In this document: positions 1 through 64,000 of the stretch, in pieces
Numbering within the stretch: the stretch's first letter is position 1
Layout of the letters: the number at the start of each line of letters is the position of its first letter
DNA from: an uncultured Gemmatimonadales bacterium
GTDB lineage: Bacteria; Gemmatimonadota; Gemmatimonadetes; Longimicrobiales; RSA9
Assembly: GCA_963798855.1 (NCBI GenBank)
Contig: CAWCUU010000002.1
Span: forward strand, 1,364,567-1,428,566
Length of the DNA stretch: 64,000 nucleotides
Reading direction: 5' to 3'
The notes under the pieces: model-generated
Databases searched by the model: none
What the model was told of the DNA's origin: nothing
What the model saw: the letters and a program-made list of their open reading frames with translations, nothing else
Translations under genes and position numbers: made by a program

Positions 1-1274
1 AGCACCGCGCCCCGTGGCGGTGGACGGAGCCGCCGGGGCTCGTGGAGGAGCGCGGCACCGCCGTCCGATTCCTCCTCGAGAACGCGTTGTCCCCGCTGCT
101 CGACGGAAGCTGGCTCGAATCCCTGCTGCGGCACCATTTCCAGCCGCTGTTCGAGCGCGACCTGGCGCCGATCCTCGAGGCCGCATACCCGGCCGGCGTC
201 CGCTTCGTGCTGAATGGGCGACTGCTGTCGCAGTACGGGGAAGAGGATCGGGCCGAGCGAGCGCCGATCGCGGTTCGCGTCGGCCGGAAGCGGAAGCCGT
301 CCGCGCTCGGTTGGGTCGAGCGGCACGCCGAGCCGCTGCCGGAGGATCGCCGCGGCGTCGCGGTCGCAACGCTGGGCAAGGTCATCCGCCGCGGCTGGGA
401 CTGGCTCGGGCTCACCCCGCCGGGCGCCGAGCGGATCACAGGGCTCGTGGAAGCGCCCGCGCTCGCCGAGGCGCTCACGCTGAACAAGTCGGATTTCATC
501 CGCTCCGGCGCGCGAGGGGGTGTCTATCTCGGGTACAGGAAGGCGATCCAGGAGGCCGTCGGGGCGCAGCTCGAGCAGTGGGGCGATGCCGTGCCCCCGC
601 CGTCGCCCCGCCGCCCGCGCGTGCGACCGGTCGAGCGAGACCTCAGAGGCGTGCTCGCCGAGATGGCCGAAGACTATCCGCTACTGACGGCGCTCGTCGA
701 GCGCAGGGCCGGCGGACAGCGTCGCATCCCGTTCGCCGGGGAAGGTGCGGGCGGGGGCTGGTCCGCCGCCGCCGCGCTCGTCGCCGAAGCCGAGGCGGAG
801 ATCGCGTACGGGAGCGATGGTTCGCCCGAGCCCGCGCCCATGTCGCCGGACACCGGAGTCGCCGGGTCGTGGAGCGGAGAGCGCGGAACCGGCGAACGCG
901 ACGAAGCCGCCGGATCCGATCGTGGCAAGGGAGAGGCCGACGCGGATCGAGAGGCCAAGGGCGAGGGCGACGTTCCGGGCGTCGTGGCCGGACGCGCGCT
1001 CGTGCCGTCGCAGGGCGCGAGGCGTCGCCCCGGCCGGTATCGCCTCGCAATCCGCTTCGAGAGCCGGCCGGAGGATCCCTCCCTCGGCCGCCTCATCGAA
1101 TCGACCGTCTGGGTCAACGACGCGCACCCGGCTTACCGCCGCGCCTCGAAGGGGCGTGCCGAGCCGTACCACCTCGCCCTCACCGTCGCGATGGCACTGG
1201 CCCCGCTCGCGGTCGAGCCGTCGCAGGCAAACGCCTTCGTCACCGACTTTCTAGCGAGATGGGGGGAGGCCTAG
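1..1274 (+). CDS. hypothetical protein, 5'-partial (frame open to the window edge; GTG at 42 is an internal alternative start). Central Gly/Glu/Asp-rich low-complexity segment; conserved-looking C-terminus (RLIESTVWVNDAHPAYRRA)
   Basis: ORF track 42..1274 in frame 3 with no upstream stop before position 3. Composition is not the Arg/Pro junk typical of spurious frames. No confident family assignment. Confidence 0.5.
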   Translation, partial: HRAPWRWTEPPGLVEERGTAVRFLLENALSPLLDGSWLESLLRHHFQPLFERDLAPILEAAYPAGVRFVLNGRLLSQYGEEDRAERAPIAVRVGRKRKPSALGWVERHAEPLPEDRRGVAVATLGKVIRRGWDWLGLTPPGAERITGLVEAPALAEALTLNKSDFIRSGARGGVYLGYRKAIQEAVGAQLEQWGDAVPPPSPRRPRVRPVERDLRGVLAEMAEDYPLLTALVERRAGGQRRIPFAGEGAGGGWSAAAALVAEAEAEIAYGSDGSPEPAPMSPDTGVAGSWSGERGTGERDEAAGSDRGKGEADADREAKGEGDVPGVVAGRALVPSQGARRRPGRYRLAIRFESRPEDPSLGRLIESTVWVNDAHPAYRRASKGRAEPYHLALTVAMALAPLAVEPSQANAFVTDFLARWGEA

Positions 1275-1346
1275 GACCCCTCCGAAGAGCGTATCGAACT
1301 GCGCCGATCGGCGCATTCATTGGAAGCCGACACGCCGGAGCGGCTG

Positions 1347-1953
1347 CTACGACTCAATCGTCAGCCTTGGAACCAGGCGTCCGGTGCGCTTCATGTAGTC
1401 CCGGTATCCGTCACCGAATTTCGCGATCAGGGCGGATTCTTCCGCCGGGATCACCACCCACCGGATCCCTGCCGCAGCCGTGATCGTAAGGGCTCCGATG
1501 AACCAGCTGGCCGTGATCAACGACGCGGACACCAGCAGGAGCAGACCCGTCGCGTAAAGCGGGTGCCGGATCCATCGATACGGCCCGTGCACTACGAGCT
1601 CGTGCTCCTGTTTCGTAAGCACCGTCTCGCTGATGTTGTCGCCCAGGCTTGCTACGACCCAGTAGACGAGAGCCATGCATGACTCCGCCGAGCACCACGC
1701 CGGTCCAGCGCGCAAACGACGGGATCGCGAGTCGAGACCATGTCATCCAGGCAGGATGGACGAGGTAAGTCAGGAACGAGAGCACGAGGGGTAGTGCGAA
1801 GGCGAGGCGTGCCGTGATCAGCGCGCCACCCTCGCTCCGCCTCGGAATGGTCTCCCCCGATTTCCGCGCGTTGCGTCTGTGGTATCCCGAGACCGAGATC
1901 GCGGTAATGAGGATGGTGGCGAATGACACTCGAAGCAGCGCCTCCTCGTTCAC
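1347..1953 (-). pseudogene. isoprenylcysteine carboxyl methyltransferase (ICMT/PEMT) family membrane methyltransferase, disrupted by a +4 frameshift
   Basis: The N-terminal TM half (ORF 1411..1953) and the C-terminal half carrying the HELVVHGPYRWIRHPLY motif (ORF 1347..1715) lie in different frames. The junction on the coding strand reads gtcCATGCATGgct (tandem CATG). Removing one CATG restores ...VLGGVMALVYW... Confidence 0.65.
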
Positions 1954-2052
1954 CCTGACCGTCCCGACCGGAGCACGCGGTCGAAGAGGAATCGCAGGGC
2001 GCTCACGGCTTGCGAGTTGATATGAGCGGGAGACCGGACGGACATCGGTGGC

Positions 2053-3414
2053 TTACCTCGCCCGCCCTTTCCACGCCCGCCACCCGAAGAACACCGGGAT
2101 CCCGACCAGGATCACGCCGAAGTCGAAGGCGGTCGACAGCGGCTGCTTATAGAGTGCGTTGAGCAGCATGATGACGCTGGCGATCAAAAAGACGAGCGGC
2201 ACGATCGGGTAGCCGACGGTGCGGTAGGGCCGCTCGAGGTCTGGGCGCCGGGCGCGGACCATGAAGACGGCGCCGACGGCGAGGGCGTAGAACGGCCATA
2301 TCCCCAGGATGAACGCGTCGGCGAGCTGCTCGAAGGTGCGGATCGAGACGTAGGCGATGCCGAGCAGAGCGGCGAGCGTGATCGCGACGTGAGGCGTGCG
2401 GAAGCGCGGATGCACCCTGGCGACGGGGCGGAAGAGCAGGTCGTCGTCGGCCATCGCCCAGAGGATCCGCGGACCGGTCATCATCGAGCCGTTCAGCGTG
2501 CCGAAGGTGGAGAGCATCACGAGCGCGGCGATGATCGAGGCTCCGATTTGACCGAAGATGCGCACGGCGGCGTCGGCGGCGACGAGCTGGGATCCGGCCA
2601 TGTCGCCGATGGGCAGCACGTAGAAGTAGGCGGCGTTGACGACGAGGTAGATGACGAGGATGGCGAGGGTGCCGCCGAGCAGCGCGCGAGGCAAAGTGCG
2701 CGCCGGGTCCTTGACCTCCCCGGCCATGAACGTGAGGTCGGCCCAGCCGTCGTAGGCCCAGAGCACCGCGATGAGGGCGACGCCGAAGCCGGACCAGCTC
2801 GAGGGCTGGAAGGAGATCGCGCCGGCGAGCGCGCCGCGGGCCGGGTCGCCGAAGGCGAAGGCGAGCAGCGCGACGCCGATCAGCGCGAGCACCTTCGCGG
2901 CGGTGGTCGAGTTCTCGATCGCGGCGCCGAACATCACCGACCGGTAGTTCGCTGCGGCGACGAACGCGATCGCGGCCGCGGCGACGAGGTGCACCTGCAC
3001 GTCGCTCATGGGGACGAAGGTCTGCAGGTACTCCGCGAAGATCATCGCGATGGCGCCGTACGCCGACGGCCGGATCACGAGCAGCTCGGTCCAGCCGAAG
3101 AGGAAGGCGGGCAGGTCGCCGTACGCCTCCTTCAGGTAGATGTAGATCCCGCCCGAGCGCGGGAAGAGCGCGGCGAGCTCCGCCAGCGTCAGCGCGCCGA
3201 ACAGCGCGACGACGCCGCCGACCACCCACAGCAGCGCCGCGGCGCCGACCGTGCCGACGTCACCGGCCACCGTGCTGGGCACGCGGAAGATGCCGCTGCC
3301 GATCGTCGATCCGACGAGGACCGCGGCGGCGCTCCACACGCCGAGGCGGCGGGGGAGCTTGTCCTCGACCTCGGCAGCCAGACGCTGGGGAGCGGGCTGT
3401 TCGACTCGGCTCAC
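2053..3414 (-). CDS. APC-family amino acid permease
   Basis: The real protein begins at a GTG (VSRVEQPAPQ...) inside the 700-aa ORF 2053..4155. 12-TM profile with SGGIYIYL / AYDGWADL-type motifs. The N-terminal 247 aa of the ORF are Ser/Thr/Arg junk. Confidence 0.85.
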   Translation of the reverse strand: MSRVEQPAPQRLAAEVEDKLPRRLGVWSAAAVLVGSTIGSGIFRVPSTVAGDVGTVGAAALLWVVGGVVALFGALTLAELAALFPRSGGIYIYLKEAYGDLPAFLFGWTELLVIRPSAYGAIAMIFAEYLQTFVPMSDVQVHLVAAAAIAFVAAANYRSVMFGAAIENSTTAAKVLALIGVALLAFAFGDPARGALAGAISFQPSSWSGFGVALIAVLWAYDGWADLTFMAGEVKDPARTLPRALLGGTLAILVIYLVVNAAYFYVLPIGDMAGSQLVAADAAVRIFGQIGASIIAALVMLSTFGTLNGSMMTGPRILWAMADDDLLFRPVARVHPRFRTPHVAITLAALLGIAYVSIRTFEQLADAFILGIWPFYALAVGAVFMVRARRPDLERPYRTVGYPIVPLVFLIASVIMLLNALYKQPLSTAFDFGVILVGIPVFFGWRAWKGRAR

Positions 3415-3424
3415 GGGCGCTCTC

Positions 3425-3500
3425 GATTGAAGAGTGAAGTGAGAACTGTGAAGTGTGAGGCGTGAAGACTGAATTGGGAAGTGTGAAGTCCGAAGGGTGA
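3425..3500 (-). promoter_or_regulatory. low-GC leader/promoter region of the APC permease gene with four CTTCAC(A/T) repeats, including CTTCACAGTTC
   Basis: Minus-strand reading: GGACTTCACACTTCCCAATTCAGTCTTCACGCCTCACACTTCACAGTTCTCACTTCACTCTTCAATCGAGAG...GTG. The local GC drop is conspicuous in a 70% GC genome. Confidence 0.45.
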
Positions 3501-3502
3501 CG

Positions 3503-6205
3503 TCAATTCCCGATCCAGTAGGAGAGCTTGAGCAGGAATATGTTGGTGGGGACGCTGTCGAAAATGCCGCGCGTGTCGCGGCCGAGCTCGAAGGTGCCGT
3601 CGGGCAGCGAGTAGCTGCGCTGCTGCTGCCAGACCAGGTAGAGCGTGGAGCCGGGGCGGTATTCCCAGCGCAGCACGGCGTTGCCGCGCAGCGATCGGAA
3701 GGTGAAGTCCGGATCGAAGAACTGGAACGCGGGCGCGGGGCCGTCGGCGTCGGGGTCGACGGTGTAGAAGCCCTGCCTGCCCTGCACGCCGCGGACGATC
3801 GTGCCGCGGTCGACCCCGTAGATCGCGTAGTCGAGCGAGGCCGGCGCATCCAGCTCGCGGAAGGAGGAGTAGCGTCCGGCCGAGACGAATGGCTGCGCGT
3901 AGAGCTGCAGCGACAGCGTCGGCGTGAAGGTCCAGTCGAGGCGGGTGTCCAGCCCGAGCGTCGTCTGGCGCAGCCTGGCGAAGACGTAGCGGCGACCGGA
4001 CGTCGCGTCCGCACTGGGGTCCGCGACGGTGCGCACGTACTGCTGATAGGTCGTCTGCTTCTGCAGGTCGGGGCCGAAGCTGACGTGCACGTTCGTGGCC
4101 GGCCGCGCGTCGAGGGAGATGCTGATCTCGCGACTGTTGCCGCCGAGCTCATCACGGCTGAGGGAGCCGAAGACCTGGGCGACGATCGGCTTGCGGGCGT
4201 CGCTGGAGAAGTAGGCCGAGCCGTACCACTGCGAGGGCGAGCGTGCGAGCGGGCCGCCGCGCGTCAGCCGGTCGCTCATCGTGCGGGGGTTGTAGGTGAA
4301 GCTCGCGCCGATCGTGTGGAAGCTCGACAGCTGCACGTTTCCGGAGCCCGCGAAGCCGTCGTAGATCAGGTCGCCGCCATAGTTCCACGCCTGATTCGTG
4401 TAGACGTAGGCGGAGTAGTTGCGGTACCAGCCGCTCGCCCGGTCCTCGACGTAGCGCAGGAACGTCGAGAACGCGCGGGCGTCCGCTCGCGACAGGAAGC
4501 CGATGTCGTTCAGCTCGAAGCCGGGGCTCACGTCGCGGTAGGAGAGCGAGCCGGTCCAGTGGCGGCCGCCGGCCTTCGCGAGCGCGAGCTCGGCGATGTG
4601 GCCGTCGAGCGCGGTCCGGGTCGGGTCGATTTCCAGGTAGTCGGCGTCCGGCCGCTGGTAGTATCGCGCGCTCGACGCCTGTGCGGCGGCGATGACGTCG
4701 GGCTCGCCGCGGATCCGGCTCCCCGCGACGTACCCGGAGACGGACCACGCCCGGTTCGCCCACGTGTGCAGGAAGTCCGCGCCGCCAATGTAGGCGCCGG
4801 AGCGGAGCAGCCCGGCGAGCGCGGGCAGCGACAGATCGCGGTTCGTCGCCGTGAAGATCCCGCCCAGCACCGAACGCCCCTGCCGCAGGTCCTTGCGAAG
4901 GCGAGCCACCATGTAGTTCGTCAGCGGCTCGACCCGCGTGGTGCGCATGTCACCCGTCGGGTCCGCATAGCGGGCCTCCTCCGGCGTCGTGACCGCGTCC
5001 AGGAAGCCGATCGACCAGCCGCTCGCCGTCTTGCCGCTGACCTTCGCGGCGGTCGCGATCGTGGTCTGGTCCGGCGCGTCGACGTACGCGTACTGCGAGC
5101 CGGACAGGCCGCGCTGCGGTGGCCGCCCGATGCGCCGGGAGTAGAAGTAGATGTAGCGGTTGTAGTTGTTGAAGCTCTGCGTGTTGCCGAACGAGAAGAT
5201 GTCCGATCCCTCGACGAAGAATGGCCGCTTCTCGGGGAAGAACGTCTCGAACGCGCTCAGGTTCACGACGGCCGGATCGACCTCGACCTGACCGAAGTCG
5301 GGATTCACCGTCGCGGTCAGCGTCAGCCCCGCGGGCAGCCCGTACTTCACATCCGCCCCGACGGAGAACGAGGCGTCTGTCGGCTCGAAGAACGGGTTGG
5401 CGGAGCTGCCCGGCGCGCGGACGAGCCGTGCGCTGGTGTAAGGCTGCAGCTCGAAGCGATGTGGCGGGTGGATGCCGTCGAGGCCCGTGAGGTTCCCGAA
5501 CGCGGAGACGAAGCCGGGCGAGCGCCGGGTCCACGGCGACCACGAGTCGCGCTCGTCGTGACGCGCGATGTCGCGCATCACCTGGAACCCCCAGACCCGG
5601 CCGCTGTCGCTTGGCTGTGATCCGAAGCGCAGCTGCGAGAACGGGATCCTGTACTCCGCCGTCCAGCCGAGCGAGTCCACACGCGTCGCCACGTCCCACA
5701 CCGCGTCCCACGAGACGTCCTCGTCGCCGTCGTTCGAGGTGTAGACGTCTTTCTTCACACCGAGTGGGTTGGCCGAGAAGCGGAAGGCGGTACGTCGGTC
5801 GTGATAGCTGTCGATGATGACGTGGACCCAGTCCGAGTAGATGCCGCTGGCGTCGCGCCTGGCCAGCTGGGCCGCGACGGAGTCGGGCTGGTCGTCGCGC
5901 AGACGCACGCCCACGTAGAGCGCGTCGTCGTCGTACAACACTCGCACCTCGGTCCGCTCCGTCGGCTCCGCGTTCGGCTGCGGCCAGCTCTGCATGAAGT
6001 CCGAGCCGACCGGGGCGGCCGCCCACGCCGCCTCGTTCAACCGCCCGTCGATGTCGACAGGCCCGGTGCGCCGCTCGGCGTCGAGTGCGGGCGTCGGGCC
6101 GAGGTGCCCGTTCGACGGCGGCTGCGCGCCCTGCGCGATGAGCGGACGTGGCGCCGTGAACGCGGCGGCCGCGAGTACAATGATCGAGAGGATGTCGCGA
6201 TTCAT
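3503..6205 (-). CDS. DUF5916 / carbohydrate-binding-family-9-like outer-membrane/secreted protein (900 aa, signal peptide)
   Basis: Long non-junk ORF with signal peptide MNRDILSIIVLAAAAFTAPRPLIAQ. Conserved blocks (NPDFGQVEVDPAVVNLSAFETFFPEKRPFF; RSLRGNAVLRWEYRPGSTL) are shared with the paralog at 23406..26141. Confidence 0.85.
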   Translation of the reverse strand: MNRDILSIIVLAAAAFTAPRPLIAQGAQPPSNGHLGPTPALDAERRTGPVDIDGRLNEAAWAAAPVGSDFMQSWPQPNAEPTERTEVRVLYDDDALYVGVRLRDDQPDSVAAQLARRDASGIYSDWVHVIIDSYHDRRTAFRFSANPLGVKKDVYTSNDGDEDVSWDAVWDVATRVDSLGWTAEYRIPFSQLRFGSQPSDSGRVWGFQVMRDIARHDERDSWSPWTRRSPGFVSAFGNLTGLDGIHPPHRFELQPYTSARLVRAPGSSANPFFEPTDASFSVGADVKYGLPAGLTLTATVNPDFGQVEVDPAVVNLSAFETFFPEKRPFFVEGSDIFSFGNTQSFNNYNRYIYFYSRRIGRPPQRGLSGSQYAYVDAPDQTTIATAAKVSGKTASGWSIGFLDAVTTPEEARYADPTGDMRTTRVEPLTNYMVARLRKDLRQGRSVLGGIFTATNRDLSLPALAGLLRSGAYIGGADFLHTWANRAWSVSGYVAGSRIRGEPDVIAAAQASSARYYQRPDADYLEIDPTRTALDGHIAELALAKAGGRHWTGSLSYRDVSPGFELNDIGFLSRADARAFSTFLRYVEDRASGWYRNYSAYVYTNQAWNYGGDLIYDGFAGSGNVQLSSFHTIGASFTYNPRTMSDRLTRGGPLARSPSQWYGSAYFSSDARKPIVAQVFGSLSRDELGGNSREISISLDARPATNVHVSFGPDLQKQTTYQQYVRTVADPSADATSGRRYVFARLRQTTLGLDTRLDWTFTPTLSLQLYAQPFVSAGRYSSFRELDAPASLDYAIYGVDRGTIVRGVQGRQGFYTVDPDADGPAPAFQFFDPDFTFRSLRGNAVLRWEYRPGSTLYLVWQQQRSYSLPDGTFELGRDTRGIFDSVPTNIFLLKLSYWIGN

Positions 6206-6395
6206 CTGGCTGCCGGAGGAGGGTCAGAGATCGAGTCGCGTGTCCGTTTGGATTAGACGCGCAGAATCGCGTCAGGGTTTGCTTCGCCCGGTGGGAGCGC
6301 AGGAAAGACGCCGGCCCGCCGCGTCAGCGGTCCGGCGTCGAAGGCCGGCGTGCGGCCGGCGAAGCCGCCGGGGGGCCCGGCGGCGAAATCGGAGC

Positions 6396-6962
6396 TCAGC
6401 GCCCGATCGGCGAGCCCCCGCTTCCTCCCTTTCGCCAGGCGCCGCCATCGCGGGATCCGGCGCCACCCGAGCCGCCACGACGACGCATGCCGCGTCCGCG
6501 CATGCCGTCACGGCGGCTGCGCATCATCTCCCTAACGGCGTTCTGCTGATCCGTCGTCAGCAGCTTCAGTGCCGCGTCCATCGATTCGCGGTTGTTCGTG
6601 CGGATCTGCTCCATGACGGGACGTAGCTCCTCCATCGCCTGACGCCACTGCTGGCGCTGCTCGTCGGTCGGGGGAGCGGCCTGATCGCCCTCCGGCCGCG
6701 GCGGACGCTTCGCCTCGATCTGCTTCACCAGCGGCGAGTTCTTCTCCTCCAGCCGCGACTGCATGACCTGCAGCTTCGCGACCTGGTCACCGGTGAGCTT
6801 GAGGGTATCCTTCTGCGCCAGGATCGTCGCGATCGGGTTGCGGGGACCCCTTCCCCGCGGACCCATCGGTCCGGGCCCACCCGCCGGAGGACCCTGCGCG
6901 ACCAGCGTACCAGGAAGGGCCGCGAACGCCAGGATCGCGAGCCCGCGTAGCATCTTCGACAT
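6396..6962 (-). CDS. periplasmic LTXXQ-motif protein (Spy/CpxP-like family)
   Basis: Signal peptide MSKMLRGLAILAFAALPGTLVAQ. LTGDQ and LTTDQ motifs. C-terminal Arg/Gly-rich tail. Start taken as the internal ATG at 6962. Confidence 0.7.
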   Translation of the reverse strand: MSKMLRGLAILAFAALPGTLVAQGPPAGGPGPMGPRGRGPRNPIATILAQKDTLKLTGDQVAKLQVMQSRLEEKNSPLVKQIEAKRPPRPEGDQAAPPTDEQRQQWRQAMEELRPVMEQIRTNNRESMDAALKLLTTDQQNAVREMMRSRRDGMRGRGMRRRGGSGGAGSRDGGAWRKGGSGGSPIGR

Positions 6963-7060
6963 GTCCACTCTCCTCGTATGATGCGAACGTCCGCCGTCCG
7001 TCGTTGGATCGGCTCCGTCCACGAACTAGACGCCTGCCGGTGAGGAAACGTTAAGGGGGA

Positions 7061-7252
7061 CTGCAGGCGCTGAGGGCAGGCGTATACTGCAGGCGCTGAG
7101 GGCAGGCGCTGACTGCAGGCGCTGAGGGAAGGCGCTGACTGCAGGCGCTGAGGGCAGGCGTTTACTGCAGGCGCTGAGGGCAGGCGTTTACTGCAGGCGC
7201 TGAGGGCAGGCGTTTACTGCAGCCGCTGAGGGCAGGCGCTGAGGGCAGGCGC
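7061..7252. repeat. ~7.5 tandem copies of a 26-bp unit CTGCAGGCGCTGAGGGCAGGCG(TTT/CTG/TAT)A, in the divergent promoter region between the Spy-like gene and tauE
   Basis: Read directly. The unit is itself a 13-bp half-repeat (GCAGGCGCTGAGG / GCAGGCGTTTACT). Related to the GGCGCTGAC family below. Confidence 0.9.
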
Positions 7253-7496
7253 CGTTTCGCTAGGAGTCGGGGACGCGATGCGGCCAGATCGATCGACGAG
7301 GTGTTTTCGCCGTGGCGTAATATATTCGCCACCGTCAGTGGGCGTTGACCGCTCTGGAAGTGACGTTGACGGTTGGCGTCACGGTCTGCCGCCTATCGGG
7401 TGAGCGGTTGACGGGCATCGGTGGCCGTTTAGCCGGGCGTGCAGCGGCGTGGGCAGCCCGGACGCAAACGGCAGGATCGGAAGAGTCACAGGAGAG

Positions 7497-8330
7497 ATGA
7501 TGGGATTTGCGGAGGTGGCGGAGTTCGTGGTGCTCGGGTTCGGCGTCGGGGTGTACGGGACGATGGTTGGGGCGGGGGGCGGGTTCCTGATCGTGCCGGT
7601 GCTGCTGCTGATGTACCACGCAGATCCGGCGCGGGCGGCGGGGACGTCGATCACGGTGGTCTTCTTCAACGCGTTCTCTGGCTCGCTCTCCTATGCGAGG
7701 CAGAAGCGGATCGACTACAGGGCCGGACTCACATTCGCGGTCGCGACGGTGCCGGGCGCGGTGGCGGGCGCGTACATGGCGGAGCTGTTCAAGGGGCGAG
7801 ACTTCCACATCATTTTCGCGATCCTGCTGCTGGCGATCGCCGGCGTGCTGATCTGGCGACCGACCGGGGTGGCGGAGGAGGGACCGCCGGAGCCGCTCGA
7901 GGAGCATGAGGCACACCACTGGTGGAAGGTCGAGCACCGCATCGAGGATGCGAGCGGTCACGTTTTCCACTACCGCTACAACATCCTGGTCGGGACGGTG
8001 CTGAGCATCTTCGTCGGGTTCCTGTCGAGCATCCTCGGGATCGGCGGCGGCATCATCCACGTGCCGGCGCTGATCCACCTGCTGGCGTTTCCGGCACACG
8101 TCGCGACGGCGACATCTCACTTCATCCTGGCGATCTCGGCGCTGGTGGGCGCGGTCACGCACTTCGGCCTGGGCCACGTGATGGTTGGCCCCGCGCTGAC
8201 GATGGGGGTGGGCGTCGTGGTCGGCGCCCAGCTCGGTGCCCGGCTGGCGCGCCGGGTACACGGCGCGGTGGTGATCCGGATGCTGTCGCTGGCCCTGGTG
8301 GTCGTGGCGGTGCGGCTGCTCATGAAGTGA
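7497..8330 (+). CDS. TauE/SafE (DUF81) family sulfite/anion exporter
   Basis: MMGFAEVAEFVVLGFGVGVYGTMVGAGGGF... with two DUF81 halves. AGGAGAG RBS at 7490-7496 just upstream of ATG 7497. Confidence 0.85.
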   Translation: MMGFAEVAEFVVLGFGVGVYGTMVGAGGGFLIVPVLLLMYHADPARAAGTSITVVFFNAFSGSLSYARQKRIDYRAGLTFAVATVPGAVAGAYMAELFKGRDFHIIFAILLLAIAGVLIWRPTGVAEEGPPEPLEEHEAHHWWKVEHRIEDASGHVFHYRYNILVGTVLSIFVGFLSSILGIGGGIIHVPALIHLLAFPAHVATATSHFILAISALVGAVTHFGLGHVMVGPALTMGVGVVVGAQLGARLARRVHGAVVIRMLSLALVVVAVRLLMK

Positions 8331-8356
8331 AGGCGCTGACGGAAGGCGCTGACGAA
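8331..8356. repeat. two tandem AAGGCGCTGACG(G/A) units immediately after the tauE stop
   Basis: GTGA-AGGCGCTGACGG-AAGGCGCTGACGA. Forward-orientation member of the GGCGCTGAC family. Confidence 0.8.
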
Positions 8357-8425
8357 GGGGCGGGGGCTGATCGGAGTGGCCGCTCCGGCTATGGAGGTGC
8401 GCGTCGGCTCGGCCGAGATTATGGC

Positions 8426-8848
8426 ATGTCGAGCGAATCTCGGGAACTACTCTTCCGGCATGAGCGGATGCCGGTCTTCACGCTGGCGGTCGAAGCGGCC
8501 GTCGCGGCGGATGAGCTCGCACGACTGCTGCCGAGGGTCCACCTGTATCTTGCGGACCAGCTTCGGAGGGCCGCTTCCTCCATCGTGCTGAACATCGGCG
8601 AGGGAGCCGGAGAGCACCGGAGTCCGGAGAAGGCGCGCTTCTATCGAATCGCCCGCCGCTCGGCGACCGAAGCATCCGCCGTGCTGGAGCTTGCGATCGC
8701 GCTTCGACTACTCGAGCGTCCGACGATCGCGACCGCGAAGGAGCGCCTGATCACGGTGGCCGGCATGTTGACACGGTTGTGCCGGCGGTTCGAGGCCGCT
8801 CCTCACCCACGCTCCGACGGCTCGCGGCCTCCCGTGCGAACCGACTGA
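8426..8848 (+). CDS. four-helix-bundle protein (23S rRNA intervening-sequence protein family, TIGR02436-like)
   Basis: YLADQLRRAASSIVLNIGEGAGEHRSPEKARFYRIARRSATEASAVLELAIAL matches the family hallmark. ATG at 8426 in the frame of ORF 7922..8848. Confidence 0.75.
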   Translation: MSSESRELLFRHERMPVFTLAVEAAVAADELARLLPRVHLYLADQLRRAASSIVLNIGEGAGEHRSPEKARFYRIARRSATEASAVLELAIALRLLERPTIATAKERLITVAGMLTRLCRRFEAAPHPRSDGSRPPVRTD

Positions 8849-8861
8849 TGGACTACCTTCC

Positions 8862-8944
8862 AGTCAGCGCCTCTCAGTGAGCGCCTCTCAGTCAGCGCCT
8901 CTCAGTAGCGCCTCGCCGTCAGCGCCTCACCGTCAGCGCCTCAC
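8862..8944. repeat. six tandem GTCAGCGCCTC(TCA/ACC) units in reverse-complement orientation, between the four-helix-bundle gene stop and the BNR hydrolase stop
   Basis: CAGTCAGCGCCTCTCAGTGAGCGCCTCTCAGTCAGCGCCTCTCAGTAGCGCCTCGCCGTCAGCGCCTCACCGTCAGCGCCTCACC. Inverted relative to 8331..8356. Confidence 0.85.
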
Positions 8945-11900
8945 CGTGAAATGATGACCGGCAGCCTTCGCCCTTGCAGCTTCGCCTGAAAGGAGGGGAG
9001 CTCCGTCTCCATCAGCGTGCGGTAGTCCTGGCGCGCTTTCTCCAGTCGCTGGCGCAGGACGTCGTGGGTCTCGCGCTGTTGCTGGGTGGGAGGGAAATCC
9101 GCGCCGTTCGCGAAGACGTCGCTGGCGAGGGCGCTGAGGCGGCCGTAGAGCTTCATGGGCGCGCGGAACGCGTCCTCGCGGGCGCCGGTCAGGTTGACGT
9201 CGAAGAGCTGGCGCTCGACGTCCAGGGTCTTCTGCTCGAGCTGGCGCGACGCAGAGACGATGTCCGACGCGGTGGAGTCGTCGTGGAGCATCGTCTGTGC
9301 CTCATCGAGCTGCTTCCTCAGCCACTCCAGGCGGTCGACCATGCGTGTCAGGTCGCCGAGCTCGTCGCTCAGCTGCAGCCCCATCGCGACCTGTGCGGCA
9401 ATGTCGCCGACAGAGCCCGTGGAGTGCGGGTCCTTCAGCACCGTCAGCGGCTGGGTGAGCGTCCGGTCGCCGACGGCGAGGCGGACCGTGTACTGTCCCG
9501 GCGCGACACGCGGCCCCACCTGTCCGCCGGTGAGGTCGAGGTCCCAGGTGACGAGCGGACGAGTGCCATCTTCGCGCATCTCGACCCAGGGCGCCGCAGG
9601 CGGCGGCGTGCGCAGCGCCGGCTTCGGCGGCGCCTCGTAGCGGAGGTCCCACCAGACGCGGTTGAGCCCCTGCTTCTTCCCCCCGTCGAGAGTGCGGATG
9701 ACGCTGTCGGCCTCGAGGATCTCGACCTCGACGGGGCCCTCGTTGTCGGCGCCGAGCCAGTAGTCGATGTCGGCGCCGTAGCGCGGGTCGCTGCCGGTCA
9801 CGTTGCTGTTCGGCGCGGCGGCGACGTCGTGGATCGGAATGAAGCGATAGGCCGGCCTCGGCGCGAGGAGCTGCACGTCGGAGGCGAGCAGCTCGGCGTC
9901 GAGCGCGCGCAGCGGCGTGACATCGTCGAGAATCCAGTAACCGCGGCCGTAGGTGCCGATGACGAGGTCGTGGAAGTGTGGCTGCACGGTGAGCCAGTAT
10001 ACGGGCGCGGGTGGCATGTTGTTGCGCAGCGCGTTCCAGTGCGCGCCGTCATCGAGCGAGAACCAGGTCGAGTTCTCGGTTCCGGCGTAGAGCATGCCGC
10101 GACGGACGGGGTCTTCGCGGACGACGTGAACGAAGGAGAAGACGGAGGGGGGCAGGTCCCCGCTGACTCGCTTCCAGCTGCGCCCGAAGTCGCGGGTCTC
10201 GTAGATGTAGGGCTCGAAATCGGCCATCTGATGGCGGTCCACCGAGATGTAGGCGGTGCCGGCATCCCAGCGCGACGGCTCGACGTTGGAGATCGTGCCG
10301 TAGGGCGGCAGGTCGCGGATGTTCTTGGTGATGTTGACCCAGCTGCCGCCGCCGTCGCGGGTGAGGCTGAGCTGGCCGTCATTGGTCCCGGCCCAGATGA
10401 CCCCCGCCTGCACGGGCGACTCGGCGATTGCGAAGAGCACGGAGCCGTCGAAGGTCATCAGGTTGTCGGTGGTCATGCCGCCGGAGCTCTTCTGCTTCGA
10501 CTTGTCGTTCAGCGTCAGGTCGGGCGAGATGACGTTCCACGAGGCGCCGCCGTCGGTCGTCAGGTGGATACGCTGACTGCCGACGTAGACCCGATTGTGA
10601 TCGTGAGGCGAGATGGCGATCGGGAAGGTCCAGTGCCAGCGCTCCTTCAGCTCGGCCGGCGGCCAGCCGTAGCCCGCCTCCGGCCACACACGGACGTTGC
10701 GCTTCTGCTGCGTCGCCGGGTCGTAGACCTCGAGTCCGCCGTCGTAGCAGCCGGACCAGACGACATTGCCGCCGGCGGTATCCGGAATCGCGAAGCCGCT
10801 CTCACAGCCGCCGACGGAGTGCCACAGACCCTCCGTGATCGAGCCCTGCCGGCTGTTGCTCGGGCCCTTGTAGGAGTAGCCATCCTGCCGGTTACCGTAG
10901 ACGTTGTAGGGGATCTCGTTGTCCACGTGGACGTGGTACATCTGCGCGATCGGGAGCACCACGCGCTGGTAGCTGCGGCCGCGGTTCAGCGTGATGGAAG
11001 CGCCGCCGTCGTGAGCGACCATGTAGCGGTCCGGGTCCTTCGGGTCGATCCAATGTCGTGGTTGTCGCCGCCGGCGCGGAAGCCGCTCTCCAGCGTCGCG
11101 CCGGCGTCGCGGGAGACGCTGAACTTGACGGACGCGAAGTAGAGCCGGTCCTCGTCGCGCGGATCGATGGCGAAGCGAGTGTAGTAGGATGCGCGCTCGG
11201 CCATGTCGTGATCGCGGCTGACGAGGTGCCAGCTGCGGCCGCCATCATCGGAGCGGTAGAGCTCGGGATCGTGCCGCTCGAGCAGGGCGTATACACGACG
11301 CGAGTCGGAGGGCGCGACGCGCACGGCGATCTTGCCGATCGAATCGCCGGCGGCCGGTAGTCCGTGGCCGCTCACCTTGGCCCACGTGTCCCCTCCATCA
11401 CGCGAGACGTAGACGCCGCCGCCGGTGCCGCCGCTCGCCAGCATCCACGGATCGATGCGCAGGCTCCACATCCCGGCGAAGATGACGCTGGGGTCGTTCG
11501 CGTCGATGTCGAGGTCGGCGCATCCGGTGTTCTCGTCGACGAAGAGGACGCGCTTCCAGGTGCGGCCGCCGTCGGCCGTCCGATAGACGCCACGCTCCTG
11601 CTGGGGCCCGTAGGCATGTCCGAGCGCGCACGCGAAGACCACGTTCGGATCGCTCGGATCGACGGCGATACGGCCGATTCGCCCCGTCTCCTCGAGCCCC
11701 ATGCGGCGCCAGCTCGCTCCGGCGTCGGTCGACTTGTAGATGCCATCGCCCAGCGAGAGGGCGGGCCTGATGATGAAGGTCTCGCCCGTGCCGGCCCAGA
11801 CCACATCCGAATCATGCGGATCGATCGCGAGCGCGCTGACCAATGAGACATCCTGATCGTCGAAGACCGGCTCCCAGCTCGCGCCGCCGTCCCTGGTCTT

Positions 11901-12131
11901 GAACAGTCCCCCGGACGCCGCGCCCACGTATGCGACGAGGGGGTTGCCCGGCTCGCCGGCGACGGCGATCGCGCGATTGCCCTCCGGCCCGATGAAGCGG
12001 TAAGGCAGCCGCGCGTAAAGGCTCGTGTCCACGCTCTGCGCCGCCAGTGCGCCCGCCAGCAGCAGGGCCGCTAGCGCGAAGCCGACCCTTGCGCCGGGAC
12101 GGAGTATCGTTCGGGTGCCGGAGCTCATCAT
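8941..12131 (-). pseudogene. BNR/sortilin(Vps10)-like repeat glycosyl-hydrolase-family protein (~1060 aa), interrupted by a 1-nt frameshift near 11050
   Basis: N-terminal part (ORF 10986..12644) starts at the internal ATG 12131 with signal peptide MMSSGTRTILRPGARVGFALAALLLAGALAAQ. C-terminal part is ORF 8941..11022. The junction reads GGDNHD|IGST in one frame and HWIDPKDPDRYMVAHDGG in the other. The expected GGDNHDHWIDP needs one extra C (gacCattgg). Confidence 0.75.
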
Positions 12132-12324
12132 GGCTTCCTCCCGCCCCGCGCGCGCAGAGCGGCTTGACGCTGTGGATTCGGGATTGTGCGCCGGGGAAGA
12201 TGTACGGGCCCTTGCAGCGTTAGCAACCCGCCGTAGCTCGTCGTTCCGTCCTCCGCGTCCTCCGTCCCTCCGCGGCCTTCGCGTCACGCCTCCTTCTGTC
12301 GCCTCCGCTTTCTCCGCGCACCGT

Positions 12325-13230
12325 TCAGAAGGCCGGCTTCGGCGCGGGGATCGTCGAGCTCTCTGTGACCCCCGCCATGGGTTGCACGCCGCGGCGTAAG
12401 AGCAGCACCGGCTTGTGCGTCCCTCGCAGCACCTTGTCGGCGACGCTACCGAGGAGAAGCCGGGTGAGGCCGCTGCGGCCGTGCGTGGCCATCGCGATGA
12501 GGTCGACGTCGTCTTCGGCCGCAACCTGGAGTATGGCGCGGGCCACGCTGTCACTGACGATGATGCGACGGCCGGTGGGGACCGCCATGCGACCGAGCAC
12601 CCGTTCCAGGTACGCCTCGGCCCGGTCGCGCTCCGCCCGTACATCGTAAGGAGCGGGGCCGGCGAACTTGCTCGCCGCGTCCTCGGCGGAGACGGAGACC
12701 AGCAGGGTGGCGCGCGCGTCGGAGCCGAGGGCGAGGACGGCCTGCGCGAGCGGCAGCACCTGCTCCGCGAACGCCGAGCCGTCGAGCGGGATCAACAGGT
12801 GATCGACCGCCGATGCGCCAAGGCCGGCCTGCCCCTCTTCCGGAGGACGAATCAGCAGCAGCGGCACGCCGGCCCGGCTGACGAGCGCCTCCGCCAGGCT
12901 CCCGAGCCACGCCCGGCTCGGGCCGGTCCGGCCGTGCGTTGCCATCGCGATCAGGTCCGCGCTCTCCGTGGCGCGCCTCTCGAGCTCGGTCACCACGTCT
13001 CCGGTGAGCAGCACCGAGCAGGTTTCGACGCCCGTCTCCGCCTCGATTCTCCCGGCGAGCTGACGGAGCCGCGCCGCGCCATCCGCGTCCGGCGCACTGT
13101 CCCCGCTCGCGGGGCGCACGTGCACCAGCTCGATCGAGCCGGAGCCGCGGCGGGCCAGCTCTAGGGCGAACGGCAGGGAAGACTCGCCGAACGGGGAGCC
13201 GTCCAGCGGGACGAGGATGCGACGAAGCAT
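12325..13230 (-). CDS. universal stress protein, tandem UspA domains
   Basis: Two Usp modules (ILVPLDGS ... ATHGRTG; LLIPLDGS ... ATHGRSG). Confidence 0.85.
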
Positions 13231-13331
13231 GCGGCCTTCCGGCTGGGGTTGGCTGCAAGTTGCCGCCGGCCGGTGGCGCCGTCAGTCGGGGAAAGTCCCC
13301 GCTCGGGTGGGGAAACGGAGGAAACGGGCGT

Positions 13332-15209
13332 TTACAGCTCGACCTGCATTCCGATCTCGACCACCCGGTGCGGTGGGATGCGGAAGAACGCGGTGGCGGA
13401 CTCGGAGTTGCGGGACAGGAACGCGAAGACACGCTCGCGCCACAAGGCCATGCCCTTGTGTCGCTTCGATGCGAGGATCCGCTCGCGCCCGAGGAAGAAC
13501 GAGGTCTGCAGGACCCTGTACTCGATGCCGTAATTCTTCGCGTGCATCAGCTCGCGCGGGACGTGCGGGTCCTCCATGAAGCCGTAGTGTATCACCATCC
13601 GGAAGAAGCCGTCGCCCATATCCTCGACCTCGAGCCGCTCGTCGGAGCGGACGTGCGGCACCTCCTCGGTGACGACCGTGAGCACGATGATCCGTTCGTG
13701 CAGGACCTTGGTGTGCTGCAGGTGGTGCAGCAGCGCGGGCGGGGTGACGTCCGGGTTGCCGGTCATGAAGACGGCGGTGCCCGGGACGCGGATCGGCTCC
13801 TCGGCGAGGATGTTCTTCTTGAAGAAGTCGAGCGGCACGGCGGTGGTCGAAAGGCGGTTCCGCAGGATCGCGCGCCCCTTCTTCCACGTCGTCAGCACGG
13901 TGAACACGATACCGGCGACGAGCAGCGGGAACCAGCCGCCGTCGACGACCTTCAGGATGTTCGCGCCGAAGAAGGAGACATCGAAGCAGAGGAAGAAGGC
14001 GCAGAGTGCGCCGGCCTTCCAAACGCTCCATCCCCAGAGGCGGCGCGCCACGATGTAGAAGATGAGGGTCGTGATGACCATCGTGGTCGTGACGGCGACG
14101 CCGTAAGCGGCGGCGAGGTTGGTGGAGGAGCCGAAGCCGATGACGAGCCCGATCGTCGCGAGCATGAGCACCCAGTTGACGAACGGGATGTAGATCTGGC
14201 CGATTTCCTCCGCGGAGGTGTGCTCGATGTTCAGGCGCGGACAGTAGCCGAGCTGGACGGCCTGGCGCGTGAGCGAGAAGGATCCGGAGATCACGGCCTG
14301 CGATGCGATGATCGCGGCCAGTGTCGCGAGTCCGACGAGCGGATACAGCGCCCAGTCCGGGGCGAGCCGGTAGAACGGGTTGTGGGCTGCTTCCGGGTAC
14401 ATCAGCAGCAGCGCGCCCTGGCCGAAGTAGTTGAGCAGCAGGGCGGGCAACACGAGCGTGAACCAGCCGAGGCGGATCGGCCGGCGGCCGAAGTGCCCCA
14501 TGTCGGCGTACAGCGCCTCGCCGCCGGTCACGACGAGGAAGACGGAGCCGAGCACGAGGAAGCCGTGGCCGCCGTTGTCGATGAAGAAGCGGACGGCGTA
14601 CAGTGGCAGCAGCGCGCGGAGCACCGCGGGCTGTCGCAGGATCGCCGCGATGCCCAGAACCGAGATGACCGCGAACCAGACCAGCATGATCGGCCCGAAG
14701 ATCAGGCCGACGCCCGCGGTGCCGCGGCGCTGGAAGAGGAAGAGGGCGACCAGGATCGCGACGACGATCGGGATGATGAACGGGTCGAAGGCGGTCGTTG
14801 CGACGCTGAGCCCCTCGATGGCGCCGAGCACGGAGATGGCCGGCGTGATCATCCCGTCGCCGTAGAGCAGCGCGGCGCCGAACAGGCCCATCGCGACGAG
14901 GATCCAGGCCCGGCTCCACGTCTTCGCGCTCTTCTGCGGCGCGACGAGCGACATCAGAGCGAGAATGCCGCCCTCGCCCCTGTTGTCGGCGCGCATGATG
15001 AAGACGAGGTACTTGAACGAGATGACGAGGATCAGCGACCAGAAGATCAGCGACAGCACGCCGAGCACGTTGTCGTGGCTGATCTGCACCGCGAACGCGC
15101 CGTAGAAGCATTCGCGAATCGCGTACAGCGGGCTGGTCCCGATGTCGCCGTAGACGACGCCGAGGGCGGTCAGCGTCAGGAAATGAGAGATGTCGGCCGC
15201 TGGGCTCAC
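13332..15209 (-). CDS. kup: Kup/HAK/KT potassium uptake transporter
   Basis: 625 aa with an N-terminal GVVYGDIGTSPLY motif and KUP-type architecture throughout. Confidence 0.95.
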   Translation of the reverse strand: MSPAADISHFLTLTALGVVYGDIGTSPLYAIRECFYGAFAVQISHDNVLGVLSLIFWSLILVISFKYLVFIMRADNRGEGGILALMSLVAPQKSAKTWSRAWILVAMGLFGAALLYGDGMITPAISVLGAIEGLSVATTAFDPFIIPIVVAILVALFLFQRRGTAGVGLIFGPIMLVWFAVISVLGIAAILRQPAVLRALLPLYAVRFFIDNGGHGFLVLGSVFLVVTGGEALYADMGHFGRRPIRLGWFTLVLPALLLNYFGQGALLLMYPEAAHNPFYRLAPDWALYPLVGLATLAAIIASQAVISGSFSLTRQAVQLGYCPRLNIEHTSAEEIGQIYIPFVNWVLMLATIGLVIGFGSSTNLAAAYGVAVTTTMVITTLIFYIVARRLWGWSVWKAGALCAFFLCFDVSFFGANILKVVDGGWFPLLVAGIVFTVLTTWKKGRAILRNRLSTTAVPLDFFKKNILAEEPIRVPGTAVFMTGNPDVTPPALLHHLQHTKVLHERIIVLTVVTEEVPHVRSDERLEVEDMGDGFFRMVIHYGFMEDPHVPRELMHAKNYGIEYRVLQTSFFLGRERILASKRHKGMALWRERVFAFLSRNSESATAFFRIPPHRVVEIGMQVEL

Positions 15210-15312
15210 CGGCAGGATGCTGGGCTTCGTCGGTCGTCTCCATTCACGCTCGGCTCGGGTCGCGATGCGCGGCGTCTGGGCGCCTGAGATTGCGCGCGAG
15301 ACCCGTCGGGCG

Positions 15313-15837
15313 TCAAATCCCGGGCCGTTTTCGCCGAACCACCCAGGTCCCGTGGTCGGTATGGCCCGCCTGGATGTGCCTGGAGGTGAAGGTGCCGCGG
15401 ATGGAATCGCCCTCCATCCGGCCGATGAACTGTGTGTCGAGCGTGCAGCCGCAGCCCGGGTCCGTGTACGGCTCGAGGCTGCCGCTGACGGTGCCTCCCT
15501 CGGCCCGCACGAAGTGGATCGTGAGGACGCGGCTGGTCGTCGGCCGGGAGCCGATCGTCTGGATGCGGCCCGCCTCCGGGCTGCTCCAGCGAGGCTCCGG
15601 CTCGCCCGGCGCGAGCATCAGCACATCTCCCCTCGCCGTGTCCCGCTCCTCGGCCAGGCTGAAGGCGATATAGCCGGATCGGCCGGACTCCCCGCTTTCG
15701 TACTCGCCCTCCCAGTCGCCGACGAGCTTCGCGATGGCGGGGGCGGTGCCCGTGACCGGGACCGGCGGAGGCCGGTAGCCGCAGCCGGCGCCGGCCACGA
15801 GCGCGGTGAGGGCGAGCATCCTGGCGGTCATGACCAT
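15313..15837 (-). CDS. lipoprotein, function unknown (last gene of the efflux operon)
   Basis: Internal ATG at 15837 preceded by GGAGGTG. Signal peptide plus lipobox (MVMTARMLALTALVAGAGCG). Lies 11 nt after the permease stop. Confidence 0.6.
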   Translation of the reverse strand: MVMTARMLALTALVAGAGCGYRPPPVPVTGTAPAIAKLVGDWEGEYESGESGRSGYIAFSLAEERDTARGDVLMLAPGEPEPRWSSPEAGRIQTIGSRPTTSRVLTIHFVRAEGGTVSGSLEPYTDPGCGCTLDTQFIGRMEGDSIRGTFTSRHIQAGHTDHGTWVVRRKRPGI

Positions 15838-15847
15838 CACCTCCGGA

Positions 15848-17059
15848 TCACTCGTAGCGGAGTGCGCCGATCGGGTCGAGCCGGGCGGCCCGGCGCGCCG
15901 GCCACAGGCCGAAGAAGATGCCGACGGCGGCCGCGAAGCCGAAGGCCAGGCCGACAGCGGCGGGCGCGATCGCGACGTTCCATCCGGCCATGCGCTGCAG
16001 CATGAATGCACCGCCGATACCGAGGGTGCTGCCGAGGAAGCCGCCGGCGAGACACAGGGTCAACGCCTCGATCAGGAACTGCAGCAGGATGTCGCGACGA
16101 CGCGCGCCGAGCGCTTTGCGCACGCCGATCTCCCGGGTCCGCTCGGTCACGGAGACGAGCATGATGTTCATGATTCCGATGCCGCCGACGAGCAGCGAGA
16201 TCAGCGCGATGCCGGCGAGCAGGTACGTGAACGTCTGGGCGGTCTCCTGGAACGTGTTGAGCAGCGTCGTCTGGTTGCGGATCGTAAAATCGCTCGCCTC
16301 ACCGGGACGCAATCGGTGGGAGCGGCGCAGCGCGCGGTCGATCTCGGCGTAGGCGGGATCGATCGTTCGCTCGGATGTCGTCTGCACGTAGAGCTGGCTG
16401 ACGCGGTCGGTGCCGAAGACGCGGAACTGCGCCGTCGCGAGCGGGATGTCAATGCTCTCATCGGGGTTGCGGAAGCCCTCGTCGCCCTTGCTCTCGAGCA
16501 TGCCGATCACCTCGAACGGCACGCCCTTGATCTGGATGGACTGTCCGATCAACGATGCGGATCCGGCGGTCTCGAGCCGGTCACCGACCGCCGACCCGAC
16601 GACGGCGACACGCCGCCGACCCCGCTCTTCGCCAGGCGTGAAGAGGCGGCCGGTCGCGATCTTCGAGTTCTGAATCGGGAAGTAGTCCGGCCAGACGCCT
16701 TCGATCTCGAGATTCGCGTTGGCCCCGCCGTATGCGACCTGGAGTCGCCGCGACATCTCCGGGGAGACGCGGGCGAGGTTCTGCGGCTCGGCCATGAGCG
16801 CGTCAGCGTCCTGCGCCGTCATCTTGTTGTCTCCGCGATCGACTCCGCCGAAGAACTGCTGCCCGGGACGTACGGTCAGCACGTTCGTGCCGAGGCTGGC
16901 GAGCCGGTCCTGCACGGACTTCTGCGCGCCCTGTCCGAGCGCGATCATCGCGATCACCGCCGCGATGCCGATGATGATGCCGAGCATCGTCAGGAACGAG
17001 CGCATCTTGTTGGCGCGAATCGCGCCGAGCGCGACGCGCAGGATCTCGCCGAGCAGCAT
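15848..17059 (-). CDS. ABC transporter permease, FtsX/MacB-like (permease domain only, no fused ATPase)
   Basis: 403 aa. N-terminal TM, a large periplasmic domain and a C-terminal FtsX 3-TM bundle (VGGIGIMNIMLVSVTERTREIGVRKALGA). Confidence 0.9.
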   Translation of the reverse strand: MLLGEILRVALGAIRANKMRSFLTMLGIIIGIAAVIAMIALGQGAQKSVQDRLASLGTNVLTVRPGQQFFGGVDRGDNKMTAQDADALMAEPQNLARVSPEMSRRLQVAYGGANANLEIEGVWPDYFPIQNSKIATGRLFTPGEERGRRRVAVVGSAVGDRLETAGSASLIGQSIQIKGVPFEVIGMLESKGDEGFRNPDESIDIPLATAQFRVFGTDRVSQLYVQTTSERTIDPAYAEIDRALRRSHRLRPGEASDFTIRNQTTLLNTFQETAQTFTYLLAGIALISLLVGGIGIMNIMLVSVTERTREIGVRKALGARRRDILLQFLIEALTLCLAGGFLGSTLGIGGAFMLQRMAGWNVAIAPAAVGLAFGFAAAVGIFFGLWPARRAARLDPIGALRYE

Positions 17060-17062
17060 GGT

Positions 17063-18637
17063 CTATCTCCTCCCGCCGCCGCCGAGCGGCCCGCTGGCCC
17101 GCTGGCGAATCCGATTCGTCATCTCCTCCTGCTGCTGCTGCATGCGGGCAACCGACATCAGGATCACCTTGTCGCCCGGCTCGACTCCGCTGAGGACCTC
17201 CGTGTAGTCCCAGTCGTACAGGCCGAGCAGCACGCGGCGGGCTTCCGGTCCTTCCGGCGTCTGCACGAAGACGAAGCCCGGGCGAGGCTCGATCCCCTCC
17301 TGCGCGGCCGCCGTGACGGCTGCCGGGTTCGAGCTCGCGGCGCCGAAGCGGCCGCCGCCCCGCGCGGCGCGGAACTGCTCGCGACAGCGGGAGAACGTGG
17401 CGCGGTCGGCCTCACTGAGCCCCTGGGGGCCGCCGGCGGAGCGTAGCTTGTCACGGAGTGCCGCACATTCCTGGCTCAGCCCGGCCGTGGCTCCGTTCTC
17501 GGCGGCCGCGGGCGTGCGTCCCTGCGTGTCGTCCGCGGCGACGGCAGGAGCACCGGCGGACCCGCCGGGTCGGGCCGAGCCTGCCGCGGCCGGCCTGCCG
17601 GCGCCGCCACCCGCGCGTGCGGTGCCGGCGGCGCCGCCCGCGTTGTCGCCGGGACGACCGCCCATGCCCATGCTCGACATGTCCAGACCGAGGACCGAGG
17701 CGGCGGCCACGATGTCCTTCGGCGCGACGATCGCCGCATTCGGCACCGCGATGGCGCCCTGCCGCTGCGCGATCCGGATCGTGACCTCCGCGTTCATCCC
17801 CGGCTGCAGCAACCCCTCGGAGTTGGGCAGCCGGATCAGCACCGGAAACATCGTGACGTTCTGATCCTGGATCGCCTGCGGCTCGATCTTGTAGACCTTC
17901 CCGTCGAAGTGCCGACCCGGGTACGCCTCGACGGTGACGTCCGCCGGTTGCCCGGGCTTGACCTTGCCAATGTCGGTCTCGTCGACCAACGTGCGGACCT
18001 GGATCTCCGATAGGTCGGCCATCGTCATCAGCGTCGTGCCGCCCGACACGTTCGCGCTCGCGGACGCGATGATCACGCCGGGCTCGACGTTCTTCACGAT
18101 GATCGTGCCGGCGATCGGCGCCCGAATCGTGACATCGCTGAGCCGCTCCTGCGCGAGCTGCAGGTTCGTCTTCGCCTTGACCAGCTGCGCCTTCGAGTTG
18201 GCCTCATCGAGCCGGGCGGTCTCGAGCTCCTGCTCGGTGACGACGTTCGCCTGCCGCAGCTCCTGCGTCCGCTTCAGCTGGGCGGAGGAGGTCTCGAAGC
18301 GGGCCTGCGCCACGTCGAGGTCGGCCGCCGCCTGCTCGTACGCGTTGCGCACGTCGCGGGGATCGATCTCGGCGAGCAGCGTGCCCTGCGGCACCTTGTC
18401 GCCGGTCTCCGCGTGAACATCCAGTACTTCGCCGGATGCCTTCGACTTGACCTCCACGACGCGGATCGGCTCGACCGTGCCGGCCGCCTCCGCCTGGATG
18501 TTCAGATCGCGCCGCTCCACCACCACCACCTCCGAGGAGCTGGTCTCCGTCTCGGCCGCGTCGGAGCGATTGCAGCCCGCCAGCGCGACACCGCTCGACA
18601 GTGCGAGCACGGTTGCCAGCGCGTACTTGGAACGCAT
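17063..18637 (-). CDS. efflux RND/ABC periplasmic adaptor (HlyD/MacA family) with a Gly/Ala-rich low-complexity insertion
   Basis: Lipoprotein-type N-terminus (MRSKYALATVLALSSGVALAGC) preceded by GGAGGTGG. Coiled-coil and beta-barrel adaptor segments. A ~90-aa G/A/P-rich insertion near the C-terminus. Confidence 0.85.
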   Translation of the reverse strand: MRSKYALATVLALSSGVALAGCNRSDAAETETSSSEVVVVERRDLNIQAEAAGTVEPIRVVEVKSKASGEVLDVHAETGDKVPQGTLLAEIDPRDVRNAYEQAAADLDVAQARFETSSAQLKRTQELRQANVVTEQELETARLDEANSKAQLVKAKTNLQLAQERLSDVTIRAPIAGTIIVKNVEPGVIIASASANVSGGTTLMTMADLSEIQVRTLVDETDIGKVKPGQPADVTVEAYPGRHFDGKVYKIEPQAIQDQNVTMFPVLIRLPNSEGLLQPGMNAEVTIRIAQRQGAIAVPNAAIVAPKDIVAAASVLGLDMSSMGMGGRPGDNAGGAAGTARAGGGAGRPAAAGSARPGGSAGAPAVAADDTQGRTPAAAENGATAGLSQECAALRDKLRSAGGPQGLSEADRATFSRCREQFRAARGGGRFGAASSNPAAVTAAAQEGIEPRPGFVFVQTPEGPEARRVLLGLYDWDYTEVLSGVEPGDKVILMSVARMQQQQEEMTNRIRQRASGPLGGGGRR

Positions 18638-18705
18638 CGGATTCCACCTCCCCAAGTCGATCCGGCTGGCACCCGTGCGGCGCCCCGGCTTCGAGTTCGT
18701 AGTCA

Positions 18706-20100
18706 TCACAGCTCCCTCCCGACCAGCGCCTCGAGCTGAGCTCGGGCGATCTGGTACGCGTGCTTCGCCGTCACCAGGTCCGTCTGTGCCTGTACCAGGT
18801 TCACCTGCGACGTGATCCGGTCGAGGATGGTGGACGCACCCAGACGGTAGCGCTCCTCCTGCACCCGCAGGTCCTCCTCCGCAACGGTCAGCGACTGCTT
18901 GGACAGCGACACCTGCTCCTCGGCCAGGTGCAGCGCGGCGAGGAGGTCGTTCAGCTGCGTACGCGCGCCCCGCCGCGCGTCCTCGAGCTGGGCATCGGCG
19001 ACGTCGGCCTGGATCGATGCGCGCGCAGACGCCTGCTCGCGCTGCAGCCCGTTGAAGATCGGGTAGGAGAGGCCGAGCCGGACGCTCCAGCTGCCGCGGG
19101 CACCCGAAAACGCCGGGGTCTCGTTGAACCAGTCGTAGCCGCTGGAGAGCCGCAGGCTGGGCAGGTACTGCGAGCGGGCGGCGCCGACGCCGGACCTCGC
19201 GGCCTTGAGCGATGCCTCGGCGGTCACCACCGTCGGCGCCTGGTGCAGCACGATGTCCATCAGAGCCGAATCCGCGAGCACGAGCGGCTCCGGCTCGGCG
19301 AGCTCGGTGCTCTCCGCACCGACCGGACCGTTCTCACCTACCAGCTGTCCGAGCTTGTACGCGGCGCTATTGCGGGTCGTCTGCGCTTCCAGCAGAGCCT
19401 TTTGCGCCGTCGTCAGCTCGAGCTGCGAGCGGAGCACGTCAGAGCGTGTGGCGGTGCCGACGTCGGCCCGGCGTTGCGCCGCCTGCAGCCCCGCCCGGGC
19501 GTTCTGGAGTCGCGACCGCGCGACCTGGATCAGCTCCTCGCCCTGAAGTACGTCGAAGAACGTCTGCTTGGCGGACAGCGTCACGGCGAAGCGCTGCTCG
19601 AGCAGCGACGCCCGCGCGGCCTGCGTCTCGGCTTTCGCCTGGCTCAGCTCGGCGCCTCGCCGGAAGCCGGTGAAGATGTCCATGGAGGCGGAGAGACCCG
19701 CGGAGTAGCTGTCCTGCGAGCCGGAGACGGTCGTGTTCGTCTGCGAGTTGAATCGCTCGGTGCTGTTCAGCGCGGCACTCGTGGACATGCTGAGCGAGGG
19801 CAGGAAGCTGCCGATCGCGGTGCGCTCGCCCCAGCGGGCGGTGCGCACGTTGCCTTCACTCTGCACCATTGCAGGGCTGTGCTCGAGCGAAAGGCGAATC
19901 GCCTCGTCGAGCGTCACCGAGTCCGTCGGCGCCGGAAAGGCGCGCGGGGTCGTCGTATCGATGACGATCGCCTGCGCGGAAAAGACGCGCCGACCCGTCG
20001 TGTCACGGGCCGCTGTGGGCACCTGCGCGGCGAGGGCCGCGGTGACGCCCTGCGCGATCAGCGCCGCGATCACGATCACCGGTGTTCGCATCCTCTTCAA
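18706..20100 (-). CDS. TolC-family outer membrane efflux protein
   Basis: 464 aa with signal peptide and two OEP repeats. Confidence 0.9.
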   Translation of the reverse strand: MKRMRTPVIVIAALIAQGVTAALAAQVPTAARDTTGRRVFSAQAIVIDTTTPRAFPAPTDSVTLDEAIRLSLEHSPAMVQSEGNVRTARWGERTAIGSFLPSLSMSTSAALNSTERFNSQTNTTVSGSQDSYSAGLSASMDIFTGFRRGAELSQAKAETQAARASLLEQRFAVTLSAKQTFFDVLQGEELIQVARSRLQNARAGLQAAQRRADVGTATRSDVLRSQLELTTAQKALLEAQTTRNSAAYKLGQLVGENGPVGAESTELAEPEPLVLADSALMDIVLHQAPTVVTAEASLKAARSGVGAARSQYLPSLRLSSGYDWFNETPAFSGARGSWSVRLGLSYPIFNGLQREQASARASIQADVADAQLEDARRGARTQLNDLLAALHLAEEQVSLSKQSLTVAEEDLRVQEERYRLGASTILDRITSQVNLVQAQTDLVTAKHAYQIARAQLEALVGREL

Positions 20101-20513
20101 AATCGCCTGCCTCCATCTCCGCGGCGGTCGTGGTCGTGCCGCTCGTATTCTCTCCTGCGCTCGGCGCGCAGGCTGTCTTCCTTCATGCGCTGCTCGGGCG
20201 TGAGCAGCTCCCGGATCTCGGCGCGTGTTGAATCCACAATCGCCCGCAGCTCCGGTCCGCGCTGCTTCCAGAACGCGTCCATCTGGGCTCGGCGCCGCTC
20301 GAGGATCGCCTCGGCCTGCTGCCGCTGCTGCGGCGTCAGGTCGAGCCGGTCGAGCAGGTGGCCATGCGACGCGGAGTCGCCATCGGCCCCGACCCGAGCG
20401 GGCTCCCGAGCGCTGACCACGCGCACGGTCGCCGCGCCCGCGAGCGTGCCGACGATGAACGTGGCGATCAGCACCACCAGCCCGATCCAGCGGGAGCGGC
20501 CTGACATGTTCAT
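20097..20513 (-). CDS. periplasmic LTXXQ-motif protein (Spy/CpxP-like)
   Basis: Internal ATG 20513 with an AAGGAGG RBS. TM/signal segment MNMSGRSRWIGLVVLIATFIVGTLAGA. LDLTPQQ and LLTPEQ motifs. ATGA overlap with the upstream gene stop and a 4-nt overlap with the TolC start. Confidence 0.65.
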   Translation of the reverse strand: MNMSGRSRWIGLVVLIATFIVGTLAGAATVRVVSAREPARVGADGDSASHGHLLDRLDLTPQQRQQAEAILERRRAQMDAFWKQRGPELRAIVDSTRAEIRELLTPEQRMKEDSLRAERRREYERHDHDRRGDGGRRF

Positions 20514-20869
20514 TATCGAATTCCTCCTTCGACGGCGGCGATCATGTCGCCGACGGTCGGTTCCCTTTCCGTGACGATCCAGGTGCTGACGGGCGCGGGT
20601 ACGTTGAGTGCCTCCGCGAACCCGGTGGACGGCGCCGGCAATGCAGCCGCGCCGGGCCGCGCGAGCCCGAGGGCCAGCGCAGAGGCGAGCGCGATCAGCG
20701 CCGCCGCCGCCAGAGCCGGTCGGGCCCAATCGGCGAGGACCACCATCGCCCCGCGTTCCGTCGCCCGTCGTTGCAGCTCCGGCAGCGCGGCCTCCATCAC
20801 CCGCCGCACCAGGCGCTCCCGCGCCACGGGCGTCAGCAGTGGACCGAGATCAATCCCGTCGCGTTTCAT
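20513..20869 (-). CDS. putative anti-sigma factor (single-TM protein encoded directly downstream of the ECF sigma)
   Basis: Assigned by position only, overlapping the sigma stop. Has a cytoplasmic N-domain, one TM helix (ALAAAALIALASALALGLA) and a short periplasmic tail. No zinc-binding anti-sigma motif. Confidence 0.45.
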   Translation of the reverse strand: MKRDGIDLGPLLTPVARERLVRRVMEAALPELQRRATERGAMVVLADWARPALAAAALIALASALALGLARPGAAALPAPSTGFAEALNVPAPVSTWIVTEREPTVGDMIAAVEGGIR

Positions 20870-21422
20870 CGAGCTCCTCCGCATAGAACCCCTGCCCGAG
20901 CCGCTCGCGCAGCGCGCGGCGGGCGTAAAACAGGTGCGACCGAACCGTGCCCTCCGGCATCATCAGCCGCTCCCCGATCTCGCGGTGGGTCCAGCCCTCG
21001 AGATCGTGGAGCAGCACCACCTCGCGCTGCACCTCCGATAGCGTCTCGAGCGCCCGTGCGAGACGCTCCCGGAGCTCGTTGCGCTCCGCGACCGCGGCCG
21101 TGTCCGACTTCGCATCGCCACGTCGCACGTGCTCGAGCGGCTCGGCCTGCCGGACCCTCCGGCGGCGACGGAGCGAGTATGCACGGTTGCGAGCGATCGT
21201 GATCAGCCACGCACCGAAGCGCGCCGGCTCACGACAGTCATCGAGGCGCTCCAGGGCGCGGATCAGCGCGTCCTGCGTGGCATCCTCCGCCTCCGCCGGC
21301 TCGCCCAGCGTCGCGAGCGCGACGGCGTAGGCGGCTCCGACGTGCCGGCGGACGAGAACCTCGAACGCGTCCCTGTCACCCTCCCGGGCGAGCTCGACCA
21401 GTCGGGCGTCCGTTTCGGTCAT
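20850..21422 (-). CDS. RNA polymerase ECF (sigma-70 group 4) sigma factor
   Basis: 190 aa with region 2 (DAFEVLVRRH...AYAVA) and region 4 (VVLLHDLEGWTHREIGERLMMPEGTVRSHLFYARRALRE). The ATG at 21422 lies inside the spurious 839-aa ORF. Confidence 0.9.
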   Translation of the reverse strand: MTETDARLVELAREGDRDAFEVLVRRHVGAAYAVALATLGEPAEAEDATQDALIRALERLDDCREPARFGAWLITIARNRAYSLRRRRRVRQAEPLEHVRRGDAKSDTAAVAERNELRERLARALETLSEVQREVVLLHDLEGWTHREIGERLMMPEGTVRSHLFYARRALRERLGQGFYAEELDETRRD

Positions 21423-21480
21423 GTGAATAGAGACGCGCCAGGGGGCATCAACGTTGAATCCAGAGCGGGACGGGCCGGCG

Positions 21481-21870
21481 CGTGGCGCCGCCCTGGCGGG
21501 CGGGGCGCCGGCGCTTCGCGCGGGGCGCTCCTGCGGAGGGCGCCACTTCGCGGGGGCGGCTTCGCCGGGGGGCGCTCCGCCCTGACGGGCGATCGCGGGG
21601 GGCGCTCCGCCCTGGCGGGCGATCGCGGGGGGCGCTCCGCCCTGGCGGGCGATCGCGGGGGGCGCTCCGCCCTGGCGGGCGATCGCGGGGGGCGCTCCGC
21701 CCTGGCGGGCGATCGCGGGGGGCGCTCCGCCCTGACGGGCGATCGCGGGGGCGCTCCGCCCTGACGGGCGATCGCGGGGGGCGCTCCGCCCTGACGGGCG
21801 ATCGCGGGGGGCGCTCCGCCCTGGCGGGCGATCGCGGGGGGCGCTCCGCCCTGACGGGCGGTCGCGGGGG
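21481..21870. repeat. 30-bp tandem repeat GGCGCTCCGCCCTG(G/A)CGGGCGATCGCGGGG, ~10 near-perfect copies (21568-21868) plus degenerate copies at the 5' flank, upstream of the ECF sigma gene
   Basis: Read directly. Copies differ mainly by G/A at one position (order A,G,G,G,G,A,A,A,G,A) and by one copy of 29 bp. Lies between the nhaA stop and the sigma start on the minus strand. Confidence 0.95.
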
Positions 21871-21871
21871 G

Positions 21872-23191
21872 CTATCCAGCGGGTGGCGTCGTGCGGAGGA
21901 GCAGCCAGCCCACCGCGCCGCTGAGGATGGAGCCGGCGAAGACGCCGACCTTGGCGGCGGCGAGGGCATGGGGGTCGCCGAGGCCGAGCGTCGCAATGAA
22001 GATCGACATCGTGAAGCCGATGCCGCACAGCCATGCGGCGCCGTAGATCTGGCGCCAGGTGACGCCGGCGGGGAGACGGGCGAGGCCGAGTCCGATCGCG
22101 GCGCGGGCGAAGATCATGACGCCGGCCTGCTTGCCGAGGACGAGGCCGAGCGCGACGCCGGCGGTTACGTTCGCGGCGGCGCCGGTGCTGCCGCGCAGGT
22201 GCACGCCGGCGTTCGCGAGCGCGAAGAGGGGCATGACGAGGTACGCGACGTATCCGTGCAAAGCGTTTTCGAAGCGGCAGAGCGGGCTCTGCACGTGCCG
22301 GCAGGCCATCTCGAGGTGGTGCGCGGCGTGGCGCTGCTCGATCGTCGGTGGTCCGGCCCGGTGGCCGTGGGGGTCGAGGATCTCGGCGAGGCCGCGCACG
22401 TGCTGGACGAAGTCGCTGCGATGCATGCGTCGCGTCGCGGGGATCAGCAGCGCGACGAGCACACCCGCCACGGTGGCGTGCACGCCGGAGTCCAGGACCG
22501 TGATCCAGACGCCGCCACCGAGCACGGCGTAGACGACCGGTCGCCAGATGTGCAGCCGGTTCGCGAGCGCGATCAACGCGAGCAACAGCAGCGCGATGCC
22601 GAGGCTGGTCCATGCGATCTTCCCGGTGTAGAAGATCGCGATGACGATCACGGCCCCCAGGTCGTCGGCGATCGCGAGGGCGGCGAGGAAGATTTTCAGG
22701 CCGAGCGGAATCCGTCGGTTCAGCAGCGATAGCACCCCGAGCGAGAAGGCGATGTCGGTGGCCATGGGGATACCCCAGCCGGTGTGCGCCGGGGTTCCGG
22801 CGTTCAGGGCGAGGTAGATGGTAGCCGGCACGATCATTCCGCCGAGCGCCGCGATCAGCGGTAGAAGCGCCTTCTTCGGTGCCGAAAGCTCGCCGATCAG
22901 CAACTCCCTCTTGATCTCGAGGCCGACGAGGAAGAAGAACATGGCCATCAGACCATCGTTGATCCAGTCGCGTAGCGGCTTCTCGAGGGCGTAGAACGGG
23001 CTGGAGACGCCGATCGGCATCTCCCAGACGCGGTCGTAGGAGGCCGCGAAGGGACTGTTGGCCCAGAGGACGGCGGTCAGAGCGGCCGCCAGCAGGATGA
23101 TTCCGCCCGACGCCTCCATCCGGAGGAAAGTCTGGAACGGGCGGATCAGGGCGCTCCGCGGGAGGCGCCTTCGTACCTTCGTCGCGTTCAT
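21872..23191 (-). CDS. nhaA: Na+/H+ antiporter NhaA
   Basis: NhaA fold motifs (FFFLVGLEIKRE; AIADDLGAV). Internal ATG 23191 (MNATKVRRRLP...). Confidence 0.9.
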   Translation of the reverse strand: MNATKVRRRLPRSALIRPFQTFLRMEASGGIILLAAALTAVLWANSPFAASYDRVWEMPIGVSSPFYALEKPLRDWINDGLMAMFFFLVGLEIKRELLIGELSAPKKALLPLIAALGGMIVPATIYLALNAGTPAHTGWGIPMATDIAFSLGVLSLLNRRIPLGLKIFLAALAIADDLGAVIVIAIFYTGKIAWTSLGIALLLLALIALANRLHIWRPVVYAVLGGGVWITVLDSGVHATVAGVLVALLIPATRRMHRSDFVQHVRGLAEILDPHGHRAGPPTIEQRHAAHHLEMACRHVQSPLCRFENALHGYVAYLVMPLFALANAGVHLRGSTGAAANVTAGVALGLVLGKQAGVMIFARAAIGLGLARLPAGVTWRQIYGAAWLCGIGFTMSIFIATLGLGDPHALAAAKVGVFAGSILSGAVGWLLLRTTPPAG

Positions 23192-23405
23192 CCCCACCTC
23201 GCCACCACTGCCGCTCCAAGATGCGTTGAACCCGCGGCCGGCGACAGGGGTTTTCGGGGCAGGCAGCCTTGCCGTCACGGCCCTCCGGCGCCGGTGCGAG
23301 CGAGCGGGCCACCAGCGCTCGGGCGAGGAGCGGATTCAACCATCTCCGCGCTGGCGGTGTCCAATGCATTGATGGCCGGCTCTCACCCCCTGCGGAGATC
23401 CCCCG

Positions 23406-26141
23406 ATGGAATCGCTCAGGCGTGCATCCGAGGCGTCACTTCCGCGATGGCCGGCGGCGTGCGCCATCGCGGTGCTGGTCGCAGCGAGCCCTCTCGCGGC
23501 ACAGAGCTCCGCACACGCCGCGATCCCTGCCGCACCCTCCGTCCACGCCGTCGAGCGCGCCGGGACCATTGCTCTCGACGGCAGGCTCGACGAAGGCGCC
23601 TGGGCCGCGGCGCCCGCGGCGACGGACTTCCTGCAGAGCCAGCCGAACGAAGGCGAGCCCGCGACGCAGCGCACCGAGGTGCGCTTCCTGATCGACGCCG
23701 AGGCGCTGTACGTCGGTGCGCGGATGTTCGATTCGGAGGGAGCAAAGGGCGTCCGGGCCCGGCTAAGTCGCCGCGACGCGGACAACAGCGCGGACGAGCT
23801 CGAGGTGATCTTCGACACCTACCACGACCGGCTTGGGCGCACCGTCTTCTCGGTGGGTCCGTCGGGCTCGCGAGGGGACGCCTACGGTCCGGGCGGCAGC
23901 AACACGGACGAGTCCTGGGATCCGGTGTGGGAGGTGAAGACCACGGTGGACTCGCTCGGCTGGACCGCGGAGATGCGCATCCCGCTCTCCCAGCTGCACT
24001 TCCCTACTGACTCACTGCAGACGTGGGGGCTGCAGCTCTGGAGGACGGAGGCGCGGACGAACGAGATCTCGATGTGGTCGTTCTGGCGGCGCAACGAGCA
24101 GGGTGGACCGTCAAGGTTCGGCGAGCTGGAGGGCATTCGCATCGCGAATCAGCCGGGGCGGGCGGAAGCGCTGCCCTACGTTGTCGCGAGCTCCTCCTTC
24201 CTCAACTCCGTGGATGCCGGCAACCCGTTCCGCTCCAGCCGCGAGAACCACTACCGGGCGGGGCTCGACCTGAAGTACGTCCTGACGCCTACGCTGACGC
24301 TGGCGGCGACGGTCAACCCGGACTTCGGTCAGGTCGAGGTCGATCCGGCCGTCGTCAACCTGTCGGCGTTCGAGACCTTCTTTCCGGAGCGCCGGCCATT
24401 CTTCGTGGAGGGCTCGGGGCTGTTCGACTACGGCTCCTTCTGGTGCCACTTCTGCAGCAACGCGTCGTCACTCGACCTCTTCTACTCGCGGCGTATCGGG
24501 CGTTCCCCGCAGGGCGCCTCGATCGCCCGGGACGCCGGCGACTACGCGGACATACCGGAGAGCACGACGATTCTCGGGGCGGCCAAGATCACCGGGCGCA
24601 CGCCGTCCGGATACTCGATTGCGCTGCTCGACGCGGTCACCAGTCATGAGTCCGCGCACGTGCTGAACGGCACAGGGCAGTTCGACGTGCCGGTCGAGCC
24701 GGCGACGAATTACTTCGTCGCGCGCATCAAGCGCGATCTGCTGGGAGGCAATCTGGTCGTCGGCGGGATGGCCACGTCGACCGTCCGGTCGCTGAACAGC
24801 GCGCCGCTCGAGGGGTTGCTCAACCGGCACGCGGAGGCCGCCGGGCTGGACACGGAGCTGTGGTGGGGCAAGCACACCTACCACGTTCTGGGGCAGTTCG
24901 CCGTCTCCCAGATCGGCGGCAGCGCGGACGCGATCCTGCGTGCGCAACGCTCCAGCGCCCGCTACTTCCAGCGCCCGGATCGAGAGGGGACCGGCAACGG
25001 GCTGTTCTCCGATGCCTACGACCCGGAGGCGACGTCGTTGCGCGGCTTCGCGGGTTATTTCCGCGTTGCGAAGGACGCCGGCAACTGGGAGTGGGAGTCG
25101 TCGCTCAACGTGCGCAGCCCCGGCTTCGAGGTGAACGACCTCTCCTTCCTGACGCGCGCCGACTACATCTGGATGAATGCCAATCTCGTGCGGCACTACA
25201 CGAAGCCGACGAGCTGGTATCGCAGCCTCTGGTTCGACGTCGGCGGGCAGCAGCAGTTCAACTTCGACGGCGACCGGACGGACGGTCAGGTCCAGGCGTA
25301 CGCGCAGTACGAGGCCCCGAACTACTGGAACTTCTCCGGCTTCGTCATGCACCGCTTCGGACACCTCGACGATCGCATCGCCCGCGGCGGACCGCAGCTC
25401 CGCACCCCGGCATGGAACGGCTATTTCCTGAACGTCTCGACCAACTCGCGGCACGCGGTCTCGTTCGACGGAAGCGGGAGCTGGGGTCGCGACGAGGAAG
25501 GCCTGGAGAACTACTCGCTCTACCTCGGGGCGACGTATCACCCGGTCCCGAGCGTCAGCGTCTCGGTCGGGCCCAACCTGTCGCGGAACTGGAGCTCCTA
25601 CCAGTACGTGACCAGCGTGGGCGATCCGACCGCCACCGACTTCTACGGCCGGCGCTACGTCTTCGCGACGCTCGACCAGCGGACGCTGTCGATGGACACG
25701 CGCCTGTCCATGACGTTCACGCCTACCCTCTCGCTCGAGCTATTCGCGCAGCCGTTCATCGCCAGCGGCAGCTACTCGCACTACAAGGAGTTCGCTGCGC
25801 CGCGGGTGCTCGAGAAGACGCTGTACGGCCGCGACATCGGCACGATCGCAGCGGCCGGCGAGGGCTTCGACCGCGAGTTCACGGTGGACCCGGACGCCGC
25901 GGGGCCGGCCCAGCCGTTCACGTTCGGCGCGCCGGACTTCAACTTCCGCTCGTTGCGCGGCAACGCCGTGCTGCGCTGGGAATACCGCCCCGGCTCGACG
26001 CTCTTCCTCGTGTGGACCCAGCAGCGGAGCGACACGGAGCCGGTCGGGGACCTGTCGTTCGGACGTGACCGCGCCGCGCTCTTCGCCGCCCGACCCGACA
26101 ACATCTTCCTCGTGAAGGTGAACTACTGGGTCGGATTCTGA
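23406..26141 (+). CDS. DUF5916 / carbohydrate-binding-family-9-like outer-membrane/secreted protein, paralog of 3503..6205
   Basis: 911 aa with signal peptide. Long colinear similarity to 3503..6205, including NPDFGQVEVDPAVVNLSAFETFFPERRPFF. Confidence 0.85.
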   Translation: MESLRRASEASLPRWPAACAIAVLVAASPLAAQSSAHAAIPAAPSVHAVERAGTIALDGRLDEGAWAAAPAATDFLQSQPNEGEPATQRTEVRFLIDAEALYVGARMFDSEGAKGVRARLSRRDADNSADELEVIFDTYHDRLGRTVFSVGPSGSRGDAYGPGGSNTDESWDPVWEVKTTVDSLGWTAEMRIPLSQLHFPTDSLQTWGLQLWRTEARTNEISMWSFWRRNEQGGPSRFGELEGIRIANQPGRAEALPYVVASSSFLNSVDAGNPFRSSRENHYRAGLDLKYVLTPTLTLAATVNPDFGQVEVDPAVVNLSAFETFFPERRPFFVEGSGLFDYGSFWCHFCSNASSLDLFYSRRIGRSPQGASIARDAGDYADIPESTTILGAAKITGRTPSGYSIALLDAVTSHESAHVLNGTGQFDVPVEPATNYFVARIKRDLLGGNLVVGGMATSTVRSLNSAPLEGLLNRHAEAAGLDTELWWGKHTYHVLGQFAVSQIGGSADAILRAQRSSARYFQRPDREGTGNGLFSDAYDPEATSLRGFAGYFRVAKDAGNWEWESSLNVRSPGFEVNDLSFLTRADYIWMNANLVRHYTKPTSWYRSLWFDVGGQQQFNFDGDRTDGQVQAYAQYEAPNYWNFSGFVMHRFGHLDDRIARGGPQLRTPAWNGYFLNVSTNSRHAVSFDGSGSWGRDEEGLENYSLYLGATYHPVPSVSVSVGPNLSRNWSSYQYVTSVGDPTATDFYGRRYVFATLDQRTLSMDTRLSMTFTPTLSLELFAQPFIASGSYSHYKEFAAPRVLEKTLYGRDIGTIAAAGEGFDREFTVDPDAAGPAQPFTFGAPDFNFRSLRGNAVLRWEYRPGSTLFLVWTQQRSDTEPVGDLSFGRDRAALFAARPDNIFLVKVNYWVGF

Positions 26142-26151
26142 GCTCAGCGTC

Positions 26152-26283
26152 TCAGCCGCCGAGGCTGTCGGGCGGCTTCTCGATCTCACGCGGCGCGGTG
26201 AGCACCTTCACATAGCACCAGCCGGCGAGCCCCCAGACGAAGGCGAGGGAGAGGAGCAGGAAGATCCATCCGAGCGGGGTCAT
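26152..26283 (-). CDS. small membrane protein, MetS-like auxiliary subunit of NSS/SNF transporters (43 aa)
   Basis: MTPLGWIFLLLSLAFVWGLAGWCYVKVLTAPREIEKPPDSLGG. Its ATG overlaps the SNF transporter stop (ATGA). Sequence is the tail of ORF 26152..28014. Confidence 0.55.
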   Translation of the reverse strand: MTPLGWIFLLLSLAFVWGLAGWCYVKVLTAPREIEKPPDSLGG

Positions 26284-27890
26284 CAGCGTTCCTCCACACC
26301 AGGGTTGCGATCGTCGTTGTCGAGGCCTGTGCGCCGCCAGCGCCGCCGGCCGTACCGGACCATGACGGCCAGCATCACCGCGTTGAGGGCGATCCACCCG
26401 ATGGCGTAGGTCGCCTCGGGGTCGGCCACCACCGCGGCGATCGAGCCCTTGAGGTTCTGCACGCAGAATCCGACGAAGACCACCACCAGGTAGACCGGCG
26501 CCACGTACTTCATCAGAAAGCGGAAGAGCCGGGGGATCCTCATCTGAGCGCCGTGATGGGCCTCCTCGAGGCCGCGATCGATGCCGAACACCCACGAGAA
26601 GAGAATGATCTGGATCATCGCCAGCACGAAGATCAGGAACGTCCCGACCCAGAAGTCGATGGTCGACCAGAACAGGCTGTTGCGGCTGAAATAGACGACC
26701 AGGCTGCCGCCCACCAGGGCGAGGGAGGCGAGCACGGTGGTGGCGGCGCGGCGTGAGATACCCATCGACTCGCGGAAAAACGCGATGGAGGGCTGGTACA
26801 TCGACAACGACGAAGTGATGGCGGCAAGGAACAGCATCAGGAACCAGACCGCGCCGATGAAGTTGCCGAGACCTCCCATATGGGCGAACACCACCGGGAG
26901 GGTGTTGAAGCCGAGCCCGAACGTGCCGGTGGCCACCGCCGCGGTGGTGCCGGTGAGACCGAGGAAGATGAAGGAGGCGGTGAGGGTGATGAGCCCGCCG
27001 AAGCCGACCTCGAACAGCTCGTTGGTGGCGGAGGCGGTGAGGCCGGAAAGAACCACGTCGTCCTCCTTCGACAGGTACGAGGCGTAATTCAGGATGATCC
27101 CGAATCCGACCGAGAGGCTGAAGAAGATCTGGCCCGCCGCGGCCAGCCACGTCTGGAAGTTGCCGAGGGCCGAGAAATCGGGGTTCCAGATGTAGCCGAG
27201 GCCGTTGAGCACGTTCTGGTCCGGAACGGCGGGGTCCGGGGTGCCCAGCGTGAGCACCCGGATGAGGACGATCAGCGCGCACACGGCCATGGTGGGCATG
27301 GCCCAGGTGACGAACTTCTCGATCCCCTTCGACAGGCCTCGATAGACCAGGAAAAGGTTCACCAGGATGGTGGCGGCGAAGAAGAGGATGGTGGTGCCGT
27401 GGCCGGCATTCAGCATCCCGTTGGCGTGGGTACCGATGAAGTTGTTGTAGAAGTCGGCGGAGGCCTGGGTCTGCTGGGCGATCGGAGTGGTTGGATCGAC
27501 GCCGATCCCGCCGGTGAGGTACTGCCAGAAGTAGGCGAGGCACCAGGACTCGATGAAGACGTAGTAGTACGACACGGCGAGGGGGATGAGGATGCCGATC
27601 ACCCCCAGGTAGCGGGCCCAGTCTCCCTTGCCGAAGAGCCCGAGGATGGAGGGCGCCGAGTGCAGCCCCTTGGTGCCGCCGTACCGGCCCATCGTCCACT
27701 CGGCCCATCCGATCGGGATACCCAGGAACAAGAGCGCGCAGAAATAGGGGATCATGAACGCGCCGCCACCGTTGGCCGCGGCCTGGCCGGGGAAGCGGAG
27801 GAAGTTGCCCAGCCCGACTGCCGAGCCCGCCACGGCGAGGATCACGCCGAGGCGGCTTCCCCATTTCTCTTGCTGCGTCTCCTGAGCCAT
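26283..27890 (-). CDS. sodium-dependent transporter, SNF/NSS family
   Basis: 535 aa. N-terminal GSAVGLGNFLRFP hallmark and 11-12 TM segments. Confidence 0.9.
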   Translation of the reverse strand: MAQETQQEKWGSRLGVILAVAGSAVGLGNFLRFPGQAAANGGGAFMIPYFCALLFLGIPIGWAEWTMGRYGGTKGLHSAPSILGLFGKGDWARYLGVIGILIPLAVSYYYVFIESWCLAYFWQYLTGGIGVDPTTPIAQQTQASADFYNNFIGTHANGMLNAGHGTTILFFAATILVNLFLVYRGLSKGIEKFVTWAMPTMAVCALIVLIRVLTLGTPDPAVPDQNVLNGLGYIWNPDFSALGNFQTWLAAAGQIFFSLSVGFGIILNYASYLSKEDDVVLSGLTASATNELFEVGFGGLITLTASFIFLGLTGTTAAVATGTFGLGFNTLPVVFAHMGGLGNFIGAVWFLMLFLAAITSSLSMYQPSIAFFRESMGISRRAATTVLASLALVGGSLVVYFSRNSLFWSTIDFWVGTFLIFVLAMIQIILFSWVFGIDRGLEEAHHGAQMRIPRLFRFLMKYVAPVYLVVVFVGFCVQNLKGSIAAVVADPEATYAIGWIALNAVMLAVMVRYGRRRWRRTGLDNDDRNPGVEER

Positions 27891-28122
27891 CCTTCACCTC
27901 CTGGCTGAGAGGCGGCGCGCCGGCCTGCCCCACGTCATCGCAAGAAAGATCGTCGGTACTGTGAGCCTTGAGCGGCGGATGGTACCACACCCGCCCGATG
28001 AGCCGCCATGCCAACGTGCCGGGTCCACCGGCTCACGCCGGCATCCCAACGGTTCTGCCCGTGGGGCTGTCTATGGATATGTAAGGAGTCGTAACCCTCC
28101 CCGGCGACCCGGAAAGAGACCC

Positions 28123-30543
28123 ATGTCGGACTTTCGCATGGAGCTGCGCTCGACCCTCCGCGGCCTGTCCCGCGCGCGAACGCTCGCCGCCGCAGCGGTG
28201 ATCTGCCTCGCCCTCGGGATCGGGGCGACGACCTCGATCTTCACCGCGGTGGACGCCGCGCTGCTGCGCCCGCTGCCCTTCCCGCAGGCCGAGCGGCTGG
28301 TGAACGTCTTCCGGACGACCCCACAATTCGACAGCGGTCCGTTCTCGCCGGCGACCTTCCTCGACCTCCGGCGCTCCGTCGGTTCACTTTCATCGCTTTC
28401 CGCGGTGACGTCGGGCTCGGCGCTGCTGCAGGTCGGTGAGCACGGGCAGAGGATCTCGAAGGCGCGGGTGTCGGACGACTTCTTCTCGACGCTCGCCGCG
28501 AAGGCGCTGCACGGACGCGTGATCCGGCCGGGTGACGACGACCCGGCGGCCGATCCCGTCGCGGTGATCACGGAGGAGCTCTGGCGGGAGCGGTTCGGTG
28601 GAGACCCCGGCACGGTCGGGCGGCGAGTCCGCATTGACGGCGAGAGCCACGAGATCGTCGGTATCCTGCCGCCCGGATTCAAGGTGCCGAACGGCAGCCG
28701 GGTGTTCCAGCCCGACGTATGGGTGCCGCTGCGTTTCACGCCCCAGCAGGCGGCAGGGCGCGGCAACAACTTCCTGATGCTGATCGGACGGCTCGGGTCG
28801 CGAGCGGATGTCTCTGCTTCGAATGCCGAGCTCCACGGCATCATGGACGGGATCGCGAGCGAGAACCCGGACCTGCAGGGCGAGCAGGTGCGGGTAGTCC
28901 CGTTGCAGGCGGCGTCCGTGTACGCGATTCGAGGGCCGCTGCTGCTGCTGCTGGGCGCCGTCGGCTTCGTCCTGCTCATCGCCGCGGCCAACGTCGCGAG
29001 CCTGTTGCTGGCGCGGGGTCTGGCGCGCCGCGGGGAATGGGCCGTCCGCTCCGCGATGGGCGCCGGCTGGGCCGAGATGCTACGGGCCACGCTGCTGGAC
29101 AGCGCGGTCCTCGCCGTCGTCGGGGCCACAGCCGGCATCGGACTGGCCTGGGCGGGAGTCAGGCTGATCGGAGCGCTGGTGCCGAGTGGGCTGCCGCAAC
29201 TGGTCGAGCTCCACGTCGATGCGCGCATTCTCGCCTTCGCGCTCGGACTCGCGGCTCTGGTCGCGCTGGTGTGTGGGACCGTGCCCGCGCTGCAGGCGCA
29301 GCGCGTCGCGCCCGCCGATGCGCTCCGGGGTGAAGGCCGTTCCGGGAGCGCGGGGCGCCACCACCGGCTGCTCCGGGGCCTGATCATCGCCGAGGTCGCT
29401 CTGTCTCTTGTGCTGCTGCTGGGGGCGGGGCTCGTGCTGCGCGGCTTTGAGCGGCTCGTCAGTCAGGATCCCGGCTTCGATCCGGTGCCGCTGCTTACGC
29501 TGAACGTGGATCTCGCCCCGGATCGGTACCCGGACGGCGGTACGGCCGAGCGTTTCCTGCACCCCGCCCTGGAGCAGATCCGGGCGCTACCCGGAGTGCA
29601 GGAGGCGGCGGCGATCTCACTGATCCCGTACACCGATTGGGGCTGGAACTTCAACATCCGCTACGAGGGGCAACCCGTCGAGGAGCGCACCCGGCTGCCG
29701 CTGGTCGAGACGCGCATCGCGACGCCGAGCCTCTTCGCCACGCTGGGCATGCGCCTGGAGCGCGGGCGCCTGCTCTCACCCGCGGATGATGCGTCGCCGA
29801 ACGGGCCAACGGTCGTCGTCGCAAACGAGGCGCTGGCGGCGCGCGATTTCCCCGGGCAGGATCCGATCGGAAAGCGATTCCACACCAGCGACACGACGTT
29901 CGCGACGATCGTGGGCATCGTCAGCGACATCAAGAACCTGGGTCCCGACAACCCGCCCTCGCCGGAGGTCTATTACAGCTACGCGCGCGGCTGGTCGAGC
30001 AGCACCAGCTTTCCGCTGATCGTACGAGTCCAGGGCGATCCGTCGCGGAGCGCGCGCGCGATCGAGAGCGCGATCCACACGATCGATCCGACGGCGGCGG
30101 TGAGCGCGGTCCGGCCGATGCGGCAGGTGATCGAGGAGTCCGAGGGGAGACCGCGCTTCTACCTCGTGCTGATCGGCGTCTTTGCCGGCGTCGCCCTCCT
30201 GCTGGCGCTCGCGGGGCTGTACGGCATCACGAGCTACTTCGTCGAGCAGCGTCGCCACGAGCTCGGGATCCGCTCCGCCCTGGGCAGCACCGCCGGCCGC
30301 ACGGTCGCACTGGTGATGCGGCAGGGGCTCGGGCTGGTCGTGATCGGCGGCATCGTCGGACTGGCGGGGGGAGCCATGCTCACCCGTTTGTTGTCCGGAC
30401 TGCTGTACGGGCTGAGCCCACTCGATCCGGTGACGTGGCTGGTCGTCAGCGCGGCCCTGTGCGTCGTGGCCGCGCTCGCCATCCTGGTCCCCGCCCGCAG
30501 AGCATCGGCCGTGGATCCGCTGGTCGCGATGCGCGCCGATTAG
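28123..30543 (+). CDS. ABC transporter permease, ADOP/FtsX duplicated-permease family
   Basis: ~806 aa with two FtsX 4-TM modules separated by periplasmic MacB-like domains. Start taken at ATG 28123. Confidence 0.85.
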   Translation: MSDFRMELRSTLRGLSRARTLAAAAVICLALGIGATTSIFTAVDAALLRPLPFPQAERLVNVFRTTPQFDSGPFSPATFLDLRRSVGSLSSLSAVTSGSALLQVGEHGQRISKARVSDDFFSTLAAKALHGRVIRPGDDDPAADPVAVITEELWRERFGGDPGTVGRRVRIDGESHEIVGILPPGFKVPNGSRVFQPDVWVPLRFTPQQAAGRGNNFLMLIGRLGSRADVSASNAELHGIMDGIASENPDLQGEQVRVVPLQAASVYAIRGPLLLLLGAVGFVLLIAAANVASLLLARGLARRGEWAVRSAMGAGWAEMLRATLLDSAVLAVVGATAGIGLAWAGVRLIGALVPSGLPQLVELHVDARILAFALGLAALVALVCGTVPALQAQRVAPADALRGEGRSGSAGRHHRLLRGLIIAEVALSLVLLLGAGLVLRGFERLVSQDPGFDPVPLLTLNVDLAPDRYPDGGTAERFLHPALEQIRALPGVQEAAAISLIPYTDWGWNFNIRYEGQPVEERTRLPLVETRIATPSLFATLGMRLERGRLLSPADDASPNGPTVVVANEALAARDFPGQDPIGKRFHTSDTTFATIVGIVSDIKNLGPDNPPSPEVYYSYARGWSSSTSFPLIVRVQGDPSRSARAIESAIHTIDPTAAVSAVRPMRQVIEESEGRPRFYLVLIGVFAGVALLLALAGLYGITSYFVEQRRHELGIRSALGSTAGRTVALVMRQGLGLVVIGGIVGLAGGAMLTRLLSGLLYGLSPLDPVTWLVVSAALCVVAALAILVPARRASAVDPLVAMRAD

Positions 30544-30595
30544 GAGCGCGGATGCGGCTTGCGCGGCGGCTGCGGCGTGGTTTCCTTTTCCTGCG

Positions 30596-30829
30596 ATGCA
30601 CCTCTTCTGGATCCTGCTCGCAGTCCTCGCCGTCATCGGGGGCGTCATCGGCGTCGAGCGCGTCCGCTCGGCTCGATACAGACGCCCTCACATCACCGAC
30701 GACATGATCCGCCGCGTCGAGGATGACGGCGAGCTGTGGGTCGAGGACGAGGAGCCCCTCGACCTGGAATCGATCCGGGAGGAAGAGGAGAGGTTCTTCG
30801 ACGACTGGGACGAGATCGAGGAGTGGTGA
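30596..30829 (+). CDS. small membrane protein with an acidic C-terminal tail (77 aa)
   Basis: One TM (LFWILLAVLAVIGGVIGV) followed by a DE-rich tail. Hypothetical. Confidence 0.4.
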   Translation: MHLFWILLAVLAVIGGVIGVERVRSARYRRPHITDDMIRRVEDDGELWVEDEEPLDLESIREEEERFFDDWDEIEEW

Positions 30830-30830
30830 G

Positions 30831-31334
30831 CTAGTTCGCCGTCCAGAAGAGGATCGCGCCACACGGGCTTGTGGAGCCGGAGTAGCGTTGCGGGATCCCC
30901 TGCGCCGAAGCGTACACCTCCAGCCCCGACAGCTCGTCGGGCGACAGCAGATCGTCGACCGAGCCCGTCGCGGATCCGTAGCCACCCTGCTGCACGACCT
31001 GGCCATCCAGGACCAGCGTCGGATAGCAGGTGCCCTGCGAGGACATGGTTCTCGCGCTGCGCATGATCGCCGTGGCGCCAGCTCCGGCCGGCATGGTGAC
31101 GATCTCGACTCCGCGCATGGCCCGCAGCAGGTCCGAGATCCTGCGGGCGTGACGATCCGCGATCTGCTCTGGCGTCATGTAGCTGCCGGCGTGCTTCGCC
31201 ATGCGGGCGTAGAAGCCGACGCGCTCCAGCCCCGGATCGTGGGCCGGCTCTGCTGCTGCGGCCTGCGCAGCGGCGCGCCCCGGCAGGAGCAGCGCCACCG
31301 CGGCGATCAGGCACAGCGTTCCGCGGGCGCTCAC
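30831..31334 (-). CDS. secreted hypothetical protein (167 aa)
   Basis: Signal peptide MSARGTLCLIAAVALLLPGRAAAQ. Non-junk composition. ATGA-type overlap with the flotillin gene stop. Confidence 0.5.
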   Translation of the reverse strand: MSARGTLCLIAAVALLLPGRAAAQAAAAEPAHDPGLERVGFYARMAKHAGSYMTPEQIADRHARRISDLLRAMRGVEIVTMPAGAGATAIMRSARTMSSQGTCYPTLVLDGQVVQQGGYGSATGSVDDLLSPDELSGLEVYASAQGIPQRYSGSTSPCGAILFWTAN

Positions 31335-32671
31335 TTCGGCACGGACCTGAGCGGCCCTCGGTCGTCCTCGGGGGGGAGCGTGGTGGCAGTCACGGCGTTG
31401 CCGTCGCCGGCGCGGCGGGCCGCCGCCTGCAGCAGCGACTCGACGTCGATACCGAACGCCGATGAGAGCTGCTCGACGAGCGCGAGCGTACCCCGGAAGC
31501 GCTGGCTCGCGACGTTCGCGACCCCGTCTCCGTTGCCGCCGTCGACCACGACCATACGGTCGATGTCGATCCCCTCGATGGCGCCCGATGCGAGCTCCAT
31601 CAACCGGGGCAGCTTCTCGGCGATGAAGACCTGGAAGCCGCGATCGCCGCCTTCGCGGATCGCGGAGAAGAGCAGCTGCAGCACCTGGGATTGCGCTCGC
31701 CCCGTCTCGAGGATCGGCGCGGCCATCGCCTTCGCGCGCGCCTCGGCCGCGGTGCGCTCGGCCTCCGCCGGCGTGATGACGTCCGCGTTGAGGCGCTCGC
31801 GCTCGGTCTCCGTGCGCCGCTTCTGCAGATCGCGCTCGGCCTCCACCTCGGCGCGCTCGGCCAGCACGCGGGCGACCTTGTCGGCGGTCTCCGACTCCTG
31901 GCGGAGCTGCGCCTGCCGCACCTTCAGCTGCGTCTGGGCTTCCGAGATCTGGATCTGGGCCTGTGCCTCCGCGACCGCGGCGGTCTGGTCCGCGGCGGCC
32001 TTCTTCTGCCGCGTCTCCGACTGGTTCTCCGCCTCGGCCACTTCGGCGTCCTTGATCACCTGCGCCGTCTTCTTCCGGCCCATCGCCTCCAGATAGCCGA
32101 CCTCATCGCTGACGTTCTGGATCTTCAGCACATCGAGCGAGAAGCCGAGCTTCTTCAGGTCGTTCTCGGCTTCTTCCGCCAGGTTCTGCGCGAACATGAG
32201 CCGGTCCTCGTTCACCTGCTCGGGCGTGAGCGTCGCGAGCACGCCGCGCAGGTTGCCCGTCAGCGTCTCCTTCGCGAGTCCCTCGATCTCCTCCGGCAGC
32301 TTGTCGAGCAGCCGCTCGACCGCGTTGTTGAAGTCGGTCTCCGGCTCCGAAGCGATCTTCACGTTTGCGATCGCCTGGACGCTGAGCGGGATGTTCCCCT
32401 TCGAGAACGCGTTCGAGACCGTGATCTCGAGCGGGATCGTCTCCAGCGAGACGTACTGCACGCTCTCGAGGATCGGGATCCGGATCGTGCGTCCGCCGAT
32501 CACCGCGCGATAGCCGACGCGACGACCATCGCTCAGCGAGCGACGTCGCCCGGTGATCACCGCCGCGCGGTTCGGCGGCACGATGATGATCAGGTTCCTG
32601 ATCGTCCAGATGACGACCAGCAGCGCGAAGAGGACGACGAGACCCGCCGCCATTCCAAAGGTCTCGATCAT
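31331..32671 (-). CDS. flotillin / SPFH (band 7) domain protein
   Basis: N-terminal TM, SPFH domain and a long Ala/Glu/Gln coiled-coil flotillin region. Confidence 0.9.
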   Translation of the reverse strand: MIETFGMAAGLVVLFALLVVIWTIRNLIIIVPPNRAAVITGRRRSLSDGRRVGYRAVIGGRTIRIPILESVQYVSLETIPLEITVSNAFSKGNIPLSVQAIANVKIASEPETDFNNAVERLLDKLPEEIEGLAKETLTGNLRGVLATLTPEQVNEDRLMFAQNLAEEAENDLKKLGFSLDVLKIQNVSDEVGYLEAMGRKKTAQVIKDAEVAEAENQSETRQKKAAADQTAAVAEAQAQIQISEAQTQLKVRQAQLRQESETADKVARVLAERAEVEAERDLQKRRTETERERLNADVITPAEAERTAAEARAKAMAAPILETGRAQSQVLQLLFSAIREGGDRGFQVFIAEKLPRLMELASGAIEGIDIDRMVVVDGGNGDGVANVASQRFRGTLALVEQLSSAFGIDVESLLQAAARRAGDGNAVTATTLPPEDDRGPLRSVPK

Positions 32672-32682
32672 GGCCGGAGCTC

Positions 32683-33348
32683 CTACTCTATAGGTGAATC
32701 GAACGGCGATACGAGGGCGGTGCCCTCGCGCATCTCCACGATCACGACCTGCTTCCAGCCTTCGCTGGATACATCCTCGGAGCCGAACGGCTTCGCGCGC
32801 AGCTCGTACTCCCGTTCCCCGCGCCGGACCAGGATCCGACCGGAGCGCGCGGCGCCAACCGGCAGGACGACCCTCGCCGGTAGCCCGACGAAGCTGCTCT
32901 CGTCCTCGCGCTCCCCCGCCTCCGTCGACCGGACGTAGCCGAACGTGATGACGCTCACTGCAGCGGCCAGCACGCCGCCCAGAGCGCTCGCCGCGACGTC
33001 GACGAACGGATGCGCGTCGAGTCCCGAGTGCGCGAGAACCAGCCCGACCGCGCCGAAGCCGAACAGGAAATACGTGATCGTCCGCAGCGACAGGATACGC
33101 GCGGCCTGCATGTCGTGCGCGCTCGCGTGCCCCGCGGCCGCGCCATGGGCGCCGGCCGTCACGTCGCTCAGCTCGCCATCGACGCCGGCGTCGCCCACGA
33201 TGTCGACATCATGGCCGCCGAGCCCGAGATCGGCGTCGTGGCCGCCGATGCCGACATCCCCGCCGTGGTCGCCGAAGAAGTCGCCGATCAGCGAGACCAG
33301 CAGCATTCCACCGCCGACGATGAGCGCGAACCAGTAGACGGCCTGCAT
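32683..33348 (-). CDS. NfeD-family membrane protein (partner of SPFH proteins)
   Basis: ATG 33348 (MQAVYWFALIVGGGMLL...) at the C-terminal end of spurious ORF 32683..34476. TM segments plus a C-terminal OB-fold-like NfeD domain. Sits 12 nt upstream of the flotillin gene. Confidence 0.8.
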   Translation of the reverse strand: MQAVYWFALIVGGGMLLVSLIGDFFGDHGGDVGIGGHDADLGLGGHDVDIVGDAGVDGELSDVTAGAHGAAAGHASAHDMQAARILSLRTITYFLFGFGAVGLVLAHSGLDAHPFVDVAASALGGVLAAAVSVITFGYVRSTEAGEREDESSFVGLPARVVLPVGAARSGRILVRRGEREYELRAKPFGSEDVSSEGWKQVVIVEMREGTALVSPFDSPIE

Positions 33349-33447
33349 GCTCGCCCAGCCGCGTTGTGAAGAGATGACGAGAGGAAACGTCTGTACGGAA
33401 AATCGCGGAACGGCGGTGCCCGGGCAAGGTCGGGTGGCCGAGATCGT

Positions 33448-34978
33448 GTAGCATTGAAGTAGAAATGTCCTAGCTGAGTGAAGTAGAAATGTCCTCCTTC
33501 GGGATCTGTTCGAATACGTTCGGGCGGACCCTGCTCCCGGAGAGAGGACGTGCTGAGCTTGAGCCAGAGTGATCGTGATTACCTGTTCGTCCTTCGCCAA
33601 GTCCAGGATCAGAAGCTGTCGGTGAGCGAAGGAGCTCGCCGACTCAGGCTTGGAGTGCGGCACATGCGGCGTCTCGTCCGCCGATTCGAGAAGGAAGGGG
33701 ATGCTGCGGTGATCCACCGGCTTCGTGGGCGGCCCTCCAACCGGCGCGTGAAGGGTGAGGTTCGCGTTCGAGCGCTCCAGAAGGCCCGTGAAACGCTCTA
33801 CAAGGACTTCGGACCCACGCTTCTGAGCGAGCACCTCGCGCGCGATCCGGTGATCGGGTCGATCCACCCTTCTACGCTGCGGCTCTGGCTTATCGCGGAC
33901 GGGCGCTGGGAGATCACACCCCGCAAGCACAAGCACCGCAGACGAAGGGAGCGGCGCCCCTGCTACGGCGAGCTCGTGCTCATGGACACCTCGATCCACC
34001 CCTGGCTCGAGGAGCGCAGCACCGAGGAGATCGTGCTCATCGCAATGATCGATGATGCGACGAGTCGCCTCTACGCCCGCTTCTTCCCCCGCGACACGGG
34101 AGCCGCAAATCGCCAACTCCTCATCGACTACCTCCGTCTGCACGGGCGGATGGGTGCTCTCTACACCGACCGTGCCGGCCACTTCGAGGTCCACTTCCGC
34201 GCCTCCGAGAGGCGGGAGAAGGACTTGGAGGCAGGGCTTACCCTCATCGAGCGTGGCCTCGCTGCTCTGGAGATCGAGCTGATCCGCGCCCTCTCTCCTC
34301 AAGCCAAGGGACGAGTGGAGCGGCTCTTCGGCACACTGCAGGACCGGCTGATCAAGGAGATGCGCGTCGCCGGGATCTCCAGCCTGGAGGAGGCGAACCG
34401 CTTTCTTCAGGAGGTCTTCATTCCGTTCTGGAACGAGCGCTTCGTTGTCGAGCCAGCCCAGAGCGCAGATGCGCACCGCCCGCTCCCCGGAGACGCCGAC
34501 CTCCTACGCCTGTTCGCAGAGACTGAGGAGCGTGTCATTCGGGCTGACTTCGTCTTCCGCTACAACAGCCGCTACTTCCAGATCGAAGCGGACGAGGCGG
34601 ACGGCGCCATGCCCAGGAGGCGGCTGACGATCGAAGAGCGCCTCGACGGCACGACGCACTTCCGGTGGCGAGGGCGCTACCTGCAGCCGACCGCTCTCGC
34701 GGCGCCTCCACAACCGAAGCAGACCACGGCGCCTGCGTGTCCGAAGCCCCATTTGGCGACTGGCGCTGCAGACAGGCCCCCGGCCGCTGACCACCCATGG
34801 CGCCGATTCCCCGTCCTGGTCGGCCGAGGCCGCATGCGCACTTCAGTCGTGGCCGCCGCTTCGCTACGGCCCGACACCCACGTGGCAGCAAAGACGCCAT
34901 CAACATCCACGAAGCCGGGGGGCACCTAGGACATTTCTACTTCACTCAACCCTAGGACTTTTCTATTTCACTCGAACA
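33448..34978 (+). mobile_element. insertion sequence (~1.53 kb), ISNCY(IS1202-group)- or IS481-like, single transposase ORF, flanked by an 18-bp direct repeat
   Basis: Ends carry tandemly duplicated ~22-bp terminal repeats (left: GTAGCATTGAAGTAGAAATGTCCTAG + CTGAGTGAAGTAGAAATGTCCTCC; right: CTAGGACATTTCTACTTCACTC + CTAGGACTTTTCTATTTCACTC). TCGGGTGGCCGAGATCGT occurs immediately outside both ends (33430-33447 and 34979-34996). The ends have lower GC than the host. Confidence 0.8.
33550..34929 (+). CDS. IS transposase (HTH + DDE/integrase-core type)
   Basis: N-terminal HTH (LSVSEGARRLRLGVRHMRRLVRRFEKEGDAAVIHRLRGRPSNRRV) typical of ISNCY/IS481-type transposases. Followed by a DDE core. Confidence 0.85.
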   Translation: MLSLSQSDRDYLFVLRQVQDQKLSVSEGARRLRLGVRHMRRLVRRFEKEGDAAVIHRLRGRPSNRRVKGEVRVRALQKARETLYKDFGPTLLSEHLARDPVIGSIHPSTLRLWLIADGRWEITPRKHKHRRRRERRPCYGELVLMDTSIHPWLEERSTEEIVLIAMIDDATSRLYARFFPRDTGAANRQLLIDYLRLHGRMGALYTDRAGHFEVHFRASERREKDLEAGLTLIERGLAALEIELIRALSPQAKGRVERLFGTLQDRLIKEMRVAGISSLEEANRFLQEVFIPFWNERFVVEPAQSADAHRPLPGDADLLRLFAETEERVIRADFVFRYNSRYFQIEADEADGAMPRRRLTIEERLDGTTHFRWRGRYLQPTALAAPPQPKQTTAPACPKPHLATGAADRPPAADHPWRRFPVLVGRGRMRTSVVAAASLRPDTHVAAKTPSTSTKPGGT

Positions 34979-35106
34979 TCGGGTGGCCGAGATCGTCGGG
35001 GGCCGCGCCCGTCGTCACCCGCTCGATCGTGTGCGAGGCCGCGGCCGTCATCCGCCGCCGTGGCCTCGCGCGAGATTCGGAGTGGGTGGATCGCTGCAGC
35101 GACCTG

Positions 35107-35658
35107 CTAGAACTTCACCTCCGGCACTTCTCGCTCGGTCTCGGGCGCCTCGAAGAACTCGCGGGGCTCGAAGCCGAAGCTGTCCGCGATGAGGTTCGAA
35201 GGGAACTGCTCGATTCGGGTGTTCAGGTCGCGCACGACCGCGTTGTAGTAGCGTCGCGCATTCTGGACGGCTTCCTCGATCCCGGAGAGGGAAGCCTGCA
35301 GGCTGGAGAACGACTCCACCGCACGCAGCTGCGGGTAGCTCTCGGCAAGGGCGAACAGCGACTTCAGGGCTCCGGTCAGCACGTTCTCGGCCTGTGCGCT
35401 CTCCGCGGGACCGCTCGCCTGCATCGCGGCTGCGCGCGCCCGCACCACCGCGTCGAGCGTGCCCTTCTCGTGGGCCGCGTAGCCCTTCACGGTCTCGACG
35501 AGATTGGGAATCAGATCGTGGCGGCGCTTGAGCTGCACGTCAATGTCGGACCACGCATTGTCGGTCCGTACCCGCAGGGAGACGAGCCGGTTGTACGTGA
35601 CTATGGCCCAGCCGACGACGAGGATCACCAGAATGCCGACGAACAGGAAGCCGATCAT
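35107..35658 (-). CDS. LemA family protein
   Basis: N-terminal TM and the conserved LemA core (YNRLVSLRVRTDNAWSDIDVQLKRRHDLIPNLVETVKGYAAHE). Confidence 0.9.
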   Translation of the reverse strand: MIGFLFVGILVILVVGWAIVTYNRLVSLRVRTDNAWSDIDVQLKRRHDLIPNLVETVKGYAAHEKGTLDAVVRARAAAMQASGPAESAQAENVLTGALKSLFALAESYPQLRAVESFSSLQASLSGIEEAVQNARRYYNAVVRDLNTRIEQFPSNLIADSFGFEPREFFEAPETEREVPEVKF

Positions 35659-35749
35659 GGTCGTTCCGGGTTGGGGGCGCTCGGTGAGGGAACCTCCGCT
35701 GAAAGATAGGGGCCGCGGATGAGGACCGCACGGGTGACGTCGGCGCTGA

Positions 35750-35930
35750 TACTGCGAGGCGCTGACTGCGAGGCGCTGACTGCGAGGCGCTGACTGCGAG
35801 GCGCTGACTGCAGGCGCTGACTGCAGGCGTTCACCACAGGCGCCTCGGCGTCAGCGCCTTCCTTCGACGCCTCGCCGCCAACGCCTGCTTTCAGCGCCTT
35901 CCTTCGACGCCTCGCCGTCAGCGCCTTACA
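35750..35930. repeat. palindromic GGCGCTGAC array: five forward CTGCGAGGCGCTGA units, a central spacer, then reverse-orientation GTCAGCGCC/GACGCCTCGCC units
   Basis: ACTGCGAGGCGCTGACTGCGAGGCGCTGACTGCGAGGCGCTGACTGCGAGGCGCTGACTGCAGGCGCTGACTGCAGGCGTTCACCACAGGCGCCTCGGCGTCAGCGCCTTCCTTCGACGCCTCGCC...GTCAGCGCCTTA. Between the saccharopine dehydrogenase stop and the LemA start. Confidence 0.85.
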
Positions 35931-37056
35931 CCACGTCGTGCCGCCAGGCGACGCCGCGCTGACGCAGGTGGTCGACGACGAAGTCGAGGCAGCCGGGCTC
36001 ACGACCGATGTATTCGGGCGGCGAGATGCCTGGTCTCCGGTAGCGGCCTTCGGCCAGCAGTCGAACCGCCGCCGTGCAGGTGTAGCCCGTCGTGCGGGCC
36101 ATCGACGATATTCCGGTTGTGCGATCGTGGCGGTCGAGCAGACTCCAGACGTGTCGCACGGTCCGGCCGTCCGTTCGGCCGTCCACCTCCACGCGCATCA
36201 CGGTCAGGTCTTCTTCCCCCTCACGGAAGCTCCACGCCTCGAACAGCAGCGCGGCGGTGAGGTCCAGCGGTCGGACCTCGGCCGTGCCGACGCGCAGCGG
36301 GGCCTCGGCGAAGAATCCCGTTTCGCTCAGCATGCGCATCCGCTCCGCGTGGCCGGGATAGCGGAGCGTCTTCTCCACCATGTCGGGCACCTCCGCGGTA
36401 TAGAGCAGCGTGCGGAGGCCGTCGGTGTTGAACGCTTCCAGTGTGCCGACACCGTCGAAGTCGAGCAGCTCCACCTCCGATAGCGCCGGCAGCGTGATCT
36501 CCTGCCCGCCGCGGCGGATGCGGGCCGGCCTCGTGTATTCGGCGATGACGTCGATCGGCGAGAACGGCGCCCGGTACTCGTAGGGCCAGTGCCGCACGCT
36601 CGGAAGTCCGCCCACGACGCAATGGAAGCGCTCCACCGCGTCCAGCTCCCGCTCGAGGTCTCCGAGCACGAGATTGCTGAAGCCCGGCGCGACGCCGCAG
36701 TCCACGATCGCGGTCCGCTCGACCTCGCGCGCCAGCGCGTCCAGCTCGAAGGCGTCCTCCTCGAAGAATGAGATATCGACGATGTCGCGCTCGGCCTCGA
36801 GCACGCGTCGCACGGTCTCGAATCCCATCGGCCCCGGTACCGCGCCAACGACCAGCTCGTGCGCTGCGACCGCCCGACGCAGCTCTTCGCGGGCGGAGAG
36901 GTCCAGCCGCTGTCGCTCGAGTCGGGGCACGTCGCTCAACCTCGCGAGGGCGCGCTCGGAGATATCCGCGACGGTCACCTCGAAGGCGTCGCTGCCGGCG
37001 AGGTCCCGCGCGATCGCGGCGCCGACCCGTCCGGAGCCCAGCACGATCACTCTCAT
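35926..37056 (-). CDS. saccharopine dehydrogenase family oxidoreductase (NAD(P)-binding)
   Basis: Internal ATG 37056 (MRVIVLGSGRVGAAIARDLA, Rossmann GxGxxG) with GGGAGA upstream. C-terminal Sacchrp_dh domain. Confidence 0.85.
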   Translation of the reverse strand: MRVIVLGSGRVGAAIARDLAGSDAFEVTVADISERALARLSDVPRLERQRLDLSAREELRRAVAAHELVVGAVPGPMGFETVRRVLEAERDIVDISFFEEDAFELDALAREVERTAIVDCGVAPGFSNLVLGDLERELDAVERFHCVVGGLPSVRHWPYEYRAPFSPIDVIAEYTRPARIRRGGQEITLPALSEVELLDFDGVGTLEAFNTDGLRTLLYTAEVPDMVEKTLRYPGHAERMRMLSETGFFAEAPLRVGTAEVRPLDLTAALLFEAWSFREGEEDLTVMRVEVDGRTDGRTVRHVWSLLDRHDRTTGISSMARTTGYTCTAAVRLLAEGRYRRPGISPPEYIGREPGCLDFVVDHLRQRGVAWRHDVV

Positions 37057-37221
37057 GTCGTCTCCCGTGGCGAGGAATGCATCCGTGCCGGAGCATGTGG
37101 CCGCGCCGTCCTCGCGCGCAAGCGGGCCGTCTGGCATGTGCCCTAAGTGGCGTGACTATTGCACTTACAATGGGCACCGACCGTTAGAAGCCCGTTTTGG
37201 ACCGGAACCACGGGAGTCATC

Positions 37222-37410
37222 ATGCTGAACCGCATTGCGACCATGATCGGATACGCGAAGGCCCCCCGAGCGACCTTCATGGTGAAGCACCCCGTCAAGG
37301 GAACGAAGGCGTTCACCGCATACTACGGCCTGCGCAGCCGCCAGACCGCCGCCCTCGCCGCCGCGGCGCTCGCCGTGCCCGTCGGGGTGTGGCTCCTCGC
37401 GAGGCACTGA
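37222..37410 (+). CDS. small hypothetical protein (62 aa)
   Basis: ATG 37222 preceded by GGGAG (MLNRIATMIGYAKAPRATFMVKHPVKGTKAFTAYYGLRSRQTAALAAAALAVPVGVWLLARH). Leads the operon that contains the DEAD/CSD gene. Confidence 0.35.
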   Translation: MLNRIATMIGYAKAPRATFMVKHPVKGTKAFTAYYGLRSRQTAALAAAALAVPVGVWLLARH

Positions 37411-37431
37411 GTCGATCGGCGCCGACGCGAC

Positions 37432-38694
37432 GTGGCGCCGGCGCCGGCCGATTTTCTTGACACGAAGGAACCCCTCCGTCCAGAATGCCGTGCGGCGCGC
37501 ACAGCGTCGGGCTCGTTCAACGCCTCCGGAGCGACACGGACGAATTTGGAAAGCTTCCACTGGGGACCCCTGATCTGGACCCTCCTGATCGTGCTCGTGG
37601 TCGGGGGGCTGCTGTTGTTCCTGATGGTGGGGCGGCGGACGCAGGAGCCGACGAAGACCGCGCCGAAGCTGCGCACGGCTGCGCCGCCGCGACCCGGTGG
37701 TCCGCGGCGGGATCTCGCGGAGGCGGCGGCCGCGGCCGTGCCCCCGAAGCAGCGGACGTTCGCGGAGCTCGTGTCATCGCCACTGTTGTTGAGGGCCGTG
37801 GAGGCACAGGGGTGGCAGAGGCCGACACCGGTGCAGTCGGCGGTGATCGCGGCGGCGGGGAAGGGCCGTGGGGTGGTGGCGGTGTCGCCGACGGGTGCGG
37901 GAAAGACGGCGGCGTATCTGCTTCCGGCGCTGGAGCGGCAGCTCGACCGCGAGGGGCTGCACACGCTGGTGGTCTGTCCGGACCGATCGTGCGTGCAGAC
38001 CGTGGTCGGGCAGGCGCGAGCCCTAGCGCGCGAGGCCCATCTATGGATCGGCGCCGTTCACGAGGGCGAACCGCTCGAGCGGCAGATCCGGGATGTCCGG
38101 GCGGGGTTCGACCTCCTGGTCGCGACGGCCTCGAGGCTCGTGGAGCTGTTGCGCCGCGACGAGCTGGATCTTTCGGAGGTAGAGGTGCTCGTCTTCGATG
38201 AGACGCACCGGCTGGATCTAACGGCGACCGAGCTCGCAGCGATCCTCGACGCCGTGCCGAGCGGACGGACCGCGATACTGATGGCCGCGGATCTGACGCC
38301 GGCCGTGCGAGAGCTGGCCCGCGCGGCGGCGCGCGATGCCGAGTGGATCGAGGCGGGGCTGCCCACGACGGCTCCGGCGGAGCGCGTGTCGTCGGCCGCG
38401 GCTTCGACTCCGGCGGCGCAGTCGTCGGCGGGGGATCAGCCGGTACGAAACACGGCGCCGGATGCGAACGCGGCGGCACGATCGGGCCCGCGGACGCTCG
38501 GCACGGTCAAGTGGTTCAACGATGCGAAGGGGTTCGGGTTCATCACCCCCGACGACGCGCGCGACGACTGTTTCGTGCACTACAGCGCCATTGTTGGGGA
38601 GGGCTTCAAGTCGCTGGACGAGGGAGACCGCGTGGAGTTCACGCGCGTCGATGCTCCGAAGGGGCCGGAAGCCGAGAACGTGGTCAAGCTCTAG
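37432..38694 (+). CDS. membrane-anchored DEAD/DExH-box helicase domain-1-only protein fused to a C-terminal cold-shock domain
   Basis: Start is GTG 37432, or alternatively TTG 37546. N-terminal TM ([23 protein letters not shown]). Q motif (FAEL..PTPVQ), motif I SPTGAGKT, motif II DETH, motif III degraded to AAD, and no helicase C-domain. C-terminal CspA-like domain ([19 protein letters not shown]...DCFVHYSAI). Confidence 0.75.
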
Positions 38695-38703
38695 AGAAAT
38701 CCC

Positions 38704-39510
38704 TTGAAAGTACTGATCGCGCTGTTGGTAGGCGTTCTGGCCGGGCTGCACACGGCGACGTGGGGCATGTACAAGGACGCGGTGCACGAAGGCTTCACGT
38801 GGCCGAAGTACCTGCGCAGCGTCCTGGCGGGCGCCGTGCTCGGCGTCGCCCTCGGCCCTCGTCTCGGCCTCGATCTGACGGATCCGGGACACCTGCTCGT
38901 GTTGTTCGGCGTCGTCTACGTGCTGGAGCGGGTCACCACGGAGCTGTACAAGACGTTCGTGCGCGATGAGGACCAGTCGAAGTACTTCATCCCGATGCAG
39001 TTCGCGGTGCGGGGACGGCTGGTTCGGAGCCGGCTCGCGCGATTGGCGATCGCCTCGGTCGCCGTCTTCCTCGGGGCCTGCCTGCTCGGCCTCGTGGTGC
39101 GGCTGCAGGCGTCGAGCGCCGCGGTGCCGACGCCGCCGGCCGTAGCGCTGATCGGCAGCCTGGGCGGTTGGGTCTCGGCTTTCGGCGGGGCGTGGAAGGA
39201 CGCGCCGTTCGAGGGGTTCGAGATCCGGAAGTTCTTCCGCAGCCCCGTGATCGCCGGGGCATGGGCGCTGCTGCTGTTCTCTTTCGTGCCGTCGCTCGCG
39301 CTGGTCGGGCTTGCAGCGCTCGGCTTCACGATCGCGACGCTCGAGACGTACAAGACGTTCTACCACGCCGACAAGCCGCGCGGGAAGTTCGCCGGCAAGC
39401 CGGTCCACTACCCGGCGATGCTGCTCACCCGCCGCCGCTTCGTTCCCCTCTACACCGCGATCTGGGTCGCGATCGTCGGCATGGTCATGGCCGCGATGGT
39501 GCCTGGATGA
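38704..39510 (+). CDS. polytopic membrane protein with an internal two-fold repeat, function unknown
   Basis: Two repeats (GMYKDAVHEGFTWPKYLRS / GGAWKDAPFEGFEIRKFFRS), each followed by TM helices. Starts 10 nt after the DEAD/CSD gene. Confidence 0.65.
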   Translation: MKVLIALLVGVLAGLHTATWGMYKDAVHEGFTWPKYLRSVLAGAVLGVALGPRLGLDLTDPGHLLVLFGVVYVLERVTTELYKTFVRDEDQSKYFIPMQFAVRGRLVRSRLARLAIASVAVFLGACLLGLVVRLQASSAAVPTPPAVALIGSLGGWVSAFGGAWKDAPFEGFEIRKFFRSPVIAGAWALLLFSFVPSLALVGLAALGFTIATLETYKTFYHADKPRGKFAGKPVHYPAMLLTRRRFVPLYTAIWVAIVGMVMAAMVPG

Positions 39511-39575
39511 GATGACGGAACGGCGCCCCGGCGGAGGCCGGGACGCCGTTCGAGCGTCGTGCGCGGCGCGTGGAC

Positions 39576-40550
39576 TCAGCCGCCCGCGTGCAGCGTGGCC
39601 GACGTGATCTCGAAGTGAACGGTCACGTCGCCATCGGAGTCCACCGTGATGCTCTGCGGCATCGATGGATCCGTGGTGAAGTCGATCAGCGGGTTCCCGC
39701 CATCCATGGGCGAGAGCACGTTCGCGTCGTAGTCGCCCGGGACCACGCTCATGAACGTCGCCTCGTAGTTGCCGTCCGCATCGGGACCCGTGAATGAGAG
39801 CTGCTCACCGAGCGTTCCTGGATCGAGGTCCGCGGACCGGAGCTCGGCCGAGAACGCCTCCAGCGTCGTCGGATTGCCGTCCAGGTCGGGGAGCTCGACG
39901 GTATCCGCCACGCTGGCCAGCACGTGCACGGTGCCGGCGAAGCGCACGTCCGTCGCCTTCAGGCTCGGGTGCATCACCCATTTGCCCGACTTCCCCGCCT
40001 GGTGTCCGAACGTATCGGCGACGTCGAAGTCGACGAGGATGACCTTGTCCTCTGTCAGCGTCAGCGCGCCGTCGGGGAAGTTCACCTTGATCCCCGACTG
40101 GCTGCAGCTCGGGCATTTCAGCTCGCCGTCGACCGTCAGCTCCGGAGGCACGTCGTAGCCCGGGGTCGCATAGACCTTCGTCGAGCCGCCCTCGTCCACC
40201 ACAATGTAGCCGCCGTCCACCACGAAGCGCATCTGGCCGTACGTTCCGGCCTTGACCGGATGCCCGTCTACCAGGCTGATCACGTCGTTGGAGAGGCTGA
40301 GCAGGTTCGTGGTGACGGGGCTCGACATCAGGACCATGTCGGCCGACGGATCCGCGCCTTCCTCAGGGGTGCCCTGCAGGTAGACCCGAGAGATCGTGAC
40401 CACCGCCTCCGTGATGTTCGCCGCCGGCGCATCCGTGAGGCGTACAGAAAGGCGGGCGGTGCCGCTCGCCATGTTGCTCCCCTCGCACGCCGCCAGGCCG
40501 ACTGCGAGAGCTGCGGCTGTGAGACCGATCGCTGTGGTTCTGCGACGCAT
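39576..40550 (-). CDS. DUF4382-like lipoprotein
   Basis: Internal ATG 40550 with AGGAGA RBS and a lipobox (MRRRTTAIGLTAAALAVGLAAC). LSVRLTDAP...ITEAVVTISRVYL beta-sandwich pattern. Confidence 0.75.
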   Translation of the reverse strand: MRRRTTAIGLTAAALAVGLAACEGSNMASGTARLSVRLTDAPAANITEAVVTISRVYLQGTPEEGADPSADMVLMSSPVTTNLLSLSNDVISLVDGHPVKAGTYGQMRFVVDGGYIVVDEGGSTKVYATPGYDVPPELTVDGELKCPSCSQSGIKVNFPDGALTLTEDKVILVDFDVADTFGHQAGKSGKWVMHPSLKATDVRFAGTVHVLASVADTVELPDLDGNPTTLEAFSAELRSADLDPGTLGEQLSFTGPDADGNYEATFMSVVPGDYDANVLSPMDGGNPLIDFTTDPSMPQSITVDSDGDVTVHFEITSATLHAGG

Positions 40551-40683
40551 GCGTATTGCTCTCCTGCCTCGGTTCATGTCTCCCTGGGCGGTCGCCGGCG
40601 TGCTCTACGCCGGCCAGGGAGTAGGACGAGCGGGAGTGCAGGATCGTCACAGTGTCGACGGCAACCGATTGTGCCGGAGCAAC

Positions 40684-42225
40684 TTAGAGCTCATCTCCGA
40701 TTCCGGATACGGCCTCCACCAGCACGTCGATGTCCGCGCTGCGCGTGCGGTGGTTCGTGAAGGCGGCCCGCAGCGCGAAGCCGGTCGGCAGCACGGTGCT
40801 GGAGACGACTGCGGTACCGGACTCCTGCAGGCGCTGCAGCAGCTCGCGATTGAGCGCATCGATGGCGGGCTCGTCGAGGAAGCGGTCCGGACGGTAGCGG
40901 AAACAGACGACGTTGAGCGGAACGGGGGCGAGAAGCTCCAGGTGGGGGTGTGCGGCGACGAGCGATTCGAGGCGGCGCGCCTGACGGACTCCCTGCTCGA
41001 CGAGCCGTGCGAACGCGTCGGTACCGTGGGCGCGGACCGAGAGCCAGACCTTGAGGGCGCGAAATCCGCGGGTGAGCTGAGGCCCGAGGCTCGCGAAGTC
41101 GAGGGGCCCGGATGCGGGCCCTCGCTGGAAGGTCTCGAGGTAGGCGGCGTGCGGAGAGAAGGGCCGGCGGTGGGCGGCCGGGGAGCGGACGAGAATGCAC
41201 CCGACCTCAATGGGCATGAACATCCATTTGTGGAGGTCGAAGGCAATGGAATCGGCGCGCTCCATGCCGGAGAGAAGGGGGCGGAGGTTTGGCGAAAGAG
41301 CGGCAAGGGCTCCGAAGGCGCCGTCGACGTGCAGCCAGATCGCCTCGCGCGCGCACAGGTCGGCGATGTCGTCGAGCGGATCGATCGCGCCGGTGTTGAC
41401 CGTGCCTGCGGTGGCGACGACGCAGGCGGGGCGACGTCCCTCGGCGCGGTCCATCGCGATCGCGTCCTCGAGCTCATCGACTTTCATCCGATAGCCGGAG
41501 TCGACGGGAATGTGTCGAACGCTATCGCGGCCGACGCCGAGGATGCCGCCCGCCTTGTCGACGGAGTTGTGCGCCTCGGCGGACGTGTAGACGACGAGCT
41601 GGGAGTCCAGCGCGTGCAGCCCGCGCAGGGTGACGTCGCCACCGCCGGCGGCATCGCGCGCGGCCGCGATGCCGATCAGATTGGCGAGGCTGGCGCCGCT
41701 CGTGAGGAGTCCGCTCGCGCCGGGCGCGAAGCCGAGCAGCTCGATCAGCCAGTCTACGACCTGCGCCTCGACGTAGGTGGCGGACTGCTCGCCGCCCCAG
41801 ACGTTCGGATCCATGACCGCGGCGAGCATCTCGGCGAGCGCAGCGAGCGGCGTGCCCTGTCCATTGACCCACCCCCAGGCGCGGGGATGATTGTTCCCGA
41901 AGGGGTAGGGCAGGACGTGCTCGCGGAACGCTTCGTAGGCGGCATCCGCGCCCTGGCCGAGGCGGGGCGGGGGCACACGCAGAGCGGCGCGCGACGCGCT
42001 CGGCAGCGGCTGCCAGGCGGGCCGCTCGCGCAGGTCGCGCTGAAGCTCGATGACCTCATCGACCATGCGGTGGCCGAGTCGGCGGAGCGCGTCCCACTCG
42101 ACGGGACCGGAGGGGTCGAGGCCCTCTTCCGGCCGTTCCTCCAGCGGCGGCCGGCCGTCGCTAGGGGTGGAGCCGAAGCCGGGGCCCGACGCCTCGGAAG
42201 GGTGGCGGTCCGCGTTCCGTGCCAT
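40684..42225 (-). CDS. pyridoxal-dependent (group II, aromatic-L-amino-acid/tyrosine-type) decarboxylase
   Basis: 513 aa. The Lys in AFDLHKWMF is the PLP-lysine motif. Group II decarboxylase architecture. Internal ATG 42225. Confidence 0.9.
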   Translation of the reverse strand: MARNADRHPSEASGPGFGSTPSDGRPPLEERPEEGLDPSGPVEWDALRRLGHRMVDEVIELQRDLRERPAWQPLPSASRAALRVPPPRLGQGADAAYEAFREHVLPYPFGNNHPRAWGWVNGQGTPLAALAEMLAAVMDPNVWGGEQSATYVEAQVVDWLIELLGFAPGASGLLTSGASLANLIGIAAARDAAGGGDVTLRGLHALDSQLVVYTSAEAHNSVDKAGGILGVGRDSVRHIPVDSGYRMKVDELEDAIAMDRAEGRRPACVVATAGTVNTGAIDPLDDIADLCAREAIWLHVDGAFGALAALSPNLRPLLSGMERADSIAFDLHKWMFMPIEVGCILVRSPAAHRRPFSPHAAYLETFQRGPASGPLDFASLGPQLTRGFRALKVWLSVRAHGTDAFARLVEQGVRQARRLESLVAAHPHLELLAPVPLNVVCFRYRPDRFLDEPAIDALNRELLQRLQESGTAVVSSTVLPTGFALRAAFTNHRTRSADIDVLVEAVSGIGDEL

Positions 42226-42341
42226 GATCGACTCCGGCAGCTGGGTGAACGGCGGCGGCCGTCCGCTCGAGGGCGCCGCCCCGCACGGTCGCATGCGCCC
42301 TCGGCCCGCGCAAGCGGCTGTGTTCCGCTATATTCGGCGCC

Positions 42342-43223
42342 ATGAATTTCCACAGATTCGGATCCGTCGCGCGCGGGCGTGCCGGCTTGCGGGGGCGGCC
42401 GGACGCCGTGAACGTGCGCGAGATCGCGGCCGCGACGGTGGGGCTGCTGGTCACGGCGCTCACGTACCTGGCGTGGCTGTTCGCGATCACGCCGATCATC
42501 GGGATGAGCGCGGCGCAGGCGGCGGCCTGGCTGCTCGCGCTGCTGGCGCTGTTCCTCCTCGTGCACGTCGCGCTCAATCTGAGAGCGACGAGGGTGGCGC
42601 AGTGCGAGCTTCTGCGCCTCGACCCGCCGCGGCCGCACGCGCTCGGCCGGCTCGTGATCGCGGCGCCGTTCGTGGTCGTGTTCACTCTCGCCTTCGGCGC
42701 GCTGCTCGTCTACGTCGGACAGACACCCTCCGATGCCGGCGCCGGGATCCCCGACTACACGGGCCCGCTCGCGTGGCTTCCCGTGGCGCTGTTGCTGATC
42801 GTCTTCGCCCCACTGCTGGAGGAGTTCGTGTTCCGGGGCTGGCTGCAGCACCGGCTCGAGCGGCTCGTCGGGGTCGCGCCGGCGATCGCGGTGACCGCGC
42901 TGCTGTTCGCCGCCGCGCACGGCTGGAATGCAGGCAACGTGAACCGCTTCGTGCTCGGTCTTGCCTTCGGGACCGCCGTGTGGGCGAGCCGCTCCATCTG
43001 GAGCGGTGTGCTGCTGCACGCGGTGAACAACGCGTCCGCCGTGGCGGTTGGAGGCTTCATGCCGGAGAGCTGGAGCGCCCCCGCGGACATGATCCCCTGG
43101 ATATCACGGCACGGAGGAGCCGCTCCGCTCGCGGCGCTGAGCGCGCTGGGCGCGATCGGCCTCGGCCTCGCCGTGACGGCGATGCGCGAGGTGCGGCGCG
43201 TGCGGGAAGGCGCGACCGCTTGA
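42342..43223 (+). CDS. CPBP-family intramembrane metalloprotease (CAAX protease/Abi type)
   Basis: EEFVFRG, FAAAHG and LHAVNN motifs. Confidence 0.85.
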   Translation: MNFHRFGSVARGRAGLRGRPDAVNVREIAAATVGLLVTALTYLAWLFAITPIIGMSAAQAAAWLLALLALFLLVHVALNLRATRVAQCELLRLDPPRPHALGRLVIAAPFVVVFTLAFGALLVYVGQTPSDAGAGIPDYTGPLAWLPVALLLIVFAPLLEEFVFRGWLQHRLERLVGVAPAIAVTALLFAAAHGWNAGNVNRFVLGLAFGTAVWASRSIWSGVLLHAVNNASAVAVGGFMPESWSAPADMIPWISRHGGAAPLAALSALGAIGLGLAVTAMREVRRVREGATA

Positions 43224-44446
43224 GCGCGGCGCTGCCGGCGCTGCAGAGGCAACCCGCGCGCACGTGCGCACGCGCGTGGTTCGTCGTGATGCTGCTCGCG
43301 CTTGCCGGCTGCGGCGGGGGCGAGATGTCCCGCGGCGAGCCTCGGCCGGCGCTGCGGCCGGAGCTGCGCATCCAGGGAGACGCTCCCGGTGCTGAGTTCA
43401 CCTGGATCGCGGCGATCGCGGTCGCGGAGGACGGCACGATGTATACGCTGCATCCGGCGGAATCGACGGTTCGCATCTGGGGCGCCGACGGCCGACTGGA
43501 AGGCTCGTTCGGCGCGGCGGGCGAAGGTCCGGGACAGCTCCTCCACGCGGAGGACATCGGGTGGATGCGCGACTCGATCTGGGTCTCCGATCCTGCGGGC
43601 GGCCGCTTCAACGTGTACGACCGCGAGGGGCGATTCGCCCGCGCCCTGCGTCCGGGGGCGCCGCGACCAGGCCCGTCATCGTTCCCGCTCCGGCCGGTGG
43701 CGCCGCTGCCCGACGGCTCCGTCCTCGCCGCCACGTCCTGGCCGGCCGCGGTTGAGGCGGAGGGGCGCGGGGGTGCGCGCCAGGTCGTTCGGCTCACCGG
43801 CGATGGAGCCGTCGTGGATACGGTGGCGAGCTTTCCGGCTACGCCGACCGTCCTCGCCGTGCGCGATCCGGATGCGCAGGACTCGGTCGCGCTGTACACC
43901 TTCCAGCCGTACCCTGACGCGCCACTCTTCCAGATCTCGCAAGCCGACTCGACGCTCGTCGTGGTCCGCCGCGAAGTGCCGGCCGTGGCGCGGGAGTCGG
44001 TTTCCGTCGAGGTCCTCGGGCTCCGTCTCTTCCGCGACGATACCGTCTTCGCGCGCACGATCCGCTATCCGGCACCGGTCGCGGACTCCGCCGCCGTCGG
44101 GGCATTCGTGCACACGTGGGCGGAGCGCGCGATGCACTCGAACGGTCCGCGTCCGGCGACGATAGGGCAGGCGGAGCGCTGGGTGAGGGCGGGGCTGCGG
44201 CTGCCGGCGGTGCCGCCGGCGGTGACGGCCCTCGGGACCGGGATGGATGGCTCGATCTGGCTGTTGCGTGGAAGCGACAAGGAGCAGCGGAGCGCCCGCG
44301 TTATCTCCCGCGATGGGCGCGACCTCTGGACGCTGCAGCTGCCCACCGACGTTCGACTGCTCGCCGCCGATACCTCTTGTGTCTGGGGCACTTACGCGGA
44401 CTCCGCCGATGTGCCGTGGCTCATCCGTTACCGCATTCGACGCTAG
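43220..44446 (+). CDS. lipoprotein, probable beta-propeller (NHL/6-blade-like) periplasmic protein
   Basis: Start inferred as the TTG overlapping the upstream stop (TTGA). Lipobox LLALAGC follows a basic n-region. The rest of ORF 42050..44446 upstream of this point is antisense junk. Confidence 0.6.
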   Translation: MSAALPALQRQPARTCARAWFVVMLLALAGCGGGEMSRGEPRPALRPELRIQGDAPGAEFTWIAAIAVAEDGTMYTLHPAESTVRIWGADGRLEGSFGAAGEGPGQLLHAEDIGWMRDSIWVSDPAGGRFNVYDREGRFARALRPGAPRPGPSSFPLRPVAPLPDGSVLAATSWPAAVEAEGRGGARQVVRLTGDGAVVDTVASFPATPTVLAVRDPDAQDSVALYTFQPYPDAPLFQISQADSTLVVVRREVPAVARESVSVEVLGLRLFRDDTVFARTIRYPAPVADSAAVGAFVHTWAERAMHSNGPRPATIGQAERWVRAGLRLPAVPPAVTALGTGMDGSIWLLRGSDKEQRSARVISRDGRDLWTLQLPTDVRLLAADTSCVWGTYADSADVPWLIRYRIRR

Positions 44447-44519
44447 CCCCCCGCCGCGCAACCGGGTGGGTCCGCTCCGTGCATGATGGCGACGCGGAGC
44501 GAAACCCCTGAAGCAGCAG

Positions 44520-45380
44520 GTGGCAATGTCCAGAAGAGGCATCCTTCACGGCGCGCGGCAGACCCTCGGGGCTGCGGGCGACATCCTAAAGGCGGCGATC
44601 ATCTTCGTCCTGTGGAACGTGATGATCGTGCCAATGCTTCTGCTGCCGCCGCTCTGGGCGACGCTCTGGATGATGCTGGCCGTCGCGCTGCTCTATTACG
44701 TGCACATCGGCCGCGCGCTGCGACCGGGGCGAGAGCAGAAGCGCGCGACGCTGCGCTTGCGCCCGCCGGGCGCAGCGGTTCCGTGGGCGCTCGCCGCCGC
44801 GCTGCCGATGTTCTGCGTGAGCCTTTCGGGGACCTTCCTGCTGATCTGGCTGGGATTCCCGCCCGCCCTGCGCGGCTCCGACCTGCTGCAGGGCTACGCG
44901 CTGCAGCCGTTCGGCTGGCTTCCGCTCGCGGTCATGGTCGTGCTGTTCGCGCCGATCCTGGAAGAGCTGGTGTTCCGGGGCTGGATCCAGCGGTCGCTCG
45001 AGCGGCGCTTCGGCGCCCTGCCCGGCATCCTGCTCGCCGCCGCGCTGTTCGCGGTCGCGCACGGGGCATCGCTGGGCAACACGAGCCGCTTCCTCATGGG
45101 GCTCGTTCTCGGCTGCGCGGTCTACCTGAGCCGCTCGATCTGGACGAGCATCATCCTGCACGCCGCACACAACGCGATCATCATGGCGCTCGGGCCCCTC
45201 ACCGAGCAGGCGTTGCCCGCGGGCGGCGCGCTGCAGCCCTGGATGAACGCGCTCGGAGGGCCGCAGCCGTTCCTCGCGATGCTGCTCGTCAGCCTGAGCG
45301 CGCTCGTCTGGATGGGATGGCGCGCGCACCTCGAGATCGGCGCGTTGGCGTTCGAGTTGGAGCCGGCAACGGTCCGGTAG
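44520..45380 (+). CDS. CPBP-family intramembrane metalloprotease (second copy)
   Basis: EELVFRG, FAVAHG and LHAAHN motifs. Same architecture as 42342..43223. Confidence 0.85.
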   Translation: MAMSRRGILHGARQTLGAAGDILKAAIIFVLWNVMIVPMLLLPPLWATLWMMLAVALLYYVHIGRALRPGREQKRATLRLRPPGAAVPWALAAALPMFCVSLSGTFLLIWLGFPPALRGSDLLQGYALQPFGWLPLAVMVVLFAPILEELVFRGWIQRSLERRFGALPGILLAAALFAVAHGASLGNTSRFLMGLVLGCAVYLSRSIWTSIILHAAHNAIIMALGPLTEQALPAGGALQPWMNALGGPQPFLAMLLVSLSALVWMGWRAHLEIGALAFELEPATVR

Positions 45381-45610
45381 GGGTGCCCGCGCCGCGACGC
45401 GCCCCGGCGCGCGGCGTTCCCCGGGTCCCCTCCGGCCGTCCCGGCCGACTCCGAGCCGGAGCCGCGAGCCTCCTGTCGAGGGGGCGGCCCCGGCTCCGGT
45501 CGGATCCGCTCGGTGATCGGCAGCAGCCCGCACTACTCCAGCGCCCGCGCGCGGACCATCCTCGATCGCCGTCCCTCGTCGTATATTGCCGCGATCTCGC
45601 AGCACTCCTA

Positions 45611-45650
45611 CTTCGCCGATCCACTTCACCCTTCACAGTTCCCCTTCATG
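45611..45650 (+). promoter_or_regulatory. leader of the Tat-aminotransferase gene carrying CCACTTCACCCTTCACAGTTCCCCTTCATG, the same CTTCACAGTTC 11-mer as the permease leader
   Basis: An exact 11-mer is shared with 3425..3500. Both lie in lower-GC stretches 10-35 nt upstream of the start codon. Confidence 0.4.
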
Positions 45651-45659
45651 GAGACACCC

Positions 45660-46811
45660 ATGCGCAGACGCGACTTCCTCCGTGGCTCGATCGCCCTGGC
45701 GGGGACGGGGGCGCTGGGTCTCGCTCCCGCCGGTGGCGGTGCGGCCGTGCTCGATGCGCTCCGCGAGCGGCGGCCGGGATCGGACTCCGGGGGTCGGGGC
45801 GACGGGCCGATCCGGCTCGCGTCGAACGAGAACCCACTCGGGCTGTCGCCGGCGGCGCGAAGGGCGGTGATCGACGGGCTTTCGGAGGGAAACCGCTACC
45901 CGCACCTGCACGCGGCCGCGTTCCGCCCGAAGCTGGCGGAATTCCATGGAGTGCCGGCCGAGAGCGTGGTTCTGGGGAACGGTTCGACGGAAGTGATCCA
46001 GATGGCCGTGCAGGCGCTGGCGCGGCCGGGAATGCGCTACGTAATTCCCGATCCCACGTTCGAGAACGTAGCGGATTACGAGGCGCCGTCCGGTCTGGAG
46101 CTGGTGAAGGTGCCGCTGCTCGCGGACTGGTCACACGACCTGCAGCGCATGCGCGAACTGGCGGGACGCGGGCCGGCGCTCGTCTACATTTGCAATCCGA
46201 ACAACCCGACGGCGTCGCTCACGTCGACCGCGGACGTGGCGGCATGGATCGCGGATGCTCCGGAGCAGCTGTTCTTCCTGGTGGACGAGGCGTACATCCA
46301 TTTCGTGGATGTGGCGGGGCACGAGACGGCGATCCCGCTGGCCCTGGAGCGGCCGAACGTGGTGGTGACGCGGACGTTCTCCAAGATTTACGGCATGGCG
46401 GGGCTGCGGCTCGGATACGGCATTGCGCAGGCGGAGACGGCGAAGCGCCTGTCCCCGTACGCGGCGGATGTGAACACGAACCAGCTCGCGCTTTTCGCGG
46501 CGGAGGCGAGCCTGCAGGACGAGGCGTACGTGGAGGAGGCGAAGCGGACGAACGAGGCGGGGCGCCGCGTGTTGTACGGCGTGCTGGACGAGCTGGGGCT
46601 CGAGCGGATTCCCAGCCATGCGAACTTCGTGATGCACCGCGTTGCTGGTGAGTTGGGCGCGTATATCGATCGGATGGCGCAGGAGGGAGTGCGCGTCGGC
46701 CGCCCCTTCCCTCCGCTGCTCGGCTGGAACCGCGTGTCCATTGGCCTGCCCCGGGAAATGCAGCGCCACGCCGAGGTGCTGCGCGCATTCCGCAGCCGCG
46801 GATGGGTGTAG
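45660..46811 (+). CDS. class I/II PLP aminotransferase (histidinol-phosphate-aminotransferase-like) with a twin-arginine (Tat) signal peptide
   Basis: MRRRDFLRGSIALAGTGALG Tat signal. PLP-lysine motif TFSKIYGMAGLRLGY. Start chosen at ATG 45660 (GGAGA RBS); ATG 45648 is possible. Confidence 0.85.
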   Translation: MRRRDFLRGSIALAGTGALGLAPAGGGAAVLDALRERRPGSDSGGRGDGPIRLASNENPLGLSPAARRAVIDGLSEGNRYPHLHAAAFRPKLAEFHGVPAESVVLGNGSTEVIQMAVQALARPGMRYVIPDPTFENVADYEAPSGLELVKVPLLADWSHDLQRMRELAGRGPALVYICNPNNPTASLTSTADVAAWIADAPEQLFFLVDEAYIHFVDVAGHETAIPLALERPNVVVTRTFSKIYGMAGLRLGYGIAQAETAKRLSPYAADVNTNQLALFAAEASLQDEAYVEEAKRTNEAGRRVLYGVLDELGLERIPSHANFVMHRVAGELGAYIDRMAQEGVRVGRPFPPLLGWNRVSIGLPREMQRHAEVLRAFRSRGWV

Positions 46812-47098
46812 GGGCAGGCGCTGACGGCAGGCGCTGACGGCAGGCGCTAACGGCAGGCGCTGACAGCAGGCGCTTACGGCAGGCGCTGACGGCAGGCGCT
46901 TACGGCAGGCGCTGACAGCAGGCGCTGACGGCAGGCGCTGACAGCAGGCGTATCCTGCTTCGACGCATCGTCCTGAGCGCCTCGCAGTGCGCGCCTCGCC
47001 GTGCGCGCCTCGCCGTGCGCGCCTCGCCGTGCGCGCCTCGCCTTGAGCGCCTCACTTTGAGCGCCTCGGTTCGAGCGCCTCGCAGTCAGCGCCTGCCT
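46812..47098. repeat. largest GGCGCTGAC array: ~10 forward GGCAGGCGCT(G/T/A)AC units (46812-46945) followed by a reverse arm of (GTGCGCGCCTCGCC)4 and GAGCGCCTC units, in the convergent gap between the aminotransferase and ABC-2 permease genes
   Basis: Read directly. The arms are imperfectly complementary, giving a long imperfect hairpin. Confidence 0.9.
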
Positions 47099-47923
47099 CT
47101 AAAGGTCGCGCCTGCGGTAGACGAGGTAAGCGAGCATCAGAAAGAAGACGATCTCGGCGGTGGCGACGGCGGCGAGGAGGCCGGTGTCGTCGAGCGCCGG
47201 GATCGGGCGGTTCGCCTTGGTCAGCGTGGCGACCATCTTCTCGTAGGCGGCGGCATCGTAGCGGGCGGGCTCGATGAGCTCGGAGAAGAGCCTCATCGGC
47301 AGGAAGCCGGCTGCCTTCGCCCACGCGCCGCCGAGATGCCGGAGCCCGGCGCCGAGCAGCTGCTCGAGCACGGCCAGGTAGAAGAACAGGATCGCCATGG
47401 CCGGCCCGGAGCTGCGGGCGAGGAAGGCGACAAAGAAGCCGAGCGACGTGACGCCGCCTATCGCGAGCAGCTCGGCGCCCATCAGCTGGGCATCGCCGAC
47501 GCGAACGATCGGCCCGGTGACGCCGCCCGTGGCGATCGTCGCGCCGCCGACGACCGAGATGTGGAGGGCGAAGAACCCGACCACGACCATTGCCCACAGC
47601 ATGAGCTTTCCGCCGAACCACTGGTCCTTGGAGAGCCCGTCGATGACGTTCTGTCGGGCGGTCCGCCAGGAGAACTCGCTGGAGACGAGCAGGATGAGCA
47701 GGATCGCCGCGAAGAAGGCGGCGGGCACGGCCGGGTCGTTGATGAGATCGGACCAGGCGGTCGGAAGCGCAAGCGGCAGCCGTTCGGGGTGCTTCGCGTG
47801 CTCGCGGATGGTCTCGAACATCATGATGCCGAGCATCGCGGTGAACAGCCCCGCGGTGACCATCGCGGCGGGTCGCTTCCTCGTCTTGAGCGTCTCGTTC
47901 CGGGCCAGCACGCCGAGCGTCAT
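47099..47923 (-). CDS. ABC-2 family transporter permease
   Basis: 274 aa, six TM segments. Overlaps the ATPase gene by 4 nt. Confidence 0.8.
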   Translation of the reverse strand: MTLGVLARNETLKTRKRPAAMVTAGLFTAMLGIMMFETIREHAKHPERLPLALPTAWSDLINDPAVPAAFFAAILLILLVSSEFSWRTARQNVIDGLSKDQWFGGKLMLWAMVVVGFFALHISVVGGATIATGGVTGPIVRVGDAQLMGAELLAIGGVTSLGFFVAFLARSSGPAMAILFFYLAVLEQLLGAGLRHLGGAWAKAAGFLPMRLFSELIEPARYDAAAYEKMVATLTKANRPIPALDDTGLLAAVATAEIVFFLMLAYLVYRRRDL

Positions 47924-48852
47924 GCCACACCTTCCATCTCAATGGCGTCAGCCGGCTCTTCGGCCTGCGTCAGCTCCATGAAGGCATCCTCGAGCGACTG
48001 GCGGCGCAGCCCGAGGCGGGAGAGGTACACACCGCGGTCGGCGATGAAGCGGTTGAGCGCGGCGAGGTCGTCATCCTCGAGGGTCACGCGCACGACGTCG
48101 CCCTCGGCCTCGACGATTGTCGCGGCCGGGTATCCGGAGGCGATCGCGGCGAGGGCCGTCGCATCGCCACCGCCGATTTCGGCGACGACGGCCCCGCTGA
48201 CAATGTCTGCGACGCTGCCCTGCCGGATGATGCGACCGCGTCGGATGATCGCGACGTGGGTGCAGGTACGCTCGACCTCGTAGAGCAGGTGGCTGGAGAG
48301 GAAGATCGTCTTGCCGCGGGCGGCGAGCTCGCCGATGATCTCGCGGATCTCGCGCATCCCTTCGGGGTCCAGCCCATTGGCGGGCTCGTCGAGCACGATC
48401 AGCTCCGGGTCTCCGAGCATCGTCGCGGCCACGGCGAGGCGCTGCTTCATGCCGAGGGAGTAGGTCGAGTAGCGGTCTTTGCGACGCGCCGTAAGGCCGA
48501 CGAGCTCGAGCGCCTTATCGATGTCGCGACGCCCGACGCGCTTGACGTTGGCCACTACGCGCAGGTTGTCGAGCCCGCTAAGGTACGGGTAGAAGTTCGG
48601 ATTCTCGAGGGTCGCTCCGACGCGCTGACGGGCGCGGTGCAGTCCGCTGCGGCCGCTCAGCCCGAAGAGCCGGATCTCGCCGGCCGTCGGAGTGATGATG
48701 CCGAGCAGCATCCCGATCGTGGTCGTCTTGCCGCTGCCGTTCGGGCCGAGGAAGCCGAAGACCTGGCCGGCCTCGACCGTGAAACCGATGCGATCGACCG
48801 CGACCTGCCTCGGGTACCGCTTCGTCAAACCGCGGGTTTCGATGATGTTCAC
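47920..48852 (-). CDS. ABC transporter ATP-binding protein
   Basis: Walker A GPNGSGKTT, signature LSGGMKQRL-like (YSLGMKQRL), Walker B LIVLDEP. Confidence 0.95.
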   Translation of the reverse strand: MNIIETRGLTKRYPRQVAVDRIGFTVEAGQVFGFLGPNGSGKTTTIGMLLGIITPTAGEIRLFGLSGRSGLHRARQRVGATLENPNFYPYLSGLDNLRVVANVKRVGRRDIDKALELVGLTARRKDRYSTYSLGMKQRLAVAATMLGDPELIVLDEPANGLDPEGMREIREIIGELAARGKTIFLSSHLLYEVERTCTHVAIIRRGRIIRQGSVADIVSGAVVAEIGGGDATALAAIASGYPAATIVEAEGDVVRVTLEDDDLAALNRFIADRGVYLSRLGLRRQSLEDAFMELTQAEEPADAIEMEGVA

Positions 48853-48963
48853 GCAGCCTCCGTTCGAGCGCGTAACGAATCGTCGACTCCTCCTGACGGC
48901 GGCGGCGGGCCGCAGGTTTCAGCGGGGGTGTACGCGCTCGCTGGTCGCGGGTAGCTTGTCGCG

Positions 48964-49500
48964 ATGAGCTACTGCACGATCGCCCGTGGTCACCCTTTCC
49001 ACGGGCCATACCACGATGAGGAGTACGGCTTCCCGGCTCGCGACGACGCCACGCTGCTCGAGCGCCTCGCGCTCGAGATTAACCAGGCGGGGCTGTCGTG
49101 GCTCACGATCCTGAAGAAGCGTGAGAACTTTCGGCGAGCGTTCGACGACTTCGACCCGCGCATTGTGGCGGAGTACGGCCAAGCGGAGCGGGCGCGCCTG
49201 CTCGCCGACGCCGGCATCGTCCGCAACCGCCTCAAGGTGGACGCGGTGATCCATAACGCGCGCCGGGTGCTGGAGCTCGGCGTCGAGCACGGCTCGTTCG
49301 CCGGCTGGCTGGACGCGCACCATCCGCTTCAGCCGGAAGCGTGGGCGAAGTTGTTCCGTCGCACGTTCCGCTTCACGGGAGGCGAGATCGTCCGCGAGTT
49401 CCTGCTCAGCACGGGGTATCTGCCGGGCGCGCACGATCCGGACTGCCCCGTGGCCGTAAGAGTGGCGGCGGAGCGGCCGCCGTGGCTTCGAGCGAAGTGA
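48964..49500 (+). CDS. tag: DNA-3-methyladenine glycosylase I
   Basis: HDEEYGFP...LALEINQAGLSWLTILKKRENFRRAF...C-x-C zinc motif (DPDCPV). Confidence 0.9.
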   Translation: MSYCTIARGHPFHGPYHDEEYGFPARDDATLLERLALEINQAGLSWLTILKKRENFRRAFDDFDPRIVAEYGQAERARLLADAGIVRNRLKVDAVIHNARRVLELGVEHGSFAGWLDAHHPLQPEAWAKLFRRTFRFTGGEIVREFLLSTGYLPGAHDPDCPVAVRVAAERPPWLRAK

Positions 49501-49588
49501 GCGCCGCGAGCCGCGTCGTCCGCCGTGCGCGAGGGCGCCGCCCGGCCGATGACTTGTGGGGCGGCGTGTTTTCCATCAGGGTAAAGGC

Positions 49589-51235
49589 ATGAAAACGAAG
49601 AAGGCTCCGCAGTCGACGGCTTCGGCGGCGCCCGCCGTCGCCACGTCCGGGACCCTGGCGGCGGGGCGACAGCTCTCGCCGGCGCGGGCGCTCGCGCTGC
49701 CGGCCACGTTCACCCTCACGCTGCTGCTGCTCGGGCTGGTGTTCCGGCGCCTGCCGCCCGTGTACTGGAGCTTTCTCGCCGCGGTGGGGGTGCTGACGGC
49801 GTGGACGGGCGTCCTGTACGTCCGGTCGCAGGCGGCGGGTCGGCAGCTGACGCTCGCGACGGCAGTGCGCAAGCAGCACTGGGTGCAGGCGTGCGCGCAG
49901 CTGACCCTGATCCTCTACTGGGGATGGCACGTCCCGATCGTATACGCGTGGCTGCCGTTCATCTTCGCGCAGTTGATCTTCGCGTATGCGGTCGACAGCC
50001 TGCTGAGCTGGTCGAGGAGGGAGACGTACACGCTGGGCTTCGGGCCCTTCCCGGTCATCTTCAGCATCAACCTCTTCCTGTGGTTCCGGCCGCAGTGGTT
50101 CTACCTACAATTCCTGATGATCCTGATCGGCTTCCTCGCGAAGGAGCTGATCCGCTGGAAGCGGGACGGCCGCTCCGCGCACATCTTCAATCCGTCGTCG
50201 TTCCCGCTGGCGTTCTTCTCTCTCGCGCTGATCCTCACGAAGAGCTCGGACATGACCTTCGGCAGCGTGATCGCGAACACGCTGTTCGATCCACCGCACA
50301 TCTATCTGGTGATCTTCCTGGTCAGCCTGCCAGGGATGTTCCTGTTCGGCGTGGCGCGCACGACGCTGCCGGCGGTGCTGACCGCGTACCTGATCGGGCT
50401 CGCGTATCTGCACGCCACCGGCACCTACCTGTTCCTCGACGCGTTCATCCCGGTGCCCGTGTTCCTCGGGATGCACCTGATCGTGACGGACCCGTCCACC
50501 TCGCCGCGCAACGACTTGGGGCGCGTCGTGTTCGGCGTGCTGTACGGGCTGGCGGCGGTGGTGTTGTACGTGGTGCTGACGAGGTTCGGCGTGCCGACGT
50601 TCTACGACAAGCTGCTGCCGGTGCCGATCCTGAACCTGTCGGTGCGGGCGATCGAGCGGCTTACGACGTGGAAGCCGTCCTTCGGGCCGGCGGCGCCCCG
50701 GCTGCTTTCCGCGCTCAGCCCGTCGCGCCTTGCGGCGGCGCTGTCGCCTCAGGCGCGGGGCGTCGCCTTCGCCGCCGTCTGGACGGTGGTGTTCCTGGGG
50801 TTGAGCGCGGGTCGCGCGCTCGGCGATCGGCACCCGGGCCAGTACCTGCCGTTCTGGAAGAACGCGTGCGCCGCTGGTAGCGATCGCGCGTGCCGCTACG
50901 CGTCCTATCTGACGGACACCTACTGCCACAACGGCTCCGGCTGGGCGTGCAACGAGGTCGGCATCGAGCAGGTGGCACGCGGCGGGCCGGCGCGCGAGCA
51001 GTTCGAGAAGGCGTGCCGCCTCGGTTACTCGCCCGGCTGTGAGAACGCGGCCCGTCCGCTCACGGCGCCCGGGTCCCTCGCCCGATCGGAGCCGCAGCTC
51101 GCGGACCTACCGGTCGTGCTGCGGGGGACGAAGCCGAGGCTGCGCGAGACGGACCCCTCGAAGCTGTACGCTCTCGCCTGCGAGGAGGGCTGGCGAGGCG
51201 CGTGCGAGCGGAGCGTGGCCGAGCGAGGGTCGTAA
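49589..51235 (+). CDS. polytopic membrane protein with a C-terminal cysteine-rich extracytoplasmic domain, function unknown
   Basis: About 10 predicted TM helices. The last ~120 aa contain 10 Cys (CAAGSDRACRY...CHNGSGWACNEVG...CRLGYSPGCEN...CEEGWRGACE). Start at ATG 49589. Confidence 0.65.
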   Translation: MKTKKAPQSTASAAPAVATSGTLAAGRQLSPARALALPATFTLTLLLLGLVFRRLPPVYWSFLAAVGVLTAWTGVLYVRSQAAGRQLTLATAVRKQHWVQACAQLTLILYWGWHVPIVYAWLPFIFAQLIFAYAVDSLLSWSRRETYTLGFGPFPVIFSINLFLWFRPQWFYLQFLMILIGFLAKELIRWKRDGRSAHIFNPSSFPLAFFSLALILTKSSDMTFGSVIANTLFDPPHIYLVIFLVSLPGMFLFGVARTTLPAVLTAYLIGLAYLHATGTYLFLDAFIPVPVFLGMHLIVTDPSTSPRNDLGRVVFGVLYGLAAVVLYVVLTRFGVPTFYDKLLPVPILNLSVRAIERLTTWKPSFGPAAPRLLSALSPSRLAAALSPQARGVAFAAVWTVVFLGLSAGRALGDRHPGQYLPFWKNACAAGSDRACRYASYLTDTYCHNGSGWACNEVGIEQVARGGPAREQFEKACRLGYSPGCENAARPLTAPGSLARSEPQLADLPVVLRGTKPRLRETDPSKLYALACEEGWRGACERSVAERGS

Positions 51236-51323
51236 CGAAGCGGGACAGGAGTGGCGGGGAGGCAGCGGTTTCTGCGCTCGACGAGTGAGAGGCCGTATGC
51301 CGCCACCCCTGAAGGAGGCCGCG

Positions 51324-52025
51324 ATGCCCCGCTCCCTCGTACCGATACTCGCCCTGTTCCTCTGCTCGTCGACCGCCCCCCTCAAGGGCCAGGGCTTCCG
51401 CCTCGGCGGCGGCCTGAACCTGAGCGACTTCATGGGAGGCGATGCGGGCACGGTCGACCGAAAGTCGGGCCTGGACCTCGGCGCCTCGATCCCGATCGTG
51501 CGCGTCGGAGCGCTGCAGCTGCGGGCGGAGGGGTACTACCGCCAGAAGGGCGCCCGCGGCGTCGAGGACTTCCAGCAGGCCGCGATCTCCGGCGAGCCGG
51601 TGGAGATCGGCATCGATTACGTCGAGGCGCCGCTGCTGCTCCGGGCGACGCTGCCGTCGCTCGGCCGCCGCATCTTCCCCTACCTAGAGGGCGGACCTGC
51701 CTTCGCGTGGCGTGTCGACTGCGGGATCTCCTACGACGCGACCGGCGGCTCGAGCAATCCGAGCTGCGATGACCTGAACGGGGAGAACCTCGAGCAGACG
51801 CTGAAGGACTACGAGCAGGGGCTGGTCTTCGGCGGCGGCATCGATGTTCCCGTGATGAGCTTTGGCTCCGTCAACGTCGACGCCCGCTACACCCACGGAC
51901 TCAGCCGGCTGGCGGAGAATGGCGACGTCCACAACCGGGCGTTCTCCGTGATGCTCGGCTATTCGTTCGGAGTGCCGCACGGCTTCGGCGGCACCGGCGG
52001 GCTGCAGCCGGGCGTGCTGCGCTAG
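51324..52025 (+). CDS. outer-membrane beta-barrel protein (small OMP/porin-like)
   Basis: GAAGGAGG RBS upstream of ATG 51324. Signal peptide MPRSLVPILALFLCSS. Alternating amphipathic beta-strands and a C-terminal aromatic-ending barrel pattern (AFSVMLGYSF). Confidence 0.65.
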   Translation: MPRSLVPILALFLCSSTAPLKGQGFRLGGGLNLSDFMGGDAGTVDRKSGLDLGASIPIVRVGALQLRAEGYYRQKGARGVEDFQQAAISGEPVEIGIDYVEAPLLLRATLPSLGRRIFPYLEGGPAFAWRVDCGISYDATGGSSNPSCDDLNGENLEQTLKDYEQGLVFGGGIDVPVMSFGSVNVDARYTHGLSRLAENGDVHNRAFSVMLGYSFGVPHGFGGTGGLQPGVLR

Positions 52026-52137
52026 CAGGAAAAAGCAGCGCCGCCCTCTCCTTTCCCCTCCGACGCTTCGAGCCCGTACTGCCGGCCCGCACGACCGGGG
52101 ATGCGTCGGCTCAGGAGCTGGCGGCGCTCTAGAATCG

Positions 52138-52644
52138 CTAGCGGGTCGTCCTGTACATCTTGAAGCAGACGCGCTTGCGGTGGTTCGGGATGTCGGCGTC
52201 GCTCCACGCGTCCGTCGAGCCCTGCCGAACGAGGAAGATGCCCAGACAGGTGTCCTGCCAGCCGTTCGCCTGACTGTAGCCGAGCTGGTTGCTGAGCGCC
52301 TGCCATGGGATGCTGAAGCTGCCGAGGGTGCGTTCGCCGCCGTCCAGGGTGGTTCCCGAGGCGCGGAACCATACCGCATCCATGCGGGTCGAGCCGAGCG
52401 CGAAGTCGAAGGAGCCCTGCATGACGCCGTTGTTCCGCACCGCGGCGACGAGCTTCAGCGCGTCCTTGATTCCCACGCTGTCGTCATAGATGCGGTAGGT
52501 GTAGACCTCCAGCTCCGGCGGGCTCGGCAGGTTCACCTTCGGCTTGGTGCTGATGATCTGCGCCTGCGCCCCAACGGGCAGCAGCAGCCCGATCGCGACA
52601 GCAGAAAAACAGAGAGCGCGGGCACTTCGGTGGACGGTCTTCAC
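52138..52644 (-). CDS. secreted hypothetical protein (168 aa)
   Basis: GTG 52644 with GGAGG RBS. Signal peptide VKTVHRSARALCFSAVAIGLLLPVGAQAQ. Confidence 0.5.
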   Translation of the reverse strand: MKTVHRSARALCFSAVAIGLLLPVGAQAQIISTKPKVNLPSPPELEVYTYRIYDDSVGIKDALKLVAAVRNNGVMQGSFDFALGSTRMDAVWFRASGTTLDGGERTLGSFSIPWQALSNQLGYSQANGWQDTCLGIFLVRQGSTDAWSDADIPNHRKRVCFKMYRTTR

Positions 52645-52813
52645 GGGAGCCTCCGGCTGAGGGAAAGGTGATCTCACCCCCTGAGAGCGTAAAAGCGAGG
52701 CGGATGCCGCCATCCGCCTCCACGGTCCGCGCACGGCGGGTTTGGCGGGTGTCGGCGCGATCCTGCGCTCTACAAGGAGAGGGAGGTGCGACGACCGCCG
52801 GAGAGGATCGGGA

Positions 52814-54850
52814 ATGCGTTCGTCCGTCGATGCGATCTGGGCGCGTTGGGACGAGGTGGACTCGCTGCTGCAGCAGCTGCTGGACCTCGCGCCACCGGAG
52901 CGGGAGGCCCGGCTGCAGGTGTCCTGCGCCGACGACCCCGAGCTGGAGCGGACGCTCCGGGAGCTGCTCACTGCGAGCGAGAGCGAGGACCCGCTAGCGG
53001 AGGGGCTCGGCGGCTCGCTGATGCTGACGGCGCTCCGGGAGGTCGCCTCGACCGGGGACGGCGAAGGTCCGGACCCGACCCGACCCGACCGGATCGGTCC
53101 GTATCGGATTCTGGAGCCGATTGGACGTGGCGGGATGGGGTCCGTCTATCTCGCGGTCCGGGACGACCCGGAGTTCCCGCAGCGGGTCGCATTGAAGGTG
53201 CTGCGCCGGGGACTCGACACGGAGGACCTGGTGGCGCGCTTCAGGGCCGAGCGCCAGATCCTGGCTTCGTTGCACCATCCGAGCATTGCGAACGTGTTCG
53301 ACGCCGGCACGACGGCGGATGGACGGCCGTATCTCGTGATGGAGCACGTCGGCGGCAGCAGCATCACGAGGCACTGCGATCGGAACCGACTGGACGTGCG
53401 GGCGCGGCTGCGGCTCTTCATGGCGGTGACCCGGGCGGTGGCCCACGCCCACGACAACGGAGTGGTCCACCGTGACCTGAAGCCGTCGAACATCCTGGTC
53501 ACCGACGAAGAGCAGCACGTGAAGCTGCTCGACTTCGGCATCGCGAAGATCCTCGACCAGGCGGAGCTCGCCGGTGGCTACCCGGCGACCTGCCCCGAAG
53601 TGCGCCCGATGACTCCGGCGATCGCGAGTCCCGAGCAGATCCTCGGACGGGAGGTGACGGAGCGCTCCGACGTCTATCAGCTCGGGCTGCTGCTCTACGA
53701 GCTGCTGACCGGGCGGCGTCCGTTCGAAGGGCTGTCGCGCCAGCAGTACGCGGCGGTGATCGACACTCACGATCCGGAGCCGCCGAGCCGGGTGGTCCGA
53801 CCCAATGCGGCGGCGGCACGGGCCACGGACATTGGCACGCTCAGGGGCTCGATCCGGGGCGACCTCAATGCGATCGTGCTCCGCGCGCTGAGGCGCGACC
53901 CGCAGGAGCGCTATCCGGACGTCCGAAGCCTCCACGAGGATCTCGTCCGCCACCTGGATGGAGCGCCGGTGGCCGCGTTACGCGACGTCGCGGTGTGGCG
54001 ACGCAGGAAGGTCCTGCGTGGCGGCCGGCGGATCGCGATTGCGGCGGCGCTCGTCGTGGCGGGCACGCTCGCTCTGCGCGCGTGGTCGCGACCGGTTCCT
54101 CCCCGACCGGAACCGGTTCACTGGCTGGCGATCGCCCCGATCGCGGATCGGACCGGGCCACACGCGAGTGGTCTCGCGACGCAGCTTTCGCAGCTGCTGG
54201 CGACGAACCTGGCGCGCTCCCCGGCGATCCAGGTCGTCTCGCTGCATTCGCAGCGGGTCGACGGTCGCCCGGGCGATGGGCAGCGGCTCGCCGACGAGGC
54301 GCGGCTGGCAGGAGCTCAGGAGGTGCTCACCGGCAGCGTGCGCTATCTCGAAGGGAATCGGCTGCGCCTCGAGCTCCGGCGCGTCGACCTGGGCTCCGGT
54401 CGGCTGACCTCTCGCTACGATGTCGACGGCGCCAATGCGTTCGCGCTGGTGGACAGCGCGACCACGCTGCTGCTCGGCGCGTTCGGCCTCCCCGCGCCGC
54501 CGGGCGGTGTCGCGAGCATCACGACCTCGTCCCTGATCGGCTACCGCTTCTACGAGGAGGGGCTGCGGAGCTTCTACGGCGGCGACTATCGCGCCGCGTA
54601 TCGGCTGTTCACCGTCGCTCTCGACGAGGACTCGACCTTCGCGATGGCGGCCTACCACAGGGCGCTGACGAACCGCGGCATCGACGAGGCGGCCTTCCGG
54701 GGGGACCTCGGCCGGGCCAGGCGCTTCGCGGGGCGCGCCTCGGAGCGCGAGCGCCTGCTGATCCTGAACGCCTGGGCGCTCGAGAATGGACGAGCCGCGC
54801 AAGCTCGCGCTCGCCGACTCGCTCGTCCTGCGCTACCCCGCCGAGCCTGA
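52814..54850 (+). CDS. Ser/Thr protein kinase with TM segment and extracytoplasmic/TPR-like C-terminal region
   Basis: Hanks kinase motifs (GRGGMGSVY, VALK, HRDLKPSNIL, DFGIAK, SPEQ). TM RRIAIAAALVVAGTLAL. Probably continuous with 54786..55991. Confidence 0.9.
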   Translation: MRSSVDAIWARWDEVDSLLQQLLDLAPPEREARLQVSCADDPELERTLRELLTASESEDPLAEGLGGSLMLTALREVASTGDGEGPDPTRPDRIGPYRILEPIGRGGMGSVYLAVRDDPEFPQRVALKVLRRGLDTEDLVARFRAERQILASLHHPSIANVFDAGTTADGRPYLVMEHVGGSSITRHCDRNRLDVRARLRLFMAVTRAVAHAHDNGVVHRDLKPSNILVTDEEQHVKLLDFGIAKILDQAELAGGYPATCPEVRPMTPAIASPEQILGREVTERSDVYQLGLLLYELLTGRRPFEGLSRQQYAAVIDTHDPEPPSRVVRPNAAAARATDIGTLRGSIRGDLNAIVLRALRRDPQERYPDVRSLHEDLVRHLDGAPVAALRDVAVWRRRKVLRGGRRIAIAAALVVAGTLALRAWSRPVPPRPEPVHWLAIAPIADRTGPHASGLATQLSQLLATNLARSPAIQVVSLHSQRVDGRPGDGQRLADEARLAGAQEVLTGSVRYLEGNRLRLELRRVDLGSGRLTSRYDVDGANAFALVDSATTLLLGAFGLPAPPGGVASITTSSLIGYRFYEEGLRSFYGGDYRAAYRLFTVALDEDSTFAMAAYHRALTNRGIDEAAFRGDLGRARRFAGRASERERLLILNAWALENGRAAQARARRLARPALPRRA

Positions 54851-55991
54851 TGGACATCTGTTCGTCGGCAAGGCCCGGTTGTCGAGCGGCGACTTTCTCG
54901 GCGCGCTGCCGCCGCTCCGCCGCGTGTTCCGGATGGACTCCGCCAAGATCGGAGACGATCCGATCTGCCGTGCCTGCGACGCACTGGGCAGCATGATCGC
55001 CGCGTACCTGCTCGCGGACTCGATGTGGGCGGCCGAGCGCGAGGCACGGCGCTGGGTCGCGCTGCAGCGCGGATCGGCTCGGGCGTGGCGCTCGCTCGCC
55101 ACGACGCTCGAGTATCAGGATCGCACGGAGGAGGCCCTCGCCGCGCGCAGCCTGGCGGCTTCGCTGGGATCGGAGAACCCGCGCGACGCGGTATACGGCG
55201 CCGTGCTGGCGCTGCGCATCGGTGACTTCCGGCGCGCGGATCAGCTGCTCGCCGAGCTCGAGGGAGTGACCGATCCGCTGGTGCGGCAGAACGTGCTCTG
55301 GTACAGGACCCTCAGCAGCCGTTACCAGGGTCGCTTCGATGCCGCACTCGAGAGCGCAGTGCGCTACCGCGATATCGTCGCGAGCGCGGCGGTGGCCGGG
55401 CACCCGCCGCTGTGGGCACCGGTGCTGCAGGCGCAGGTGCTGGAGGAGATGGGCAAGGCACGGGAAGCGGCTGCGCTCTGGCGGCAGATCGCGTCGCCGC
55501 CGTACGAGCCGGACTCTCCCTCCAGGAGCGCGCGTCATCGGGCGTGGACGCTGACCCAGGCCGCGGCCGCGTACGCCGCCGCGGGCGACACGGCCGTGCT
55601 GGCGGGGCTCGCGGATACGATCCAGGCGCTAGGAAGTCAGAGCTCGTACGGCCGCGACCCGCGGCTCCACCACTTCGTTCGGGGCCTGTTGCTCGCCGCT
55701 CGCGGCGATACCGCGTCGGCGGCCGCGGCGTACCGTCGCGCCGTCTTCTCGCTCACCCAGGGGTACGGCCGGATCAACCTGGAGCTGGGCCGCGCCCTGC
55801 TCGCCCTCGGTCGTCCGGCCGAGGCGATTCCGGTGCTGCGGGGCGTGCTGAGCGGGCCGCTCGACGCTGGCAACCTCTACGTGAACCGGCGCGACGTCCA
55901 TGCGCTGCTCACGCGCGCATACCTCTCCGCGGGCTCGCCGGACAGCGCGCAGATAAACGCCGATTGGGTGCGGCGGGCGCTCGGTCGCTGA
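54786..55991 (+). CDS. TPR-like repeat protein; probably the C-terminal continuation of the kinase after a +1 frameshift near 54786
   Basis: Overlaps the kinase ORF by 65 nt in the +1 frame. Reads smoothly as ...ERLLILNAWALEN(G)/DEPRKLALADSLVLRYPAEPDGHLFVG... An in-frame ATG at 54786 also allows a separate gene. Confidence 0.6.
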   Translation: MDEPRKLALADSLVLRYPAEPDGHLFVGKARLSSGDFLGALPPLRRVFRMDSAKIGDDPICRACDALGSMIAAYLLADSMWAAEREARRWVALQRGSARAWRSLATTLEYQDRTEEALAARSLAASLGSENPRDAVYGAVLALRIGDFRRADQLLAELEGVTDPLVRQNVLWYRTLSSRYQGRFDAALESAVRYRDIVASAAVAGHPPLWAPVLQAQVLEEMGKAREAAALWRQIASPPYEPDSPSRSARHRAWTLTQAAAAYAAAGDTAVLAGLADTIQALGSQSSYGRDPRLHHFVRGLLLAARGDTASAAAAYRRAVFSLTQGYGRINLELGRALLALGRPAEAIPVLRGVLSGPLDAGNLYVNRRDVHALLTRAYLSAGSPDSAQINADWVRRALGR

Positions 55992-56000
55992 ACCGATGTC

Positions 56001-57626
56001 TCAGGCCGGACCGGATGCGGCGCCCCGCTCATGGGCGGCGTGTTCCTCCGCCAGCGCCCGCCGCTCCTCCTCCAGCAGCACGCGCCGGAGGATCTTGCCG
56101 GAGGCGGACTTCGGGATCGAGTCGCGGAACTCGAGCGCGCGCACCTTCTTGTACGGCGCGACCCGCTCGGCGACCCAGTCGAGCAGGACGCCGCGCTCGA
56201 TCGGGCGCCGAAGCACGACGAAAGCCTTGGGGATCTCACCCGCCATCGGGTCGGGTCGTCCGATCACGGCGGCGTCCACGACGTCGGGGTGGGAGAGAAG
56301 CACGGCCTCGAGCTCGGCCGGAGCGACCTGCATCCCCTTGTACTTGATCAGCTCCTTGGCGCGATCGACGATGTAGAGGTAGCCGTCGTCATCGGCGTGG
56401 CCGATGTCGCCGGTGCGCAGCCAGCCATCGGGGGTCAGCATGCGCGCCGTCGCCTCCGGCTGGTTCAGGTAGCCCAGCATGACCTGTGGCCCCCGTATCC
56501 ACACCTCTCCGTCCTCGCCTGGCGGCTTCGGCTCTCCCGATCCGAGGTCCACGATCATGAACTCGGTATTCGGCACGGCGAGCCCCGCCGAAGCGACCCG
56601 CAGCCGTGAGGGGTCGGGCGCATTGCAGTGCGTGCCGGGGCTCGTCTCCGTGAGCCCGTATCCCTGGCCGACGATGCAGCCGAGGCGGGACGCGCACGTC
56701 CGGGCCAGCTCCTCGCCGAGCGGGGCCGCGCCGGAGTTGATCCAGCGCAGGGCGGACAGATCGAAGCGGTCCACGGCCGGGTGCTTGGCGAGCGCGAGGA
56801 TGATGGGTGGAACCAGGAACGCGACGGTGACGCGGTAGCGCTCGAGCGTCGCGAGGAACGCCTCCAGATCGAAGCGTGGCATGGTCACGACGGTGCCGCC
56901 GGACCTCAGGACGCTGCCCATGACGACGGTCATGCCGTAGATGTGGAAGAAGGGCAGGATGCCGATGCAGACGTCGTCGTCCCGCAGCACCGAGACCGCG
57001 AGCATCTGCGCCATGTTGGCGACCAGGTTCCGGTGCGTCAGCATGACGCCCTTGGGGAGGCCGGTCGTGCCGCTCGAGTAGGGCAGCGCCACGAGGGCGC
57101 TGGCGAGGTCGAGCGCCGGCTCCGCGCGCGCGGAAGATCGATCGGTCGCCGGATCGCGGCCGGCTCCCGCCGCCGGCTCCCGCAGCAATGTCTCGAACGG
57201 CGTCGCGCCCAATGCCTCGCCGAGCGTGAAGATCTCCTCGACCGCCGTTCCCTCCGTGGCTCTCATCGCCTTCTCGAGCAGAGGCGGGATGGTGACGAGA
57301 AAGCGCGCGCCGGAGTCACGAAGCTGGCGCGAGAGCTCCTCCGCGGTGCTGATCGGATTCGACGTGGTGTTCACGCCGCCGGCGGCGGCCACGGCGCAGA
57401 AGACGACGGCGTACTCCGGCATGTTCGGCGCATCGATCGCGACGACGTCGCCGGGGCGCAGCCCGCGCTCCACGAGACCGGCGGCGGCCGCGGGGACCGC
57501 GCTGGCGAGCCCACCATAGGTCAGAGTGCGGCCGCTCGGGCCGTCGATCAGCGCCGGCTTCTCGTCGCGCTCCGTCGCGTGCTCGAGCACGTATCGGTCG
57601 AAGCGGGCTATCCGGGATCTCGACAT
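56001..57626 (-). CDS. AMP-dependent synthetase/ligase (acyl-CoA / 4-coumarate-CoA ligase family)
   Basis: LPYSSGTTGLPKGV adenylation motif and GYGLTE, plus a C-terminal lid domain. Confidence 0.9.
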   Translation of the reverse strand: MSRSRIARFDRYVLEHATERDEKPALIDGPSGRTLTYGGLASAVPAAAAGLVERGLRPGDVVAIDAPNMPEYAVVFCAVAAAGGVNTTSNPISTAEELSRQLRDSGARFLVTIPPLLEKAMRATEGTAVEEIFTLGEALGATPFETLLREPAAGAGRDPATDRSSARAEPALDLASALVALPYSSGTTGLPKGVMLTHRNLVANMAQMLAVSVLRDDDVCIGILPFFHIYGMTVVMGSVLRSGGTVVTMPRFDLEAFLATLERYRVTVAFLVPPIILALAKHPAVDRFDLSALRWINSGAAPLGEELARTCASRLGCIVGQGYGLTETSPGTHCNAPDPSRLRVASAGLAVPNTEFMIVDLGSGEPKPPGEDGEVWIRGPQVMLGYLNQPEATARMLTPDGWLRTGDIGHADDDGYLYIVDRAKELIKYKGMQVAPAELEAVLLSHPDVVDAAVIGRPDPMAGEIPKAFVVLRRPIERGVLLDWVAERVAPYKKVRALEFRDSIPKSASGKILRRVLLEEERRALAEEHAAHERGAASGPA

Positions 57627-57663
57627 CCGGATAGGGGCTGCGGAAGATCATCGCCGTCCTCGC

Positions 57664-58644
57664 TCAGTCGAGGTCCACGAGCACACCGAGGTCGCGTGCC
57701 TCGGCCGCTTCGAGCACGCGGGCGGCGACGGCCGCATCCTGCGCCGCGTTGCCGACCGCCTTGAAGAACGTGATCTGATCGGCCGAGCGGCGGCCCGGGC
57801 GCGCTCCGGCCACGATCTCGCCGATCTCGTCCACGGCCGACGCGTCGAGGGCGCCGGCCTCGATCGCGTCCACCAGCTCGCCCGCCTCTCGCAGCGCCGC
57901 CTCGCGGCTGTCCACGACGATGCGGGCGCGGCGGATCAGCTCGCGGTCGACCTCGCGCATCGCCGGATCGTAGGAGCCAATACCGTTGACGTGCGTGCCG
58001 GCGTCCACTGTCGCGCCGCGGAATACCGGCGTGGCACTGTCGGTGGCCGCGACGATCAGATCGGCGCCGCGCACGGCGTCGGCCGCATCGGCCGGCGTCG
58101 CGACGCTCGGCGCGTCGGCCTCTCGCCGCAGCTCCTCCGCCAGGCGCCGCGCCAATGCCGCGCTGCGGGATACGATCCGCACCTGTCGGATGGGCCGGAC
58201 CGCGCGAAGCCCGGTGAGCTGCGCGCGAGCCTGCACCCCGGCGCCGAACAGGGCGACCGTGCTCGCGTCGGGTCGGGCGAGCAGGTCGGCGGCGAGGGCG
58301 CCGGCGGCGCCGGTGCGCAGCGCCGTGAGCCAGCCGGCCTCGAGCAACGCCCGCGGCTCTCCGGAGCGAGGGTCGAACAGCAGCGTCGCGGCATTGACGG
58401 AGCGGACGCCGCGCTCCCGGTTGCCCGGGAATACGGAGACCAGCTTTACGCCGAGGGTGCCCGGGTCTGGCAACCAGGCCGGCATGAGCAGGGTCGTCCC
58501 GTCGGGCGTGGCGAGCGACATTCGTACGGGCACGGTCGCACGACCATCGGAGAGCTGCGCGAAGGCGGAGCGCATCGCGTCGATCGCAGCGTGGATGTCG
58601 ATCGCCGCCGCGATCTGGTGTCGCGACAGGACCCTGAGCCGCAC
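57664..58644 (-). CDS. ornithine cyclodeaminase / mu-crystallin family protein
   Basis: 326 aa with Rossmann (ALFGAGVQARAQL) and OCD-family architecture. Confidence 0.9.
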   Translation of the reverse strand: MRLRVLSRHQIAAAIDIHAAIDAMRSAFAQLSDGRATVPVRMSLATPDGTTLLMPAWLPDPGTLGVKLVSVFPGNRERGVRSVNAATLLFDPRSGEPRALLEAGWLTALRTGAAGALAADLLARPDASTVALFGAGVQARAQLTGLRAVRPIRQVRIVSRSAALARRLAEELRREADAPSVATPADAADAVRGADLIVAATDSATPVFRGATVDAGTHVNGIGSYDPAMREVDRELIRRARIVVDSREAALREAGELVDAIEAGALDASAVDEIGEIVAGARPGRRSADQITFFKAVGNAAQDAAVAARVLEAAEARDLGVLVDLD

Positions 58645-58647
58645 CGG

Positions 58648-58923
58648 CTAGCCGCCCGCGATGCTGGGCAGGATCGTGACCGTGTCCCGCTCGGCGAGCG
58701 GCGCCGCGGTCCCGCCGAGACGACGCGCCTCCTCTTCGTTCACGTAGACGTTGACGAAGGAGCGGAGCGTGCCGTCGTCGCGGAAGAGGTGCCGTCGCAG
58801 GCGCGGGTGCCGTCGCGTCAGCTCGCCGAGCGCCTCGCCCACGGTTCCTGCCTGGACGGCGATCTCCGCAGCGCCGTCCGTGTGCTCGCGGAGCACCGCC
58901 GGGATCGCAATGCGTTGAGTCAT
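58648..58923 (-). CDS. MoaD/ThiS-family small sulfur-carrier-like protein (91 aa, C-terminal GG)
   Basis: MTQRIAIPAVLREH...TVTILPSIAGG*. Beta-grasp pattern ending in Gly-Gly. Four nucleotides upstream of the OCD gene. Confidence 0.7.
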   Translation of the reverse strand: MTQRIAIPAVLREHTDGAAEIAVQAGTVGEALGELTRRHPRLRRHLFRDDGTLRSFVNVYVNEEEARRLGGTAAPLAERDTVTILPSIAGG

Positions 58924-59029
58924 GCGCTTAAGTTGACGGGCGTCCCGCGGCTCCGCCAGCGGGCCGGGGCGCGCCGCGGCGCGGTGCGAGGATGCGCGGC
59001 TCGCGGAAAGTCTGGTCTCTGTCGGGAGG

Positions 59030-59959
59030 GTGGTGGCCGTGGAAGCGTTGCGGGAAGTAGCGGTACGCGTGCCGTGCAGCACGTCCAATCTCGGCGCGGG
59101 CTTCGACTGCGTCGGGCTGGCGCTGCGCCGCTACCTCACGGCCGCGTTCCAGCCGGGCGACGGGCCGGGCCTGGAGCTGGAGCGGGCCGGAACGCTCGAC
59201 GGTCTCGACGTGTGTCCGGCCGACGACCTGATCGTGCGCGTCTTCCGCAGCGAGATGCAGCGTCGCGGGTGGCCCGAGGTTGCGGGGCGACTCCGCGTCT
59301 CCTCGGAGATCCCGGTCGGGCGCGGGCTCGGCTCCTCCGCCGCGGCGATCGTCGCGGCCATCGCTCTGGCGGCCGCTGCGATCGGCGCCCTGGTGCAGAC
59401 GGGCGAGGCGCTTGCCGAGGCCGAGCGGTGGGAGGGGCACCCCGACAACGTGGCGCCGGCGCTCCTCGGCGGCCTGCTGGCGGTCGTTCGCCGGGAGGAC
59501 GGGGTCGCACGGCCGATGCGGCTCGGCCTGTCGGAGCACCTGGGCTTCGCCTTCGCCGCCCCCGGTAGCGGCGTCTCGACCGCCGCGGCGCGTGCGGCGC
59601 TGCCGGCCGTGGTGCCGCACGCCGTCGCGGTGCGGGCGGCGGCGCGGATGGCGGCGCTGATCCGCGGGCTCGGCACCGGGGACGAGGACGCGCTGCGCAT
59701 CGCCTTCGCCGACGAGCTGCACGTGCCCTACCGGCTTCCACTCATCCCCCGCGCCGACGCGGTGCTGCACGCCGCGCGCGACGCCGGCGCCTACGCGGTC
59801 ACGATCTCCGGCAGCGGCTCGGGGCTGATCGCGGCGTGCGCGCCCGATGCTGCGCCGGCCATCGCGGATGCGATGCGCGACGCGTTCGGCGACGATCGTG
59901 ATGAGGGTATCATCGCCTTCGCGATGCAGCCGGACTTCCAGGGCGCGAGGCGCGCATGA
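59030..59959 (+). CDS. thrB: homoserine kinase
   Basis: GHMP kinase motifs PVGRGLGSSAA and NLGAGFD. GTG start region preceded by GGGAGG. Confidence 0.9.
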   Translation: MVAVEALREVAVRVPCSTSNLGAGFDCVGLALRRYLTAAFQPGDGPGLELERAGTLDGLDVCPADDLIVRVFRSEMQRRGWPEVAGRLRVSSEIPVGRGLGSSAAAIVAAIALAAAAIGALVQTGEALAEAERWEGHPDNVAPALLGGLLAVVRREDGVARPMRLGLSEHLGFAFAAPGSGVSTAAARAALPAVVPHAVAVRAAARMAALIRGLGTGDEDALRIAFADELHVPYRLPLIPRADAVLHAARDAGAYAVTISGSGSGLIAACAPDAAPAIADAMRDAFGDDRDEGIIAFAMQPDFQGARRA

Positions 59960-61044
59960 GCCGGCACGGAGTCATCGCCCGCTGGGGCACCTGGCTGCCC
60001 ATCACCGCCGAGACGCCCCGCCTGACGCTGCAGGAGGGAGACACGCCGCTGCTGCCGGCGCCCCGCCTCGCGCGTTGGGTCGGGGTCGAGGAGCTGCTGC
60101 TGAAGGTCGAGGGTCTGAACCCGACCGGCTCCTTCAAGGATCGGGGCATGGTGGTGGCCGTCGCGAAGGCGCTCGAGGATGGCGCCGAGACCGTGCTGTG
60201 CGCGTCCACCGGGAACACTTCCGCAAGCGCCTCCGCCTATGCGGCGCGGGCGGGGATCCGCGCCGTGGTGCTGCTCCCCGGCGGAAAGGTCGCGGCCGGA
60301 AAGGTGGCGCAGGCCGTCGTCCACGGCGCCCGCATCGTCTCGCTGCGCGCGAACTTCGACGTCGCGCTGGATCTCGCGCGGGCCATCGTCGCCCGTCACC
60401 CCGCGGTGCTCGTGAATTCCGTGAACCCGTACCGGCTCGAGGGTCAGGCCACCGCCGCCTACGAGATCTGCGAGGCGCTCGGCGGCGCGCCCGACGTACT
60501 GGCGCTCCCGCTCGGCAACGGCGGCAACATCACGGCGTACGCCATGGGGTTTTCGCGCTGGAAAGAGGCGGGGCGCATCGCAGCCCGGCCGGCGCTGATC
60601 GGGGTGCAGGCGGAGGGCGCCGCGCCGTTCGTCGCCGGACACCCGATCGACGCGCCGGAGACCGTCGCGACCGCGATCCGTATCGGCCGCCCGGCGACGT
60701 GGGAGCCGGCGATCGCCGCGGCGACGGAGTCCGGAGGTCACATCCTCGCCGTTCCCGACGACGCCATCCTCGAGGCCTATCATGAGATTCCGCGACAGGA
60801 GGGCGTGTTCTGCGAGCCGGCATCTGCCGCATCGGTCGCCGGGCTGCGGGCCGCGGTGCGGGAAGGCCGCATCGATGCGCGCTCACGCTGCGTGTGCGTG
60901 CTGACCGGAAACGGGCTCAAGGATCCGGCGACCGCGGTGCCGGCCGATTTCCGGGTCGAGGAGCTGGAGGCGGATGAGGCAGGGGTGGTGGCTGCGCTTC
61001 GCTTGCAGGGCAAGGGCAAGGGCAAGGGCAAGGGCCAGGGCTAG
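59956..61044 (+). CDS. thrC: threonine synthase, with an unusual (GK)n C-terminal tail
   Basis: PLP-lysine motif NPTGSFKDRGM. ATGA overlap with thrB. C-terminus GKGKGKGKGQG is encoded by a (GGCAAG)5 microsatellite. Confidence 0.9.
   Translation: MSRHGVIARWGTWLPITAETPRLTLQEGDTPLLPAPRLARWVGVEELLLKVEGLNPTGSFKDRGMVVAVAKALEDGAETVLCASTGNTSASASAYAARAGIRAVVLLPGGKVAAGKVAQAVVHGARIVSLRANFDVALDLARAIVARHPAVLVNSVNPYRLEGQATAAYEICEALGGAPDVLALPLGNGGNITAYAMGFSRWKEAGRIAARPALIGVQAEGAAPFVAGHPIDAPETVATAIRIGRPATWEPAIAAATESGGHILAVPDDAILEAYHEIPRQEGVFCEPASAASVAGLRAAVREGRIDARSRCVCVLTGNGLKDPATAVPADFRVEELEADEAGVVAALRLQGKGKGKGKGQG
61008..61040. repeat. (GGCAAG)5 GGCCAGGGC hexanucleotide microsatellite forming the 3' end of thrC
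   Basis: Read directly. An imperfect inverse copy (CTCGCC)3(CTAGCC)2 sits at ~61401-61430. Confidence 0.8.
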
Positions 61045-61080
61045 GAGGGGAAGAGCGAGGAAGGGAGGAGGTCGGTGGGC

Positions 61081-61338
61081 TCAAAGGTCAGGTGGGGGAG
61101 TGTCGGAGGGGTGAGGGAAGAGGAGGTCGGTGGCGGCGTGGAGCTCGAGGAGGGCGTCGGGGACGCCGAGATCGAGCAGGGCCCGGCGGACGGGAGGCTT
61201 TCGGGCGGGATCGTCGACCACCACCCAGACGCGGTCCGCCGTCACGAGCAGCCGGACCACTCCCTCGATGGCCTGAATCTCGGAACCGAGCCGTCGCACG
61301 ATCGCGTCTGGCTCTTCCGGCGGTGTCACGTCGGTCAT
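61081..61338 (-). CDS. small hypothetical protein (85 aa)
   Basis: Non-junk composition (MTDVTPPEEPDAIVRRLGSEIQAIEGVVRLLVTADRVWVVVDDPARKPP...). No known family. Sits between the hexamer repeat and a hairpin. Confidence 0.3.
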   Translation of the reverse strand: MTDVTPPEEPDAIVRRLGSEIQAIEGVVRLLVTADRVWVVVDDPARKPPVRRALLDLGVPDALLELHAATDLLFPHPSDTPPPDL

Positions 61339-61362
61339 GCATGCAGGGTAGCCCCCGGATGC

Positions 61363-61416
61363 GACGAGGGCGAGGGACCCGGAAGCAGCCCGGCGACTCC
61401 TCGCCCTCGCCCTCGC
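61363..61416 (-). terminator. GC-rich hairpin (GAGGGCGAGGG ... CCCTCGCCCTC, ~11-bp stem, ~25-nt loop) between the lipoprotein gene stop and the small ORF start
   Basis: Self-complementarity read directly. No U-tract, so classification as an intrinsic terminator is weak. Confidence 0.3.
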
Positions 61417-61431
61417 CCTAGCCCTAGCCTC

Positions 61432-62532
61432 TTAGTGATCGTGCGCGTGGTGGAAGGGCTGGAAGACGTTCTCCGCGAAGGCGAAGAGGTCGTCGATGGC
61501 CTGCCAGAGCTTCTGCAGTGCCTGCACGTCCGCGTCGCTCAGAGCGGATCCGTCGGGATGCGTGAATGTCGGGCTCTCGGCGGTCCCGCCAATGATCACC
61601 ATCGCATCGCCGTTGTAGGTGAGCTGACCGTCGATGGAACCGTCCTGCGCCAGCGTGGTGGCGAGCACCGCGGTCGAGCCATCATGCGTGACGGTCATCG
61701 TCACGTCGAAGGTGAAGGGCTCCTCCTGACCTATCGCGATCTGGCCGGTGCCAATCAGGTGGATGGTGTCATCGGTGCCGGACCTCGAGACCGAGTAGTC
61801 GATCGCGAGCTGGAGGAAGTCGGAGCTCTGGGAGATCGTGACGGTCTGCGAGAGGTCGAAGTCGACCTGGCTCGACCCGTCGGAGAGGAGGCCGACCGCG
61901 CCCAGCGTGGCCGTGACCGCCGTCGTGGTCTCCGTGTAGGACGCATCCACGTAATAGTCCGCCAGCACCGCCGAGGTCGGGCTGGTCCGCACGACCTTGA
62001 TGCCGAGGCGCGTAGACGCAGCCGTGCTGAGGTCCGTCAGGTCGACATAGCCCAGAGCGTTCAGCGGCGCCGCCGGCCGTTGGGTAGTCGGGTCGATCGC
62101 GTAGTAGATGATTCGGACGCCGTTCGCCGGCGCGTCCATCGCGTCCGGATCGATCACGTAATACCCGTCGGTCGTGCTCCACACCAGCGTCTTGCCAAGC
62201 AGGTTGGACGGGAACATCGGCAGCCCGGCGGGCTGCTCCGCGTAGCGCCTCGCGCGATCGTACGACGGCAGCAGCCCGGCCGGCGACGTCGGGCCGGGAA
62301 CGAGTTGCGCCGAGATCGTGCCGGCGAGCACATCCGCGGCGAGCCCGATACTGCTCAGCGCGTTCGCGTCGGCCGGCACACCGGTAACGTTCTGCGCGGC
62401 GGTCGCGGCTCCCTGCGGATCGTAGGGGCCGTTCGGCCCGGCCACTTTAGCGGAATCACAGCCCGCGGCGACGAGCCCGATCGCCAGCGCGATCGCGGCC
62501 GTGCGCGCCGGCACGCCGTGTCTGGACCTCAT
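61432..62532 (-). CDS. lipoprotein, function unknown (366 aa)
   Basis: Internal ATG 62532 with GGAGGG RBS. Lipobox MRSRHGVPARTAAIALAIGLVAAGC. Ser/Thr/Asp-rich beta-rich body. Confidence 0.6.
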   Translation of the reverse strand: MRSRHGVPARTAAIALAIGLVAAGCDSAKVAGPNGPYDPQGAATAAQNVTGVPADANALSSIGLAADVLAGTISAQLVPGPTSPAGLLPSYDRARRYAEQPAGLPMFPSNLLGKTLVWSTTDGYYVIDPDAMDAPANGVRIIYYAIDPTTQRPAAPLNALGYVDLTDLSTAASTRLGIKVVRTSPTSAVLADYYVDASYTETTTAVTATLGAVGLLSDGSSQVDFDLSQTVTISQSSDFLQLAIDYSVSRSGTDDTIHLIGTGQIAIGQEEPFTFDVTMTVTHDGSTAVLATTLAQDGSIDGQLTYNGDAMVIIGGTAESPTFTHPDGSALSDADVQALQKLWQAIDDLFAFAENVFQPFHHAHDH

Positions 62533-62830
62533 GTGGGACCCTCCGTCTTGGTTGGCGAGAGGGGTTGCGGCCGGGGACCGACCCCGAAAACGGCGAGGAT
62601 GTGGTGTGGGCAAGCCGCGTTCCGGGGCCGCGGAAACAGCTGAAGTCACTGCGGCCGCTACAGTTGGTAGACGGCTGGCGAGGCCACGGCCGTGATGGGG
62701 TGTGCATTGAGGTGGACAGCAGGCGTACTTTTTTCAGGGCGAGGGGCCGTGCTGGCCCGAAACCGGCAGGAGGATCTGCTGGAGGTCATCGAGGCGCACC
62801 CGCAGAGACTCGTAGAGCCAAATAGATCCA

Positions 62831-64000
62831 GTGATTTCCGGAATCGCCGATCGAATCGGCGCCAACAGGGTGGTGCTCGCGCTGTCCGCGGCTCGCCTGG
62901 CCGATGCGATGGGCAACAGCATCCTGTTCGTCATCATCCCGCTGTACGTCGCACGCCTGCCGTCGCCGGCGTTCGATCTGCCGGAGCCGCTGCTGGTCGG
63001 CGTGCTGATCTCGCTGTACGGCTTCGTGAACTCGCTGGCGCAGCCCGTGGTCGGGGCGCTGACCGACCGGGTCAGCCGTCGCAAGCCGATCATCCTCGTC
63101 GGCCTCGGGATCATGGCGGCCGGCACGCTCGCGTTCGTCTTCGCGACCCGGTTCCTGCACCTGCTGCTGATCCGCGGCGTGCAGGGGCTCGGCGTGGCCA
63201 TGACGATTCCGGCCTCGCTCGCTTTGATGGCGGCGGCCACGGAGACGCGAACGCGCGGCGGCTCGATGGGCATCTACACGAGCATGCGCATGGCCGGCTT
63301 CACGCTGGGGCCGCTGCTCGGCGGTTGGCTCCACGACGCCTTCGGCTTCAAGCCGGCGTTCTACGTCGGGGCGGGCTTCGTGGCGCTGGGGATGCTGCTG
63401 GTGCAGCTGTGGGTGCACGAGGAGCCGATCAATGTCTCACAAACGCGTGGCACCCGCTTCCGACTCTTCGAGCGGCGATTGATCACCCCCGGCATCGTCG
63501 GGCTCGGGATCGCGACGTTCGTCATGGCAGCGGCGTTCACGGAGATGGTGTCGCTGGAGAAGCAGTTCAACACGCGGCTGTCGCAGGGCGCGCTCGGCTT
63601 CGGCGTCGCGTTCAGCGCGCTGATGATCAGCCGGCTGATCTTCCAGATCCCGCTCGGCTCGCTCTCGGACCGGATCGGCCGCAAACCGCTCGTGCTCGCG
63701 GGGCTCGTGCTGATGGCCCCGGCGACGGCGCTGCTCGGGGTCGCCGGCTCCACGCTGCAGCTGACCGCAGTACGCGTGCTGCAGGGGATCGCATCCGCCG
63801 CGATCGCGGCGCCCGCGTTCGCGATGGCGGCGGAGCTCTCGACGGAGGGTGGGCAGGGGCGCCAGATGGCGCTGGTGACAATGGGGTTCGGGCTCGGTAT
63901 CGCGGTCGGGCCGCTGATGGCCGGCGCGCTCGCGGTCGTCTTCTTCGAGCTGCCGTTCCTGGTCGGAGGCGTGCTTTCGCTGCTCGGCGCTTTGATCGTG
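62831..64000 (+). CDS. MFS transporter, 3'-partial (runs off the window)
   Basis: Manual translation from GTG 62831: ...LADAMGNSILFVIIPLYVA...GALTDRVSRRKPIILVGLGIMAAGT... (MFS motif A, 12-TM pattern). Not in the ORF track because there is no stop inside the window. Confidence 0.7.
   Translation, partial: MISGIADRIGANRVVLALSAARLADAMGNSILFVIIPLYVARLPSPAFDLPEPLLVGVLISLYGFVNSLAQPVVGALTDRVSRRKPIILVGLGIMAAGTLAFVFATRFLHLLLIRGVQGLGVAMTIPASLALMAAATETRTRGGSMGIYTSMRMAGFTLGPLLGGWLHDAFGFKPAFYVGAGFVALGMLLVQLWVHEEPINVSQTRGTRFRLFERRLITPGIVGLGIATFVMAAAFTEMVSLEKQFNTRLSQGALGFGVAFSALMISRLIFQIPLGSLSDRIGRKPLVLAGLVLMAPATALLGVAGSTLQLTAVRVLQGIASAAIAAPAFAMAAELSTEGGQGRQMALVTMGFGLGIAVGPLMAGALAVVFFELPFLVGGVLSLLGALIV

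Follow-up and report, generated by a model that had tools for sequence, protein, structure and literature searches.

Two leaders in the 64,000-nt stretch of DNA analysed here (henceforth referred to as the window), one preceding an amino-acid permease gene (site A) and the other preceding an aminotransferase gene (site B), contain head-to-tail copies of the heptanucleotide ACTTCAC. We consider it fairly probable that these are lineage-specific, degenerate heptanucleotide SSRs located at two leaders, as opposed to an operator specific to the genes concerned or an RNA motif under conservation. The arrays belong to a family of short tandem arrays that litter the intergenic DNA of Longimicrobiales. 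The initial annotation of the window had interpreted what the two leaders share as the site of a common amino-acid regulator. This common-regulator hypothesis is unsupported, because the arrays are absent from orthologous leaders and from other amino-acid genes, because the units follow a 7-bp period and because site A contains a single GGA. The coordinates of all features are given in Table 1.

Table 1. Positions of the repeat arrays, the shared 11-mer and the neighbouring genes and signals in the window
Feature	Coordinates	Strand	Remarks
Site A, degenerate heptanucleotide tandem array	3427..3503	(-)	11 units; consensus ACTTCAC
Site A, units 1-6			ACGTCAC CCTTCGG ACTTCAC ACTTCCC AATTCAG TCTTCAC
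Site A, units 7-11			GCCTCAC ACTTCAC AGTTCTC ACTTCAC TCTTCAA
Exact 11-mer CTTCACAGTTC, copy A	3443..3453	(-)	unit 8 and start of unit 9
GAGAG, SD-like	3420..3424	(-)	5 nt before permease GTG
APC-family amino-acid permease gene	2053..3414	(-)	start GTG 3414-3412; Pfam AA_permease_2, E=1.6e-61
DUF5916/CBM9 gene, upstream of permease	3503..6205	(-)	stop TGA 3505-3503
31-codon open frame TTG...TGA, LTSPFGLHTSQFSLHASHFTVLTSLFNRERP	3411..3506	(-)	spans the array; overlaps DUF5916 stop and permease GTG
Site B	45623..45650	(+)	ACTTCAC CCTTCAC AGTTCCC, then CTTCATG offset by one base
Exact 11-mer CTTCACAGTTC, copy B	45631..45641	(+)
CTTCGCC, candidate ancestral seed	45611..45617	(+)	23 nt after TATATT in the window and in the L003 leader
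TATATT, -10-like box	45582..45587	(+)	conserved with L003; 72 nt upstream of ATG 45660
GGAGA, SD-like	45650..45654	(+)	5 nt before ATG 45660
Class I/II aminotransferase gene	45660..46811	(+)	Pfam Aminotran_1_2, E=6.6e-50; RRDFLRGS (twin-arginine) N-terminus

The exact 11-mer that had been reported as common to the two leaders is indeed present in both. CTTCACAGTTC occurs twice in the window, once at each site; the two copies are in sense orientation and precede the starts GTG 3414 and ATG 45660 by 19-39 nt. Site A also contains a third, one-mismatch version of CTTCACAGTTC; dinucleotide shuffles gave a mean of 0.37 matches at no more than one mismatch, and 1 of 100 shuffles reached three. Around CTTCACAGTTC the similarity between sites A and B extends to 17 of 20 bases. 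The CTTCAC clusters described around the 11-mer are also real and take the form of head-to-tail heptamers, as seen both by TRF (period 7) and in the 11 units cut by hand, and the two leaders have the exact 11-mer in common because both arrays are built from the ACTTCAC unit. Since this phased repeat structure exceeds what is found in simulation, the shared-motif observation is stronger than the initial annotation had stated.

The array at site A occupies the entire gap between the stop codon of the DUF5916 gene and the SD-like sequence and GTG of the permease: its first unit begins with the final base of that stop codon and its end lies 2 nt before GAGAG. TRF reported it at 3428-3500 with a period of 7, 10.4 copies and 68% matches. 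In the units cut by hand, T4 and C5 are invariant in 11 of 11, and no two adjacent units are perfect. The 77 nt of the array comprise 31 C, 6 G, 23 T and 17 A, with 19 YC dinucleotides and a single GGA (3491-3489), and the whole 88-nt leader contains 10 G. The GC content of the array is 48% compared to ~69% for the window, which bears out the local drop in GC that had been pointed out before. The 453-aa permease itself is identical to database entry P0001.

Site B is shorter and holds three to four units, two of them perfect; the fourth, CTTCATG, overlaps an ATG at 45648. The proposal that ATG 45660 is the better start of the aminotransferase gene is upheld, as the resulting 383-aa protein is identical to database entry P0121, the orthologue in L003 begins with M-x-RRDFLRGS, and GGAGA is found just upstream of this codon. 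With respect to whether the motif lies in the 5' UTR or in the promoter, which the initial annotation had put as a choice between the two, a transcribed leader is the probable answer, given that site B lies 3' of the conserved TATATT; if TATATT is used as a -10 box, site B would sit in a 5' UTR of ~65 nt. Scans for sigma-70 consensus promoters and intrinsic terminators around both sites returned nothing. A promoter inside the array at site A was considered and rejected, as inspection by eye revealed no acceptable -10 box (A at position 2 and T at position 6) 16-18 nt after TTGACG (3506-3501).

We assessed the repeats in 467 kb of DNA from Longimicrobiales (Gemmatimonadota), the order to which protein matches assign the window; this sample consists of the window and 31 related loci. 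In this sample, only site A reached 19 or more matches out of 24 to four phased CTTCAC units, and site B, with 16 of 18, was the single best three-unit match outside site A. When site A was removed and the window simulated, a score of at least 16 of 18 was obtained in 0 of 300 order-1 and 2 of 300 order-3 Markov runs; the motif match at site B is thus beyond chance, at about p<0.01 in the simulations. The CTTCAC hexamer as such is also in excess across the window (47 observed, 19 expected). This excess is mostly due to codon usage, since 17 of the 20 sense-strand coding matches share one frame, xxC TTC ACx. There are two array loci in the 64-kb window and none in the 400 kb from relatives. Overall, sites A and B display the hallmarks of long SSRs, namely spacer-free head-to-tail units, a length beyond chance, a non-coding location and turnover between relatives.

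The comparison with relatives is informative on this last point. The nearest are two soil MAGs, L125 and L126 (the latter being the L001 contig), with 91% permease identity; neither of them has a heptamer array at the permease leader, and in both a PAP2 gene is located directly upstream of the permease. No CTTCAC array was found at the leaders of ~20 further, more distant permease orthologues, nor was an array detected at the leaders of four aminotransferase orthologues (L003, L279, L280 and L281), of which that in L003 is the nearest (62% identity, syntenic). Within the window, the motif was absent from the other 40-odd leaders, so that it is carried by 2 of ~46, and among the leaders without it are those of an SNF-family symporter, a saccharopine dehydrogenase and a PLP-dependent decarboxylase; only two of the five amino-acid genes of the window have it. 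A transcription-factor operator or regulon motif was rejected as a candidate on the same two counts, as conservation at orthologues and presence at related genes both fail.

The spacers of the relatives do contain short stretches that resemble the repeat unit. In the region of site B, the window and L003 share TATATT-N23-CTTCGCC, after which the leader of the window is 15 nt (about two units) longer. Likewise, the spacer between the PAP2 and permease genes in L001 reads TGA-CGATCCCTTCCGCAG-GAGAGCGCC, and its counterpart in the window reads TGA-CGTCACCCTTCGG-[array]-GAGAGCGCC; the block GAGAGCGCC, at the permease SD, is common to the window and L001/L126. The relatives thus have a single CTTC-containing stretch at each place where the window has an array, which fits, and is predicted by, slipped-strand expansion in situ. 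MAFFT produced no convincing alignment of the leaders of the window with those of the relatives and TATATT was anchored by hand, and a seed origin of the arrays is suggested by these short similarities.

The two arrays are not isolated occurrences. Besides sites A and B, the window contains at least eight other intergenic arrays, including 13/14-mer arrays with a GGCGCTGA core (7060-7252, 8329-8358, 8861-8942, 35751-35926 and 46813-47094), a 30-mer array of 10.3 copies (21566-21872) and two hexamer arrays (61007-61045 and 61399-61429). Such arrays abound in Longimicrobiales intergenic DNA, their periods ranging from 6 to 14 nt, and TTCAC cores recur among them: outside called genes, the 467 kb contain 28 arrays that have a period of 6-8 and 3.4 or more copies, and a TTCAC/GTGAA core is present in 7 of these 28, compared to ~0.5 expected by a rough estimate. 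Examples are (CTTCACCC)n and (GTTCACCC)n, which directly precede the permease promoter in L139, and (GTGAACGG)13, an array with a TTCAC/GTGAA core in L140. Heptamers with a G3 tract, GGGGACA and AGGGAAC, occur in related Longimicrobium loci. Where TTCAC-core arrays lie no more than 125 nt from a gene start, TTCAC is on the sense strand in all five cases, a small sample which hints at selection or a sequence-specific factor. In addition, we observed arrays in inverted pairs whose G-then-C polarity is invariant, as well as arrays that coincide with sites where relatives carry an extra gene.

A wider sample was provided by metagenomes, in which the pattern (TTCACNN)4 had at least 120 matches (GC 0.29-0.69), a result that demonstrates abundance and comes without total counts, taxonomy or a baseline for other heptamers. 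A pattern with 16 specified bases likewise had at least 120 matches among viral sequences. Among the matches listed, those on contigs with a GC of at least 0.6 displayed no bias in position or strand (upstream, 10 sense and 12 antisense; downstream, 11 sense and 12 antisense; orientation assigned by a GC3-based gene caller). A cruder ORF test among the matches listed gave 57 forward and 43 reverse starts within 60 nt, which likewise does not indicate a bias.

Because the G-poor strand of the arrays is the sense strand, the transcribed leaders are unusually G-poor and are predicted to be single-stranded. The mean unpaired probabilities over positions -80 to -1, at 0.547 and 0.553, were the top two of 45 window genes, the rest being at or below 0.491. 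The predicted accessibility of the RBS (-20 to +5) was not raised (0.38 and 0.34, compared to a mean of 0.41). The fraction of G in -60 to -1 is 0.12 at both sites; leaders as G-poor as this make up only 1.4% of 208 Longimicrobiales leaders, the mean of which is 0.31. Neither leader displayed an unusual RNA fold (z = -1.8 and +1.1), and Rfam at the gathering threshold gave no matches in the window or in seven orthologous loci. With a C:G ratio of 31:6 in 77 nt and low predicted structure, site A has the composition of a rut site.

Several specific binding partners and structures that such a sequence might offer were considered and set aside. Binding of a CsrA-like protein, as put forward in the initial annotation, is contradicted by the occurrence of only one GGA among the 6 G of the array at site A and by the lack of GGA-loop hairpins, and that of an Hfq-like protein by the lack of ARN triplets or repeats in the array. 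An S1-like protein on the pyrimidine-rich leader RNA, a weaker alternative to a regulator site, is possible on the basis of composition. Pairing with 16S rRNA was rejected on a rough estimate that chance alone would yield several occurrences of a given 7-mer, in one rotation or another, in rRNA; GUGAAGU presumably occurs in helix 44 of the 16S rRNA. H-DNA, a G-quadruplex and an i-motif were discounted as the ACTTCAC unit has neither a G- or C-tract nor mirror symmetry. A phase-variable contingency repeat was discounted in view of the 68% unit match, the lack of adjacent perfect units at site A and a location outside ORFs and -35/-10 spacers.

As the main rival to SSRs, we considered whether the array could be a selected functional RNA leader element, a G-poor single-stranded (ACUUCAC)n platform analogous to the TAACTGA leader repeats of Beggiatoaceae, and view this as possible, if rather doubtful. 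Such a platform might give ribosomes a standby position, or S1 a place to land, in front of an RBS that is partly structured, be coated by OB-fold proteins (e.g. a cold-shock-domain protein) at one monomer per 7 nt, or act as a Rho loading (rut) site that ties permease transcription to translation; each of these roles is possible on compositional grounds. Consistent with a platform, both arrays are sense-oriented, end 10-13 nt before the start and lie immediately 5' of the SD, and the unpaired probabilities, the excess of C over G, the YC content of site A and the G-poverty of both leaders all point in this direction, as does the sense orientation of TTCAC in all five arrays near gene starts. 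CspB binds heptamer repeats at one protein per heptamer, and TAACTGA repeats lie just upstream of starts (PMC4679880). Moreover, the permease orthologues of Longimicrobium retain C-rich, G-poor (~0.17) and mostly SD-less leaders behind TTGTGA-N17-TATCTT boxes, and since they are G-poor despite a different sequence, the G-poverty of the permease leader may itself be selected. Against a platform, the array is not kept at orthologous leaders even at 91% protein identity, it is carried by few of the window leaders, the RBS is not made more accessible and the folds are ordinary. Since the arrays are unconserved and no orientation bias was seen in the wider sample, a specific leader signal is disfavoured. 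We also regard as unlikely a broader version of this explanation, in which ACTTCAC arrays (TTCACCC-type in Longimicrobium) would constitute an order-wide post-transcriptional code read by an OB-fold (CSD/S1-like) protein with a 7-8 nt footprint. If this were true, coated sense repeats would set, for transporter and metabolic genes, the level of translation or of Rho-dependent read-through, and the fast gain and loss of arrays would amount to re-tuning of expression.

The remaining explanations fare worse. Known tandem-repeat operators use a period of ~10-11 bp, which keeps successive sites on one face of the helix. It is very improbable that the CTTCAC direct repeats are a shared duplex-DNA operator for a regulator of amino-acid uptake and catabolism, given that a contiguous 7-bp period rotates successive sites by ~240 degrees around the helix, that site B lies between the likely promoter and the SD, that site A is in an 88-nt intercistronic gap without a promoter-like site, and that the motif is missing at every orthologous leader examined and at the three further amino-acid genes of the window named above; what suggests an operator is the same motif upstream of two amino-acid-handling genes and the use of heptameric direct repeats by SARP-LAL regulators, as described for Streptomyces in PMC5930380. 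An even smaller likelihood is attached to a leader peptide, or a relay for translational coupling, encoded at site A (TTG 3506...TGA 3411) and possibly sensing the supply of Phe, His or Ser, in which ribosomes ending the DUF5916 gene would carry on across the array and start again at the permease. The frame is indeed open and both of its junctions (TTGA and GTGA) are 4-nt overlaps typical of translational coupling. However, a frame ending at the GTGA has a chance of ~1 in 3, the TTG is not preceded by an SD, and the frame has no counterpart at site B or in the relatives. In addition, ACTTCAC repeats are stop-free in every forward frame, and G or C fills only 18 of the 31 third positions (counted by eye), compared to ~0.85-0.93 in window genes; for these two reasons the 31-codon frame is probably a by-product of the array. 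Finally, site B could resemble site A by chance, with only site A being a true repeat: about one exact 11-mer is expected to be shared among ~46 leaders (~3300 nt, 5e6 pairs x 4^-11; a rough estimate), and site B has just two perfect units. The rarity of its phased score in the simulated windows, its rank as the top match in the 467 kb outside site A and the extent of the similarity between the sites all make such a coincidence very unlikely.

In the explanation that we favour, lineage-specific SSRs, a short CTTC-containing stretch would have pre-existed in each spacer as a seed, slipped-strand expansion of these seeds in the source lineage would have generated the head-to-tail ACTTCAC copies, and point mutation would then have decayed the units of site A to ~68% identity. 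As the G-poor strand is the sense strand, the transcribed leader becomes unusually G-poor and single-stranded upstream of an ordinary SD. We infer this slippage origin and the near-neutrality of the arrays from the comparisons above. The G-poor, single-stranded nature of the leader makes it likely that any effect on expression is generic and unrelated to amino acids: most likely, if there is an effect, the array provides an unstructured spacer or landing platform and does not mediate a response to amino acids. Counting against SSRs of this kind, two ACTTCAC arrays in 64 kb, both sense-oriented and both ending 10-13 nt before a start, exceed what independent random slippage would produce.

Comparable repeats have been described in other bacteria. 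According to the account in PMC4679880, most prokaryotic genomes have heptanucleotides as their most abundant class of long SSR, and slippage of the polymerase is given as the origin of these repeats (Mrazek 2007). As described there, long SSRs with units of 5-11 nt (Mrazek et al. 2007) resemble sites A and B in that these consist of head-to-tail 7-nt units, are intergenic, are longer than expected by chance and are patchy across lineages; they differ in being near-perfect, whereas sites A and B are degenerate (68% unit identity at site A). In Beggiatoaceae, forward TAACTGA repeats lie just upstream of starts, and S1, Csp and CsrA have been proposed as binders (MacGregor 2015, PMC4679880). The arrays described here are similarly forward heptamers near starts in two to six or more copies, and in both cases the downstream genes have unrelated functions. 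The unit is different, though, and 169 TAACTGA sets were described in a Beggiatoaceae genome (PMC4679880) compared to two sets in 64 kb here. Furthermore, most TAACTGA sets end one to a few nt from the start and replace the SD (PMC4679880), whereas the arrays at sites A and B end 13 and 10 nt upstream and keep the SD-like sequences GAGAG and GGAGA. Where the heptamers GGGNATC and GGGGA(C/T)T of Xanthomonas and Nostoc occur up to 50 bp upstream of an ORF, their G-rich strand is the antisense one (Rehm et al. 2015, PMC4692102). Like the arrays here, they form genome-specific families in non-coding DNA and give a G-poor leader; unlike them, they have G-tracts and form quadruplexes (PMC4692102). 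GTGAAGT, being without a G-tract, allows no G4 or i-motif. The AGAT contingency repeats in the 5' UTR of Moraxella uspA2, as cited in PMC4679880, share with the arrays here a position between promoter and start codon. Contingency loci need perfect repeats for high-rate slippage; at site A the units are degenerate, and at site B two are perfect.

Site A, with ~80 nt of C-rich, G-poor and unstructured leader RNA beside an RBS, resembles rut sites, Rho terminators made artificially from polypyrimidine repeats, and unstructured ribosome standby sites in composition only.

For the annotation of these genes, the motif is unfit for inferring an amino-acid regulon or a new RNA family. The Longimicrobiales (Gemmatimonadota) are known almost only from metagenome bins, and their intergenic DNA is unusually rich in arrays with recurrent cores, which differ between close relatives and can abut RBSs. 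The cyanobacterial STRR heptamers, reported by Mazel et al. in 1990, also form genome-specific families in non-coding DNA. What heptamer repeats do in bacteria has been a question ever since the STRR sequences and the SSR survey of 2007, and this clade provides many natural comparisons of gain and loss. If the arrays modulate expression, they would represent a cheap, fast-evolving means of tuning in a genome that is very rich in GC and has few unstructured leaders.

Inverted pairing is frequent among the short tandem arrays (periods 6, 7, 8, 13 and 14), with 5-500 nt between the arms of a pair. When we counted only those neighbouring pairs whose two arrays differ clearly in the sign of their G/C skew (n=11), the G-rich array came first and the C-rich array second, reading 5' to 3' on either strand, in 11 of 11 cases, and the C-rich-then-G-rich order was found in none. 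The remaining window pairs in the table follow the G-rich-then-C-rich order too, as judged by eye. In some arms of the paired arrays, G3 tracts recur every 7 nt (GGGGACA, AGGGAAC and AGGGCA), and these arms are therefore candidate G-quadruplex formers.

Repeat features of the window and of related or metagenome loci (L-numbers)
Feature	Locus	Coordinates	Remarks
Array pairs	Window	8329-8358/8861-8942; 35751-35829/35851-35926; 46813-46950/46974-47094; 61007-61045/61399-61429	
Array pairs	L003	14026-14268	
Array pairs	L131	441-735	
Array pairs	L136	17619-17719	
Array pairs	L138	6756-6924	
Array pairs	L139	6675-6933; 9249-9839	
Array pairs	L140	6922-7203	
Array pairs	L149	14803-14885	
GGCGCTGA / TCAGCGCC core arrays	Window	7060-7252; 8329-8358; 8861-8942; 35751-35926; 46813-47094	
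30-nt unit CGGGGGGCGCTCCGCCCTGACGGGCGATCG	Window	21566-21872	10.3 copies, 97% identity
Insertion sequence	Window	33433-34996	transposase gene and terminal inverted repeats
Transposase	Window	33550-34929	plus strand; HTH and rve_3 domains
TTCACCC / GGGTGAA octamer arrays	L137	1554-1629	
TTCACCC / GGGTGAA octamer arrays	L139	9249-9312; 9708-9839	
TTCACCC / GGGTGAA octamer arrays	L140	6922-7028	
TTCACCC / GGGTGAA octamer arrays	L143	6122-6149; 16412-16437; 18190-18243	

Tandem arrays of 13/14-mers (also 26-mers) with the common core GGCGCTGA / TCAGCGCC, which are a genome-specific family, occupy at least five intergenic sites in the 64 kb, and the 30-nt repeat adjoins the 3' end of a Na+/H+ antiporter gene (21872-23197, minus strand). 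Each terminal inverted repeat of the insertion sequence contains a doubled GGACATTTCTACTTCA motif, and two intergenic CTTCAC matches in the window are due to these inverted repeats.

The window lacks a gene of its relatives at two places, and in both a tandem array or array pair lies exactly at the junction: the array upstream of the APC permease (3427-3503) occupies the position of a PAP2 gene found upstream of the permease in L125 and L126, relatives with 91% permease identity, and the array pair at 46813-47094 that of a patatin-like gene found 3' of the aminotransferase in L003 (11194-12195), the syntenic locus with the nearest aminotransferase orthologue. In the window, but not in L003, an Rce1-like CAAX protease gene (44520-45380) separates the aminotransferase from the 408-aa gene; despite this difference, both loci keep the TATATT box as well as the leader seed. 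In L003 a (CCTCAG)5.5 array (14236-14268) stands upstream of the methyladenine glycosylase gene and ends 4 nt ahead of the gene's ATG; the window's orthologous spacer (48853-48963) contains no array.

Arrays of the (TTCACNN)4 type are highly abundant in metagenomes: they were found at no fewer than 120 loci (L159-L278), on contigs of every GC content. Among the matches listed, several stand immediately ahead of recognisable start codons, the genes behind them including, by eye from the N-terminal translation, a glmS-like gene (MCGIVGY; L215) and a hisH/hisA-like gene (L194), and many form inverted GTGAA...TTCAC pairs (L178, L204, L237, L241). Octamer arrays built around a TTCACCC / GGGTGAA core are a recurring feature of several Longimicrobium species, and those in L139 directly abut the permease promoter at its -35 box. 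Promoter-like TTGTGA-N17-TATCTT boxes are common to the Longimicrobium permease orthologues (L130, L132, L135-L143; e.g. L139 9840-9937), whose 5' leaders of ~60 nt are SD-less, C-rich and G-poor, share the conserved block GCCGCTCGGCAGGGCTCAC and gave no match in Rfam; this leader may be an undescribed cis-regulatory leader.

To our knowledge, the G-rich-then-C-rich polarity of paired tandem arrays has not been described before. It fits either hairpin-forming elements or repeats added at both 3' ends of a break.

Follow-up and report, generated by a model that had tools for sequence, protein, structure and literature searches.

A PF05635 four-helix-bundle gene bracketed by inverted tandem arrays between convergent genes of an uncultured Gemmatimonadales bacterium

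The gene, its neighbours and the flanking arrays

The window, a stretch of 64,000 nucleotides (64 kb) from a contig of an uncultured Gemmatimonadales bacterium, contains an intact gene encoding a small four-helix-bundle protein (S23p/Avd-like, PF05635). The gene lies in a 610-nt spacer on which a TauE/SafE-family permease gene and a BNR/sortilin-type gene converge with their 3' ends (Table 1). Profile searches with the 140-amino-acid polypeptide matched PF05635 (67.1 bits, 1.8e-18; Pfam, cut-off 33.8) and TIGR02436 (66.3 bits, 2.5e-18; NCBIfam, cut-off 24), which on profile evidence makes it a genuine member of this family, in agreement with the TIGR02436-type identity proposed in a first-pass annotation of the DNA. 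The conserved motif of PF05635 has been given as GxxRxxxSxxxNxxE (PMC3936711); the segment RRAASSIVLNIGEG of the window protein carries RxxxSxxxNxxE, with Q replacing the first G. The protein retains all 26 columns that are invariant in an alignment of 34 family sequences, and its N-terminus aligns from position 8426. Support for this start comes from FRHERMPVF, which aligns with the conserved FxHERLDVY of the family; the database call of 126 amino acids, beginning at M15, is too short. The structure PDB 2GSC (XCC0516), an entry with five chains, matched the protein with E = 3.7e-8, and proteins of the PF05635/Avd fold are described as pentameric helical bundles (Lin 2006, as cited in PMC4990558). 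The gene has a GC3 of 0.77, the genome average being 0.893 +/- 0.027. Its nearest homologue shares 57% identity, with none higher in 5.8 billion clusters, and DNA similarity is limited to the core of the ORF. No second four-helix-bundle gene was found in the 64-kb window, for which the genes around the locus and the array loci were profiled.

Table 1 Genes and tandem arrays of the window
Feature	Position	Strand	Evidence and remarks
Forward-only array, 14.6 x 13 nt (26-nt super-unit), no four-helix-bundle gene	7060..7252	+	TRF, sequence, units
TauE/SafE-family permease gene	7449..8330	+	Pfam 5.2e-52; upstream of and on same strand as four-helix-bundle gene
Forward array, 2.3 x GAAGGCGCTGACG	8329..8358	+	TRF, repeat search, sequence
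Four-helix-bundle protein gene, 140 aa	8426..8848	+	PF05635 / TIGR02436; RxxxSxxxNxxE motif present
Reverse array, 5.9 x 14-nt unit CAGTCAGCGCCTCT	8861..8942	-	TRF (89% matches), repeat search, unit list
BNR/sortilin-type gene, C-terminal part, convergent	8941..11022	-	Pfam, tblastn
Back-to-back pair, forward 35742-35829, reverse 35840-35926, no four-helix-bundle gene	35742..35926		TRF, sequence
Back-to-back pair, forward 46813-46950, reverse 46974-47094, no four-helix-bundle gene	46813..47094		TRF, sequence

The gene follows TauE at a distance of 95 nt. The BNR/sortilin-type gene is broken by a frameshift near 11052 relative to its 1063-amino-acid orthologue, as judged by a tblastn search with the orthologue of the closest relative (L103), which matched in two frames. 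Scans for sigma-70 promoters and intrinsic terminators returned 0 promoters and 0 terminators in 8200-9050, and no promoter- or terminator-like site lies between the TauE and four-helix-bundle genes. No Rfam family reached its threshold in the 64-kb window, and hence no rRNA match was obtained; the locus is not in an rRNA gene and its flanks are protein-coding genes. PADLOC and PHROGs scans returned nothing at the locus, and the window has no cas genes.

Both sides of the gene carry short tandem arrays. The first unit of the upstream array overlaps the stop codon TGA of TauE (8328-8330). The array contains two identical full copies of 13 nt, with 94% matches over its length (TRF), and a degenerate third unit extends it to about position 8378. 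The distance from the end of the array to the ATG of the gene is 67 nt. The downstream array begins 13 nt after the stop codon (8846-8848), and its units read (G/T)GAGGCGCTGAC on the minus strand, one of them with GTGAGCGCC and another with a 1-nt deletion; the stop codon of the BNR/sortilin-type gene (8941-8943, minus strand) lies inside the last unit. The first-pass annotation had reported this bracketed gene with slightly different spacings and with two forward and six reverse units, and the values given here and in Table 1 confirm it with small corrections. The two arms are complementary over 12 nt perfectly, over 19 nt at 84% and over 32 nt at 75% (repeat search, inverted matches I1-I9), with a period of 13 nt upstream versus 14 nt downstream. 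The predicted arm-arm RNA duplex (-85.5 kcal/mol versus -51.9 +/- 4.9 for shuffled arms, z = -6.8) and the predicted MFE fold of 8320-8960, which pairs the arms across the gene, are in good agreement with the stem-loop-like arrangement suggested earlier.

The sequence GGCGCTGAC, allowing at most one mismatch, occurs 115 times in the window versus 57.6 +/- 7.1 expected, and runs of AGGCG/CGCCT at 12-15-nt spacing occur six times versus none in shuffles. The array repeat can also be written as the AGGCGCUGAC repeat or (AGGCGCUGACNNN)n. A search of the cassette (8359-8425 and the 3' tail) for decayed hexamer arrays revealed nothing convincing. No transposase, outer terminal repeat or target-site duplication was found at the locus. 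A CRISPR array was rejected, as the units are 13-14 nt long and lie head to tail without spacers (CRISPR arrays have 23-50-nt repeats and unique spacers). A diversity-generating retroelement was also rejected, given TauE and the BNR/sortilin-type gene as immediate neighbours and no long non-array repeat around the locus in the repeat search.

AGGCG arrays at other loci and the locus in related genomes

Arrays sharing an invariant AGGCG every 13-14 nt are present at four loci in the 64 kb, all intergenic, of which three have no four-helix-bundle gene; these three had been overlooked in the first-pass annotation. The array at 7060-7252 occupies the divergent LTXXQ/TauE promoter region. The pair at 35742-35926 abuts the stop codon of a saccharopine-dehydrogenase-like gene, and that at 46813-47094 takes up the whole spacer separating two convergent stop codons (neighbours identified by Pfam); their predicted hairpins have energies of -126.5 kcal/mol (z = -8.5) and -208.9 kcal/mol (z = -9.3), respectively. 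Overall, AGGCG arrays abut or overlap the stop codons of the TauE, BNR, aminotransferase, ABC-2 permease and saccharopine dehydrogenase genes, and arrays of other unit types likewise follow the stop codons of NhaA, a PALP enzyme gene and two further genes. On the sense strand of the preceding gene the arrays are rich in G, and the G-rich arm comes first in all four inverted pairs of the window. No transposase adjoins any array locus. Because of the three gene-less intergenic loci, the AGGCG-N8-9 arrays are to be regarded as a genome-wide family and not as private ends of a cassette. The first-pass annotation had taken the repeats for cassette ends, while naming repeats without the gene as an observation that would speak against this; the arrays flanking the gene share unit type, polarity and stop-abutting position with the other arrays of the host. 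Genome contigs were also searched with AGGCGCTGA-N4-5-AGGCGCTGA. Among the matches listed, most were single chance matches in high-GC genomes, and the few real arrays came from unrelated phyla and had no four-helix-bundle gene nearby.

REP/BIME elements are short intergenic hairpin repeats located after stop codons, often as inverted pairs, which are dispersed in one genome and lineage-specific. In REPIN-RAYT systems, a single RAYT gene is flanked by inverted REP sequences and REPINs are dispersed through intergenic regions. These systems were reportedly treated by Nunvar et al. in 2010 and by Bertels and Rainey in 2011. The arrays of the window are similarly intergenic and dispersed and form hairpins as inverted pairs downstream of genes, with one gene flanked. 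Unlike REP sequences, their units are in tandem arrays of 2-15 copies and are not single palindromes, and the flanked gene encodes a four-helix bundle and not an HUH (IS200/IS605-like) transposase. By inference from these features, the AGGCG-N8-9 hairpins may, like REP/BIME, serve at the 3' ends of genes as terminators or mRNA stabilisers.

The closest relative (L103) has 72% identity in TauE, 77-82% in BNR and 78% in Kup, and synteny with the window is kept over more than 12 kb. In the protein collection, its TauE was the best match (72%); the others were at most 65% identical and without synteny at the junction. The TauE-BNR spacer of the closest relative, although syntenic, lacks the four-helix-bundle gene, which is also missing beside TauE in three further relative contexts, none of them syntenic at the junction. 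Based on its absence from the spacer of the relative, its low GC3 and a nearest homologue of only 57% identity, the gene was probably acquired horizontally. The earlier suggestion of inserted or mobile DNA is thus supported with respect to the gene itself, absent from the relative and atypical in GC3, but not by any transposase, outer repeat or target duplication. An AGGCG-containing array is located upstream of TauE in the closest relative too (L103 7265-7313), without the gene at the locus. A tandem array also follows the TauE stop codon directly in this genome, but its sequence is unrelated to the AGGCG units; the presence of an array at this position in a genome lacking the gene indicates that 3' arrays are a habit of the clade, independent of the gene. 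In the window genome AGGCG arrays are frequent, and about 60 kb of related genomes without the gene contained essentially none, a difference that fits a link between gene and arrays.

Array-bracketed relatives across the PF05635 family

A survey of 80 metagenome loci encoding PF05635 relatives (63-75 scorable per measure) identified bracketing by inverted short tandem arrays as the rule in this family, extending the earlier observation beyond the window. The family arrays are inverted hexamers of about 5.3 units (32 nt) whose two arms co-vary. Flanking inverted arms scoring at least 13 were present at 25 of 63 loci versus 2 of 63 in a direct-orientation control, and in 51 of 68 loci an array lay at the 3' end of the gene or shortly beyond it. 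Array density was 13-fold higher near the gene than at a distance from it, where the density of 0.18 per kb was mostly explained by transposase-containing elements. Where arrays flanked the gene on both sides (51 loci), the units were exact reverse complements in 36 loci, with at least nine unit types. In the array-gene-array class as delineated here, one array is within about 10-140 nt upstream of the start codon and the other between -70 and +45 nt relative to the stop codon. Approximately two thirds to three quarters of the relatives have arrays of their own, mostly GGGNNN hexamers unlike the 13/14-nt units of the window, which adds to the case against the cassette reading of the first-pass annotation. 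Of 27 upstream arrays of cassette type in relatives, 24 are C-rich, the opposite of the polarity in the window.

Many copies reside inside transposons or exist as short transposase-less derivatives. At least 37 of 88 neighbouring ORFs encode DDE transposases, belonging to at least five families, and relatives were found inside IS630-, IS66- and IS5/IS1182-type elements with TA or CTAG at their tips. Three element groups were examined, and in each the arrays form a subterminal portion of terminal inverted repeats of 57-90 nt; transposase-deleted derivatives keep the four-helix-bundle gene. Other family elements are free between genes or wedged in operons (cas, imuAB-dnaE2). In the closest named relative, a hexamer array-gene-array unit exactly fills the spacer between convergent genes, and gene-less hexamer hairpins adjoin some cassettes (loci L183, L108 and L109). 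Among 47 arm pairs of relatives, G.U-compatible mismatches numbered 31 in the sense and 34 in the antisense direction (72 other mismatches); with no strand bias, a model of the RNase III/IVS type is not favoured over a terminal-repeat role at the DNA level. The plasmid collection contained no close relative of this subfamily, with matches at 31-38% identity. The literature, as far as it was covered, gave no account of PF05635 genes flanked by arrays or carried on IS elements.

PF05635 genes inserted in cas operons have been described as small four-helix-bundle genes wedged between unrelated genes of the same strand (PMC3936711). In Anabaena sp. 90 (cas6-4HB-cas4) and Picosynechococcus (cmr2-4HB-cmr3) these genes are bracketed by inverted short repeats with the G-rich arm first, as in the window. 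The units are 7-8 nt long, unlike those of the window, which has no cas genes. On the Anabaena plasmid pANA02 the repeats are G-first 7-mers, GGTGACA/TGTCACC, which are private to the gene and occur nowhere else in 50 kb. Unit length and polarity thus vary in distant members of the family. The window locus resembles the array-gene-array class in its inverted bracketing and in the distances between arrays and gene. It differs in unit length (13/14 nt), copy number (2.3 + 5.9 in place of about 5.3) and G-rich-first order, in arrays that are not private to the gene and run straight into the stop codons of the neighbours, and in having no outer repeat, target duplication or transposase.

Origin of the locus and its implications

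Our leading reading, which we regard as an evenly balanced call, is that the gene is lodged in a 3'-end array hairpin of the host. Arrays that begin at stop codons and run forward and then reverse would produce a long imperfect hairpin after a gene; here two half-arrays are separated by the gene, which therefore would have landed, or been retained, at the apex of a hairpin of this kind. This is consistent with gene-less arrays that share AGGCG and are predicted to fold strongly, with arrays abutting stop codons and a G-rich-first order unlike that of most relatives, and with the AGGCG array upstream of TauE and the array after its stop codon in the closest relative, which lacks the gene. The evidence for acquisition given above points in the same direction, as do arms that are predicted to pair across the gene and a site with no promoter-like, terminator-like or Rfam match. 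With no recognisable promoter of its own, the gene would probably be expressed by read-through from TauE, and on a read-through transcript the arrays may pair across it, placing the ORF within a stem-loop.

Such an enclosed ORF would have the geometry of the S23p ORFs in 23S rRNA intervening sequences (IVS), whose stem is cut by RNase III. The IVS of Coxiella burnetii is a 428-nt element with a 28-bp stem cut by this enzyme and with three heptamers just upstream of the ORF (PMC4990558). Like the IVS of Leptospira and C. burnetii, the window locus has a PF05635 ORF in a loop that is closed, in the predicted fold, by stem-forming complementary ends, has short tandem repeats just upstream of the ORF and would be expressed via the host transcript. 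Unlike an IVS it lies outside rRNA and is not inserted in helix 25 or 45 of 23S rRNA, and its arms are tandem arrays also found elsewhere in the genome. PF05635 also resembles Avd, the accessory protein of diversity-generating retroelements (PMC10053308), with the same fold and family neighbourhood and pentameric helical bundles, the pentamer of the window protein being predicted by similarity to 2GSC; unlike avd, the window gene has no adjacent reverse transcriptase or template/variable repeats. A likeness to IS elements with MITE-like derivatives is seen in the IS630, IS66 and IS5/IS1182 elements on which relatives of the gene ride and in its variable presence among related genomes, but the locus has no family-specific outer repeat, transposase or target duplication. 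We know of no IS element with subterminal hexamer arrays and a PF05635 passenger.

Several observations argue against the host-hairpin reading. Bracketing by arrays is the norm in the family, being found in the closest named relative and in the distant members with G-first 7-mers, so that a chance landing between host arrays is not the sole natural reading. The gene lacks any trace of its own arrays, such as most relatives possess, and AGGCG arrays are essentially absent from the gene-less relatives sampled. Less probably, the arrays are functional partners of the gene and the locus is a lineage-specific array-4HB-array cassette with 13/14-nt, G-first units. The pentamer would then bind the repeats, as RNA or DNA, and the gene-less hairpins might be non-autonomous derivatives or targets in trans, paralleling a RAYT gene and its dispersed REPINs. 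The inverted arms, 3' arrays, density near the gene and exact reverse-complement units of the family survey all favour such a partnership, as do gene-less hexamer hairpins beside cassettes and the differences in unit length and polarity among lineages, exemplified by the 7-mers of the cas-operon gene. The upstream array of 30 nt is also near the family's modal 32 nt, and AGGCG arrays are frequent in this genome, for which the link between arrays and gene was judged on the 64 kb of the window. Elsewhere, however, arrays stay with the gene, being scarce away from it and private to it on pANA02, whereas in the window unrelated array types after other stop codons indicate that arrays do not need the gene, and the closest relative has an AGGCG array upstream of TauE without the gene at the locus.

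We consider it improbable that the gene is ancestral at the locus and was deleted in the relative, with arrays expanding independently on both sides. The inverted arrangement would then simply reflect the rule that an array is G-rich on the sense strand of whichever convergent gene carries it, and the convergent pairs 46811/47099 and 61044/61432 indeed both have the same forward-then-reverse order; all family-invariant residues are intact, suggesting a gene under selection rather than a fresh arrival. Low GC3, the lack of any homologue above 57% or beside TauE in the four relative contexts and the demonstrable mobility of the family elsewhere argue against ancestry. It is very improbable that the inverted arrays are recombination sites of an invertible or excisable DNA module, a stronger form of the rearranging module suggested in the first-pass annotation, for which only the inverted geometry speaks, given imperfect arms (75-84% over 19-32 nt) of different period and a locus with no recombinase, transposase or target-site duplication and no evidence of inversion. 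Taken together, the observation made in the first-pass annotation is confirmed and its interpretation is only partly supported.

The results also draw attention to the window organism itself, in which the DNA immediately behind stop codons is systematically taken up by tandem arrays; this bears on termination and mRNA stability in high-GC Gemmatimonadota without canonical terminators at these sites. For the family, S23p or '23S rRNA IVS' proteins, whose function has been open since the early 1990s, have lacked an explanation that unites their occurrence in rRNA insertions, diversity-generating retroelements and cas operons. What these proteins have in common is a genomic signature, an ORF enclosed by inverted short tandem arrays with co-varying arms, and this family-level architecture is strongly supported. 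On the most far-reaching reading, PF05635 genes outside rRNA and diversity-generating retroelements would be cargo of a widespread, apparently undescribed small array-enclosed element. In one subfamily the module is placed directly internal to the terminal repeats of several unrelated transposon families and outlasts deletion of the transposase. Array length clusters at about five units and the protein crystallises as a pentamer, raising the candidate hypothesis that each subunit of the protein binds one array unit, and the module may serve transposon-end biology or transcript insulation. Only tentatively can the window locus be seen as a 13/14-nt-unit member whose protein would act on AGGCG arrays, with gene-less hairpins as derivatives or trans-targets, a reservation that applies to the window-specific link between gene and arrays. 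If true, this would be a counterpart of RAYT/REPIN based on a protein that binds nucleic acids but is not an enzyme.

The four-helix-bundle gene and its origin

The open reading frame at 8426-8848 scored 67.1 bits against PF05635 (cut-off 33.8) and 66.3 bits against TIGR02436 (cut-off 24), confirming its first-pass annotation as a TIGR02436-type four-helix-bundle (4HB) gene. The protein also matched XCC0516 of Xanthomonas, whose structure is solved (PDB 2GSC, five chains in that entry). The public protein record comprises 126 amino acids and begins at Met15; the peptide FRHERMPVF, N-terminal to this residue (window 8426-8467), aligns with the family-conserved FxHERLDVY. Because the conserved FxHER motif precedes Met15, a start at 8426 is preferable, and the alignment indicates that the public record is probably truncated.

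The 4HB gene starts 95 nt 3' of a TauE permease gene on the same strand, and a scan of the interval between the two revealed no promoter-like or terminator-like site. The region sequence is as previously described, with arrays on both sides of the gene identified by TRF and a repeat finder (table below); the downstream array has a substitution in one unit and a 1-nt deletion in one. The proposed mutual inversion of the arrays was borne out by the repeat finder, with a perfect match over 12 nt, 84% over 19 nt and 75% over 32 nt, and in the predicted RNA fold the two arms are able to pair across the gene. A tblastn search of the 64-kb window yielded no second 4HB gene.

TauE homologues placed the organism in Gemmatimonadota. 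The closest relative, L103 (TauE 72% identical), shares the order amino-acid permease, LTXXQ, TauE, BNR, Kup, FtsX and MFP with the window at 58–90% protein identity. The syntenic TauE-BNR spacer of L103 is just 184 nt, lacks the 4HB gene and contains a CAGACCCCCG-type tandem array (L103 8155-8258) unrelated in sequence to the window arrays. Arrays of this type occupy two intergenic sites in L103 (8155-8258 and 3844-3931), in opposite orientations. Since L103 has its own array family, array families turn over fast between related genomes. The 4HB gene was also absent beside TauE in three further relative contexts, none of them syntenic at the TauE-BNR junction. The GC3 of the gene (0.77, compared with 0.893 ± 0.027 for 26 window genes), the 57% identity of its nearest homologue and a DNA similarity to relatives limited to the conserved ORF core fit acquisition in this lineage. 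The convergent BNR/sortilin-type gene downstream (8941-12040, minus strand) is split into two frames near 11052, with 76–82% identity to the 1063-aa L103 orthologue on either side, and is either a frameshift pseudogene or the product of a long-read indel error.

Tandem arrays behind stop codons in the window

The repeats had been read as marking a 4HB cassette, but the same family occurs without such a gene at three loci in the window, an outcome that the initial reading had itself named as counting against it. The motif of these AGGCG arrays, tandem repeats of 13-14 nt, has 115 matches within one mismatch in the 64-kb window (57.6 ± 7.1 expected), and AGGCG runs at 12-15-nt spacing number six, with none in shuffles. 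When the arrays were split at AGGCG, the pentamer was invariant every 13-14 nt and the other 8-9 nt varied between and within arrays; some of these unit-length differences may be indel errors, because the BNR gene is frameshifted and the assembly is probably long-read. The back-to-back pairs at 46813-47094 and 35742-35926 are predicted to form long imperfect hairpins (-208.9 and -126.5 kcal/mol, z = -9.3 and -8.5, respectively). The gene-less arrays neighbour genes with ordinary housekeeping roles (LemA, saccharopine dehydrogenase, aminotransferase, ABC-2 permease). The GAAGGCGCTGACG-type repeats are thus a genome-wide family, judged from the 64 kb surveyed, and not demonstrably cassette ends.

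Tandem arrays right behind stops are a widespread feature of this genome, and at least seven gene ends in the 64-kb window have one. The first unit of the upstream array overlaps the TauE TGA, the BNR stop sits within the last unit of the downstream array, and AGGCG arrays likewise run into stops at 46811, 47099 and 35926. Arrays of other types adjoin the stops of NhaA and of a 900-aa gene, and GGGCAA and AGGGCG hexamer arrays lie at the ends of two convergent genes, at 61044 and 61432. Between these inverted hexamer arrays, in the same layout as the 4HB locus and with the G-rich arm first, lies an 85-aa ORF (61081-61338, minus strand, GC3 0.80) without a match in Pfam, NCBIfam, PHROGs or PADLOC. 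The G-rich array comes first in all four inverted pairs of the window, because every gene is followed, past its stop codon, by an array that is G-rich on that gene's sense strand.

Arrays of the window and loci of PF05635 relatives
Feature	Location	Orientation	Description
Upstream array	8329-8358	forward	2.3 copies of GAAGGCGCTGACG
Downstream array	8861-8942	reverse	5.9 copies of 14-nt unit CAGTCAGCGCCTCT
Gene-less AGGCG array	7060-7252	forward only	14.6 units
Gene-less AGGCG pair	35742-35829; 35840-35926	forward; reverse	
Gene-less AGGCG pair	46813-46950; 46974-47094	forward; reverse	
30-nt unit CGGGGGGCGCTCCGCCCTGACGGGCGATCG, internally palindromic	21566-21872		10.3 copies, 97% identity; ends exactly at stop of NhaA antiporter gene (21872-23278, minus strand)
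7-nt unit TGAAGTG	3428-3500		~10 copies; adjoins stop of 900-aa gene (3503-6205, minus strand)
(GGGCAA)6.5	61007-61045		encodes GKGKGKGQG tail of PALP-enzyme gene
(CGCCCT/AGCCCT)5.2	61399-61429		adjoins stop of convergent gene 61432-62649
4HB gene in operon	L188 6001-6429	same strand	imuA-4HB-imuB-dnaE2; arrays both sides, pair not complementary
4HB gene in operon	L154 3974-4360; L157 3974-4360	same strand	imuB-4HB-dnaE2; short arrays both sides
cas6-4HB-cas4, Anabaena sp. 90	L191 2489-2857		~300 nt of GGTGACA/GGGAACA heptamers upstream; (TGTCACC)4 downstream
cmr2-4HB-cmr3, Picosynechococcus	L192 2483-2839		GGAGATAA-type repeats on one side, their complement on the other
IS-borne PF05635 genes	L110, L111, L116, L118, L120, L121, L123, L127, L134, L142, L144, L161, L164, L165, L167, L174, L176, L177, L182		

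Array framing and mobility of the PF05635 family

Relatives of the 4HB gene were sampled as 80 metagenome loci (40–55% identical, hosts of 33–71% GC), picked by similarity to one protein and mostly on short contigs. Typically, TRF identified two hexamer arrays per ORF, one upstream (CGTGCC, CCCTTG, CGAGCC, CCGCGT or CGTGTG, among others) and one of reverse-complement units at the 3' end of the ORF or shortly beyond it. Of 63 loci with sufficient flanking sequence, 25 had inverted arms scoring at least 13 (direct-orientation control, 2 of 63), an array lay around the stop in 51 of 68, and hexamer array density was 2.38 per kb near the gene vs 0.18 per kb farther off. The 145 arrays had a median copy number of 5.3 (interquartile range 4.3–5.5) and a median length of 32 nt; 93 contained four or more runs of GGG or CCC, and upstream arrays were C-rich in 24 of 27 cases. 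Consensus units were exact reverse complements in 36 of 51 loci with two-sided arrays; such matching was seen with nine or more different unit types, and the arms therefore co-vary. In an alignment of 33 selected close homologues many C-termini were dipeptide repeats (GSGSGS, GTGTGT, DADADA, GQGQGQ), because the ORF reads into its 3' array. Homology between related copies that sit in different contexts ends at the outer array edge, and in the closest named relative, from a Kofleriaceae genome, array, gene and array exactly fill the spacer between convergent genes, as at the window locus, the Kofleriaceae units being hexamers.

Where the partner array was absent nearby, it was found 0.6-1.7 kb away, with a DDE transposase gene filling the gap to the 4HB gene. 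Transposases of five families were the nearest-neighbour ORFs in at least 37 of 88 cases (DDE_Tnp_1 of IS5/IS1182/IS4 14, IS66 10, IS630 DDE_3 7, ISAzo13 3, DDE_5 3), although metagenome assemblies may over-represent transposon-borne copies; the assignment was confirmed on individual proteins. PF05635 genes adjoin the transposase in IS630, IS66 and IS5/IS1182 elements, and DDE_5 and ISAzo13 transposases neighbour such genes too. In three element groups the ends are 57-90-nt terminal inverted repeats with a family-specific outer part and an inner hexamer array, tipped by TA in IS630 and CTAG in the IS5/IS1182 type; between related copies from different samples, shared homology stops just outside the arrays. 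In many cases the transposase gene overlaps the 4HB gene or is separated from it by a few bases; these are therefore integrated units and not fresh insertions. Two loci (L173 and L151) represent versions of the L116 element that have lost all or part of the transposase and kept the 4HB gene and terminal repeats. The family does live in repeat-bounded mobile modules.

PF05635 genes are known from cas loci (PMC3936711), and two cyanobacterial plasmid 4HB genes, 31–35% identical to a relative, sit within cas operons, on the strand of their neighbours and with the G-rich arm first as in the window; in Anabaena the heptamer arrays are confined to the surroundings of this gene within 50 kb of plasmid. 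On Anabaena sp. 90 plasmid pANA02 (L193 10137-10176) a 9-nt repeat, TTCATCCTG x 4.4, separates the DGR reverse transcriptase gene from the gene annotated as avd; there are hints that short arrays accompany the Avd branch too. The IVS of Coxiella, where the S23p protein is classically found, likewise holds an ORF with a 28-bp, RNase III-cut terminal stem and three tandem heptamers upstream (PMC4990558). Our incomplete coverage of the literature yielded no description of array framing of PF05635 genes, or of such a module inside IS elements.

Origin and role of the flanking arrays

We favour, with about even confidence, a reading in which the 4HB gene would have been inserted among the genome's own 3'-end arrays, bringing none of its own. 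The flanking arrays share unit family, polarity and stop-abutting position with other 3'-end arrays, and the clade has such arrays irrespective of the gene. That the arrays are instead functional partners of the 4HB gene is somewhat unlikely in our view. Under the family rule, inverted arrays are to be expected on either side of the gene, units differ in length and polarity among family members, and the AGGCG family, essentially absent from ~60 kb of relatives, is expanded in exactly the genome with the gene; however, dispersal of such arrays is rare elsewhere. A rough weighing gave comparable products for insertion among host arrays (~0.3 of relatives without their own arrays; ~0.25 of convergent spacers here with arrays) and for partnership (~0.7 of relatives with their own arrays; dispersal rare elsewhere). 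The balance tips to host arrays because other array types follow stops in this genome and the gene-less L103 has an AGGCG-containing 22-mer repeat upstream of TauE, at the position of the window's 7060-7252 array.

On either reading the 4HB gene would be expressed by read-through from TauE and be enclosed in an IVS-like stem-loop, both likely because of the 95-nt same-strand spacing, the lack of a promoter- or terminator-like site and the ability of the arms to pair. Mismatches in 47 arm pairs of relatives showed no sense-strand G.U bias (31 vs 34), and an RNA-specific role of the arms is therefore not favoured; a function like that of terminal repeats at the DNA level, in which one and the same protein binds the two ends, is at least as good a fit. 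That the hexamer units number about five and the protein is pentameric is no more than suggestive. As for the small mobile or rearranging module initially proposed, the support is partial: the gene is accessory, insertion-like and from a mobile family, and the repeats beside it are not demonstrably cassette ends. We would class the locus with the IVS-type 'S23p ORF in a stem-loop', as a variant. Across the family, the ORF seems generally to be enclosed by short tandem repeats in inverted orientation, whose unit length and polarity differ by lineage, and this family-level array architecture is a more interesting result than the window locus itself.

Follow-up and report, generated by a model that had tools for sequence, protein, structure and literature searches.

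An operon of seven genes in the window (the whole 64-kb stretch of DNA analysed, from a Longimicrobiales-like member of the Gemmatimonadota) is best read as an ECF sigma-controlled efflux pump of the MacAB-TolC type whose ATPase gene was deleted and which, with moderate confidence, is most likely still driven by ATP through an ATPase encoded elsewhere in the genome. This reading is based on sequence comparison with orthologous loci of relatives, referred to below by number (L001 etc.).

Organisation of the operon

Seven intact genes, all on the minus strand, are located between positions 15313 and 21422 (Table 1), in the order ECF sigma factor, putative single-TM anti-sigma factor, LTXXQ protein, TolC-like outer-membrane factor (OEP), MacA-like adaptor, MacB-type permease and lipoprotein. 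The original prediction had placed seven co-directional genes at these positions and had noted the missing ATPase; its gene assignments and this absence were both correct. Its description of the gene junctions required revision. Gaps of 0-11 nt or overlaps had been proposed, and the overlaps are present, with that between the sigma and putative anti-sigma genes spanning 20 or 35 nt. The OEP-adaptor gap, however, amounts to 68 nt because the adaptor start is placed at the ATG at 18637, the probable start codon given its preceding SD sequence and the lipoprotein signal (...LAGC) of the encoded protein. Neither of two proposed ATGA couplings is present: the junction at 20513 reads TAATG, with a 1-nt overlap, while positions 20097-20100 read TTGA, which applies only with a TTG start, an ATG being present at 20091.

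Table 1. Features of the pump operon and of a candidate co-regulated gene, with window positions
Feature	Position	Strand	Evidence
Lipoprotein, 172-174 aa, predicted calycin-like beta-barrel	15313..15831/15837	-	AF2 model
Stand-alone MacB-type (type VII ABC) permease, 403 aa	15848..17059	-	MacB_PCD 164.6 bits; FtsX 78.5 bits
Minor C-terminal coupling helix CH2, residues 386-403	15851..15904	-	PARRAA.LDPI.ALRYE motif retained
Major coupling helix CH1, residues 306-332	16064..16144	-	Alignment with A. baumannii MacB
MacA-like periplasmic adaptor lipoprotein (HlyD), 524 aa	17063..18637	-	TIGR01730 206 bits; signal ...LAGC
Adaptor insertion, about 140-160 aa, membrane-proximal domain	17243..17719	-	Query 307-465 vs MacA 317-335
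OEP-adaptor spacer, 68 nt; site of the ATPase gene in relatives	18638..18705	-	Comparison with L001, L004-L006 and L003
TolC-family outer-membrane factor, 461-464 aa	18706..20091/20100	-	Pfam OEP 222.8 bits, two stretches; TIGR01844 171.8 bits
LTXXQ periplasmic protein, 138 aa, CpxP/Spy-like, N-terminal anchor or signal peptide	20097..20513	-	Two LTXXQ motifs
Putative single-TM anti-sigma factor, 123 aa, or 118 aa from the ATG at 20869	20513..20884	-	+1 position; one hydrophobic segment
ECF sigma factor, 190 aa	20850..21422	-	Sigma70_r2 58.9 bits; Sigma70_r4_2 61.1 bits; TIGR02937 107.5 bits
ECF-type promoter motif AACGTT-N14-CGTC	21432..21455	-	9 nt from motif end to sigma ATG
Candidate second regulon member: promoter motif (7029-7052) and LTXXQ gene (6396-6962)	6396..7052	-	Motif match; two LTXXQ motifs

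Regulatory genes and promoter motif

Both the sigma-2 and the sigma-4 region were identified in the ECF sigma protein by profile search. The product of the adjacent gene has no match in Pfam, NCBIfam or the PDB, and its assignment as a putative anti-sigma factor derives from its +1 position, its single-TM topology and its conservation in L003 (54%) and L004 (37%). The LTXXQ protein scores just below the cutoff of the Pfam LTXXQ profile (24.1 vs 24.3 bits) and well below that of Metal_resist (19.1 vs 29.2 bits). A role as a CnrX-like metal sensor was considered for this protein, with the histidines that we take to be the CnrX-type metal ligands as the criterion. In an alignment with seven orthologues both LTXXQ motifs are kept and the His residues are not; L001, L004, L007 and L009-L011 do not preserve the HGH and HDHD of the window sequence, and the L003 protein retains only a C-terminal HD.DHD. 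Searches of the PDB gave weak matches to Spy and CpxP (E 0.7-3) and none to CnrX, and on these grounds the metal sensor role was ruled out.

In L001, L003 and L004 the promoter motif likewise immediately precedes the sigma gene, which makes four loci together with the window; it was not found in L011. Its end lies so close to the sigma start codon (Table 1) that the operon mRNA probably has little or no leader. Two occurrences were counted in the window, against 0.09 expected by chance. Behind the second copy is a gene for a secreted protein of 188 aa in which the LTXXQ motif occurs twice; this gene is a possible member of the same sigma regulon.

A PF13801/LTXXQ protein is likewise encoded at the +2 position in ECF281 and ECF290 modules, and CnrYXH (ECF291) controls the cnrCBA efflux pump (PMC7826278). 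These systems resemble the window operon in the succession of a sigma factor, a membrane anti-sigma factor (putative in the window), a periplasmic LTXXQ-type protein and efflux genes (PMC7826278), but the window pump is of the ABC rather than the RND type, and the lack of conserved His residues among the LTXXQ orthologues and of a CnrX match sets it further apart from CnrYXH.

Components of the pump

The MacA-like adaptor and TolC-family factor that a MacAB-TolC pump demands are both encoded in the operon, as indicated by profile and PDB matches. The best PDB matches of the adaptor are MacA 9QGY and 5NIK, and its R-x3-L-x6-T aligns with R, L and S at the tip of the hairpin in MacA, presumably the TolC-contacting RLS motif. 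An insertion in this protein had been predicted as Gly/Ala-rich and ~90 aa long; the insertion is real, but alignment with MacA extends it to ~140 aa, comprising a Gly/Ala/Pro-rich linker and a conserved two-Cys helical segment. All six relatives in the alignment share it, namely L003 and L009, which have no ATPase gene, and the ATPase-bearing L001, L004, L010 and L011 (four in this listing, five by another count). Its occurrence in ATPase-bearing relatives rules out the insertion as compensation for the lost ATPase, and it is instead characteristic of the orthologues in Gemmatimonadota, without relation to ATPase absence.

The permease covers positions 256-646 of the 648 in the MacB profile and aligns with residues 275-669 of 5GKO. 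Its architecture is that of MacB, with four TM segments, a large periplasmic MacB_PCD domain between TM1 and TM2 and a C-terminal FtsX domain. Every one of the 120 top-scoring homologues listed has a length of 402-404 aa, showing that the ORF is not a fragment of a longer MacB gene.

The lipoprotein encoded by the last gene was modelled as an all-beta protein (AF2, pLDDT 76). Among PDB structures the model is most similar to a designed beta-barrel protein (TMq 0.55); lipocalin, avidin and nitrobindin come next as weak matches (TMq ~0.3-0.45). Fourteen homologues were found, three of which were examined and occur elsewhere without a link to a pump, while the ATPase-bearing orthologous operons do not contain the terminal lipoprotein. 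As these three homologues stand alone, a function as an indispensable part of the pump or as a stand-in for the ATPase was ruled out, and the gene appears to be a clade-specific addition to the operon rather than a general component of the pump.

Loss of the ATPase gene

The cognate ATPase that a MacAB-TolC pump demands, fused to or next to the permease, is absent from the window. No MacB-type ATPase was detected in the 64 kb by tblastn with the orthologous ATPases from L001 and L004. The original prediction that the operon and its surroundings encode no ABC ATPase is borne out over about 27 kb to each side, and no fused or adjacent ATPase had been overlooked. The sole NBD found (48289-48846) lies in a DrrA-type ABC ATPase (47920-48852), which is considered an unlikely partner of the pump, given its coupling to an adjoining ABC-2 permease of its own (the pair spans 47099-48852). 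There is no detectable ATPase remnant in the 68-nt OEP-adaptor spacer. Among the 120 best matches listed for the orthologous ATPase (identity at least 74%, nearly all 75-90%, the L001 copy included), none is located on the 1,932,435-bp contig of the window or on the L003 and L002 contigs; relocation nearby is thus unsupported by the matches listed, and the role would have to be filled by a paralogue. The window also contains an ADOP permease (27961-30543; 821.8 bits) with no ATPase beside it, an example of the tolerance of this genome for orphan type VII permeases.

The order of genes was compared among relatives, as the original prediction had proposed. It recurs in L001 and L004-L006 with one additional gene, the operons reading sigma, anti-sigma, LTXXQ, OEP, ABC_tran, HlyD and FtsX, where an ABC ATPase of 252-264 aa is encoded between the OEP and the adaptor. 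The permeases of these ATPase-bearing orthologous operons are 403 aa long and 69-73% identical to that of the window. In L003, the closest fully readable relative (permease 80% identical), the ATPase gene is also missing. This locus has the lipoprotein and a downstream Kup gene in common with the window, the downstream order of which is that of L002, and the OEP-adaptor junctions of window and L003 are homologous (76% mean column identity in a 210-column alignment). In an NJ tree the ATPase-less clade is nested inside the ATPase-bearing ones and L009, a Gemmatimonas locus, represents a second, independent loss. Since the relatives carry the ATPase gene inside the same operon, the comparison shows a lineage-specific event: as judged from gene order, the OEP and adaptor genes of the ancestral operon flanked a separate ATPase gene, which was cleanly deleted in the lineage of the window. 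The 68-nt spacer is probably the scar of this deletion.

The source contig is metagenome-derived, and the ATPase gene might thus exist in the organism and merely have been dropped from the assembly. The same junction, with an OEP-adaptor distance of 68-100 nt, is nevertheless found in the separately assembled 1.93-Mb contig of the window and 404-kb contig of L003, and the pattern is repeated in L009, which derives from another study, making such an artefact extremely improbable.

Conservation of the permease and proposed energisation of the pump

The two cytoplasmic coupling helices, CH1 in the TM2-TM3 loop and CH2 at the C-terminus, are both present in the permease, with VTERTREIGVRKALGA and PARRAARLDPIGALRYE conserved. 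They are its best-conserved segments and match those of solved MacB structures, CH1 being near-identical to that of A. baumannii MacB. Within the ATPase-less clade, CH1 shows 89-96% and CH2 89-94% identity, conservation equal to that in the ATPase-bearing orthologues, and both helices are also kept in seven further orphan permeases from diverse phyla. CH1 and CH2 have been defined with a role in NBD coupling, CH1 being the docking site of the NBD in MacB (PMC8277102), although their conservation could also have structural causes other than NBD docking. The dN/dS of the permease is 0.14-0.25 in the ATPase-less clade vs 0.34 in the ATPase-bearing pair, the absolute values being unreliable owing to the compression of dS under an extreme GC3 bias; the permease thus appears to be under purifying selection, with no relaxation of constraint.

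A pump that died upon deletion of the ATPase gene, and the genes of which have not yet degraded, would account for the loss itself, and the split ATPase reading frame of L007 may reflect pseudogenisation in a relative or could be a sequencing error. Such a decaying remnant is nonetheless quite unlikely, as all seven ORFs are intact in both the window and L003 despite 20-46% amino-acid divergence between the two, the permease dN/dS is lower than that of ATPase-bearing relatives, and the translational coupling signals and promoter motif are kept.

The retained docking helices, together with purifying selection, instead suggest that the pump is most likely ATP-driven with an ATPase from elsewhere. 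The original prediction had offered this and an ATPase-independent system as alternatives, of which the former is favoured by the conserved coupling helices and undiminished constraint. In the ATPase-independent alternative, the permease, adaptor and OEP would serve as a duct, passive or driven by another energy source, or else as a scaffold or sensor in the periplasm. The 64 kb without a MacB-type NBD and the lack of a close ATPase orthologue on the same contig among the 120 best matches listed are consistent with this, as are the stability of the loss over about 20% permease divergence, its independent recurrence in L009 and the frequency of orphan permeases, which make up ~8% of the split MacB-type permease loci sampled (a background sample from a contig scan, in which none of the matches listed is closer than 59% identity). 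The alternative is nevertheless unlikely, given that cytoplasmic helices known for NBD coupling (PMC8277102) are the most conserved part of the permease and unchanged in the ATPase-less clade, and that a literature search found no type VII ABC permease of an ATP-independent kind. Its strongest form, a motor-less type VII ABC machine without a dedicated nucleotide-binding subunit that would have arisen at least twice in the Gemmatimonadota, is considered rather improbable.

For the favoured ATP-driven pump, an envelope signal would be sensed by the membrane anti-sigma protein, possibly together with the LTXXQ protein, and the freed sigma factor would direct transcription of the operon from AACGTT-N14-CGTC, a motif that is present in the sequence and the promoter function of which is predicted. 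By homology, the OEP, MacA-like adaptor and MacB-type permease would form a duct expelling periplasmic or membrane-derived substrates. The putative partner driving the pump would be a MacB/LolD-type ATPase encoded in another part of the genome.

Comparison with known systems and implications

MacAB-TolC (E. coli, A. baumannii MacB; PDB 5NIK, 5GKO) and its split forms, B. subtilis YknXYZ and cyanobacterial DevBCA, are the closest known systems. The window permease aligns with MacB over the full TM and periplasmic region, CH1 and CH2 are conserved, the adaptor best matches MacA and a TolC-family OEP is present. Unlike these systems, the window has no fused or neighbouring NBD, its adaptor carries the ~140-aa membrane-proximal insertion, and its operon, predicted to be under an ECF sigma factor, also encodes an LTXXQ protein and a lipoprotein. 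The orthologous Gemmatimonadota operons (L001, L004-L006 and L011) share the gene order, the adaptor insertion and the 403-aa permease, as well as the promoter motif in L001 and L004, but have kept the 252-264-aa ATPase gene and lack the terminal lipoprotein. The MacB-type fold without an adjacent ATPase is also characteristic of ADOP (TIGR03434, duplicated orphan permease) and other orphan FtsX/MacB-type permeases. The window permease is, however, a single unit inside a full tripartite pump operon; it scores 139.6 bits against TIGR03434 (cutoff 622.3), matching only profile positions 21-400 of 803, and was ruled out as an ADOP.

Type VII ABC systems (MacB, LolCDE, FtsEX and YbbAP) are described as fixed permease-ATPase pairs, and a literature search found nothing specific on ATPase-less MacB operons or on the energisation of ADOP. 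The operon, otherwise an ordinary envelope-stress efflux operon, provides a clean natural experiment, in that related genomes contain it either with or without the ATPase gene, and where this gene is lost the permease is still constrained and retains intact docking helices. Should the partner be a shared ATPase, permease-ATPase pairing would be promiscuous in phyla with many orphan FtsX/ADOP permeases (Gemmatimonadota and Acidobacteriota), and the operon would be a tractable model for how orphan permeases are energised; if no partner exists, it would represent a new operating mode for this class of transporters.

Organisation of the operon

The seven predicted co-directional genes were confirmed on the minus strand (Table), with Pfam and NCBIfam models identifying an ECF sigma factor, a TolC-family OEP, a MacA-like adaptor and a MacB_PCD+FtsX permease. 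The gene following sigma (+1) has no match in Pfam, NCBIfam or the PDB; its place in the operon and lone transmembrane segment are the sole grounds for naming it a putative anti-sigma factor. The +2 product scores marginally below the LTXXQ threshold (24.1 against 24.3 bits) and carries two LTXXQ motifs, while the terminal lipoprotein matches no family. Genes are closely spaced, as originally predicted, but the exact forms of the junctions differ: that at 20513 is TAATG rather than ATGA, that at 20097-20100 is TTGA and requires a TTG start, the sigma and anti-sigma genes overlap by 20-35 nt, and a 68-nt spacer lies 5' of the SD-preceded adaptor ATG at 18637. The GC content of the window is ~69%, and the permease homologues are attributed by their sources to Longimicrobiales or Gemmatimonadota.

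Coordinates of features in the window
Feature	Position	Strand	Remarks
ECF-type motif AACGTT-N14-CGTC, then gene for secreted 188-aa protein	6396-7052 (motif 7029-7052)	minus	two LTXXQ motifs
Short-period tandem arrays	7060-7252, 8861-8942, 35742-35926, 46813-46950, 46974-47094		intergenic
~650-aa ORF	13282-15243		no Pfam match on strand tested; Kup at corresponding place in L002, L003
Seven-gene operon	15313-21422	minus	co-directional
30-bp tandem array	21566-21872		10.3 copies, 97% matches
nhaA	21872-23278		flanks operon
ADOP 'duplicated orphan permease'	27961-30543	plus	TIGR03434, 821.8 bits (cutoff 622.3)
ABC-2 permease	47099-47923	minus	Pfam
DrrA-type ABC ATPase	47920-48852	minus	Pfam; only ABC NBD in window

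The flanking order, with nhaA on one side and, on the other (10986-15287), the ~650-aa ORF followed by genes for Usp and a Sortilin/BNR protein, matches that of the related loci L002 and L003, placing the ATPase-less operon in a conserved chromosomal neighbourhood. Between the nhaA stop and the sigma promoter the gap is occupied by the 30-bp array, which is unique in the window and holds a GGGCG-CTC-CGCCC hairpin in each unit; the L003 region 5' of sigma is likewise rich in GC hairpin repeats. The array might be a terminator, insulator or mobile repeat. The short-period arrays (13-14 or 26-28 bp) have the common core AGGCGCTGA / TCAGCGCCT, and one of them ends 8 nt 5' of the second ECF-type motif.

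Absence and loss of the ATPase gene

In alignment, the window permease covers positions 256-646 of the 648 in the MacB model, and the 120 top-scoring homologues listed all measure 402-404 aa and share both of its domains, so that it is not the fragment of a longer MacB gene that had been considered possible. When the 64 kb were scanned with authentic orthologous ATPases from related loci, no MacB-type ATPase was found and the single ABC ATPase domain (NBD), at 48289-48846, was that of the DrrA-type protein, which is directly coupled to an ABC-2 permease and thus already has its own partner. The claim that no ABC ATPase lies in or near the operon holds for about 27 kb to each side, and no ATPase remnant is detectable at the OEP-adaptor junction. 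Unlike a canonical MacB system, this one is without a cognate fused or adjoining ATPase, although it is MacB-like in all other tested respects. The ADOP permease, also of MacB/FtsX type, likewise has no adjoining ATPase.

In the relatives L001 (permease 72% identical) and L004-L006 (73%) the gene order is sigma, a small protein, LTXXQ, OEP, an ABC_tran ATPase of 252-264 aa, adaptor and permease. L003 (80%) encodes sigma, anti-sigma, LTXXQ, OEP, adaptor, permease, a 178-aa lipoprotein and Kup and, as in the window, has no ATPase within 10 kb to either side, while the L002 sequence (85%) stops inside the adaptor gene, before any OEP-adaptor junction. In a neighbour-joining permease tree the window, L002 and L003 are nested inside the ATPase-bearing group, and the ATPase-less Gemmatimonas locus L009 neighbours the ATPase-bearing L012, indicating that the gene was lost at least twice. 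The junctions of the window and L003 share 76% mean column identity over a 210-column alignment, consistent with one ancestral deletion. In L007, a Gemmatimonadales MAG, the in-operon ATPase (7748-8480) is split over two reading frames near 8122-8154, which stems either from an error in long-read sequencing or from incipient pseudogenisation of the ATPase in another lineage.

Regulation and accessory proteins

ECF promoters carry AAC at -35 and CGT at -10. The motif AACGTT-N14-(C/T)GT(C/A), immediately 5' of the sigma gene in the window, L001, L003 and L004, resembles these and is a candidate ECF promoter; its 3' end lies 9 nt before the window sigma ATG, suggesting that the sigma gene is autoregulated and its transcript nearly leaderless. 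Two matches occur in the window against 0.09 expected, and the secreted LTXXQ protein behind the second is likely a member of the sigma regulon. Sigma, anti-sigma and a PF13801-type protein at +2 have been described for ECF281 and ECF290, and the related CnrYXH system governs an efflux pump (PMC7826278); the window has sigma, a putative anti-sigma and, at +2, a protein with two LTXXQ motifs. A CnrX-like metal site in the latter is unsupported, since its histidines are unconserved in orthologues and its PDB matches, Spy and CpxP, are weak. The closer analogy is a CpxP/Spy-like envelope-stress accessory.

The Gly/Ala-rich adaptor insertion noted originally is present but larger than the ~90 aa proposed, spanning ~140-160 residues within the membrane-proximal domain, at a point flanked by MacA residues 317 and 335, with a Gly/Ala/Pro-rich linker and a conserved C-x2-L-R-x-K...LS-E-x-DR...C segment. 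As all six relatives aligned have it, four of them ATPase-bearing, it is a trait of Gemmatimonadota orthologues unconnected with the missing ATPase. Only 14 homologues of the lipoprotein are detectable, and three of those located elsewhere, when looked up, proved unlinked to pumps. Its AlphaFold model is an up-and-down beta-barrel (pLDDT 76.4, pTM 0.70), best matched in the PDB by a designed beta-barrel protein (TMq 0.55) and weakly by lipocalin, avidin and nitrobindin (TMq ~0.3-0.45). It is a clade-specific add-on, probably co-transcribed with the operon.

Proposed energisation of the pump

All seven ORFs are intact in the window and L003, at 20-46% amino-acid divergence. Two coupling helices, CH1 in the TM2-TM3 loop and CH2 at the C-terminus, engage the NBD in MacB (PMC8277102). 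Both are near-identical in the ATPase-less clade to those of A. baumannii MacB and share 89-96% (CH1) and 89-94% (CH2) identity with the window, against 77-83% for the periplasmic domain; seven further orphan permeases, of diverse phyla, also retain their motifs. For the permease, dN/dS ranges over 0.14-0.25 in the clade and is 0.34 for the ATPase-bearing L004-L001 pair, values usable for comparison only, as dS is compressed by GC3 bias. The comparison shows no relaxation of constraint, and functional decay of the pump after ATPase loss is very unlikely. Together, the intact ORFs, conserved helices and unrelaxed dN/dS favour a working, NBD-dependent pump that would be energised in trans. Between the two options raised originally, the kept helices and constraint favour an ATPase encoded elsewhere, and ATP-independent operation is improbable.

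With the L004 ATPase as query, at least 120 matches were obtained (identity at least 74%, nearly all 75-90%). Among the matches listed, the L001 orthologue occurs on its 5.4-Mb contig and none lies on the permease contigs of the window (1,932,435 bp), L003 (404,073 bp) or L002 (54,441 bp). This counts weakly against simple relocation of the orthologous gene nearby and suggests a partner ATPase that is paralogous or shared.

The seven genes make up a MacAB-TolC-like, putatively ECF-regulated operon for envelope-stress efflux whose in-operon ATPase gene was lost in the lineage of the window, and the pump is probably energised by an ATPase encoded elsewhere. Among 80 split MacB-type permease loci sampled as background, the ATPase is adjacent in ~66, and six whose flanks are complete lack one (L009, L019, L061, L069, L077 and L081); permeases of this orphan kind therefore recur in a minority of loci and are not a singularity.
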